Positions 1 to 64,000 of a DNA stretch of 64,000 bases are shown here, piece after piece; position 1 is the first letter of the stretch, and every line of letters begins with the position of its first letter. The notes under the pieces were generated by a model. The model was not told the DNA's origin, did no database searches, and saw nothing but the letters and a program-made list of their open reading frames with translations. Location: positions 19,654,001-19,718,000 of the forward strand of contig NW_024704751.1 in the NCBI RefSeq assembly GCF_018977255.1. Reading direction: 5' to 3'. This DNA comes from Callorhinchus milii. Lineage: Eukaryota. A program made the position numbers and the translations under genes.

Positions 1-362
1 GGGAGGGTGGGGATGCAGATGGGGGAAGAGAGGTTAGCCACCGGGGTCTGAGCCCGGGGTGGCTTGCCGTGGTAATGGGGAATGGGGCAGTCGATGTATA
101 GCCCGGATGAGCTCGGCAGAGGATTCCCAGGCTGGAACAGAGGGAGGCAGTGCGGGGGGTTAAGCAGAGATAGGAGGCAGGGAGGGCGGAGGGAGAGCAG
201 GACAGAGTGGGAGAGTTGCAGGGAGGGGGACATTTTGAGGGAGGGCAGCTCGGGTCGGGGGCGGTAGCCAAGATGCGCACTCTGAGACGAGAGGCGGTGG
301 ATTAGTGGGACATTATCAGCCTGGAGGAGGCTGTGGGAGCTGGAGGTGACGCAGAGGGGGGT

Positions 363-811
363 NNNNNNNNNNNNNNNNNNNNNNNNNNNNNNNNNNNNNN
401 NNNNNNNNNNNNNNNNNNNNNNNNNNNNNNNNNNNNNNNNNNNNNNNNNNNNNNNNNNNNNNNNNNNNNNNNNNNNNNNNNNNNNNNNNNNNNNNNNNNN
501 NNNNNNNNNNNNNNNNNNNNNNNNNNNNNNNNNNNNNNNNNNNNNNNNNNNNNNNNNNNNNNNNNNNNNNNNNNNNNNNNNNNNNNNNNNNNNNNNNNNN
601 NNNNNNNNNNNNNNNNNNNNNNNNNNNNNNNNNNNNNNNNNNNNNNNNNNNNNNNNNNNNNNNNNNNNNNNNNNNNNNNNNNNNNNNNNNNNNNNNNNNN
701 NNNNNNNNNNNNNNNNNNNNNNNNNNNNNNNNNNNNNNNNNNNNNNNNNNNNNNNNNNNNNNNNNNNNNNNNNNNNNNNNNNNNNNNNNNNNNNNNNNNN
801 NNNNNNNNNNN
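363..811. other. Assembly gap (449 N)
   Basis: Run of N from 363 to 811; the ORFs crossing it are artefacts. Confidence 0.99.
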
Positions 812-1829
812 CTGTACTGTCGCTGCCACCAGGGATTCAAACCTGATGTGCGGAAGTGACGTCACACAGAATGGCGGGAAATAGCTGGAAATGCAAAACG
901 ACGGCTCCCCCTGACCAGAAAATGGCCGCCACTCGATCCCCGAGACACCCGCTCCACCTCAGGGTCCCGAGACCCCGGTCCCCGAGACACCCGCCCCAAC
1001 TCAGGATCCCCGAGATCCCGGTCCAACCTACAGCTGTCTGCCAGTCCCCGCCTCTTGCTATGGTCGGCCTGGGACCCCGGCCCCCACTCAGGCTATGGCT
1101 GGCCTGGGACCCCGACCCCACTCTGGCTATGGTCGGCCTCGGACCCCGGCCCCACACTCGGGCTAAGCCATTGATTGGGATAAAGTTTCTGTGATGGATG
1201 TGAACGGAGTAGTTGCAATAATAATACCTGTTTTTGATAATAACTGTCCAATTTTCTGCTTCCTATCCTTCCGCCACTTTTCTATCCCAAACCATCACTT
1301 TTCCTGCCATAATCTGTGCGTCTCGAGTTTCTTCACTTGCCCTCTCTCCGCATCTTCTGGAAACCCAAATACATGACATCCAGAGCGTTGCCTTCATCTA
1401 CGCTTTCAGTTACTACCTCGAAGGACTTGATCAAGTTAGGCCCCGGCCCTCGCTCTGGCCACCGCCGGTCCCGACCCGATCCGCGGGAGACAGAGACCGT
1501 GATCCCCGCCGCTGCCTGACGTCGCTTCTGTGAGTCCCGCTCAGTTTACACGTGTTTTCGAGGCTCTGCCGCTCGCGACTGATCAGCGACAGCCTTCCCG
1601 TTGAGCCTTTCACCCAGAGCGTCATCCCCTCCCCGAACCCTCCCGTTGCCTCCGCCAATTCCCTGCCCGGGATCTGAGGCTGGAATCCCGGTTGCCCTGA
1701 GCCTCTCTCTGCAGTTGGTCCGGACGCAGCCCAGACAACGAACATCTCCCGCGGTGACATGCCCCACACAGGGAGGGAGATGACCTGTCAGGTGGCCCTG
1801 GATCTCCACCTATACCCATTCTACTCTTT

Positions 1830-2410
1830 GGCTCTCGTCAACGTCTTAAATCACACGGTTCTCACCTCCTCCACCTACCCGACCTCCCCCTAAAACTCTC
1901 CGAAACCGTATGGAATCCAGGCATCAAGTTCAACCCCCAATTATCCTTCCTGCCCCACATCTGGTCCCTCACCTGCACCGCCTTCTACCACCTCTGACGC
2001 ATCGCCCGTCTCCGCCAATACCTCACCCCAAAAGCCGCCAAAACTCTAGTCCAAGCCTTTGCTGGACTATTCAAATGCCCTCTTCACCGGTCTCCGCTCC
2101 ACTACCATCCATAAAATCCAGGTCATCCAGAACTCTGCCGCCCGCATTTGCCCACAAATATACAGGCAATTCACTCTACAACACATTCTGTGAAGTGTTT
2201 TGAGACATCGAGAAGACGTGAAAAGTGTTATATCAAATGCAAGGAGTCCTCTGCACCCGCCTACCTCTCTGACCTCCTCTCCACTCACAACAATACCCGT
2301 GGCCTTCACTCCACCAGGTCTGGCCTCGTCCCCCGAATCCTCCGTTGCACCACTGGCAGCTGTGCCTTCAGCTACTGCTCTCCGAGGCTCTGGTACTGCC
2401 TTCTGGAATC
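1830..2410 (+). mobile_element. L2-type LINE 3' fragment interrupted by a SINE tail
   Basis: Near-identical to the L2 segment at 5895-6430 (ctcacctcctccacctacccgacctcccc...); a SINE tail fragment is inserted at about 2145-2245. Confidence 0.75.
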
Positions 2411-2779
2411 TACTTTCAGTTTCACTTTACACAATTTGACGTACAAGAAAGTTCATTATGCATCACATTGCTCCTCCTTCCAGCTCCATTTCAGATGCTG
2501 CCACTTTCAGCAGAAAGAATGAACTGGATTTTTATTGATTCTTATCATGGCAAAAACTTCTTTAAGCTTCTCACAATAAAATTCCTGAATCATGGAATGT
2601 TATAGCACATTCTATATTCAAAACTCACTGGCTGACCATTCAGTTACCATAATTGTGTCTACCTTTCTGAAGAAGATTGCCACATCAACTTCCCTACCTG
2701 GTTCCATTTTCATATTCTCACCTCCTCATTCATGTCAAAATGTCTCAGTGCGGCCAACGACAACAAATTGCATTTGAGT

Positions 2780-3760
2780 AGTGTCTTTCACCTCAGGAGG
2801 ATGTCCTAAATCGCTGAACAGTCAAGGGTTTGCACCCGAGCGCTGGGGATTGAAATCAAGAAGGGTGGAGGGCAAGGTGGGTGGGAGGCTGACTGAAGGC
2901 ATGGTCAAAGAGGAAGGTCTTGAGACGAGCCTTGAAGGAGGCAATTTAAGGGGTGAGGTGGGGGGATTCGGGGATGGAGTTCCAGAGGGTGGGAGCAGAA
3001 TGGCTGAACGCCCAACCACCGATGGTGGGGCAGGCTGGTGGGGGATGTGGAGTAGACCAGTGCCCGCCGAGCGGAGTGAACAGGAAGGTTGCTAAAGTGT
3101 TAGTAGGTCGTGGAGGACAAGAGGAGGAAGATGGTGGAGGGCTTTGAAAGTAAGGACAAGGATCTTAAATGCAATCCTCTGGGGAAACGTGAAGCCGGGC
3201 GAAGATGGGGTTAATCGGCTTCCAGAGCTTCGTATGGGAGAGAACACAAACTGCAGAATTCTGAATAATCTGCAGTTTGTGGATGTAAGAGTTAGAAATT
3301 CCAGTGAGCAGGGAGACAGCGTAGTCAAGCCTGGACATAACGGAAACATGAATAAGGGTATTGGTAACCTGAGGGGACAGGTAGGGAGGGAGGTGACCAC
3401 CGCTGACTCACCTGGGACCTGACACCAAACTTCCCTACCGGTTGACTTAGTCATAGATGACCTAAAGCAATGATCAAAGAGTTAGGTCCTCAGGTGCCTT
3501 GATCGAGGAGAGATGAAGCAAGTTAGTTGGAGGGACTCTGGGAAAGGAGCTTCAGAGAGTGGGGGCAAAATGGTGACGGTGGGGGTGCGGGACATGAAGG
3601 AAGCCGGTGTTTGCTGGCCATAGGCAATGACCGAGTTGGGAGGTCGTAGAGAGGAGTTTATCATTGGGGAAAGAGACAGTTTTGCTATGAGGGTCGGGTC
3701 CAAATCCAGCACCTTGGGACGTCCTCCTGACGTGAAAGGCACAATACAAATGTAATTTTG
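2780..3760 (-). mobile_element. Degraded L2-type LINE 3' fragments
   Basis: Minus-strand translation includes RIAFKILVLTFKALH (the L2 ORF2 C-terminal motif); L2-like tail ttgggacgtcctcc..gtgaaaggc. Confidence 0.65.
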
Positions 3761-4845
3761 TATTTGAAGGTAAAAGTAGATCTTCCAAAGAGCTGGCACA
3801 CGCACGATGGGTTGAATGGCCTTCTCTGCTGTAATATTCTATGATTCTAAATGATGCGATTCTATCGACAGGACTTTCAACCCAATCTCTGCTTTTTTCA
3901 CACCTTTCAGTTGCCAAGTATCTCTCAAACTTCTTTTCAAACTGAAAAAATATTTTCTGTTCTCACTTTTAACAACTCTAATTTTAAGAGTATGTGTATG
4001 TTTTGGATCCCCAGAAGAATTATCCAGTATCTAGTTTGTCCATTCTTTTCATTAATTTATACACGATCCCTGAATCAAATTATCCTATATATTTCTTAAC
4101 TCCAGGGAATGTAAAGTAACCACTCATCAGTCAAACCCTTTTATCCCATCTTTAATCCACTGAAGTCGCTGAAACCCCTCCAAGATTAGTATATCTCTCC
4201 TAAGATTTGATGCGCAAAATAGTACAAAGCACTCCAAATAAGGTCTCACCAGCACTTTATATAATTTAGCCGTTATGTATGTTTTGCACCTCAAAAACTG
4301 GTTTCAATTTCCTTTTTTTGTTCATAATATAATAAAAATCCTTGCATTTGGTATAGTGCTTTTTATGTCTTCTAGACATTTCACAGAATAAACTGTACAG
4401 TGAATTGACTGTACATTTTTTGAGTGAAACCATTCTGCAGAGATCTCAGCTTGGCTCAGTGATAGCGCTCCTGTCTTCGAGTCAGGTTGTGGGTCCAATT
4501 TCCACATCTGGACTTGAACTCACATGGTCTGAGATGACACTCCAATGAAGTACTGGGGAGCGCTACATTGTCGGAGGTGATGAGACAGTAAACCGAGGTC
4601 CCGCCTGCCTGTTCAAGTGGATGTTAAAGATCACCATTTGAAAAGTGAAGGGAGTTTCTCTCTCCCGGTGTCCTGGTCAACAATCTATCAAATAAAAATT
4701 AGTCATTAATTTTATGGCTGTATGTGGGACATTGATGTGCACAATTGTACTGCTCTGTTTGCCTACAAATACACAGTCACTTCATTTCATAGTAAATCCT
4801 ATGAAGTGTTTTTGAGACTTGATAAGGCGCTATACAAAACGCAAG

Positions 4846-5490
4846 GTTTAGTGTGGTCTTCCTCATTCTTCTGTGGCTCATCGAAAAATGCGGCCGAACC
4901 AAATCGACAGAACCAAATCTGCAGAACTGCCAAACCCAGACCGAGACCCTGTGCTCTTTGAAATCATAAAGAAACAAATGATTCACGGCCCATGTGGACA
5001 ATTCACCAGAAAATCTCCGTGCGTGAAAGATGGCTCCTGCCAATGCAATATCCAAGATGCTTCATACAGGAGACCCAAACAGGTCATGATGGGTATCCTT
5101 TGCACAGGCGGAGGTCAACTGGAGGTGGTGGATCCCATGCAGGACTGACAAACATCTGGTGGAAGTAGACAACCATTAATCCCTATCACTTTCGGCTCTT
5201 CAACGCTCACATCAATGTTGAGTTTTGCAACTCTATTAAGAGCATCAAATATGCGTGCAAATATGTGAACAGGGGATGTGACATGGCTGTGTTTGGACTC
5301 AGTAGCGGGAGGAAGCCCGAAGAGACGAGATAACATACTACCAGATGGGCCAATATGTGAACACCAATGAAGCAATCTGGAGAAATTTGGGCTTCCACAT
5401 ACACGATCGATATCCAGTGGTCCAACACCTTCAAGTTCACCTTGAAAATGGCCAAAGGGTGTTTTTTTACAGAAGCAAATGTTCAGGAAC
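4846..5490 (+). mobile_element. Helitron Rep/helicase fragment (frameshifted, dead)
   Basis: Across frames: SAELPNPDRDPVLFEIIKKQMIHGPCG, SPCVKDGSC, FNAHINVEFCNSIKSIKYACKYVNRG, EAIWR..GFHIHDRYPVVQHLQVHLENGQRVFF. These are characteristic Helitron Rep-domain motifs. Confidence 0.88.
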
Positions 5491-5659
5491 TTTAACTTGA
5501 AATTGATTGCAAGAACCTCACACTCACCTACAAATCACGTCAAGCCCGGAGCATCTCTCTACTTCTGCGACCTGCTCAGATCCCACTCTCCCCATCCTCT
5601 TCACTCAGGCAGCTTGGGTCTTCTACACATCCCACATCTCCTCTGTTCCACCAACGACG

Positions 5660-6590
5660 GCTGTGTTTTCCCTCTTGGGGATGTCATCCGCAGACATGGG
5701 GTACATTTCCACATGTACGCGGATGACGCCCAACTCTATTTTTCCACCTCTCTTTGCGACCCCCAGTCCCCTGATGTTCTGTTAGCTGCCTGTGAGATCT
5801 CAGGGGTTGAATGAGTGCAAATTACCTTCAGATGAACGTTGACAAGACGGATGCCATACACTTTGGCTCTCGTCAAAGTCTAAAATCTCATGTTTCTCAC
5901 CTCCTCCACCTACCCGACCTCCCCCCAAAACTCTCCGAACCCGCACGCAACTTAGGAGTCAGGTTCAACCCCCAATTATCTTTCCTCCCCCACATCCGGT
6001 CCCTCACCAGTACCGCTTTCTTCCACCTCCGACGCATCGCCTGTTTCTGCCAATACCTCTCTCCGAAAGCCGTTGAAACCCTGGTCCATTCCTTTGTCAT
6101 CTCTCGGCTGGACTACTCTAACGCCCTCCTCGCCGGTCTCCCCTCCACTACCATCCATAAAATCCAAATGATTCAAAACTCTGCCACCCGCATTCTTACC
6201 CGCACCAAACTCCGCTCCCCGATTACCCCAGTTCTTGCCAGACTGCACTGGCTGCCTGTCCCGGAGAGGATTGACTTCAAGATCCTCACCCTTGTCTTCA
6301 AATCCCTCCTCTGCACCTCCCTACCTCTCTGACCTCCTCTCTCCTCAAAACAGTACCCGTTGCCTTCGTTCCTCCGGGTCTGGCCTCTTCCTCCCTCCAA
6401 TCCTCCGCTCCATCCTCGGCGGCTATGCCTTCAGCTAATATGCCCCGAGGCTCAGGAACCCCCTTCCTCACTCCCTCTTTTCCTATTTTCAGGTCTCTGC
6501 TGAAAATCTTTCTCTTTGACCGCGCCTTTGGTCACTTTCCTCCCCCTCCCCCTGGCTCAGCCCCGGGATCCGTTATTGTGAAGCGCTCAA
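5660..6590 (+). mobile_element. L2-type LINE, 3' part of ORF2 (reverse transcriptase)
   Basis: HGVHFHMYADDAQLY (YADD catalytic motif), then NYLQMNVDKT...[14 protein letters not shown]...[15 protein letters not shown]; frameshifts present. Confidence 0.92.
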
Positions 6591-7670
6591 ACCACAGCTT
6601 GGTTTTATACCCACTTGCTTGTTTAATCCTTCCTAACCATCTGATCTATCTCAGATACCACCTTCTTGCTTTTATCTTTTCATCCCACAAAAAGTAACAA
6701 AAGGTTCCTTCTACCTCTGACCACATGTTGACCTCAACAGTAAAAACATGGATTTTGATAAGCAAAGGCAGCTTTGCATTAAAAAACAGTGACCTGAAAT
6801 AAGAAAGCTCAACTTTCTCCAATTACTAACCTCAAGGTTAGCCCATTATCACATACCAGCGCCTCTTTATTGTTCTACCTCTCACCCAAGCCATCTTGTG
6901 GTGCATCCCATCTCCTCATTAATGTGTCCAACCAAGCGAGGAAAGGACAACAAACATCCAGCAGGTCCACCCCGAGAAATACCTTAAAATTATCAATACA
7001 ACCTCACTTGAAAGCATAGCATTACCAGGCACAGCAAAGACATTAGGCAAGAAAAGAGAGACATGATTCATTTCTAGTAAGGTTAAAAGAGTACAATCAT
7101 CAGCAAAAATTTCACTTAAAAGCACAGTACTACAAATATTTAATAATTTCCATTTCAGGTGAAATACATAGCAATATACATTCATGGGTGCCATATGTCC
7201 TCAGGCAGTGTGTGTGTTCCTTCATTCAGCAGAGCATAGCATTCTGTGATCTGTAACATTTGTATAACTCATGCTCATTACTTGAAGAGGGTACAACTCC
7301 AGATAAGAAAATGGACAAAGTATGATCCAACAATCTCTGTTAAAACAAGTACAAAATGTAATCAAATCATTATATCAGGAGTCTCCACCTGGTCGATCGC
7401 TGGTGGGTGGTGTCTTGCGCACGCGCAAGGAAAACAAGAGGCAGGAGTGACATTAACCACAGTTTAAACATTAAAGTTTATGTTTTGTATATTGAGATGC
7501 ATGAAATGCTTTGTGCATCTGCTTCGTTTTCAATTGGCCTCAATATCTTCGCAGGTCTATCGCTCCTTCCTCTTGTCTTTTTGGTCATGTGCGAGAGCGC
7601 CACCGCATGGGGATCGACCAGAGGATTATTATTATTATTATTATTAATTTAACCCAGGCTTGTCCAACCT

Positions 7671-7722
7671 TGGCTGCTGATGGCAAATTGGCTGCTGATG
7701 GCAAATTGGCTGCTGATGGCAA
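7671..7722. repeat. 18-bp tandem repeat (ttggctgctgatggcaaa) x3
   Basis: Three direct copies visible, giving LAADGK x3 in the ORF track. Confidence 0.9.
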
Positions 7723-7789
7723 GGTGCCGGAGTTTTGTAATGTCCGAAATCCACATTAGCCACATTTTTGTGTTTCGGTTGCAGAAACA

Positions 7790-10030
7790 TTCTGTTGCAG
7801 AAAAATAGACTGGAGAATCAGATTATGAGGTAAAAATGTAGACTAACAGTGGCAAATATTTAAGGATGTAGTACATAATTCGAAGCGGTCGCATATTCCA
7901 TTGCAGAATAAGAGTACCAGAGGGAAAGCAATTCATCCGTGGCTAACTGGAGCATCAAAGCATCAGTTACGGAAAGCATCAAATTAAAAGAAAAAGCTTA
8001 TAAATCTGCCAAGAAAAGAAGCAAATCTGAAGATTGGGAGAGTTTTAGAAATCAGCAAAAAAAAACTAAAAAACTCATTAAGAGCGAGAAAAAGGAGTAT
8101 GAGGGTAAGCGAGCGAGGAACATTAAGTCAGATTGTAAAAGTTTTTACAAATACATTAGGAGGAATAGGCTGTGAGGGTAAATGTAGGTCCACTTCAGTC
8201 AGAGATGGGAGAAGTTGTAATGGGGGACACGGACATGGCAGAGTCCCTAAATAGGTACTTTGCATCTGTCTTCACCCGAGAAGACACAACCAGTCTGTCA
8301 ACAATAGAGATGCGCCAAAGGGATAAGGACAGGGAGCAACTTAGGGAAATTTTCATTACTAGAGAATTGGTGCTCGGGAAACTGTTAGCACTAAAAACTG
8401 ACAAATCCCCTGGTCCGGATGTTTTGCATCCAGAGTTTTAAAAGAGGAGCTTATGAGATAGTGGAGGCCTCATGTCTGATCTTCCAAAATTCCTTGGATT
8501 CTGGAACAGTCCCCATGGATTGGAAGATCGCAAATGTCACACCACTATTTAAAAAAGGTGGAAAGGAAAAGATGGGGAACCATAGGCCACTTAGTCTCAC
8601 ATCAGTGATAGGAAAAATTTTAGAATCGTTGATTAAGGATGTGGTAGTGCGGTATTTAGGGCACAATATAATTAGGCCAAGTCAACATGGCTTTACAAAA
8701 GGGATTTTTGAGAATATTTCCAGTAAACGAGATAAGGGTGAATCAGTGGATGGCTTTACAAAAGGGAAGTCATGTTTGACAAATCTCATAGAGTTTTTGA
8801 GGATATTTCGAGTAAACTCGATAAGGGTCAATCAGTGGATATGGTCTATTTGGAACTTCCAGAAGGCATTCGATAAGGTGTCGCATAAAAGGTTAGTCCA
8901 AAAGATAGGGTCCCACAGAATTGGAGGGAGCATATTAACATGGATTGGGGAATGGTTAATGGGAAGGAAACAAAGAGTGGGTATAAACGGGTCCTTTTCA
9001 GATTGGCGGGATGTGACTAGTGGAGTGTCACAAGGATCAGTCCTTGGGTCTCAGCTATTTACCATCTACATCAACGATCGAGATGAGGACATCGAAGTTA
9101 ATATATCTAAATTCGCGGATGACTCAAAACTAAGAGGAAGTGTCAACACAGAGGACGACATTAAAAAAATGCAGCGAGACATAGATAGGTTAGGTGATTG
9201 GGCAGGGAGGTGGCAGATGAAGTATAATGTAGGGAAGTGTGAAGTCATCCACCTCCGTCGCAAAAACAGTAGAGCGGGTTATTTTTTAGAAGGGGAGAGA
9301 TTGGAATGTGTTAGCGTCCAGAGGGACTCGGGTGTCCTTGTACACCAATCACAGAAAGTTAGTCTGCAGGTGCAGCAGCAATTAGGAAGGCAACCGGTAT
9401 GTTAGCATTCATTATGAAAGGATTAGAGTATAAGAGTAGGGAAGTCTTGCTGCAACTGTATAGGGCCCTGTGAGACCACACCTGGGATAGGTGTCCAGTT
9501 TTGGTCTCCTCATTTAAGGAAGGATGTATTTGCCTTGGAGGGGGCGCAGCGTAGATTTACTCGGTTAGTACCAGGGATGAAGGGGATGAGTTACGAGGAT
9601 AGGCTGACCAATTTGGGCCTATATTCTCTGGAATATAGAAGAATTAGAGGGGATCTTATAGAAACCTATAAGATCATCAAAGGGCAATGATAAAGTAGAT
9701 AGTGGGAGATTGTTTCCCCGATTGGAGAAATAAAACCAGGGGTCACAACCTTAAAATCAGAGGCAGCCCTTTCGCACTGAGTTGAGGAAGAACGTCTTCA
9801 CTCAAAGGGCGGTGAATGCATGGAATCCACTACCCCAAAGGGCTGTTGACGCTCAGTCATTGAACACATTCAAGACTGAGATAGACATATTTCTTATTGG
9901 AAACGGGATTAAGGGATATGGGGATAAGGCAGCGTCAGGTTATTAGCTGAAGTTAGATTAGAAGATCAGCCATGATTGAATGGCGGGGCAGGCTCGAAGG
10001 GCCAAATGGCCTACTCCTGCTACTGCATGT
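7790..10030 (+). mobile_element. CR1-type LINE, 5'-truncated, frameshifted ORF2
   Basis: [48 protein letters not shown]; CR1 3' end gggccaaatggcctactcctg followed by a (gttat)-like tail. Confidence 0.95.
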
Positions 10031-10069
10031 TATGATACGTTATGTTATATTAACAATATTTACACAGCG

Positions 10070-10400
10070 CCTTTTTTAACAACAACAACAAAATTACATG
10101 TGTAAAGTGCCTTTCACGTTGGGAGGACGTCCCAAGGCGCTGGACAATCAGTGTTTCGGACCCGAGCTGGGGGTTGGGATTGGGGAGACTGGAGAGCTGG
10201 GGGGAAGGAGGGTGATCGAAAGCATGGTCGAAGAGGAGCATCTTATGCTGGGTCTTGAAGGATGCAAGGGAGGGGGCGAGGCGGGGGGCCTGCAGGATGG
10301 AGTTCCAGGGGGTGGGGGCAGAGTGGCAGGAAGCCTGGCTGCCAATGGTGGGGCAGGCGAGGCGGGGGACGTGAAGTAGGCCGGGGGCCACTGAATGGAG
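10070..10400 (-). mobile_element. L2-type LINE 3' end
   Basis: Minus strand gives APTPWNS..SLASFK..LFDHAF, ending in an L2 tail with (ttg)n. Confidence 0.8.
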
Positions 10401-11039
10401 GGAATGAGCCTGTTGATAGGTGTTAGGAGGAGATGAAGTATGTGGAGATGAAGTTTAAAGTCGGAAGCACGTCTTGAAGTGCTCGATGCTGGCGGCCGGG
10501 CACCTGAGCTGGGAGCCAAGGGAAGTGGGGTGGTGGGTGGGGGCGGGGTGGTCTATTGCTCTCCCAACGGCTCCCGCTCCCTCTAGGTGAGAAATTTACA
10601 TGGCTACATGACAATAACTCATGATATCTCTTCCACACTGATACATTGAAGGATTACTCTTTTTAAAAAAAAGTGTTTTGAGGAATGCCTTTTATTGTCT
10701 TTATGTTGATCAGCAGCCAGAAAATCTGGGTATTGTTTAATCCTCAATGTTTCCCCCTAGATATGAGCATAATAATAATCTTTCCATTTGATATAATGCC
10801 TTATCACATCTTCGAGACGTCCTATAGAGCTTCACAGAATAAACTGTAAAGTGAATTGACTGTATATTTGGTGGGTGAAACCCAGCAGCCAATTGCACAC
10901 AGCAGCGTCCCTCAGACAGTCGCGGATTGAGTGATCAATTTTTTTTAAAGGAATTATTACCCTCAGAAAATGATCCACCAATCGACTAACTGCTGTGTTT
11001 CTACTTACTGCTAAGTAAATGTTGAGTAAGGAAACTTAC

Positions 11040-11862
11040 CCAAAATACCTCTTCCCAAAAGCTGCTGAAACCCTGTCCATGCCTTTGTTACCTCTCGGCT
11101 GGACTACTCTAACGCCCTTCTCGCCGGTCTCCCATCCACTACCATCCATAAAATCCAAATCATTCAAAACTCTGCCGCCCGCATTCTCACCCGCATGAAA
11201 CTCCGCTCCCGATCCCCCAGTCCTGGCCAGACTGCACTGGCTGCCTATTCCAGAGAGGATCGACTTCAAGATCCTCAGCCTTGTATTCAAGTCCCTGCAC
11301 TCCTCTGCACTCCTCGACCGCTCTAACCTCCTCTCTCCTCAGCACAGTACCCATTGCCTTTGCTCCTCCGGGTCTGGCCTCCTCCTCGTCCCCCAAGTCC
11401 TCCGCTCCACCCTCGGTGGCCGTGCCTTCAGCCACTATGCCCCGAGGCTGTGGAACTCCCCTCCTTACTCCCTTCGTCTCGTTCCCTCCCTTCCCATTTT
11501 CAGGTCTCTGTTCAAGACCTTTCTTTTCGACCGCACCTTTGGTCACCTTCCTCCCCCTCCCCCTGGCTCCTCCCCCTCCCCCTGGCTCCTCCCCCTCCCC
11601 CTGGCTCCTCCCCCTCCCCGGGCTCCTCCCCCTCCCCGGGCTCCTCCCCCTCCCCGGGCTCCTCCCCCTCCCCGGGCTCCTCCCCCTCCCCGGGCTCCTC
11701 CCCTCCCCGGCTCCTCCCCCTCCCCTGGCTCCTCCCCTGGTTCCTCCCCCTCCCCTGGTTCCTCCCCCTCCCCCTGGCTCGGCCCCGGGATCCGTTACTG
11801 TGAAACGCTCTGAGACGCCATCCGGCGTGGGGGGGCGCTATATAAAGTTGTTGTTGTTGTTA
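11040..11862 (+). mobile_element. L2-type LINE 3' fragment with expanded internal minisatellite
   Basis: Matches the 6050-6590 L2 sequence and ends in (gtt)n. Confidence 0.85.
11550..11780. repeat. C-rich ~18-bp minisatellite (ctccccctccccgggctc)n
   Basis: About 12 imperfect tandem copies. Confidence 0.9.
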
Positions 11863-12720
11863 TCCAACGTTTCCCCTGCCGGGAATCAAACCCATAAGCT
11901 GTTGCTTGTGAGGCGAGTGCTCTAACCGCTGAGCTGCAAGACTCCACAAGCCAATGTCCACAAATGCGCTATAATATTTGCACAGCTGAATCATTCATTG
12001 CAACGCCAATATGAGAAATCCTCACTTTCACAATGTACCCGACTTCTACTGTACTGGGGAACTGACATTTAAGCTGTTTAGCAGAGATAGGCATTTATTA
12101 GGAAATAAAAGCAAGAGTTGAATACTAAGAATATCAACCTTTTCACTGTCTTTGTAAAGACAGAACTAACAGATCATATAAATATGATAACCAGATCTAA
12201 AAGGGAGTTCAGGACAAATGTCTTACCCAGAGGGCGAAGAGAATATAGAACTTACTGCCAGAAGCTGTGGTTGAAGCAGAAATTTAAGAAACTTGATGTA
12301 CTAGAGAAGGGAATAAAGAGGAATAGGAGGAGTTAGGAGAGGGGGTTAGGAGGGGTGGGGGCTTGTATGGGGTATAAACACTGGCATGGAATAGTTGGGC
12401 CGAATGGCCTCTTTACATGCTGTAAAGTTCTATATAATTTAATTTTATTTGGTTGGAGAATTTTTAAGCCCTGTGGGTGCAAATGTCAGCCTGGCTCAGT
12501 TGGCAGCACTCACGCTTCTGAGTGTGTTTGTGGTTTCAAACCCCAAGTCAGGAATTGAGATTACAGTCAATGCTGACACTTCAGTGCTGTTGGAGGTGCT
12601 GATCTTCGGAAGAGGCATTAAACCGAGATCGTGTCTACGCCTGTCCCGGGATATTAAAGATCCCTTGGTGCTATTTGAGAAGGGAGTTATAGAGACTGTA
12701 CAGAGAACACTGTACAGTAT

Positions 12721-13048
12721 GGAGTCCTGTAGCTCAGTGGTTAGAGCACTCGCTTTGCAAGTGAGAGACCTGAGTTCAATCCCCGGCAGGTCAGGGCGAA
12801 ACCTTGGGCAAGTTTCCTTACTCCACACAGAGCCTAATAATAATCCCTCCAAAACCAAAAACAATAATAAATTGGTCATTTTCAATCCATATGACTGTTT
12901 GTGGGACATTGCTGTGCGCAATTGGCTGCCGCGTTCGCCCACAAATATACAGTCAATTCACTTTACAGTGTGTTCTGTGAAGCGCTTTGGGACGTCCTCC
13001 CGACGTGAAAAGCGCTATATCAAATGCAAGGATTATTATTATTATTAT
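12721..13048 (+). mobile_element. Full-length tRNA-derived SINE (Deu-domain core, L2-like tail)
   Basis: tRNA-like head ggagtcctgtagctcagtggttagagcac...gagttcaatcccc (A/B boxes), core tttgtgggacattgctgtgcgcaattggctgccgcgtt, (att)n tail. It is nested in an older SINE starting near 12485. Confidence 0.9.
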
Positions 13049-13345
13049 ATATAACACAAGCTGAAATTCACAATATAAAATAGTCTATTGTTTATTGGTG
13101 CTTCACAACACAACATTTGTGGATTTATTGTATTTTATGGAGCGAGCAGGAGGGTGGGCAAAGAGAAGACAGCTCATGTGAAGGATAACCCCAGTGAGGC
13201 ATTAATGGCTGAATGGCCTGTCCGAGTGCTGTATTATTCTGAGATTCAATTCCTCAGTGCCTGATGAATGTTGTTCCAGAATCCGAACATGAACACAAAG
13301 TTTCTCGAAGCTCCGAATGAGTTTCCAAATCTTCCTTTTCAGGAA

Positions 13346-16300
13346 TTACTGGAGAACCATCAGCACTTTGCTAAAGGTGACAAACACTCCGTGACTGAGA
13401 TTGCTGGATTAAACAGAAACAAAAAGATGAGTTTATTCTGCAGTGCAATCAATGGATTATTGAAGCGTGTTTTTAATTATTAAATCGGGATGGAATTATT
13501 TTCAACAAAACAAGTGTGCCTAGAACTGGATTTGCATATACTGAGAACAACGCTGATTGTAATCAGGATTATATTGGGATTTGTGTTAAATTTCCTCCTC
13601 CGCAACACTGCCAATCTGGGAAGCAACATTTGTATAGCAAGGAGAGAGTGACAGAAAACACTCTCCCCCACTGTCTGTAATGGACAGAGATTCCAGCTGA
13701 GTAGGATAGCACTCTAACCTACTGTTCAATTCAATATTTCACACCCCGACCCACAGAAACTCTGCTCGATTTGATCTACCGAGTTCCCATGGCTTGATAG
13801 GGATTATAACAGGATATCTTAATAATAAATAACGCAAATTAGACCTCAATGTTCCATCTGATTTTGGGTGACGGATTATAGACTCAATGTAGGCTGAGTC
13901 ACAACAAAAGGTATAGCAGAGTTCATCTTGATTTGCTCCTATTGCCTTCACATGGAAACAATGTGAATTAAATCAGTGCTAAAGCCAAAATGCAATTTGT
14001 AACCTAAAGCACAAGTGAGAACTGCTGGACTTTACTGAGAAATGAGACAGGGATTCTCAGACGTACAGAAACAGTTAATAAACAGGAAGCCCGCAATTCA
14101 ATCTGGTCTTTTTTTCTTAATTAAAAAATTTAAGAATTGTGGAGATTCTCCAAACTAGTGTTAACCTGGATGACGTTTTTTTTTCAAAAATACTGGCTTC
14201 CAAAATATGACTCGATTGAAGAATTCACTCTATTTATATTCGTCAGCATGTTTCACGTCTCAAGCACTGCCAGTTGGGCATCCGAGCTGGAGACAGGAGC
14301 TGAAAGAGTTACATACCAGTGAAAGTAACACTGTCCCTCGAACACACCGTCTCTCTGTCTGTTTTCCGGACATTCCAGTTCCACTCCGAGGCAGAATTCT
14401 GGCACATCCGGCAATCGGCCCAGATACCGCACCACCCCAGCTCCCACTCTGCCGCTGGGCAGAATCACCTTCACCCGGTGCCCAATCTGCATCTCCGAGA
14501 TGGAACGAGGGGCAAAGACTTTGGCTGGCCGTCTGCTTCTGATATCTGCCTGAAATCTGCGAGAGGGAAGATGGAAACTCGATCAGCAGACAAAGGTTTA
14601 ATAGACAAGCTACAGTCCTTAATTCTACAATTGAACCACAATAGAGTGCTGTGGTTTGGGATCTGTATGATCAGAGCCCATGTTATAACACGGCACATCA
14701 TAAAATGGCCCAGGGTCAGTGCTTCCGGGTCATTAATGTTGTCACTTCTTGCATGATATATCCCAGTAACTCTACCATGAAAGAGGATAAGATGTAATAC
14801 ATGTGATGGGCAACAGCAGCAATGCACATGGATGGAGTTTCCTAGGGACTGCAGGGACTATAAACCTCTCACTATTTTGTCCAAGCCCCACCTTGAAGAG
14901 TTTGAGCTCACAGTCTAGGCAGAAATTCCAGTGTAGTGCTGGTGGGAGCATTGCATTAAGTGAGGAGCCATCCTTTGATTGGGATGTTAAACTGTCTGCC
15001 TTTTCCACAGAGGGTTGTTAAAGATCCCTTGGCACTACTCAAAAAGAAAGAAAAGGGAGTTTGTCCTGGTCTCCTGGCCAACAATCCTCCAGAAAAGAAT
15101 GTGTAGTCACCCACTTCATGGCTGTTTGTGGGACATCTCCATGTGCAAATTGGCTGCTGCATTTGCCCATAAATATACAGTTGACAGCAATTGCCCGTGA
15201 GATGTTTTGATTGTGTAAGTGCTATATGAAATGCAAAGACAGTAATAACATAATAACAGTATAATTTGTTCAAAAACACCAAGGCTGGCAAGTAGCACTA
15301 ATCCACCAGCTGCAACAGGAATAAACAGCTCTGTTCATTTTGGGGTTTAATCACAGCTCAGAGCAGGATTCTCTCCACCAGGGTGTGAAGCACTCTAGGA
15401 CACTACACCACATGAAAGGCACTAGATAAATGCAAGTTGCTGTTGTTGTGAGTAATTGATTTCCATTAGACCGCAAACAATTTGTGAGGGCAAACCCAGA
15501 TATCCGAATATTTAAGCCCTCAAGCCAACAGTCTGATCATAAACTGATAAAGAGGATAACTTAAACTTAAACAGGATAACTTTCTGGATCAGTAGGTTTC
15601 CAGTCTAACGAGCAACGAAGCAGTGCTGGATCTAGTTCTGGGGATTGAAGTGGGGCAAGTGGAGCAGGTTTCAGTAGGTGAGCATGTGGACAACAGTAAT
15701 CACAACATCATTAGGTTTAGAATACTTATGGAAAGCAATCAAAGGTGAAGATATTCAACTGGAAGAGGGCTAATTTTAATGAGTTAAAAGGGGCCTAACC
15801 ATGGTGGACTGGAAAGAAAGATTGGCAGGTAAAACAGCTAACGAGCAATGGAAAGCCTTCAAGGAGGTTCAGTTTGGGGACAGAACAAATACATTCCCAC
15901 AAAGGGGAAAAATAGGGCATCCAAACCTCCCTGGATAAATTGGGAAATTTGGATTAAAATAAAACCGAAAAAGGAGGCTTATGATAAATGTCAAGTCCAA
16001 AACACAGAAGATAATCAAATAGAATACAGAAAGTACAAAGGAGAACTGTAAAAGGAAACAAGAGCGACAAAGAGATTGTATGAGAAAAGATTAGTGGGTA
16101 ACATAAAAGGGAACCCTAAGGTATGTAGTTTATATGGATTTTCAAAAGGCATTTGATAAAGTGCCACATAAGAGACTTGTAGCAAAATAGAAGCCCCGAT
16201 ATTAAAGGGACAGTGGCAGCGGATACAGAACTGGTTGGGAGACGGAAAGCAGAGAGTGTGGTGAACGGTTGTTTTTCTGACTGGAGGGAAGTGTGCAGTG

Positions 16301-19300
16301 GTGTCCCCCAGAGATCAGTATTGGGACCACTGCTGTTTGTGATCTATATAAATGACCTGGACTTGGGTATAGGGAGTACAATTTCCCAGTTTGCAGATGA
16401 TACTAAGCTGGAAAAGTAGTGAACAGTGAGGAGGATAGTAACAGACTGCAAATGGACATAGACAGACTGGTAACGTGGGCAGACACGGGGCAGATGAAAT
16501 TTAATGTGGAGAAATGCGAAGTGATGCATTTTGTGAGGAAGAATGAGGAGAGGCAATATAAGCTGATGGGACAATCTTAAAGGGGGTGAAGGGACAGAGA
16601 GACCTGGGGGTCATATAAGGAAATCTTTGCAGGTGGCCGGACAGGGAGATAAAGCTGTTAAAAAAGCATCCGGGATACTGGGCTTTATAAATAGGGGCAC
16701 AGAGTACACAAGTCAGGAAGTTATGATGAACGTTTATATAAAACACTGGTTAGGCCTCAGCTCGAGACTGGGTTCAGTTCTGGGCCCCACACTTTACGAA
16801 GGATGTCAAGGCATTGGAGAGGATGCAAAGGAGATTGACCAGGTACCAGGAATGAGGGGCTTCAGTTATCAGGCGAGGCGAGAGAAGCGAGGATTATTCT
16901 CCTTGGAGCAGAGAAGATTAAGAGGAGACTTCATAGAAGTTTTAAAAATTATGGGGGATTCAATAGGGTGAACAAAGAGAAACTATTTCCGCTGGCGGGT
17001 GGGTCGGTAACCCTTGTATCCCTCAAAATATACAGTCAATTCACTTTGCAGTATATACTATGAAGCCAATTTAGACTTTGACTTTCCCTGCTTCGTAAAT
17101 GTACTTTAGGATTTCAGTGTCTAACCTGGCTGGGAATTGAGGTCTCGAAACATTGCAACTCAGTGCAGATGAAGGGAGGACATCACATCCGCGCGGAAAA
17201 CTGGACGAAGGGATTCCAGTGAGCTCGAGATTTCCATTCGGCTCTCCTGTAATTGACACAACTTCCTCTGGGTCAATTTCATCAGGATCCAGCGGGAAAT
17301 CTGTAAAACCAAAGGGAACTGCATTTACTTTGCAACAAAAAAATCTTTTTACCTCCCAAAAGTTAACATTTTACAAACATAATAATGCTTACAGTTATTA
17401 TGCATAACATGATAATATAGAGTCTTATGTCATCGAGATGTCTCAAAGTGCTTCACAGGAAAGACTGCCAAGTGACTGTGACTTCTTGGAGCTGAAATTG
17501 GCTCCAAAATGACTTACTTGCCAACCGAATGGAATGTTGAAATTGAGTCAAAGTTCCAGCTTTTTAATGTGCAGGAAACATCGAGTGAGTGTGAAACTGT
17601 GTTCAGAGTGTTTAAACGGACCACATGCTTTGTGTGGTTTTCCTGCAACCTGGAGTCTACCACATGTTCTGTGATTTGATCTCTTTGTGTCTGGAATAAG
17701 TATAAAGTGATGCAGCCGTCAAGCTGCTCCATGATCTCCTCTCCTCCACCTTCAACTCTCTTGTCCCCCTAAAATCCAGGACTGGCTCCAAACCCACCTG
17801 CTCCCCTGGTACAACAGCCATCTTCGCTCCCTAAAATCACAAACCCGGTTGCTCAAGAGCAGGTGGAAGAAAACCAGCCTAGTGGTTCATTGCCAGCTGT
17901 GGCTCAAGCACCTTCACACCTACCGCCACTCCCTCTCGCAAGCAAAAACTCCATATTACTCAAAGATCATTCTGGAGACCAAAAATAACTCCAAAATTCT
18001 ACTCTCCACCACCCACCAGCTCCTCCTCTCTAGCACCCACAATCATAACATTGAATGCCAAGTGTGAAGAGGTCGTGGATTTGCTTACCTCTAAGATAGA
18101 AAACATTGCTGGAAACCTCACCCTCCCATCCTGTGTCGCCTACCGCACCCCCATTCTGTCTCCTTCACACCCCCCACACACTCCCATCTCTCCTTCCTCC
18201 CTCTCATCCTTCATCACCCTGATGATCACCCAACTCCCCCTCCTCTGCCCACTGCTGGAGACACCATTAATCAGTCCCTCTCCTCAGGATCAGTCACACT
18301 CCCTCTCAAAACCACCGTCATCACCCACCTCCTTAAAAAGACCTACACTTGATCCCTCCAACCTCGGGCACTACTGCCCTATCTCAAACCTGCCCGACCA
18401 AAGCTTTGGAACACGTTGTTGCCAACCAACTTCATGCATACCTCTCCCTCCATTCCCTATTCAAACCCATCCAGTCTGGTTTCCGCCTTGCCCACAGTAC
18501 AGAGACAGCGCTCGTGAAAGTTACAAATGATCTGCTCTCTTCTGTGACCAGGGCTCCCTCTGCCTCCGCGCCCTCCTGGACCTCTGTGTTGTTTGACACA
18601 GTCGATCACGCCATCCTCCCCCACTGTCTCTCCTCCATCATCCACCTCAGTGGGTCCGAACTCGCTTGGTTTGAGTCCTACCTTACAAACCGCCAGCACT
18701 ACATTTCTGCAAACGGTTTTCTTCTCGCCCCCCCCCCGCCCAGTCACCTGCGGGGTACGTACCCCAAGGCTTCATTCTTGGTCCCTTCTATTCCTCATCT
18801 ACATGCTCCCTCTCAGTGATGTCATCCACAGACATGGGATTAACTTCCACACGTACGCGGATGACACTCAACTCTACTTCTCCAGCTGCGTCCCCCAGTC
18901 CCCCGATGTTCTGTCAGCTTGTCAAGGCCTGGATGAGCACAACTTCTTGCAGTTAAGTGTCAACAAGATGGAAGCCATAATCTTTGGCTCCCGTTGACAT
19001 CTTCTGTCCTGCAGGTCAGACCTCAACCTACCCAATCTGTCTTTAAAATTCTCTGAACCCGTATGCAACTTAGGCGGCAGGTTTGATCCCCAGTTATCCT
19101 TCCTCCCCCACATCAGGTCCCTGGCCAGGAGTGCTTTCCTCCACCTCTGCCACATTGCCTGTCTCCGACAATACTTCACTCCACAAGCTGCCGAAACCCT
19201 TGCCCACGCCTTTGTCACCTCTCAGCTGGACGACTCAAAGGCCCTCCTTGCCGGTCTCCCCATCTTCACTATTCACAAAATTAAACTCACCCAAAACTCC

Positions 19301-22300
19301 GCCGTCCGCATTCTCACCCACACTAAATTCCACACCCTGATTATCTCAGTCCTTGCCAAACTCCATTGGCTCTCTGTCACAGATCAGATCCACTTCAAGA
19401 TCCTCACTCTAGTGTTTAAATCCCTCTATACCTTGGCACCGCCCTATCTCTCCAACCTACTTTCTCCTTACAGCACTACCATTCACAATGATGCCATACA
19501 AATGTAAGTTGTTGTTGTCATTATAAAACATTTTTCACCGCGATGGCGAAAAACGCACAGACATTGACTTTTTTTGTTCTGCAAATGATTGAGATATTTG
19601 GATTTTGAAAAGGCAAGCAAACCTTAAAATAGTTTCAGTGAATTTGCATTGTAGTAAATTCCGATGTAATTAAAGCCCAATGAGACAAGCTCAATTTTGT
19701 CACTAACCTAATGAAGGTTGACAGCTAGTCCTAGGTTCTCCTTCCTTTGACTCGGAAATGCTTATCTTGTCACTGCTGGTGAGGTCCAGCTTTCTCTGCC
19801 CACGTGCTGTTGGGAGTTGGATCTGACTTGCTGGTCTTCTCTCTGACAAGAAGATTGGCTTCATTCTCATTGATGAAATATCTTCACCCTTTCTAATTAT
19901 TGTCTGATCACTCGAGTTAGGGTGCATCTGGTGATTACAATTAATACAGAGTTTATTTTTATATAATATACATGATAAATTGGCCACTCACTTCATGACT
20001 TCATTGTCCCACAACCAGCCATGGAGTGAATGATCATTATATTTTTAATTTGGGGTATTTGTTGGCCAGGACACTGGGAGAAACTCCATTCTCTGTAATC
20101 TGCAATAAGGATAAAGAAATTAAACCTGGAACAAAACTGTCAGAAAGATCAAGGCAGTAGAACGAGATGGCTTTGGCTCAGTTACGAGGGCGAGTGTGAG
20201 TTAGGTACTTCTTTATAATGTGATGGTGGTGACATCATGGCCCAGGGGTCTGCAAACTCGTCTGAACGGAGCCTCACTGTATGTTATTGCCACCCCTTAG
20301 GTAGAAGGAATACCTCACCATCTATAAGAGCAGTACCCCCAATGCACACTCTGAGGTCCCCAGCCTTGGCTCTTTCTTGCCAACCTGCACTTAATACTTT
20401 CTGAAATTGGGCAAGCAGGGAGAGAGAAACCACATTGCATTCCAATAATTTATTTCCATGTGCAGGTGGGTTGCATAGAAATCTCTGTTTGGTCTGGACA
20501 TTCTTTTAAGCATGGTAATGGGTTTCCACGTGTGTCAGATACCCAGCGGACCAAAAAAAAGTCTGAATGAAGCATCATTTGCATGGAGTCTCACTGGCTC
20601 TTATTCCTGTAGTTTTAGTGAGTGTCAGAGTACATCAACAAAGGTGAAACACTAGGTGTTTGAGCAGGTAGTTACCTTGGAGAGACTTCTAACAAGGAGT
20701 TGGTCAATTTGCCCACCCAGCGCGACCTTTTAGCCAAAATCAATTGTAGTTTCTATTCTTATCCGTTACTCCTTGACTAGCACCAGCCAGAAACATGCTC
20801 CTGTTGAGATTCACTTGTGGTCCCCTGAACTCAACTGAATCTCACTGAGGGGGGAAGAGGATGGGAAGGATTGAGCTCCTGGCAACAGCTATGCTTTTAC
20901 CCCTCTGGTGGCTGGGAGCGGTTTTGCAGCACTTCTGATCTGAGGACTATGATCTGCTCTCATTAAGTGGAGTGGAGATACTGGAATACAACAAGAACAA
21001 TTACTTGCATTTATATAGCGCCCAACATGCAGGGTAGCGTCCCAGAGCGCTTGTCCAGAGCTCACTTGGTCACTAGGCTCAGGCTGGCTCTGCCCTGACG
21101 GAGAGGAGATCCTGTCGCTTGACCTGCTTTACATGGTTCAGGTCCACATTGTCCTTTGACAATTTGGGGCCTGGAGGAGTTTGTGGGGTGTTGGGACTTG
21201 TCTGCTGGGACAACCCTTGTTCCCTAGTGGAACGTATTTGGTATAATTTGATCAATGGGGGTGAGCAAGCCTAACCTCGCTCACCAATAAAAAGCAGCTT
21301 GTTCACCCAGCTCAAACCGTAAGTGACTTTATGTATTATAACTGACTTAATTTAAGGCTTTGGGGTGTCATCAAATTGTATGCTTGTGGATAATAAATAT
21401 TTTGAATTTATTTCGAGTAGTGCGTATTTTAATTTGTTAATATAAACCGGATACTGGTTTTGTCCTCCTGACTTGAAAAACCCTGCCCCTAAGTCACTGG
21501 GGAATTGAGTGTAAAATACTGTCTCTGTGACAATAACAAAAGGGGAATGAAATGTTGAAATGGGTTACCAGGAATGTGGGAGAAACCAGGGATGACCCAT
21601 CTCAGATAACGCAGTGTTCCCCCAACTATTGACACTGGAGTGTCAGCCTCGTCTGTGAGTTCAAAGACCTGACGTGGTGCTTGAACACACATCCTTCTGA
21701 CTAGGAGGCGGGAGTGCAATCCACCGAGCCACAGGCTGACACTGGGCTGATTTCAAGTACATATCCCTTTCAAAAGGCATTTGGATATATGCTTGAAAAA
21801 GAAAAATTGCAAGGCTATGGGTAGTGGAGCGGAACTAATCTTTCAAAGAGCCAGCACAGGCACGATGGGCTGAATGACTGCCTCCTGTGCTGTAAGATTC
21901 GATAATCCAAGTAAGCCATACAACGGAAGGAAAAAGCGATTTGTTTACCTGGTCTTTTGGTTCTCTCTGCTCTGCTGGTAACTGGTGGCATCTGCATTCC
22001 CACTCCGCCTGGAGCTTGGCGAGTTCCGATTTAAAACACTGGATTTCTTCTTCAGTCCTCTGAATTCTCTTCTTCGCCTCTTCACTCTTCTCTTGCAGAG
22101 CAACAACCTTCTGTATCAGTTCCTCTGTTACATTAAACCAAACACATGTGAGTCTAAGAGACTGGCTCAAAAATCAGTTGCCTGAACATAATATCCCCTT
22201 GGTCTTAGCCTCAAAACCATTTTGTCTATAAAAATGAACATTGCACAGAATTGTGGAACATGTACGGTTCAGTGTGAATCAGGAAGCTAGTTTTCCACAG

Positions 22301-24409
22301 TTCTTTAGGTTATAAATCAAGACTGAATTAAAAAAATTTCTACAATTTTGCGCAATCTGAAATTTCAAGAGAAAATGGAAATTAAGACTAAGGCTATCTG
22401 ATTTTCAGGCCTTACAGTCTAAACAAATTAAGAGCTGGTCTCCCCATCAAGTGGTGTCTGACATGAAATCTTAACACGTTTCCAGCTTCATTGTACATTA
22501 TTCTATTCCTCACCAAAACTGCATTGATATGTCCCATATCAGGAGTATCAGTCAATGTTATTAAAATGGGTCGTCCTGATGTGAAAGGCGCTAAATCAAA
22601 TGCAAAGATTATTATTTTATTATTACAGTGAATGCTATTAAATCAAATGTCATTGACCATTTCAATAACATTAATACATTAATTATATATTAATGCAGAT
22701 ATTAATGCAGTTTTGGTGAGTCATAGAATAATGTACAGTGAGTGTACCGACTATATTTTGCTGACTGGCTATTTGGCACACATTAAATGACGAGTGGGCT
22801 GCAATTACATTGGATGGAGTGGGAGTCCGAGTAGTGGAAGATGGGGAATAGTATGTTTGTGACCAAAGACAGTCAAAGAGGAATTTTCGATGGATTTTGA
22901 ATGTGGCGAGAGATCTGCAGCTCGTGTACTATCCCGCACCAGACTTCGGGACCACATCACTCCCACCCTCGCTCGCCTCCACTGACTCCCCATCCCCTAG
23001 AGGATCGATTTCAAGATCCTCATCCTCGCCTACAAGGCCATTCACGGCCTCGCTCCCTCCTACCTCTCTGATCCACTATCCCCCTACCTACCTGCCCATA
23101 CCCTCCGTTCCTCTGGCTCCGGTCTGCTCCACACGCCCACCCCAACCGCCCTACCATCAGTGGCCTTCAGCCTCTCAGCCCCGAGGCTCTGGAACTCTAT
23201 CCCCCAGTGCCTTCGCCGCCTCCTCCCTTTCCTCCTTCAAGGCCGGTCTCAAGACCTTTCTCTTTGACCGAGCCTTCAGCTCCCCTCTCGACTCTCTACC
23301 CCCTCCTCGCTCCCTCCCTTCCCTCACCCTGACCATTTCCCTCCTGCTCGGGTCCTGACCCAACTGTACAGCGCCTTGGGACGTCCTCCCGACATGAAAT
23401 AAATGGAATCTTGTTGTTGTTGAGATAGTGTGAGGTCCAGGGATTTGAGGAGAGTTCCAGAAAGCGGGGCAGAATTGGCTGAAAGCTCGCTCTCCAATGG
23501 TCTCAAATAAATTGCTGTCAAGTGTAGTGACTTTATTAGTCAGACAAACTGTGCTGCACATTTGAACTTTTTGACACAATAAAACAAAGATAGATTGTTA
23601 GTTTCAACGAACCCGTTTTAAGATTAAAAGGTGCACATATGTGACTCAACACTAACAACAACAAACATTTTTAAACATTTCACATTTTTAAAGCACCTTT
23701 CACGTCAGGAAGACGTCCCAAGGTGCTGGACAGACAGAGTTATGTACCCGAGCTGAGAGTCGGGGTGGGGGAGGCCAGTAGTGGGGGAAGCAGGGAGATT
23801 CAAAGCACGGTCGAAGAGGAGGGTTTTGAGGTGGGTACTGAAGGTGGCGAGGGAGGGGACGAGGCAGAGGGACTGCAGGATGGAGTTCCAGAGAGTGGTT
23901 GCAGTGTGTCAGGAGGCCCACCCGCCAATAGTGGGGTGAGCAGGGAAGTAGGCCAGAGCCCGCTGAGCGGAGGGAGCGAATAGGGTAGAAGGGGGTTAGG
24001 AGGTTGGAGAGGAAGGGGGGAGCAAGACCGTGGAGGGCATTGAAGGTGAGGATCAGGATCTTGAACTGTATTCAGATGGGTAGACTTGGACCGATGGGTC
24101 GAATGATCTCGTTCTGCACTGTGACTGTGATATCTAGGGTTGTAAAAGTCTGCAGCTGTTGGGAAGTTTGTTAATGATAGATAACTCTTTACATCTGAAC
24201 TTCAGTCACACTGGAGCCATGCCTGCCTCGCCTCGCTCACTGTGATCAGCTGTAATCAGGTTTGGCTTGTGCAGGGGATCTCGTCAGGTGCAGACCTGAC
24301 GAGATCCCCTACCTGTGTGTTGAGAGTCAGTCAGGAACACAGGTGGCACTCGCAGCTGCTCTGTTATTGCCCCGGATGCCAGCTCCGGGAACTCTGCCGC
24401 ATGTTTGAC
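13346..24409 (-). CDS. Uncharacterised coiled-coil protein with C-terminal CAP-Gly domain (spliced; 5' end uncertain)
   Basis: Exons 24409-24313, 22124-21949, 19927-19708, 17300-17126, 14556-14317, 13403-13346. All have AG/GT sites and compatible phases (966 nt, 321 aa + TAA). The last two exons give [23 protein letters not shown]...[38 protein letters not shown], a CAP-Gly domain. AATAAA at 13092-13097. Confidence 0.8.
15590..17010 (+). mobile_element. CR1-type LINE fragment with internal deletion (intronic)
   Basis: [44 protein letters not shown]; the sequence jumps at about 16120. Confidence 0.88.
17690..19520 (+). mobile_element. L2-type LINE ORF2 remnant (intronic)
   Basis: [36 protein letters not shown] motifs across frameshifts; (gtt)n tail. 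Confidence 0.9.
22920..23420 (+). mobile_element. L2-type LINE 3' end
   Basis: LHx[15 protein letters not shown] motif and L2 tail; a near-identical copy lies on the minus strand at 28355-28800. Confidence 0.85.
23690..24075 (-). mobile_element. L2-type LINE 3' end
   Basis: Reverse-complement similarity to the other L2 3' ends (tail ttgggacgtcttcctgacgtgaaagg). Confidence 0.75.
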
Positions 24410-26519
24410 CTGAAAAGGCAACAAAAAGTAGCAAAAAAAGACAAGAAAATAAATCCCAATGAGTCTGTGAACATACTGTAGACCTCCAGTGTAGAAACAG
24501 GGTAAAACATTGACAGTTCCATTTAACATAATAATCCTTGCATTTGATATAGCGCCTTTTGATGTCGTTAAGACGTCTCAAAGCGCTTCACAGTGTATAC
24601 TGTAAAGTGAATTGACTGTGTATTTTGTAGCTGAAACGTAGCAGCCAATTGTGCACAGCAACGTCACATACACAGTCGTGGATTGAGTGACCACATTTTT
24701 TTTTGAAAAGCGGCGTGTGGATAAGGAACCTTGCCTACCGTTTCGCCCTACCCGGGAATTGAACTTGGGCCCTCTCGCTTGCGAGGCGAGTGCCCTAATC
24801 AATACACTACAAGGACATGACATTCTGGTAAATAAACAATCCTTGGCTTACATTTGTTTCAGGGTTGAGAGTGTCAAAGCACTTTACAGGTGTATTGTAA
24901 GCATGCTCAGTGACCACTTTGCACACTATCAAGTCTCACAAACACCCATGAAGTTAATGACTAACGACTGCAGGATTGCTGGCCAAGAAACCAGGCAAGT
25001 GGTCCTGAGACCTCGGTTTGATGTTTCATCCAAAAAATGGCTTGGGTTGGATGGGTTGGAGGATTGGATTGTGTTTGGATGAGATGGTATTGGAGGGTTT
25101 TATTGAGTAGGGTGAGTTAGATTAGGTTTTGTCTGATGATGACTTTTTGTGTATATTCAGAAAACACTGCACTTGAATTCGAGGCCAGGCAGAGATGGAG
25201 ATACACTTGTGAGATACCCTAACGTTAAATAGAACCAGAAGCAAGTTTTGAGCTGAACTGATCACTGCAACATCCTAACACTGGGATCTGTGGTCTCATT
25301 CAGATTCAGTTCCAGTGAGTGACAAATACGTCTTCTCTAAATAAATAATGAATTAGCCCAGACAAAAATGGCCATAGCTCCAGTTAGCAATACCAATAGA
25401 TCCTGTGTATGGAGCAGGGGAGAGGGATTAAGATTTTTTTAAATTCATGCAATATTCATCTGACAAACTGAATGTGTAGCGCTTAGGAGTTAGTTGTGTT
25501 TCAGTTTTACACAATCTCAATAGTTTTTCAGAATAAGCACCTACAGAGCTGGGTTTGGGTTTAACTCTAGGTGCCAACTATACGACAATTAAATGACTAC
25601 TCTCACAAGAGGTAATACTAGACAGTCTCCAATTGAACTCTTGCTCTTGTTATTTTGAACCTTTTAATCGTTCACTGTGTGGCTGAGCAACACTGCTCAT
25701 GTTTCAGTTATTCACAACCTGTTCATGTACGATGTGAGAGTGACAGTTACTACGTTCCTCTGAACTTGCAGGATGTACAGGGTGTCCACAAAGTCCTGTT
25801 ACCCTCTGTTTTGTGTCTTACAATGAATTTTTATTTTCTGTTACAGATGAGTTGAGTGTAACAATGTCTGACATCAGTGACCTCCTCCTCACTGACTCCA
25901 TCCACATTACGGGAAATGTTGCACGGAACAAGGTGCCGAGTTATTATCTGTCGTGAAAATGATGGCGCTCGCACACACCAATCCTCCGGACGTCTAAACA
26001 CAGTTAAACACTTGTACTGAATGCAATGAAGTACTTCTGAATACAATTATCATCATTCTTCCACATGATTCAGTTGTTGGTCAGTGCACTGGATAAAAAA
26101 ATAAATGGGTAACAGAACTGTGTGGACAACCTGTAGAATAAAGAGACACTCACTATAGTGGTTGAGTAACAGAGAGGATCTGGGCTCGGTCCAGTGTTGC
26201 TCAGTTTGCGCTGCAACAAAGTAAAACGAGAGTTCACACGTTAGATTCCCCTCTGCAGCAAAGTGTATAATAAGGGTTTGAGGGACTTAGTCACTTTTGG
26301 TCACATTATCATTCGGTTCAACACATTTTGACTTGTGTTATGAAGTTAATAAATACCTGTAATGTTTTATTTTTCAGTGTACTCCACACGACACAAGCTA
26401 CGACTACACCTGCACAATCTGCCAACCTGCAGTCGTGGTGTATATGGATAAGGTACTGAGAGGGTACAATAGAGCCCATTATAAGGCACGTAGATTTGTT
26501 CATAACACAGTGACCTGGG

Positions 26520-26700
26520 GAGTCGCGCGTCCCAGAAAACACCAATGGTCGCACTCGCGGAACGCTGCGCACGTGACCTGATGACCTGGAAGTTAGCAAT
26601 TTTTTTTAACATGGAAAGGCGTTAGGTTTCTGTCCAGGATCACACGATCGGTCATGTCACGACACGGAAGTGCAGCCCAGCGATCGCGCCTCGTTATAAG
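26520..26700. promoter_or_regulatory. CpG-rich promoter-like element
   Basis: Local CpG cluster with CCAAT (26542-26546), E-box CACGTG (26570-26575), DR2 TGACCT-GA-TGACCT (26574-26587) and ETS CGGAAGTG (26665-26672); minus-strand splice donor at 26356. Confidence 0.6.
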
Positions 26701-26777
26701 GCTGGTTAGGAATTTATAAACCACCCCCACCCCCCCCCCACCCAAACTAACAACGTTCTCGGTTTAACAGATCTTAA

Positions 26778-27925
26778 CATTCAAACGCACAGGCAGGCAG
26801 ACAAGCAATGTGGCATTGGAGGGATAAACAGATTGTGACAGAAACAGGTGGAATCTTGGTTGGAGATGATTTGTTTTCTATTTGCTTTGATGATTAGCCT
26901 GTAAGCCGCTAGAACCTTCCCACCACACACACAAACTCCAGTCCATTTTGCACATGTTCCAGTGTCTAAACACATAGCCAGGGGGTAATAGACTATTTTT
27001 TAACAGTAACATTTTGCGGAATTATCTGCTGAGAAGTACAAGGAAGATTAGTCAAATCGTTACCACCAACGTCATCCTCCACCAGTTCAGCATTCTGCTG
27101 AGAATCGTCGCTAGAGCCAGGCGTAGGTGCTGCAGGACCATCTCTGCTTAATGTCCCTTCTTTGGCCAGTTGTACGTCCACCTCTGGATTACAGCTCTTC
27201 ACTGTACCCTGTGGAACTGCTTCACCCGCTAGATGCTACCGAAAGATACAGAATTAGCTTTCTACAAACACTTGTTCGGTCTTCAACAACAGCAACAATA
27301 ACTTGTAGACAGCCCCTTTCAAGTAGTCAAATGTCTCAAAAACACTTTACAGAGATGTAGTAGGATGCAAAGCTGGGGAGAGATTCGAGGTGGGGGGTGC
27401 AGGAGGTGGGCAAAGATGGAGTTGAAGAGGTACATTTTCAGAACAACAACTTGAATTTATATAGTGTCCTTTACATGGGGTAGCACATTGGAGTGCTTCA
27501 AGGTTTCTGAAGGCGGGGTGGGGGTGTTGAGATAGGGGAATTTGGGGACAGATTGCTAGAAACCTGGGGTAAAGTGGCGGAGGGGAGAGGACAGGGTGGA
27601 AAAAAAAGACAGAAGACGAAAGAGGAGAGAAGATAAGAACAAGAAAATTGGAAGTGAAAGAATATATATATAAAAAAGTGCAGCCAATATTTGTTCCTCC
27701 TGGTTTCACAAATCTTCACATTCAAAGACACAGGCAGACAGACAAGCAGTGTAACGTTGGGGTATAAATAGATTGTGACAGAAACAGGTGGTCTCTTGGT
27801 TGGAGATGTTTTATTTCTAGTTTGTTTGAGGATGTCAGCTGCTTTAAATCGTAAGAACAGAAATCAGCGAAAACCTTTCCACCACGCACACAAACTCTAG
27901 TCCACTTTACACAAAACTAAACACA
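26778..27925. repeat. Diverged ~200-bp direct duplication (26778-26975 and 27717-27925)
   Basis: Shared blocks acattcaaa..cacaggca.gcagacaagca, agattgtgacagaaacaggtgg..tcttggttggagatg, ccaccac.cacacaaactc.agtcca, ctaaacaca. Confidence 0.85.
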
Positions 27926-28354
27926 GGTTGATAAGACATAGGAAACTTTCCTTTGAAATTCATCAGAAAGGTATTTAGATATAAACCAGGACTCACCGTA
28001 GGACAAGACAAGCATCAACAATGCATTTAAACAACCCCTTCGTGTAGGATAAGGTTACAATCACTACGGAGGCTGAATGGGAACATGAACAAAGTGGCAG
28101 CTGAAGGACTGGGAGTGAGTTGCCTGAGGTGTGGTGTAGAGGTGGGTTTTAAGAAAGATTTAGAAAGCAGAGAGAGAGGGTGTGAAGCGGAAGGAAATTG
28201 GGAGAGAGTCCTGGAGATCGGGGAGCATAGTGGAAATTGTAACCCAATTCAATATTTTTAACAGTCACCATTATAACCACACTTATCGTGGTCTCTCTCG
28301 GAATTTAGTCCCGTTGAAGGAAAAGATGTGAGGGTATTAGGAGTAAAATGACAA

Positions 28355-28800
28355 ACAACAACAACAACAAGATTTCATTTATAGATCGCCTTTCACGTCG
28401 GGAGGACGTCCCAAAGAGCGGGACAGTTGGATCGGGACCCGAGCAGGGGGGAAATGGTCAGGGTTAGGGGAGGGAAGGGAGGGAGCGAGGAGGGGGTAGA
28501 GAGTCGAGAGGGGAGCTGAAGGCTGAAGGTCGAAGAAAAAGGTCTTGAGACCTTTCTTGAAGGAGGAGAGGGAGGAGGTGGCGAAGGCACTGGGGGATAG
28601 AGTTCCAGAGCCTCGGGGCTGAGAGGCTGAAGGCCCGGCCACCGATGGTAGGGCGGTTGGGGCGGGGGGTGTGGAGCAGATCGGAGCCAGAGGAACGGAG
28701 GGTACGGGCAGGTAGGTAGGGGGATAGTAGGTCGGAGAGGTAGGAGGGAGCGAGGCCGTGAATGGCCTTGTAGGTGAGGATGAGGATCTTGAATTCGAAA
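28355..28800 (-). mobile_element. L2-type LINE 3' end
   Basis: Reverse complement of the 22990-23420 element. Confidence 0.85.
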
Positions 28801-29214
28801 CTCTGAACCTCAGTGACTTTCTTAATGCTCTAAGCGGTTCCTGTACTTTACACAAGAGGAATTATTAAATGATCTCAAAGTGAACCATCACAAATAGAAT
28901 TTAAAGAGAAGTTAAAACAAATTCCTGCGTAAACCCTCCCATCGGGGTAATTGAGTGAACAATCCAGGTTGTATTATTATTAACAATAATCCTTAAATTT
29001 GACACTTTGCCTTTCACATCGGAAGGACGTCCCAAAACGCTTCACAGGATAAAATGTAGTGACTGTGTGTTTTTTAGGCAGACATTAATCTGTGTGAGTC
29101 AATCCTGATTGGCAGGATCCCGTAGGGACAATCCCAGCAGACAGCTACTACAGTGTTGTACAGGGTGTTTGACCAGCACTTCACCTTTTGAGTCCTCTAA
29201 ACCAGATAGATAAT

Positions 29215-29733
29215 TATAATAATAATCCTTGCATTTGATATAGTGCCTTATCACATGTTCGAGATGTTTCAAAGCGCTTCACAACTCCACTTCCAAAACT
29301 TCACGTTCCACTTCCAAAACATTATCTTTGTGTAAAAATAAGGAAGATTATTTGATGGTTTGTATACATCGTGCTTTACTGCACCTCTAGCTTTTGGTTA
29401 GTTATGCGAGCGTTTAGTCTCCTGAAATTCCACATTATACCTGTTTCTTATCATTTAAAAGACCTTCTCACATTATCACTGAAAGTCTTCATTCCTCCAT
29501 AGGAACAAGCCTCATTCTTCCTGTTAACTGTTGCAAATGCTGATTTCAACTGCAAAACACACCGTCACTACATCTTACAGTAAACCTTGTACAATGCTTT
29601 GAGACCGCCTCCCAATATGAAAGATGCTATAACGAGTATAAGCATTATCATTCTACAATATATTATTCCACTGAAAAGCGTTTTTTTTCTTTAAAAAATC
29701 ATTGCCTACTTTAGAGTTTCACAGGCTGAATAC
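29215..29733 (+). repeat. ~520-bp segment duplicated in inverted orientation at 62268-62805
   Basis: For example gtttgtatacatcgtgctttactgcacctctagcttttggttagttatgcgagcg here versus its exact reverse complement at about 62590-62645. Confidence 0.92.
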
Positions 29734-29967
29734 AATCGCACAACTGGGTACCTTTATATTTATATTTCCAAACAAGTTCCTTTAGGAATCATTGGCAGCA
29801 TCTATAAGGCAGCTCTACACGCATAATGCAAGATATGAGGCAACAGTTAATAGCAAATACATAATAAAAACAATCCTTACACTTGATATAGTGCCTTATC
29901 ACATTGTTGAGACTTTTAACTTATCTGACGTTAAGGAGTGCGATTGCAGTCCTGCATGAAATCCTAC

Positions 29968-30021
29968 CAGTATCAGACTGTTCTTGAAAAAGTGCAGTGT
30001 TTTACCAGTCAAATCTCCCAT
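29968..30021 (-). CDS. Candidate first coding exon of the CAP-Gly gene (MGDLTGKTLHFFKNSLIL)
   Basis: ATG at 30021, 18 open codons, phase-0 donor gtagga compatible with the phase-0 acceptor at 24409; promoter-like motifs about 200 bp upstream. Inference only. Confidence 0.35.
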
Positions 30022-30209
30022 CAAATCCCAGCAAAATCCTGTCCCGCTTCATCCGGAGTGAATTCTCATGGTTCTGTGCACTCTTGATTACCCAGAGCTC
30101 GACTCCAGCTTCTCTCGGCCGGGCTGTGAATCTTGACAACACACAGCCAGCTCCCAATCTGTCCACTGCAGGGAAACCAGCAGCAGTGACTGTGCACGGT
30201 CTGTCTGGT

Positions 30210-30262
30210 GTTGCTGTGTCACTCTTAGTAACTGCATAGTTGAGTTGACGTGTAAACAAACA
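30210..30262. promoter_or_regulatory. Overlapping RFX X-box-like motifs plus forkhead motif
   Basis: GTTGCTGTGTCAC (30210-30222), GTCACT-CTT-AGTAAC (30218-30232), GTAAACAAACA (30252-30262). Confidence 0.45.
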
Positions 30263-30717
30263 CAGTGGGACAGTCACTACCTTAACTGCAAGTGAATCGT
30301 AACCCAGAACTTCAAATCCTTTGTTCTGCATACTCCCAAATCACCGTATGAAAGGAATGGTGTGTTGACAAGACTGTTCTCGAAGGGTTACTTTTCACCA
30401 CTGCAACCCACTTACCATGGAGGCTCCCAACAGTGAATCAAGAATTATTTTACATTAATATACAATAGCGTGTTTCACACTGGGAGGATGTGTCCTGGAG
30501 CTTCTTACAACCGAGAGCCAGAGCTGGGTTCAGGTATGGGGAGGATAGAAAGGTGATAAAAAGCAGTTTAAAAGGTAGGTCTTAAGGCAGATTTTGATAG
30601 GTGGTGGGGGGGCGCGGAAGGGGCAAGGAGGAGCTCTGGACTTTATACTGCGGCAGCCAAAACAGCAGGGAAAGTTGTAACACACATTTAGGATTAAAAC
30701 AATGTGAAGTTGGCATG

Positions 30718-30723
30718 TTTATT
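30718..30723 (-). terminator. Candidate MEAF6 polyadenylation signal (AATAAA)
   Basis: tttatt on the plus strand at the end of a ~950-nt repeat-free AU-rich 3' UTR; a proximal one lies at 31288-31293. Confidence 0.55.
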
Positions 30724-31666
30724 TGCTAGATTTCAAACACTTCCACCACAATGTCACTTTATCGCCCTTTGCGCTCATACCCAGGGCAGTCTTACTTTAC
30801 CGATGTATCATTTGCAAACTGCAGGCAGTGCTTAATAATGCTATAAACTCGGCAATGCGTTTCAGGGATTTTTATAATACAAAGTGGTCACAAATCCATT
30901 TTTTCTTTTTTAAAAAAAATAATAAAGCCATGTGTCCAAACAACAAAGTCATAATTGTACAAATTGAAAAGGCAAATATTTATACCTACAATATTTCCGA
31001 AGCGCAACCCAAAAAAACAATGGATTCCAAAAATAAAACCAAATGTGGCTGCGAAGTTGAAATCGAATTCCATCAAAGCAATATCTGGTTTGGGTCATTG
31101 AAGCTTTTATACAATGGCAGAGTTAAATCTGCTTCTGAAGTGCACAAGACACGACTGAGACAGAACGAGATGGGTTTCACAGTCGCCTCTGATCAAAAGC
31201 CCCAAAAATTGCTGTGACAGTTAAATAGCAATGATGTCAACAAGCATTGAGAACCTCTGTCTGACCTTACCAAATAAACACTTCATTTTTATTCCAAATA
31301 ATGTCGCGTGATGAAAAACGGGTGACGTTAAATGGTCAAAATGAGATGAACCAGGCATAAAAAGCAATCAATTGCATCCCTCCTTCCCCCGCCGCCCTCC
31401 CCCCAAGACTAACAGATTAAATTGACTATTAAATCCAATTGTAGATGGTATGTATACATGGTACAAATGACAAACTATCTCAATACAGTCTCACAGCAAC
31501 ATTTCATAGAATGCGGGGACTTTGCAGGGATCTCGGGAGCCGAGTCCTCTCATGGTATCGAGTTCGGGCGACGCCTGGAATGAACTGGATTCAGCGTTCA
31601 GCGCACATTCGTCTGCCTTAAGGGATCAAACCCAGCTATTGCCGTCCATGACTGGCAGTGGATTAA

Positions 31667-41450
<9,784 letters not shown>

Positions 41451-41462
41451 TCATAGCACTTT

Positions 41463-41786
41463 AATAATAATAATAATAATCCTCGCATTTGATATAGCGC
41501 TTTTCACGTCGGGAGGACGTCCCAAAGCGCTTCACAGAACACACTGTAAAGTGAATTGACTGTATATTTGTGGGCGAACGCGGCAGCCAATTGCGCACAG
41601 CAATGTCCCACAAACAGTCGTAGATTGAAAATGACCAATTTATTATTGTTTTTGGTTTTGGAGGGATTATTATTAGGCTCTGTGTGGAGTAAGGAAACTT
41701 GCCCAAGGTTTCGCCCTCTGCCTGGAATTGAACTCAGGTCTCTCACTTGCAAAGCGAGTGCTCTAACCACTGAGCTACAGGACTCC
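41463..41786 (-). mobile_element. Full-length young tRNA-derived SINE
   Basis: Near-identical reverse complement of 12721-13048. Confidence 0.92.
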
Positions 41787-41789
41787 ACT

Positions 41790-42750
41790 TCAACCGCAGG
41801 GGGAGTGTCTCAGAGCCCTGATGCCAAACCACAGGGAGGGACGGACCACAGGTGACAGTGCCTTGGGATGTCCCCCCCATGTGAAAGGCGCTGTACAAAT
41901 CGTATTTGGTATTGTAAACATGGTCGAAGAGGAATTTTCGACGTGCGATCTGAAGATGGGACGAGGGGCCAAAAGCGGAGGGATTGAGTCAGAAAATTCC
42001 CGAGTTTCTGAAACCACCGGCACCAACGGTGGAGCGTAGGGAACGAGGGACATGCAGGAGGCGGGAGCCACCGAGCGGAGCCAGCGGGTGGTGGAGACGG
42101 GTGAAAGCAAGTCTGAGAGATGGGGAGGTGCCCAGGGCACGAAGTGATTTGTATGTCAGGATCTTGACATCAATTTGTTCTACAAGAGAGCCCGTAAAAT
42201 CTAAAAAGGTCTGGGGTATGGAGTTAAATATGGATGAGAATATAATAATAATAATCCTTGCATTTGATATAGCGCTTTTCACGTCAGGAGGACGTCCCAA
42301 AGCGCTTCACAGAATATACTGTAAAGTGAATTGACTTTATATTTGTGGGCGAACGCGGCGGCCAATTGCACACAGCAATGTCCCACAAACAGTCGTGGAT
42401 TGAAAATGACCAATTTATTATTGTTTTGTTTTGGAGGGATCATTATTAGACATATGGAGTAAGGAAACTTGCCCAAGGTTTCGCCCTCTGCCTGGAATTG
42501 AACCCAGGTATCTCGCTTGCAAGGCGAGTGCTCTAACCACTGAGCTATATGTGCAGTGGAATTTTGAATCAGTTGTATTTTATGGGGAGTTGGGGAGACC
42601 GGCGAGGAGGGCATTGGAAGAATCGAGGTGGGAGGTAACGAATGCTTGTACGAGGGTTTCAGCTGCTTTAGGTGTGAGATAATGTTCAGAGGTGGGTGAT
42701 GTGGCAGTGGTGGAGGAAAGCGGTTCTAGTCAGGGAATGGATGTCTGTCC
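41790..42750 (-). mobile_element. L2 3' fragment split by a SINE (42243-42548)
   Basis: IDVKILTYKSL and IQLIQNS L2 motifs lie on either side of another copy of the SINE. Confidence 0.75.
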
Positions 42751-43424
42751 ATATTCTCTTGTTTCCAACCCAGTTGTTGTTGACAAGTTAGGGTTAGGGT
42801 AATCATTCAGGCATTCTCCCAATGTGAAAAGCGCTTTGTATTGTGCAGTGTAGCTTGATATTTAGTTACCAATTCCTCAGCTTTTCCTTTCTAGGAGACA
42901 CTGGTTCTTGATGGGGTACAAATCAACACAAACAACAGGCACTTTTTACAGTGAAATTCGGTTAATTGAATGGTTTGGTTTATTGAATAGAATTTGGAAC
43001 CCCCCAAACCATTTGCACGCTTAATCTAAGACTACAGATGGGTTAATTGAACACCGATATACAAGTAATCCAGTTTATTGAATAATTTTCCCCATAACCA
43101 TTTGTATAAAAAAAACAATTAATCTGAGCCCACATAAACGCAGTCCCAAATCACGACCTCCTACAGTACAGCGCGAGCATTGTCAATGTCCTCTCCTCCA
43201 TCCCCCTCCCCTTGCTGCACTCCCCAGAGGTTACTGGCGATTGGACAGTTGGCCATGTGCGAGTCAGGACGGGTCTGATTGTGCGAGTGAGTACTAGAAT
43301 GCTTCCGGTTCCAGTGGAGTTTGAGTCCAGGGAAATGAGTCCCCTCTTGCGTTTAGACAGAGAGGCATCAAATGGTATGGCCAAACGTCAGAGTCGTTTA
43401 TTTCCCAGAACAGCTTTGCAGCAA

Positions 43425-43860
43425 TCAGCCTGGCGTAGTGGTAGCACTCTCGCATCTAAGTCAGAAGGTTGTGGGTTCATTCTCCATGTCAGGACTTGGA
43501 ATCAAATAAGCTGACACCTCCAATGCAGTGCTGGGGGCGTCCTGTATTGTCAGAGGTGCCGTCCTTCGGATACAACATTAAACCGAGGTCCCGTCTCGCT
43601 ATTCAGGTGGATGTTAAGATCTCATGCCACTATTCGAAAAGAGAAGGGAGTTTCTCCCGGTGTTCTGGCCAACAAGCTCCAAATTAAAAAATTGGTCACT
43701 CACTCCATATCTGTTTGTGGGACATTGCCATGCACAAATTGTCTGCCTCGTTCGTCCACAAAATAAAGTCAATTCACTTTACAGTATATTCTGTGAGGTG
43801 CTTTGAGATAACTTGACAAAGTGATAAGGCACTATATCAAATGCAAGGATTATTATTATT
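43425..43860 (+). mobile_element. Older Deu-domain SINE (long subfamily)
   Basis: cagcctggcgtagtggtagcactctcgc...gaggtgccgtccttcggat...ttaaaccgaggtcccgt...tttgtgggacattgc...(att)n; relatives at about 4445-4845 and 14880-15240. Confidence 0.75.
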
Positions 43861-46325
43861 CATTCATGCTTATGTGTGAGCACTAAGCAGATTATCCAAA
43901 GTATGATAACTGTACTTGTTACGGTGCTCTAGCACATCAGGAGAACACCTCAAAGTATATCAGAATATAATGGAAAGGGTCGTGATTGTATTTTGTAGGT
44001 GAACACAGCAGCCAATTTGCACAATAATGACGCACAAAATCCAATATCTACATATGTGCTTTCTATCAGATGCCTCTGGATAGTGAGCAAGAGTGCAATT
44101 ACTTCCCAATTCTTCCTCTCCTGCTTAAGGGGCTAAAGATAGTTGCAAATGTCCAGATCAGATCAACTGCTACCTTAGCAGACCAGGATTCAAACTGGTG
44201 ACCTCGAGCGCTGATGTTACAGTGATGTGACTGTTGGTGCCTTTCTTTAGCTAACCAGCTTGTTTCATATATTGAACAATGAATTGAACAATTGTGCAAC
44301 ATGGTGCATTGAAATCTATTTTTTTTACTAAAAATTGAACAGTGCCAAAAAGGGAAAACGCAGCAGATTGTAAAAGGCACAATTACAATCCACAAAACAT
44401 CAGTTTCCTTGGTACAACAAAATAGAATTTTGACAGATATTTTAAAACAGTTTTCATTTAATAGCAAAACGTGTCAAAGGTACACCCGTGTCATTGTTCA
44501 CTGCTCTCTCCTGTTGCTCAGCAACAACCCGGTATCACAGGACGGACAATCGCTTGTTTACTGGACTGCCGCACTCGGGGATTGACTGCAACACTTTGGT
44601 TTGCAAACCCACACACCTCTAGTAGATGTGTTTGTTCACAAAGGGGTTTGGGACGGGGGAGAATGTGTAATTATTTTAAGTAGAAAAAAAATATAAACAG
44701 GTGTTTCCCTTCCCCTCAACTGCTTGTTTTTTGGCCATACATTCGTTGTGTGCGAATGCAGTAAAGGTCTTTTTCAGAATTTTGGTTGCCATCAATCCTG
44801 CAATTAAAGCGATGTCCCGATCACCCAAATACATCAATATACTTTGGCGTTTCTCAACCCCACCCCCATGCAGCAGAGCTGTTTGGTCCAGAGTGTATAT
44901 TTTTCCAATGAGCAAAGGCATTGCAATACTTTAATGTACTTAAAGTAAATACGACTTAAGCAAGCTGGGCAATAGGTCTGTAAATTCCGTGCTCCCCAAA
45001 CCTTTCCCATTGATTATCACAGCTCCTGAAAGACATAAGATTCTGCCCTGGATCTGACCTTACGTTAAGGTTTTTGGCAGACAGCTGACAATCAAACCTA
45101 ACCTTTTCCATGTCTCTAAAAAGCTTGCCAACATAATGAAAATAAATGGGGGGAGATTACTGGTGCCGACCGTTGGATGTAACCAGCACATTTAGTAAAT
45201 ACTTTTTCTAAGGTGCTCTAAAGACATCTTGATTTTTATTGGAGTAAATTTTACTCCAATGTTTCCTGCTCAGTTCCTTAACAATTGACAAGACATTTGA
45301 AGACAAGAGTCTGACTGGTCTGGTTTCAAACATACTGTCCCCAAACAGGGCTTGAAACCAGCAAAACTCAATCTACAGACAGGCAGGGAATTAAACTCAC
45401 ACCCTCATCCGTGGAAGTCAATGCTTTCGCCTGACCAATCTCAGAAACAAAAAGTGTAACGATCTTTCACTTTTACATAAGGCATCTGGGAGTTCGGGGA
45501 AGAGAGAAAAAGACCCTGCATTTCTTTCCCCCACAAAAAAAAATTATCTTATATTTTGCAAAGAGATCTCACCTTAAAATAAACGTCAGTCAAAACATTC
45601 AAATCTTGGCCTTTTCTATAATGTACTTACTCACCAAGTAAATGCGTAGGAGAGTCAAGAAGCTCATCAACACTATCTGGGTTCAGGATAGGTTTTACAT
45701 GAGAATCTCAACCCAAAGTCTTCTCTCGGAGGAATAGTAACATAGAGACATCTGACAGGCAACTAACTGCAACTCAGGATTAGGGAGTGGGAGAAAGTCG
45801 TGAAAAGCAACACAGGCGTGAATATGGGGTTGAAGCAAAGATGTGACTACTGTAACATTGCCAGCCCGTGCTTCTTATTCATGGTCTAAACCTAGAAAAT
45901 CAAAGCCCAAGGAACAATGAATATATCACCCCCCACCCCATATCGTCAATTAACACTTGGTGCTGCTTTCACAAGATTTTATACTGTGGCCAATTCCCCA
46001 GCTTCCTTGCAACCGTTCTGTCAACACCTTTCCGAAAAACATGGAAATATGAAGGAACACAGATTTGGTCTAAAGGGAAATGCAATTGAATCCAGCTGGA
46101 CTTGGAGGTGTGTTTTGGTAAATTGAAAGGTTTTGTTGGGTTTGAATGAGGAGGGCCCTCACATGCCATGACTTGGTTTGGCTTTGAAAAGGGGGGGGTG
46201 TCTGGGTGGGAGTGAACAGTCCAATATACTTACAGTTAGAGTGAAGCACAGCTATTGCTCTCTAAAGTTAAAAGGGAAAAGTAAGATTTCACTGCCGATT
46301 TCACAGTCAGTCAGCGGAGCCCGTA

Positions 46326-49300
46326 TCAATCATCTACTTCCTCATCTTCGTCTTCATCCTGCTCTTGTTTTGCGTCCACCTCAGCCGTGTCTGAGAACTC
46401 GTGGAGAATGACATACTCCCTGCTGCTGAAGCCAAACTTCAGCACATCTTTTTCTCGGAGTTCATAGTAGCGCTGGGCCTCGATGCGCTGGTTGTTGAGG
46501 TACGTGCCGTTGGCAGAGCCCAGGTCGATGATGTACGGTCTCACCCTGCGGCCTGCCGTGCCATCGTTCCGTGTGTACCCCACAAGTCTGCAGGTGTGAA
46601 AACATAAACCATTACTTCTGTATGTGCCATCCCTAATAATAAATCCATTTAATACAGTGCCTACAACATCACAATGTCTCAAACTGCTTCACAGGGAACT
46701 GCTGTAAATTGCAATCACTGCATGGAGTCCTGTAGCTCAGTGGTTAGAGCAGCGAGAGATCTGGGTTCGATTCGATTCCTTACTCCACACACCTGATAAT
46801 AATCTCTCAAGAAAAAAAACAATAATAAATTGGTCACTTCAATCCACGACTGTTTGTGGGACACTGTTGTGCGCAATTGGCTGCCGCGTTTCACCCACAA
46901 ATATACAGTCAATTCACTTTACAGTATATTCTGTGAAGCGCTTTGAGACGTCTGCAAGGATTATTGTATACTATATTTATTTAATACGCAGCTAATTTGC
47001 ACCCAGCAATGTCCCACAAACAGCCATGAAGTGAATGACCAATTCATCTAGAAGATTGTTGGACAGGAAACCAGGAGAAAGTTCCTTCAAATAGTGTCAT
47101 CCAGCTTTAACATCCAGCTCAACAATGGGGCCTTGGTTTAAAATCTCTTCTGAAAGATAGAATGTCTGACAATGTAGTGCTCCCCCACCTCCCCATGGAA
47201 CTGGAATGTCAGCCTAGACCATGAGCTGTGTGGGGCTTCAACCCACAGCCTTCTGACTCAAGACGACCGGTATAAAAGTCATCATGAATCTCTGTATAAA
47301 AAAAACAGGATAGACCAGCTGGAAATGGTGTGATCCCAGAGATTCAGGGTGGAATGGCTACTAAGCCCACCTTGAGGCAGGGTCTACATCAGGGCCTGGA
47401 TTTTCCCTGCTGCAATAGAACTGTAGGAGGTGTGAATTCCTCAACAACGTACCCTTAAATTTCTACCGAATCTAGCCAAGAACTTCCAAGCAACCTTTTC
47501 AAAGGGAAGTGACAAGAGTCTTGCATTGCTGCTGTGTTACTAAGTGATTTTACAAGCACCACTTTAATAATAATAATCCTTGCATTTGATTTTGCGCCTT
47601 ATCACATCACTGAGATGTCTCAAAGCTTTTCACAGGACATACTGTAAAGTGGATCGACTGTGTAGTTTGTGGGCGAAATCTGCAATAATATGCAAAACTA
47701 TTGCATGCATTAATTATTGACATTAATAGGATTAATAATATGCAAGAGTGATTGTTTCTAGAGCTCTGCGCATTTGATAACCTGAGTTTCAGTAAACTTA
47801 GTTGCAGCTCTGACAAAATCAATTGGCATCAGTGAAACTAAGGCTTCCTCCTACTGCTCTCAAGCTGTCTTATCACCGACAGCGATTCGAAAGTCGATAT
47901 TCAGGTCTTATGTCCAACCCAGGAGGGAAGGGACAAAACAGAGGGCAAGGCACACAAGAGAAGCCAGAGGATAAAAGTAGATGGCAGAGAAAAATTTGGG
48001 GACAGAAAAATGCAGCTTCTGTAACACAGGACTGCAGTCAGGCAGATTAAAACTGGACTGCATGGAACATAAGCGGTTTATGCCTGTACATTCTGTATGT
48101 GGTGGCGTAGATCAACATCAGTGTAACGGTTTGGAGAACTATCAATTTTACAGTCAAGCTCGGGAACAGTACACAGAGATAGATTGCGATATTCAGATTT
48201 TGTAAGTACGAAATCTCTCGTTCTGATTACACATCAGCACCAACCTGTACTGCAGCACTGCATGTTGTTTGGAGCAGGAGGGGTGATCGATCGGGATATC
48301 CACTATCCTACGTTGCCGCCCCAAAAGATAGGCACTCTGACGATGAATGTGCATGACTGGGAGAGGCTCATCGTTCTTAAAGGGATAAAGACGCCACCTT
48401 TTCTTTGGGATTCGGGACTCTGGGGGTTCGCTGTATTTTATAACCACTCCACGAAAGGTATTTGCATCCTCTGCAAGAGCTCCTGAGAGCTCAAAGCTTG
48501 GCTCCTCCTTTGGCTGCGTGCTCTCGCCACCGTTGACCTGACTGTCCCTCGAATCAGATTCTGGATTCTCGTTGGAAAGGGTCTGGAGATTTTGGCGGTT
48601 CTGACGCCTTCGCTCATTCTGATATTCACGCTCTGCCTGTTGCTCATTCAGCTGCAGGCTCTCCCGGTCGCGGCCACTAACCCCAGGCTCTGCGCGGGGC
48701 CTCATGTTCCTCTCATCGTGAGCTCGCCCTCGGTCAGATGCCTCTCTCCGTCGGTCTCGGTGGCCATCCTTTTTACGCTTGTGCTCGTCACCTTCTGAAC
48801 GATCTCGGTGTCGTCTTTCCTTGTGCTGCCTTCGAGCATGATCTTGTGGTTCCTGTATTGAGATGAAAAGAAATACTAGCTGTCACTCCAGAAACATTTA
48901 AATCAAAGTGAGTTTGCTCAAACACACACAGATGCCCCTTTCAATACAATGAAATTTGGACTCATCATGTCACTTGGCCACTTTTGATAATTACGCTTAC
49001 TTGGTTCTAGGCTGACTTCCCGATGGGGGGAGGGGTGGGGGGGAGTTTTGGGCTGTTGGGAGCTCCCATCCTTTGTCATAGACATTGAAACCATCCAGAC
49101 AAATGTTAAAGATCGCAATCACAATATGAGAAGAAGGGAATTTCAGTAGACAATCCTCTCACTCTGCCTCTATAAGGCGCTTTCAGACATTTTTCCTACA
49201 TGACTAGCAATGAATAAGTGCAAATCATTGTAGTTTGGAAACTCTGAAGCATAAAGTTTCTGTGTGTCTGACACTAAGCCTGTGCAACCAAAAACATATT

Positions 49301-50253
49301 CCTTGCTATTGAAATAGCAACTTTCACATAGTCAAAACATCTCAATTTACTGTAAAGTTCAATGACTATGTACTTTATAGGCAAATGCAGCTGCCAACTT
49401 TGCATGGAGCGATGTCCCACAAACTGCCTCGAACAGCCAGCACTGAGGGGTATGTAAGCACAAAGGGTCGGGGGGGGGCACTGCATCGTTGGTGGTGCCG
49501 TCCTTCGGATGAGACATTAAACTGATGAACCTGTCCGTACCTGTTAAGGTGTACGATAAAGATCCCATGCACTGTTCAAAAAGAGAAGGGAGTTTTTTTT
49601 TCTCTCCTACTGCCCTGGTCAACAATCCCCCGAATAAAATTGGTCACTCACATCATGGCTGTTTGTGGGACACCCCTTTGTGCACCCGGCTGCCTCGTTT
49701 CGCCCACAGAATACACAGACACTACACTTTACAGCAAATCCTGCGAAGCCTTCTGAGACGTCTCGACAAAATGATGAGGCGTTAATAATAATCGATGCAT
49801 TTGATGCAGCGCCTTATCACGTCTTTGAGGCGTCTCAAAGCGCTTCACGGGGATACACTGTAAAGTGAATTGGTTGCGTGTTTTGCGTTGCATCAAATGC
49901 AAAGATTATTAGAGTCTCGAGACGGGGCTCGAATCCAGAAATACTTCGAACTCAGAGGCCAAACGGCTGAACAAACACATGCACACGATTTCCCGCTGCT
50001 GATATTTTCATTATTATTATTGTTATTAACAAATGGGAGTTTTTCTCACCCGTCTCAAGGGTGCCTCGGGTCGCCTGGCGCCTCGACGGTCCCCGGGGGA
50101 ACGTTTCCTCGGGACCGGGGACCAGCTGCCGCCGGAGGAGCCGGAGCTGGAGCGCTTGGGCGGCTGCGGCCTAAAATCGGGCTTCTCCTCTTTGATCCTC
50201 GGCCTTTCCTGAGCGCCGCCCCGCGTCCGCGAGGCCCGGCTCTGCCTCTGCAT
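46326..50253 (-). CDS. SNIP1: Smad nuclear-interacting protein 1 (FHA domain, RES complex Pml1 orthologue)
   Basis: Coding exons 50253-50050, 48852-48245, 46587-46326 (1074 nt, 357 aa). FHA region WRLYPFKNDEPLPVMHIHRQSAYLLGRQRRIVDIPIDHPSCSKQHAVLQYRLV...IIDLGSANGTYLNN. The first coding exon is less certain than the FHA exons. Confidence 0.95.
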
Positions 50254-50379
50254 CGGGGTCCGGGGGAGGCGCCCGACTCACTCCCGGCGACACATGAACT
50301 GGAAAGAAACGAAATACACACACACAAAAAAAAAGACTTGTTTTAATGTAAAAAAAATTATAATGATCTTATTTTATAC

Positions 50380-50500
50380 CGAACCGGGAACCGGGAGCGG
50401 CTCCGGCAGCCAGAGCCCGCACTTCCGGGTCAGAGGTCAGACAGCTGACCCCCCCCCTCGGGGTCAGGAGCTGTCAATCATTGCTCACTGTCAATCACTC
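50380..50500 (-). promoter_or_regulatory. SNIP1 promoter / probable non-coding first exon
   Basis: Donor gtataa at 50379 and acceptor ttccag before 50298; ETS CCGGAAGT (50421-50428); two TGATTGACAG PBX-PREP/MEIS decamers (50471-50480, 50488-50497). Confidence 0.6.
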
Positions 50501-51565
50501 CCATTCACTGCTCTTCATTTCATCATCATCATCATCACCATAATAACACCACTGCATTTGACGCAGCGCCTCTGTCACCTCTTCGAGACGTCTCAAAGCG
50601 CTTCACGGGATACACTGTAAAGTGGATTTACTTTTAAAACATTCAAATGAATCTGCACCTCCTCTTGTTACAGCATCTTGGGACCCACTCCCGATGTGAA
50701 ATGGAAGGCGCAGATATAAATGTAAATTTTTGTACTGTTTTCGCTGCCCCCACTCCTTACACCCGTTAAATTATAACGTGGGGGGCGGTCAGCCAGGTGT
50801 CTGATACATGTGGAAACCCATCACCCATGCTTAAGAGTTTCCACACCAAACTGAAGTTACCTGTATCATTATAATAAAATTATATTAATCCTTGCATACT
50901 ATTATTATTATAATACATGCATTTGATACAATGTCTTTCACGCTGAGACATCCCAAAGCGTCTTACAGGATGTAGAGTGCTAGCCTCGCAAGCGAGAGGA
51001 TCTGGATTTGATTTCCGGGCGGAACAAAACCTTAAATAAGTTTCCTTACTCCACACACCTCTGTTTACCTGGCAATAAGTAGGAACCCAGTTGTTAGTTT
51101 GCTTTTTCGGGGTAATAATCCCTTCAAAAAAATAATTTGTTAACTCAATCCATGACTGTTTGTGGGAGACTGCTGTGTGCAATTGGCTGCTGCGTTTCAG
51201 CCAAAGTATATTCTGTGAAATTCTTTGAGACATCTCAACGACGAGATAAGATGCAATATCAAATGCAAGGATTATTATTATTTTAAAGTGGAGTGCGTTT
51301 TGTGGGCAATTATTTTATTGGGGGATTGTTGGCCAGAAGACCAGGAGAAACTCCCTTCTCGTTTCCAATAGCGTCATAGGATCTTTAATGTCCACCTGAC
51401 CGGACCACCGGGACCTTGGTTTCACATCAAATCTGGAGGAAAGCCACCTTCTTCACCTCCACCCCCCCCCCATGTGCCAGTCCAGACCGTGAGCTCAATG
51501 TCCCTAAACCTAGACTCTATATGTGGAGTTCCCAATTGTCTGGTTGGGAGATTTAAGCATGGCAA

Positions 51566-51680
51566 CGGGGCGATGGGGCGACGCGGCGATGGGGTGATGG
51601 GGCGATGGGGCGACGCGGCGATGGGGTGATGGGGCGATGGGGGGATGGGGCGACGCGGCGATGGGGCGATCCGGCGATGG
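51566..51680. repeat. 8-bp minisatellite (ggcgatgg/ggcgacgc)n
   Basis: About 14 tandem units between the SNIP1 and DNALI1 promoters. Confidence 0.9.
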
Positions 51681-51774
51681 GCTTCCGTGTGAAAAGGCAT
51701 CTCTGAAGGCAAAGATCCAGACACCATCCCTGGGTATAAAGGGCTCTGATACCATTAATGGGTGGGGGGAAAAG

Positions 51775-51910
51775 GGCTGGGGGCTGTGAGACTGTAATGG
51801 GGGGGGAGGGGGCGGCTGTGAAACTGTAATGGGGGGGGGAGGAGGGGGCTGTCAGACTCTAATGGGGGGGAGGGGGCGGCTGTGAGACTCTAATGGGGGG
51901 GGGGCAGTGA
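51775..51910. repeat. ~30-bp G-rich tandem repeat (ggctgtgagactgtaatggggggga..) x4
   Basis: Four imperfect direct copies upstream of the DNALI1 CpG island. Confidence 0.85.
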
Positions 51911-52027
51911 CTCTATCGGTCCGCGGTTTAATGTGTCCGGGGGCCGGTGTTTCCCCCCGGAGCGCTGTCACCGCTGCACCGCCGGCTTCCGGTGAGGGGA
52001 GGGAGGGGGGGAGTGGGGAATGGATCC

Positions 52028-52041
52028 GTTGCCATAGCAAC
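52028..52041. promoter_or_regulatory. RFX X-box GTTGCCATAGCAAC
   Basis: Canonical near-palindromic X-box 76 bp upstream of the DNALI1 ATG, as expected for a motile-cilia gene. Confidence 0.85.
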
Positions 52042-52116
52042 GGCGGCGGCGTTGGAGCCGCAGCAACAGAGAGAGAGAGAGAGACAGGGAGAGGCGGGAA
52101 AAGCCGGGAGCGCAGG

Positions 52117-55100
52117 ATGATCCCACCCGTGGACTCGCTGCTCAAATACGACCACCCGCTGCTCATCAGCCGCAACACCGAGAAAAAGTCCACAAAGGTC
52201 CCTCCCCGCGGGGGGTGGGGGGGGGGGGGGGAGAGGGGAATGGGGGGAGGGAGAGGGGAGGGGGGAATTTGCTCCACTCTGATACAGTCGCCCTCACTCG
52301 CTGGGGGCTGTCTTGCTTTGCTAACATTGATAATAATAATAATAATAATTCTCTCGTTTGGACCCGGCGCCTGTATCGCGTCTCCCTCGAGGCGTCTCAA
52401 AGCGCTTCGCGGGATACACTGCAAAGTGTAGTGACCGTGTGTTTTGTGGGCAAAGCACGGCAGCCCCAATTGCGTCCCCGGCGACGTCCCCGCAAACAGT
52501 CGTAGATCGAGTTGAGTGGCCAAATTATTATTATTTAATTATTTGTTTTGAAAGGATTGTTACTCCTGGATAGCAATCCGCCATAACGACCGGGTTCCCG
52601 CTGACTGCTTGGTCAACAGAGACCGTGCGGAGTGAGGAACGTTAAGGGTTCACCCTGCTCAGGATCCAAACTCAGGTCCTCTCGCTTGAGAGACTTGTGA
52701 ACTTGCACTTACATAGCGCCCTCCATGCAGGGTAGCGTCTCAGAGCGCTTAACTGTGGCGGAGCCGGGGGGGAGGGTGGAGGTGGCTGTGATCACGGTCG
52801 AACAGGAAGTTTTCAGGCGGGACTTGAAAGAGGGGAGAGAGGGGGAAAGCAGAGGGATTGAGGGAGAATGTTCCAGAGTTTGTAGCGGCTGAAACCGTGA
52901 CCTCCGATGGTGGAGCAGAGGGTGCGAGGGGCGAGCAGGAGACCGGTGCCAATTGAGCGGAGGTGGCTGGTGGTGAATTGGGGGGTGAGGAGGTTGGAGA
53001 GGGAGGGAGGTGCCAGGGAGTGAAGGGATTTGAACACGAGAGTGAGGATCTTGAAGTCGATCTGTTCGGTGATGGGGAGCCAGTGGAGCCTGGGCCAGAG
53101 CTGGTGAGATGTGGATATGGAGTTTGGTTCGGGTCAGTATGTGGGCGGCAGAATTTTGAATGAGCTGATCTTGTGAATGGTGGAGCTGGGGAGACCAGCG
53201 GGGAGTGTGTTAGAGTAATCCAAGCGGGAGGTGACAAACACATGGCGCAAGGGTTTTGGCTGCATTTGGGGTAAGGTACAGTCGGAGGTGGGCAATGTGG
53301 TGGAGGTGGAAGAAGGCGGTCCTGGTCAGGGAAGAAGGACAGTTGGGAGTCGAACTGGATGCCTAGGTTACGCACTGGTTCGGTGAGTCTGAGGTAGAGC
53401 CCAGGGAGGTTGAGGAATTTAGATCCGCAGGAGTGAAGATGTTGATGGGAGCCAAGGAGTATGGATTCCGTCTTGTCCATATTCAGCAGCAGCAAGTTTA
53501 CACTCTTCCAGGCCTTGATGTTTGCCAGACAAGCTGATAGAACATCGGCAGACCTGGAGTTGGTGCTGGAGGAGGCAAAGTAGGATTTGTGTGTCGTCCG
53601 CATACATGTAGAAGTCTGCGGATGAACTCGCCCAGAGTATATAGATAAGGAAAAGAAGAGTGCCAAGGATGGAGCCCTGGGGTACCCTGCAGGTGACTGG
53701 CTGGGGGCGGGAGGAGAAACCATTTGCTGAGATGAAATGGAGGCGGTTGGTTAAGTAGGACGCAAACCATGCGAGTGCGGTCCCACTAAGGTAGATGAGG
53801 GAGGAGAGCCAATGGAGGAAGATGGCGTGATCGACTGTGTCGGATGTGGCAGAGAGATCCAGGAGGACGAGCAGGCAGAGGGAGCCCTAGTCACAGATAG
53901 AGAGAATGTTTTGTGACTTTGACAAGCGCTGTCTCTGTGCTGTGCTGTGGGCAGTCAGGGCAAAAACAGACTGCAGGGGCTCGAAGAGTGAGTGGAGGGA
54001 AAGGTGTGACGGAGCACGCTAACTATTACGCTACAGGACTCCATGACCAATACGCTAAAGGATTCCACATCGTGTCCATGCTCAACTACGCTAATTCCCT
54101 ATTTCCATGAACTACAGATTATTCAGAATTCTGGAGCTTGTGTCCTCTCCCACACCAAGCTCCGTGAGCTCCACCTCAGGCCTTCGAACTCAAAGTCGAG
54201 GCTGACATTTGCGCAATTGCTTCATCGCTGTTTGTGGGACATTGCTGTGCACAAGTTGCCTGCCGCATTCACCTACAAAATACACACTTTACAAACTCTG
54301 TGATATTTTTACCTGATAAAGTGCTATATCAAATGCAAACATTATTACTTTGGGTCAAAACATTTCAAAGCTCTTCATAGTAATTAACTGTTGAGTGTAG
54401 TGACTGTTTATTGGTAAGCGAATATGGCAGTTAATTTGTACTCCGGTAGGTCCCACAAACAGCCATGAAGTGAATGACAAAGAGTAATAGCATAGATGTA
54501 TTTAAAGGGAAGCTAGAATGAGGGATATACATGAGGGAGACAGGAATGGAAGGTTATGCTGATAGGCAAAGTTGAGGAAGGGCGGGAGGAGTCTCATTTG
54601 AAGCATAAACACCAGGATAGAGCAGTTGGGCCAAATGGGCTGTTTCTGTATGAATATAGATGATTAAAATCCAGAAGAGAACCACCACCTTTAATAGTAC
54701 CAATAATTTCCTTATAACATGCTCCAAATCCTGAATACAATGAATAGATTGACCAATATCATTCTAGATATTGCCTTTCATTCTTCAGTACTGAAAATGA
54801 TTAACTACTTTGTGTCTATTTTTTAAATTATATTCTTGGAATGCCAGGAATTTGATCTTCTATTGCGATGAATGCAACAACAACAACAAGATTACATTTG
54901 TATAGCGCCTTTCACATCGGGAGGACGTGAAAAAAAACAGCCATGAAGTGAATGACCAAACAGTAATAGCAATAATAATAATAATATTATTAATAATAGT
55001 AATAATAGTAATAGTAAATGCAAGTCCGAGGATGTGCAATTAATTGATTTGCTTTTGGTCTGTTACAGTCTCGTGCTTTGAAAGTGACTCCCCAGCCTCC

Positions 55101-58100
55101 TCTGTCTACATCACCCATCCCAAGCCCTCCAAAAGCCAAACCCCTTTTAGAGGATGTCAGCAGGCAGACAGAGGAGATTTTAAATGCAATCTTGCCTCCC
55201 AGGTAATATGACAGATTGTCATTCATAATCGTTGTTTAGGAATGTTTGAGAAAATCGGCCTGAAAATAAAAACCTTTTGGTACCTAATTTGTTTTATTGT
55301 TGCCGGTTTCCCCCCTCTCCCTTCTCTGCAGATCTTGTCTCGTGACAGGACTTGGTTCACCAGCAATCCCCCAGTATCTCCGCCAAATTGGTGATGAAAG
55401 CTGTTCAGCTCTGGAGGACATAAGCTCTGAATCCAAATCTGTCCTCAGCCGATGTCCCCATGTGCACACTTAGTACTGGGGTGGCCACTGAACTCAGGAA
55501 GGGCAAGGAAAACCTGGGACATTGTGTTCAGCCACTACACCCCAAAGCTTTGGAACTCACTCCCCCAATCCCTCCGCCTTCCCCCTCCATCCCCTCTTTT
55601 GGATTAAGACTGAAGACCATCCTCTTAGATAGAACTTAAGGTCACCTCCTCCCTCTCCCCAGCTTGGTGTCAGGCTCCTCCACTGTTAAGCCTTTGAAAC
55701 ACTGGCGCGCCTGAAGGGCGCTATATAAATGCAACCTTTCCCCTTCTCTAACTCGCAAAAACCCTGAAAGAGCATTGGTGTCATTGACTTTGCTTAAAAA
55801 GTGAGACCATGAGACGATTGGAACCTTTGAGGGGCATTGTGCCCTCCAAAATAGGTCAGATTTGGGAACAGAGTGAGGATATGCTATTTTACCCAGATTG
55901 TGTCTCACTTTCTTTGTAGAACTATACCATCAGATCTCGAGCTGAAGCCTTATTCCCTAGGGCGCCTTGGTTAACAAGTGCATGAATGCATTAAGTGCTT
56001 TTGCTGAGCGAAAGAGTCATTGCAATTCTTCATCTCTTACGTGAAACGTCTTGTGGGAGGGGGAGACCACAAGGGAAAGCGAAGAAACGGAGTTACAGCA
56101 GCACAAACTCGCACTTCTGAAGCACCTTTCATGTAGGAAAATGTCTCCAAGCAGTTAGTAGCAGGATAAGTAGGTAGGAGATGACGACATTTACAATCAA
56201 AGAAATCAGATTTTGGATGGGTTTTCAAATCAAAGAGGGAGGAAGCAAGGTAGAGGGATTTGGGGAACAAGTGCCAGAGAACAGGGGCGTCAGTGCTGAA
56301 AGCTTACTTGCAGGTGTTGGGGAGGAATGGATGAGGACATGCAGAATCCTGAGTTGGCAGTGGATGATGGATGAGTGGGACCATAGTAGGTTGCTGAAGT
56401 GGTCGGGGGGGACAAGACTGGAGGCATTTGAAGGTAAGAACAAGGATCTGAAAAAGCAGAGACAAAGCCAAACACATTATGCGGTTGCACTGGATCAAGC
56501 CTTGGGTTTTGTGTTGTGCTGCAGAGAATGGGCGGAGAACGGACAGCTTTGGGTGCAGCAGGTCTCCAGCAATCCATGCACACGTATCGATGTCGTCCAC
56601 CTGCAGGAACAACTGGACCTGAAGCTGCAGCAGAGGCAGGCTCGGGAGACCGGCATCTGCCCAGTCCGCAGGGAGCTCTACTCACAGTGCTTTGGTGAGC
56701 GGTACCCCTGCAGAAGGAACAAGGAAACAAGGAAATTTGGCTGATTGAGCCTGCTCCGCCATAGCCATTCTATGGCCCATCCACTACAACCTCCCCTAAT
56801 CCCAATCCCCTGCCGTATCCTTCAATAACATTACACCCCAAGTGTCTCTCAACCTCTCTCTTAAATCCCTCGATTGACTTCTCCCACTGATTTTCTGGGG
56901 CAGAGAAAGAATTCGTTGACACCCTCACTGGGCAATGGTCACCCATCACCCCATATTCAAAAGAGAAGACTATTTGAGAGTAGAATGTTTTATGTGAGTG
57001 ACGTTTCGTGTTATGGCGGAGCAGGCTCTGCTATGGCGGAGCAGGCTCAATCAGCCAAATTTCCTTGTTTCCTTGTTCACAGATGAACTGATTCGGCAGG
57101 TCACCATTAACTGTGCAGAACGTGGGCTGCTCTTGTTGCGAGTCCGTGATGAGATCCGTATGACCATCTCTGCCTATCAGACACTGTACGAAAGCAGTGT
57201 GGCCTTCGGGATGAGGAAAGCCTTACAAGCGGAAGAGGGCAAGGCAGACATGGAGAAAAAGGTAGAGGCTTGGAGTTAGTTAAAAGATGTAACTCATTAA
57301 CTTGTGTAAATAATGAGGCATATTTTATAAATAAACACTATCACAATGTTTAGGCAGTGAGTAAGTTGAAATTTAAATATCTTACTGTGTGAAATCTGAT
57401 CAGAGCAGAATCTAGAAATTACCAAAATATCTAACACTTGCATTTTGCCAGACTGGAATCAAGGCCTTCCACTAAATACATATTTCTTCATAAAGCTTCT
57501 GCTTCCAAGCACCTACAACAACAACAAATTGCATTTGTATAATGCTTTTCACATCAGGAGGATGTCCCTATCCTAGAATGCTGGACAGTAAAGGATTTGG
57601 ACCCAAGCTGAGGGTTGGATGTCCCTATCCTAGAATGTCCCTATCTCAGTGCAAAGAGATATTTTAATGACCTTTTCTCCTTTGTCTTTATGTGGAAACA
57701 GACAACAGTAAAATACAGCAAATCTGTTTCCTGGATTTAATGCTTAAAGGAGCAAGATGTGGGGTTTAATAATAATAATCCTTGCATTTGATACCGCGCC
57801 TTCTCATGACTTCTCATGACTTCTCAAAGCGCTTTACAGGATACACCATAAAGTGGATCGACTGTATATTTTGTGGGTGAAACATAGCAGCCAATTGTGC
57901 ACAGCCATGTCCCACAAACAGTCGTGGATTGAGTGACCAAACTATTATCATTATTTAATTTTTAAAAAAATTCTCCTTCCCTTTTCAGATCGCTGATTTG
58001 GAAGTAGAAAAGAAAGAACTGGAGAGACAGGTGAACGAACAGAAAGCAAAGTGTGAAGGAATAGAAAAGCGAGAGAATGAAAGACGGCAAGTGGATGACA

Positions 58101-59711
58101 AGAAACACGCTGAAGAAATACAGTTTCTCAAACGAACTAATCAGCAGCTTAAGGTGAGCAAAAGCTTTGCTCCTGTTTGCAGTTTGCTGCCAGGAGCAAT
58201 TACACTGACAATAACACACGATATGTTGGGGCTCTCTTCACACTTTGTTCTCCGTAACTTTCAGATCATGCGTTTTTAAGTGTTCACTTCTGAAAATCGT
58301 AAATCGGGAATGGTGGCTAGGTAGATCACTGTAAATATTCCACTTTATGTCACTTAAAATAAACGGATGAAGCATTTCAGGAATTAGTTCACACACAGTG
58401 TCAGGGAATGGCTGCAGTTCCATGCCATCACAGCCATTGGGGATGATGTACTATATTCAACAAGTGATCAGTTCTCAATCTTAGTTGGAAAGGAGTCCTG
58501 TAGCTCATTGGTTAGAGCACTCGCTTTGCTGAATTCAATTCCCGGCAGGTCAGGGCGAAACCTTGGGTAAATTTCCTTACTCCACACAGAGCCTAATAAT
58601 AATCCTCCCAAACCAAAAACAATAATAAATTGGTCATTTTCAATCTATGACTGTTTGTGGGACATTGCTGTGCGGTATTGGTTGCGCGTTTCGCCCACAA
58701 ATATACAGTCAATTCACTTTACAGTGTATTCTGTGAAGCGCTTTAAGACATCTAGAAGATGTGAAAAGCGCTATATCAAATGCAAGGATTATTATTATTA
58801 AGTTCCCAAATGAATCACCTGTTGGCTTTGCTGGTTCTGTAGCTGGTTGTGGTGTGTCACCCAAACAAGATCCGAATATGGGGAGACTGAAATTAACACA
58901 GCGTTTGCAAGGTTCCTAGTTTACTTCTTTCACGTTGGGTAGCAATCATCTCTTCGGTTAGCAGTCCTCCATGTCGATGCTCTTTCCCATCCATCACTCA
59001 CAAAAGTCAATGCTGTTTTAAGTCGTGTTATGTCCATTTAAATCAGTTTTATTCATATTGGTACAAGGCCATTTCATTATAGTTTTGAAAGCCTCAATGA
59101 ATTACCTATGGATTGAGGTTACTACCATGTTGGCAATAGCTTTAGAGCAGTGACTGCTGTGGATAGTTTATGGGCACATTCTCAATGATGGCCTGGAATC
59201 TATGGCTGAATTGGGGCTTTTTNGATTAAAACAGAGGACACTAAAAGGGGATTATGGTAGAGGTCTTCAGGATTGTGATGATCCATAGAGAAATATAATT
59301 ATACATAAGGAAAAACAACTTCCTTTAATTGGAGGATACGGTGACAGAGGGGGCACGAGTCTCAGCATTGTTAGCTGAAAAAATAGGGAAGCGGTTTCTT
59401 GATTCTGAGGGGTTTTCAGGTTTAAAGTTCATTACAAGTTGTGATTAAGGCTGAATCAATTAAATCCATTCAAAACGGAATTGGATAACACCTGAGCAGG
59501 AAAAACATTAAGGGATACAGAGAAAGAGCCGGAAAGTGGGTGCACTCAATAAATGGTGATTTGTTAATATTGCTGGAGGGGCACAGACATAATGAGTCAA
59601 TGGCCTCCTTCTGTACTGAAAACATATTTTAAAAAATAATATAGAAGATATTACAGATTTCTTTTCTTATTATAGGTGCAACTGGAAGGCATAATTACTC
59701 CAAAGAAATGA
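52117..59711 (+). CDS. DNALI1: Dynein axonemal light intermediate chain 1 (p28)
   Basis: Exons 52117-52197, 55069-55202, 56525-56694, 57083-57261, 57989-58153, 59676-59711 (765 nt, 254 aa): [14 protein letters not shown]...[13 protein letters not shown]...[38 protein letters not shown]...[16 protein letters not shown] at 61032-61037. Confidence 0.97.
52700..53960 (-). mobile_element. L2-type LINE ORF2 remnant in DNALI1 intron 1
   Basis: [42 protein letters not shown] motifs. Confidence 0.9.
56717..57078. repeat. Perfect 49-bp inverted repeat at the two ends of DNALI1 intron 3
   Basis: 56717-56765 gaacaaggaaacaaggaaatttggctgattgagcctgctccgccatagc is the exact reverse complement of 57030-57078. 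Confidence 0.95.
58492..58800 (+). mobile_element. tRNA-derived SINE
   Basis: Same family as 12721-13048. Confidence 0.88.
59230..59620 (+). mobile_element. Degraded CR1 3' end
   Basis: Resembles 9640-10000 (aaggggattatggtagagg...attaagggatac...atggcctccttctgtactg). Confidence 0.6.
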
Positions 59712-61644
59712 AACTATCGCGATACATTTTCCATACAATCCATCAAACATTGCTGCGTGTTCACTGAGAATGAGTGTAATTTTAAATCGTATATTAATTG
59801 CTGCAGGAGGTAAGCTGTTATGTAGAAGCTCACTGATCTAAAGTAGTCATGGATATAAGGTGATATAAGGCATCAATTCAGTCTCTTTAAAACATTTCAT
59901 AATTTTAATTTAATTAGTGATTTCATTCATTCATTTTAAATTTAATTAATATCTCTACCCTTATAAAAATGCTTAGCAATTTGTATTTTTAAAAATTGCA
60001 TGAAAAGACAGTCCAAAGGGTTATCGGAATTGGAGAGTTAATGAGCACGAGTATATTTATATATATTATAGTATATTATATTATGTTTAGAGTAGCCGCT
60101 GATGCCGTGCCGCTCTTGCTTGAGCCGCTGATGGCTTCCCTCTTGCTGGTGAATCTGCCTGAAGTTTAAACAGGGACGTTTTGTTGGAGGAAGGTAAAAC
60201 ATTTAACATATAGCCCAGTTTTAAGAGATGGATTGGTACTATTAAGCGGTGTTTATTGTATTTACTCAAATCTACAGTGTTTTTTTCTTACTAAAACGTA
60301 TGTATAAGATCAGGCTGTGCCTTAGAATCAACAGCATTAGAAAAGCGTTACAGGATTTTTCTCCAGCCTCTGAAATCTGTGTTGCCTTTGATTCCGAGTA
60401 AATACAATAATTATCCTATGGTAGATTCTGAGCCTCTATATTTTTCTAAACTAAACTCGCCCTTTTTCAAGCAACCCTGTCTGTAAATGTGATCAGCACA
60501 CAATGTTAAAAATATATATGCACACTGCAAATTATTTTGAAGCGCATACATTTTTTTTAGGGGTATCGATAGTGACAAGAGCTCAATAATGCTTCATTAT
60601 TTCCTTCGAGACAAAAACAGGGTCTTTGGTTCATTAATGCAGTGTGGGAGCAGGCTGAACCAGAGTGACTTCACATTGGCAAAAGGCAATGAACCCAAAG
60701 ATGTGGAGAAGATTACAACTGTAGATTTTACAACAGAGTAGACATGAGACAAATCAATTTGTAAAACACTAAAGATGGAAAGCAGTTCGAGTTCTTACCC
60801 AGTGAAGCTGTGTGCAATGCTTGTTTTATATAGAACTCCAAGTCTTTGGTCAATGAGGTACTCCTACATGCAATTTGCTTTTTTCCCTCAGCTGTGATAT
60901 ATTATTTTCATTTTTGTGTTAAAGTACATTTTTGTTACTGGATGATTTCAAATTCCTCATTTTATTTTGCAGCAAATGTTCGGCAATGCATTTACATGGG
61001 TTCTGTTCTTTTAAAAGTAACAATTTCTTTAAATAAATTACTTAATTAGTAAACTTGTTTGAAGAAGTCGTCTCACTGCAAACACCAACATATAACATTA
61101 AAATATCCCAAAATGTTTCAAAGATAATTACTGTCAAGTAATTTTTATGGTGTATCCTATCAAGCACTTTGAGACATAAAAGGTGCTATATCAAATGTAA
61201 GGATTATTATAATTTTTAAATTATTTTTAAGACGGTTAGTTTTCAACTGTCAACATAATTGCTGACAATTCACAACCAGTAGATGGTGTTAACAGTCCAC
61301 AGTTCAGTTATAATATGCGGTTCTGCAATGCATATCATAGCATCTCAAACCAGTTAGACGCAGGAAAACAGTTACAGCAAGAATCTGTAACCACTAATGG
61401 AATTTTTAACAATACCCTTTACTTCACACCATACTTTTCTAAGTATGACTTGGATATGAAAACAAATCATCTGTACTGAGATGTGGCTTGAAGTTTCTCA
61501 GTATGTTTTCCCCCCCAAGCTTCTCTCCTGAATCAGTGGAGTCAACTTTCCACAGTGTTCAACAAAACACTGGCGGACTTTCACATCATGCCATATCCAA
61601 GTGATCAGGGACAGTGGTTACTCAGTTTTTTGCAATGAGGGAGT

Positions 61645-61840
61645 CATAGCAGAAGGGGGGGGGGGGTGGGGTCATAACAGAGGGAGGGTCAAAGTAGAGG
61701 GGGGGGCATAGCAGTGAGGGGGGTCATAGCAGAGAGAGGGTCAAAGCAGAGGGGTGGGGTCATAGGAGGGGTGGTCATAGCGGGGGGTGGGGGTTCATAG
61801 CAGAGGGGATTATAGCAGAGGGGGGGGTCATAGCACAGTG
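61645..61840. repeat. G-rich minisatellite (ggggtcatagcagag)n
   Basis: About 10 imperfect tandem units. Confidence 0.85.
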
Positions 61841-62267
61841 GGGCAATGCTGTTCTAAACCAACATCTACACACATTTAATTTCTTGTTAGGAGGGGGTGG
61901 ACACTAATCAGAAGTTCGAAATCAATTTGAATTCCTCCACCCGTGCCCCCACCGAGCCCGAGGGCAGTAACAAATTCAATGCCTAAATTTCCATTCCCCA
62001 ATCACCCATTAAAAGCTCTCGGGCAGTCTATTCAATGGTTCAAGAACTCAACAGGCATCACATAATCTGCTCTTCAACACACAAATCAAACCTAACACCG
62101 GATCCTGCAGTTCTTCACAGTATAAATGAAGCAAAGTGCTGTCACCACACTGGTACCTCTGCAGAGTTCCACTGTTACAAACGGGACAAGTTTTAAAATA
62201 TAGTAGTTTCTTCAATCATCGAACGATACTCATTGATACTTTTAAAATATGCAAAAATCAGAATAAA

Positions 62268-62805
62268 GTATTCAGCTTGTGAAACTTTAAAGTAGGCAAT
62301 GATATTTTTAAAGAAAAAAAACAGCATTTCAGTGCAATAATGTATTGTAGGATAATAATGCTTACATTTATTGTAGCACCTTTCATATTGGGAGGTCTCA
62401 AAGCATTGTACAAGGTTTACTGTAAGGTGTAATGACTGTGTGTTTTGCAGTTGAAGTCAGCATTTGCAACAGTTAACAGGAAGAATGAGGCTTGTTCCTA
62501 TGGAGGAATGAAGACTTTCAGTGATAATGTGAGCAGGTCTTTTAAATGATAAGAAACAGGTATATAATGTGGAATTTCAGGAGACTAAGCGCTCGCATAA
62601 CTAACCAAAAGCTAGAGGTGCAGTAAAGCACGATGTATACAAACCATCAAACCTTCAGCGAGACTGGGGAGCAGAGCAAGATGTGAACTAATTTTCCGTA
62701 AAAAAGTATTTTTACGCAAAGATAATGTTTTGGAAGTGGAGCGTGAAGTGCTTTAAGACATCTCATAGACTTGATAAGGCACTATATCAAATGCAAAGAT
62801 TAGAA
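62268..62805 (-). repeat. Inverted copy of 29215-29733
   Basis: Colinear reverse-complement match, with an extra ~55 bp at about 62652-62710. Confidence 0.92.
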
Positions 62806-63646
62806 TTATGATGTAAGGAAATACACAGGAAAACAGACCGTTGGATGTGTTCAGCTTGACACACAACTAAGTCAGCTGCTCATCACCTTTGTACAACAGC
62901 TTTGTTCAGCTGGCTCAAATTGAGAAATTTCATTTGTTTGTGCATGATGTGACTCAGGTGGTGGATGACATGACTCAGCCGTGTCAAACTGAGCAATTCA
63001 TTGTCTTTTTCAAAGGAATAGTGCACTCTTGAAGCCAGTTTTACAGAAACTCACCCAACTCAAACAAGTCAGTTTCACATACAGGCAGTTCTCATCACCT
63101 ATAATTTAGTTTGCACCCATTTCCACACTCTCACCCTTATGCTATTAAAAAATCCTCAAAATAATTTAATTTTACCACCAATAATGTTTTATTTTCAGGT
63201 CAAGGTGATGCCTGTCATTGCTGTGGAAACTTCCACACACTTAGCATTCTGCATCGCCTGGTTATGGGTTAGAAGTGGAATAAAGGTTATTCCATTTCAC
63301 TTCATCACTCAGGTATACTGTCAAATGAACAACTTTGTTATAATCCCAAGGGAGCTGAGCCAAGTCTGCTCAAGTGTAAGGTGTCATTGTACAGACGTCT
63401 CTCAACAGTTGGACTGAATATAAATCCAAATTCCAGAGGTGAAAGGGTTGGCGTATCATTAAATTTTAATAAAAAAAGACTTAAAAGTAAAATTCCATTT
63501 ATTAATTCCACCCACAAAATAGTCCATTCATTTTACAGTATATTCTGTGAAGAGCTTTGAGATGTCTCAACGACATAGGCGCTATATCAAATGCAAGGAT
63601 TATTATTATTTTTCTTTTATTCAACAGAAATGCTGGGGTACAAAAT

Positions 63647-63784
63647 CTATTGTTTCTTTTTGAATTTCTGTTGGTCTGATGCCCCGATTGTCTTTTTCTG
63701 CTTGTTCTTATTTTTGACGTTGTGTGTTTCGTAGTATCGAACCCCAACCTTCTTTGAGCGTTGCATTCGTTCCAGTCTTCGCTT
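63647..63784 (-). CDS. GNL2: G protein nucleolar 2 (Nog2), last coding exon; gene continues beyond the window
   Basis: Acceptor ttacag then KRRLERMQRSKKVGVRYYETHNVKNKNKQKK...KKQ*, which contains the GNL2 C-terminal KKVGVRYYETHNVKN motif; synteny with DNALI1; AATAAA at 63616-63621. Confidence 0.93.
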   Translation of the reverse strand, partial: KRRLERMQRSKKVGVRYYETHNVKNKNKQKKTIGASDQQKFKKKQ

Positions 63785-64000
63785 CTGTAAAGGCAAATCA
63801 ACGGAGCATAGATTATACACAACACCCAGGAAAAATGAATCCACAATCTGTGATGGACAGTTTTTTGTGCCAATATAGATGTGAATTTAATTCCAGCTAT
63901 AGATATTCAAAACATTCTTGCCAACAAATCAAAGATTCTGAGTTAATTATGTTAATATGAATCAGCATTTTTAAAGAACACACACTTGCATCATGTTTTC

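What the first reader, a model, noticed from the sequence alone, without database searches (positions are those of the whole stretch)
13346..24409. Unnamed coiled-coil + CAP-Gly gene downstream of MEAF6
Seen: six exons with canonical splice sites and matching phases join into a stop-free 321-codon ORF. It has a coiled coil ([42 protein letters not shown]), an S/P-rich linker and a single C-terminal CAP-Gly split over two exons. The ORF track shows only fragments of it. Known: the size and architecture do not match CLIP1-4, DCTN1, TBCB, TBCE, CEP350, KIF13B or CYLD as I recall them, and in human ZC3H12A follows MEAF6 with no such coding gene between them. Inference: a microtubule- or cilia-related gene kept in this lineage and lost in mammals.
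Basis: partly seen in the sequence, partly recalled or inferred. Interest (0 to 1): 0.85.

Follow-up and report, generated by a model that had tools for sequence, protein, structure and literature searches.

The report
Unnamed vertebrate CAP-Gly gene beside MEAF6
This is a real, spliced and expressed elephant-shark gene for a small coiled-coil protein ending in a CAP-Gly domain; it belongs to an unstudied gene family found from sharks to turtles, and no mammalian member turned up.

Summary
The six exons are real. Their borders, phases and 321 codons match two database models of Callorhinchus milii LOC103187315. One 1601-nt spliced contig from a public run joins three of them exactly at the predicted borders.

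Its "exon 1" follows an acceptor and has no in-frame ATG. Two further coding exons (ATG at 27141) give 366 aa and a conserved basic N-terminal helix.

The gene is not lineage-specific. Full-length relatives occur in sharks, skates, coelacanth, lungfish, ray-finned fishes, amphibians and turtles. Bird and lizard models keep the helix and coil but lack the CAP-Gly. No mammal appeared in any search.

A green-turtle model fuses MEAF6 to this gene, so the adjacency is old. A longer sister family reaches a tunicate and a crinoid.

No family member examined keeps the lysine of the GKNDG ligand loop (0 of 33), so a classical tubulin-tail reader is doubtful. A role in microtubules or cilia is untested. 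No paper was found.

The scan's earlier notes on this gene are on this same window only.

The parts
27064..27141 (-). Coding exon 1 (78 nt): ATG at 27141, with an in-frame TAA three codons upstream. It encodes the basic N-terminal helix (MVLQHLRLALATILSRMLNWWRMTLV).
   Evidence: tblastn of NCBI model P0149 gives 100% identity. The sequence was read. Donor is GTAACG. The model's N-terminal helix region (residues 1-31) is 51% identical to four shark orthologues.
26154..26210 (-). Coding exon 2 (57 nt, RKLSNTGPSPDPLCYSTTI).
   Evidence: The peptide was located. Acceptor TTGTTGCAG and donor GTGAGT were read.
25166..25246 (-). Alternative 5' exon used by the Ensembl/UniProt model P0001. It has no ATG, a stop seven codons upstream of the model's first residue, and a weak donor GTTTTC.
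   Evidence: tblastn of P0001; sequence read. It has no counterpart in the shark proteins.
24313..24409 (-). It follows acceptor TTTTCAG and has no in-frame ATG.
21949..22124 (-).
   Evidence: AF2 helix 74-136. Heptad register.
19708..19927 (-).
   Evidence: Record 1 of run X2 covers 19708-19932 with 0 mismatches. The five extra letters are shared by the intron end and the end of the previous exon.
17126..17300 (-).
   Evidence: Joint 17300->19708 (skips 2407, CT..AC on the plus strand, which is GT..AG on the minus strand) in X2 record 1. The in-phase alternative acceptor at 17318 was not seen.
14317..14556 (-).
   Evidence: Pfam CAP_GLY 34.1 bits on this exon alone. Joint 14556->17126 (skips 2569, GT..AG on the minus strand) in X2 record 1. 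HMMER hit P0001 at 100% identity.
13346..13403 (-).
   Evidence: The model has strands 353-357 and 361-365 at pLDDT about 94.
13114..13345 (-). Probable 3' UTR (about 232 nt), with AATAAA at 13129-13124.
   Evidence: X2 record 1 has 290 nt beyond exon 7, which equals the 58 nt of exon 8 plus 232 nt (arithmetic). Poly(A) signal found. A contig cannot prove an RNA end.
32327..41240 (-). Neighbour for context: MEAF6, same strand, directly upstream. Its last coding exon is about 5.2 kb from the CAP-Gly gene's ATG.
   Evidence: Pfam NuA4 56.4 bits on 38345-38560. tblastn of the MEAF6 part of turtle model P0177 hits 38473-38351, 37089-36997, 36399-36349, 35132-34938 and 32374-32327. The first exon near 41.2 kb was read by eye.

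Best explanation
The locus is the protein-coding gene LOC103187315 of the elephant shark. It has eight coding exons on the minus strand (27141 to 13346) and encodes 366 aa. It is transcribed from its own unit directly downstream of MEAF6. The protein has four parts: a basic amphipathic N-terminal helix, a heptad coiled coil of about 60 residues, a disordered Ser/Pro-rich linker of about 140 residues, and a CAP-Gly domain that ends the chain. It is the chimaera member of an unnamed family of jawed vertebrates, sister to a longer family with the same C-terminal CAP-Gly that also occurs in a tunicate and a crinoid. How it most likely works is inference, which I put at about 0.4. The coil makes a parallel dimer. 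The N-terminal helix places that dimer on a membrane or organelle surface, or serves as a targeting signal. The flexible linker, probably phosphorylated, presents two CAP-Gly domains that clamp a partner's peptide in the conserved groove. The lysine and asparagine that read EEY/F tails are replaced throughout the family, so the partner is probably not bound in the classical tubulin/EB tail mode. Within tetrapods the CAP-Gly looks progressively dispensable: its core is degenerate in several frogs, it is absent from bird and lizard models, and no gene was found in mammals.
For: Shown. (1) Exon structure: all 7 introns are GT..AG and the CDS is 1101 nt. Two independent database models lie back on the exons. 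(2) Expression: in 1 of 4 runs laid, a 1601-nt contig at depth 69 covers three exons with 0 mismatches, with joints exactly at 14556/17126 and 17300/19708. Two 200-base bins inside the introns (14650-14849 and 17850-18049) have zero depth in that run. (3) Domain: Pfam CAP_GLY scores 49.7 bits against a cut-off of 26.5. The AF2 domain has pLDDT about 95. Every listed Foldseek match down to rank 45 is a CAP-Gly structure, and 31 matches have E<=0.001. (4) Family: the HMMER scan of 1.84 billion representatives gave 136 hits. Named members come from sharks, skates, coelacanth, lungfish, bichir, sturgeon, gar, bowfin, teleosts, salamander, frogs and turtles. (5) Constraint: compared with the other groups, the CAP-Gly is 45-67% identical and the linker 11-33%. 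(6) Tree: the short (27 rows) and long (10 rows) families split with 100/99 support, and C. milii is sister to elasmobranchs with 99/96. (7) Synteny: the Chelonia mydas 'MEAF6' model P0177 carries MEAF6 followed by this gene's second exon onward, 91% identical to Caretta over 157 aa. (8) Ligand loop: K at position 2 in 0 of 33 members, N at position 3 in 1 of 33. The role of this motif is taken from passages of PMC3806363. (9) N-terminus: helix 2-31 has pLDDT 83-91. The first 35 residues carry net charge +5. The Kyte-Doolittle maximum is under 1.6 in 16 of 17 relatives, so this is not a clear transmembrane segment.
Against: Function is not shown by anything here: there is no binding, localisation or phenotype data. 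The spliced contig comes from a single run whose RNA nature is the tool's guess, and its tissue is coded. The other 3 runs have zero depth in the bins that hold the CAP-Gly exon (14250-14649). Only two junctions were seen directly. The first two coding exons rest on the NCBI model plus shark homology, not on reads. The C. milii protein departs from family norms: R instead of G at loop position 1 (1 of 33), terminal Q where E is nearly invariant, and CNLSHG instead of CKPGHG. 'No mammal' is weak evidence. The word-indexed searches scored only 5250, 7122 and 8000 candidates, and names were obtained for only 33 of the 136 HMMER hits. The bird and lizard models lacking a CAP-Gly may be truncated predictions.
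Confidence: 0.8

Rival explanations
1. One reading: a classical microtubule or cilium protein whose CAP-Gly reads the EEY/F tails of alpha-tubulin or EB proteins, like CLIP-170 or p150Glued.
For: The domain is a confident CAP-Gly fold and is under constraint. The long sister family keeps the lysine (GKHDG or GRHNG). The axonemal gene DNALI1 lies 25 kb away in the window, which is weak evidence.
Against: Loop position 2 is never K (0 of 33) and position 3 is N in 1 of 33. PMC3806363 (passages) describes this loop as the tubulin-binding motif, with the asparagine bonding the EE[Y/F] tail. No X-box match lies at 29.9-30.4 kb; the only perfect X-box in the window is at 52028-52041, near DNALI1. 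The model's pLDDT dips to 78 at the loop.
Confidence: 0.25
2. In the elephant shark the gene is decaying: a transcribed but functionally relaxed copy.
For: C. milii alone has R at loop position 1, a terminal Q in place of the nearly invariant E, and CNLSHG in place of CKPGHG. Expression was seen in 1 of 4 runs.
Against: The 366-codon frame is intact with 7 canonical introns. The mRNA is spliced at depth 69. The CAP-Gly is 67% identical to sharks against 33% in the linker. The domain is modelled at pLDDT about 95. The terminal branch is of ordinary length (0.19 against a median of 0.14).
Confidence: 0.07
3. It is a mislabelled orthologue of a named CAP-Gly gene. NCBI labels some members CLIP4, CLIP4-like or CEP350-like.
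For: These are automatic names given by the sources. The best PDB sequence match is the CEP350 CAP-Gly.
Against: The protein has a single CAP-Gly at the very C-terminus of 310-366 aa, and Pfam finds no other family. The CEP350 match covers 75 residues at E 3.5e-9, whereas family members score E 1e-17 to 1e-24 in a library about ten thousand times larger. The locus sits beside MEAF6. C. milii also has a separate long paralogue.
Confidence: 0.03
4. The exons are alternative 3' exons of MEAF6 (a read-through unit), not a gene of their own.
For: The green-turtle model P0177 splices MEAF6 onto this gene's second exon. Both genes are on the same strand and about 5 kb apart.
Against: The 1601-nt contig leaves 671 nt upstream of exon 19927-19708. 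That fits 408 nt of own coding sequence plus a UTR of about 263 nt, but not some 600 nt of MEAF6 coding sequence as well (arithmetic). The gene has its own ATG with an in-frame stop just upstream. The N-terminal exon is conserved in sharks. The turtle model loses the frame before the CAP-Gly.
Confidence: 0.03

Closest known systems
Long sister family, unnamed (C. milii LOC103186410, 817 aa; members in gar, bowfin, sharks, frogs, a caecilian, a crinoid and a tunicate)
   Same: Coiled coils followed by a CAP-Gly that ends the protein. Both share the lead-in R-x-F-x-P-R-S..DL..G and the ending FSKV[IL]MAWE. The two are sister groups in the tree.
   Different: 460-2092 aa instead of about 260-370. 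The loop keeps K or R (GKHDG, GRHNG). The N-terminal helix was not examined in this family. It lies at a separate locus, and several species have both copies.
TBCB (tubulin-folding cofactor B)
   Same: A small protein with a coil and a C-terminal CAP-Gly. It is the closest match in overall layout and the third-best Foldseek hit (1whg, E 1.8e-5).
   Different: TBCB has an N-terminal ubiquitin-like domain (recalled; architecture discussed in PMC3806363, passages only) and a GKNDG loop. Here Pfam finds no such domain, the N-terminus is a basic helix and the loop is RQRDG.
CEP350 CAP-Gly domain (PDB 2coz)
   Same: Best sequence match among solved structures (E 3.5e-9 with the gar member). Its loop, as shown in that alignment, is also non-canonical (GNNNG).
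   Different: CEP350 is a very long centrosomal protein with an internal CAP-Gly (size recalled). The similarity is confined to about 75 residues.
CYLD third CAP-Gly (PDB 7owc, bound to ubiquitin)
   Same: Best Foldseek E-value (1.0e-5, 72 aligned columns, rmsd 2.4 A). It is an example of a CAP-Gly used for a ligand other than tubulin tails, according to the entry title.
   Different: CYLD is a deubiquitinase with three CAP-Gly domains. The match is 30% identical and says nothing specific about the ligand here.

Membership tests
CAP-Gly domain proteins (Pfam PF01302) | Match to the CAP_GLY profile above the gathering score | tested here: met
   34.1 bits (cut-off 26.5) on exon 14556-14317 alone, profile positions 1-51. 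49.7 bits on P0149, profile positions 1-65 of 65.
CAP-Gly domain proteins (Pfam PF01302) | CAP-Gly fold | tested here: met
   AF2 residues 280-366 have pLDDT about 95. Foldseek against the PDB gives 31 hits with E<=0.001, and all listed matches to rank 45 are CAP-Gly structures, with target TM-scores up to 0.83 and rmsd about 2 A.
CAP-Gly domain proteins (Pfam PF01302) | GKNDG ligand-loop motif | tested here: not met
   The window has RQRDG. In 33 family members, K at position 2 occurs in 0 of 33, N at position 3 in 1 of 33, G at position 1 in 26 of 33, D at position 4 in 20 of 33 and G at position 5 in 27 of 33.
CAP-Gly domain proteins (Pfam PF01302) | Binding of EEY/F tails or microtubules | not testable with these tools
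   Needs peptide-binding and microtubule assays.
CLIP4 (label given by NCBI to the coelacanth, lungfish, bichir and whale-shark members) | Several CAP-Gly domains plus ankyrin repeats (recalled) | tested here: not met
   One CAP_GLY match and no other Pfam family in P0149 and P0190.
CEP350 (label given to the gar, sturgeon and Arapaima members) | Very long protein with an internal CAP-Gly (recalled) | tested here: not met
   Members are 291-366 aa and the CAP-Gly ends the chain. Similarity to 2coz is limited to the domain.
TBCB | N-terminal ubiquitin-like domain before the coil and CAP-Gly (recalled) | tested here: not met
   No ubiquitin-like family found by Pfam. The N-terminus is modelled as a single helix 2-31 followed by disorder.
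Unnamed short family (LOC103187315-like) | N-terminal helix, a coil with the conserved W-E-x-R-[FY]-x-E-L core, a Ser-rich linker, and a C-terminal CAP-Gly preceded by R-[VA]-[FY]-x-P-[RH]-S | tested here: met
   Alignments A1 and A3. C. milii groups with elasmobranch members at 99/96 inside the short clade, which has 100/99 support.
Unnamed short family (LOC103187315-like) | Position directly downstream of MEAF6 on the same strand | tested here: inconclusive
   Met in the window and implied for Chelonia mydas by the fused model P0177.

The most novel reading that the evidence does not exclude
LOC103187315 and its long sister form an ancient deuterostome branch of CAP-Gly proteins that has never been studied. 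The short form has given up the EEY/F-reading lysine and asparagine and recognises a different peptide. It is held on an organelle or membrane by its basic N-terminal helix. Tetrapods dismantled it stepwise: the domain core decays in several frogs, the CAP-Gly is lost in birds and lizards, and the whole gene is lost in mammals. That would make it a natural experiment on what a CAP-Gly groove can be retuned to do.
Probability: 0.3. Interest if true: 0.65.

Novelty: new variant of a known kind. Interest (0 to 1): 0.5.

Why it matters
The list of animal CAP-Gly proteins is short and is usually drawn from mammals. This adds a conserved family, about 450 million years old by its spread from chimaera to turtle, that mammals seem to lack. 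It has its own architecture and an altered ligand loop throughout.

It would correct misleading automatic names (CLIP4, CLIP4-like, CEP350-like, 'tubulin-folding cofactor E') that the sources give to some members; two automatic Atlas clusters of about 100 members each appear to correspond to the family. It gives a dated gene-loss marker inside the conserved DNALI1-SNIP1-MEAF6 block. It also offers fish and frog models for testing what a CAP-Gly without the GKNDG lysine binds.

Tried and rejected
For the same reason no orthologous coding DNA was available, and dN/dS could not be computed. Per-region protein identity is a substitute, not an equivalent.

The ESM Atlas search with the lizard protein, leaving CAP-Gly clusters out, gave only scores of 0.81 or lower and generic coiled-coil folds. 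It produced no mammalian lead. The search with the gar protein returned only the family's own clusters.

A transmembrane anchor at the N-terminus was considered and set aside. The Kyte-Doolittle 19-residue maximum exceeds 1.6 in only 1 of 17 relatives.

A free C-terminal 'AWE' ligand motif was considered. The model makes these residues the last strand of the domain (361-365), so their conservation may be structural.

The window holds 7 matches with up to one mismatch against 10.6 expected by chance, and none lies in that region.

Papers: 0 papers hold any of six LOC identifiers. 0 hold 'CAP-Gly' with 'lost in mammals'. 0 hold five of six CAP-Gly family terms. These searches cover main texts only. 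Supplementary tables, where LOC identifiers from expression studies would sit, were closed, so 'not in print' is limited to that extent.

Full report
WHAT IS THERE. The window is from the elephant shark Callorhinchus milii. The translation of exon 14556-14317 is 100% identical to UniRef A0A4W3IV00_CALMI, 'Uncharacterized LOC103187315'. They total 966 nt, that is 321 codons and a TAA. Acceptors and donors are canonical and the phases fit (0/1, 1/0, 0/1, 1/2, 2/2, 2/stop). Each exon was searched on its own. The full-length protein was taken from database records that the tools returned.

THE MODEL IS INCOMPLETE AT THE 5' END. It has no in-frame ATG; the nearby ATG at 24402 is in another frame and meets a stop after 12 codons. 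The NCBI model (P0149, isoform X2, 366 aa) adds two coding exons. The first is 27141-27064, with the ATG preceded by an in-frame TAA three codons upstream. The second is 26210-26154. With these the CDS is 1101 nt, and all seven introns are GT..AG. The Ensembl/UniProt model (P0001, 348 aa) instead uses an exon at 25246-25166, which has no ATG and a weak donor. The NCBI start is the better supported one. Its peptide aligns with the N-termini of four shark proteins, and the model's N-terminal helix region (residues 1-31) is 51% identical to them.

EXPRESSION. The one search for runs listed 13 runs of one species label plus a second label. I laid four of them (X2, X4, X5, X6) on 14250-20249; all are contigs and their RNA nature is a guess. 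In X2 one 1601-nt contig (depth 69.1, minus strand, 0 mismatches) covers 14317-14556, 17126-17300 and 19708-19932. Its joints lie at 14556/17126 and 17300/19708, and both are GT..AG on the minus strand. Two 200-base bins inside the introns (14650-14849 and 17850-18049) have zero depth in X2, so this is spliced RNA. The five letters beyond 19927 are identical in the intron end and in the end of the preceding exon, which fits the predicted junction. By arithmetic, the contig has 671 nt before that exon: 408 nt of coding sequence in the NCBI model plus about 263 nt of UTR. It has 290 nt after exon 14556-14317: the 58-nt last exon plus about 232 nt. It therefore ends about 10 nt after an AATAAA at 13129-13124. 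X4, X5 and X6 have zero depth in the bins that hold the CAP-Gly exon (14250-14649) and little or none over exon 19927-19708. The mRNA was thus seen in 1 of 4 runs. Sample names are coded, so the tissue is unknown. The in-phase alternative acceptor at 17318 was not used.

THE PROTEIN. Pfam finds CAP_GLY on 1 of 5 exon pieces (34.1 bits, cut-off 26.5). The coil exon gives only 11 sub-threshold coiled-coil-type matches and the other three pieces give nothing. On P0149 the domain scores 49.7 bits over the whole profile, residues 292-361. An AlphaFold2 model built from a 33-sequence family alignment has mean pLDDT 66.3 and pTM 0.34. It has three confident parts: helix 2-31 (pLDDT 83-91), helix 74-136 (about 90) and the CAP-Gly at 280-366 (about 95, dipping to 78 at the RQRDG loop). 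The rest is below 50. Foldseek against the PDB gives 31 matches with E<=0.001, and every listed match to rank 45 is a CAP-Gly structure. The best are CYLD CAP-Gly3 bound to ubiquitin (7owc, 1.0e-5), TBCB (1whg) and dynactin, at rmsd about 2 A. One heptad register in 74-136 has hydrophobic a/d positions in 11 of 18 cases. The linker 137-275 is 16% Ser and 11% Pro. The N-terminal 35 residues carry net charge +5 and no acidic residue in the helix. The Kyte-Doolittle maximum is below 1.6 in 16 of 17 relatives, so this is an amphipathic basic helix and not a clear membrane span.

THE FAMILY. The exhaustive HMMER scan with the CAP-Gly exon found 136 proteins at E<=0.001, 35 at E<=1e-10 and 1 at E<=1e-30. 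I looked up 30 of them, of which 29 carried a name, and 4 more were named. None is from a mammal. Proteins of 260-370 aa with the same layout come from the following groups:
- Sharks: Heptranchias, Heterodontus, Pristiophorus, Chiloscyllium, Rhincodon.
- Batoids: Narcine, Rhinoraja.
- Coelacanth, lungfish and bichir.
- Sturgeons, paddlefish, gar and bowfin.
- Teleosts: Myxocyprinus, Xyrauchen, Chaetodon, Chelmon, Albula, Dallia, Arapaima, Engraulis.
- Axolotl and many frogs.
- Turtles: Pelodiscus, Caretta, Mauremys, Lepidochelys and others.
All are labelled 'uncharacterized' or carry automatic names such as CLIP4, CLIP4-like or CEP350-like.

AMNIOTES AND MAMMALS. Predicted proteins of lizards (Podarcis, Pogona) and birds (Pyrgilauda, Aquila, Melanerpes, Haliaeetus, Ara) keep the N-terminal hydrophobic region and a nearly invariant coil core, but have no CAP-Gly. 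Pfam finds none in the Aquila protein. The three word-indexed profile searches returned 17 of 5250, 14 of 7122 and 27 of 8000 scored candidates, with no mammal among them. This is absence among annotated proteins in incomplete searches, not proof of genomic loss.

CONSTRAINT, PARALOGY AND SYNTENY. Against the other groups, the C. milii CAP-Gly is 45-67% identical and the coil 24-51%, while the linker is only 11-33%. A longer family (460-2092 aa) shares the same terminal CAP-Gly, including the lead-in and the ending. It includes C. milii LOC103186410, sharks, gar, bowfin, frogs and a caecilian, and it also occurs in the crinoid Antedon and the tunicate Clavelina. In a tree of the last 92 residues, 27 short and 10 long rows separate with 100/99 support. 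C. milii's short copy is sister to elasmobranchs (99/96), and ray-finned fishes, frogs and turtles each form groups (omitted rows are listed under Tried and rejected). In the window the gene lies directly downstream of MEAF6 on the same strand, with SNIP1 and DNALI1 beyond. A green-turtle record named MEAF6 (P0177) consists of MEAF6 spliced onto this gene's second exon onward, 91% identical to the loggerhead orthologue over 157 aa. This implies the same adjacency and orientation in a turtle.

HOW IT MAY WORK. Passages of PMC3806363 describe GKNDG as the nearly universal tubulin-binding loop of CAP-Gly domains, with the asparagine bonding EE[Y/F] tails. Here the loop is RQRDG. Among 33 family members, position 2 is never K (Q in 16, L in 13) and position 3 is N once (H in 12, R in 11), while the flanking glycines and the D/N are mostly kept. 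Several frogs have a degenerate domain core. I infer a coiled-coil dimer that presents two CAP-Gly domains on long flexible linkers, positioned by the N-terminal basic helix, and binding a peptide in a way that differs from the classical tail-reading mode. I put this mechanism at about 0.4. A classical microtubule-tail reader is about 0.25. Nothing here tests either, or a link to cilia.

COMPARISON WITH KNOWN FAMILIES. The protein meets the profile and fold tests for a CAP-Gly domain but fails the GKNDG test. It fails the architecture tests for CLIP4, CEP350 and TBCB. By sequence the nearest solved domain is CEP350's (E 3.5e-9 with the gar member). By layout the nearest is TBCB. By descent the nearest is the unnamed long family.

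NOVELTY AND VERDICT. The gene is already predicted in NCBI and Ensembl, so its existence is on record. The family has no name, and I found no paper on it in main texts (supplements were closed). It is a new variant within a known kind of protein. Interest is moderate (0.5): a specialist would be mildly surprised by a conserved, mammal-lacking CAP-Gly family with an altered groove, and the questions it raises are directly testable in fish or frogs. The scan's other notes on this gene (s1-906164, s1-906165) are on this same window, not on other DNA.

Noticed in passing
window 52028-52041: A perfect palindromic X-box-like site (match to the RFX consensus with 0 mismatches on both strands) lies upstream of the DNALI1 exons at 56-58 kb, in the interval beyond SNIP1. 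It fits a ciliary-gene promoter for DNALI1. The window-wide count of matches is at chance level (7 against 10.6 expected).
   Followed up: partly
The coding start is at 27141, not here. The spliced contig leaves room for about 263 nt of 5' UTR, and a possible acceptor lies near 27238, so an upstream non-coding exon is neither shown nor excluded. No X-box match with up to one mismatch lies in 29.9-30.4 kb.
   Followed up: partly
window 25166-25246: The Ensembl/UniProt model of the gene starts in an exon with no ATG, a stop seven codons upstream of its first residue and a GTTTTC donor. The NCBI model uses two other exons that are conserved in sharks. The UniProt entry is probably mis-modelled at its 5' end.
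   Followed up: partly
P0177 (Chelonia mydas record named MEAF6): This is a chimeric gene model: MEAF6 residues followed by the neighbouring gene's coil region, then an out-of-frame tail. It is useful as synteny evidence but is an annotation error in the source.
   Followed up: yes
P0156, P0052, P0038, P0064 (Xenopus, Aquarana and two unnamed frog-like members): In these proteins the central CAP-Gly core, including the loop and the YF.C motif, is degenerate, while the flanking strands and the last 11 residues stay conserved. Bird and lizard models lack the domain altogether.
   Followed up: partly
window 15450-17050 and 18450-19450: Introns of the gene hold LINE reverse-transcriptase fragments and SINE-like repeats. 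These attract very high contig depth in all four runs (up to about 23,000), and none of it relates to the gene.
   Followed up: no
window 46329-48882 (minus) and 56178-58276 (plus): SNIP1 (FHA domain, 43.3 and 22.7 bits) and DNALI1 (Ax_dynein_light, 115.4 bits) lie beyond MEAF6. The window therefore carries the block DNALI1-SNIP1-MEAF6 followed by the CAP-Gly gene.
   Followed up: yes
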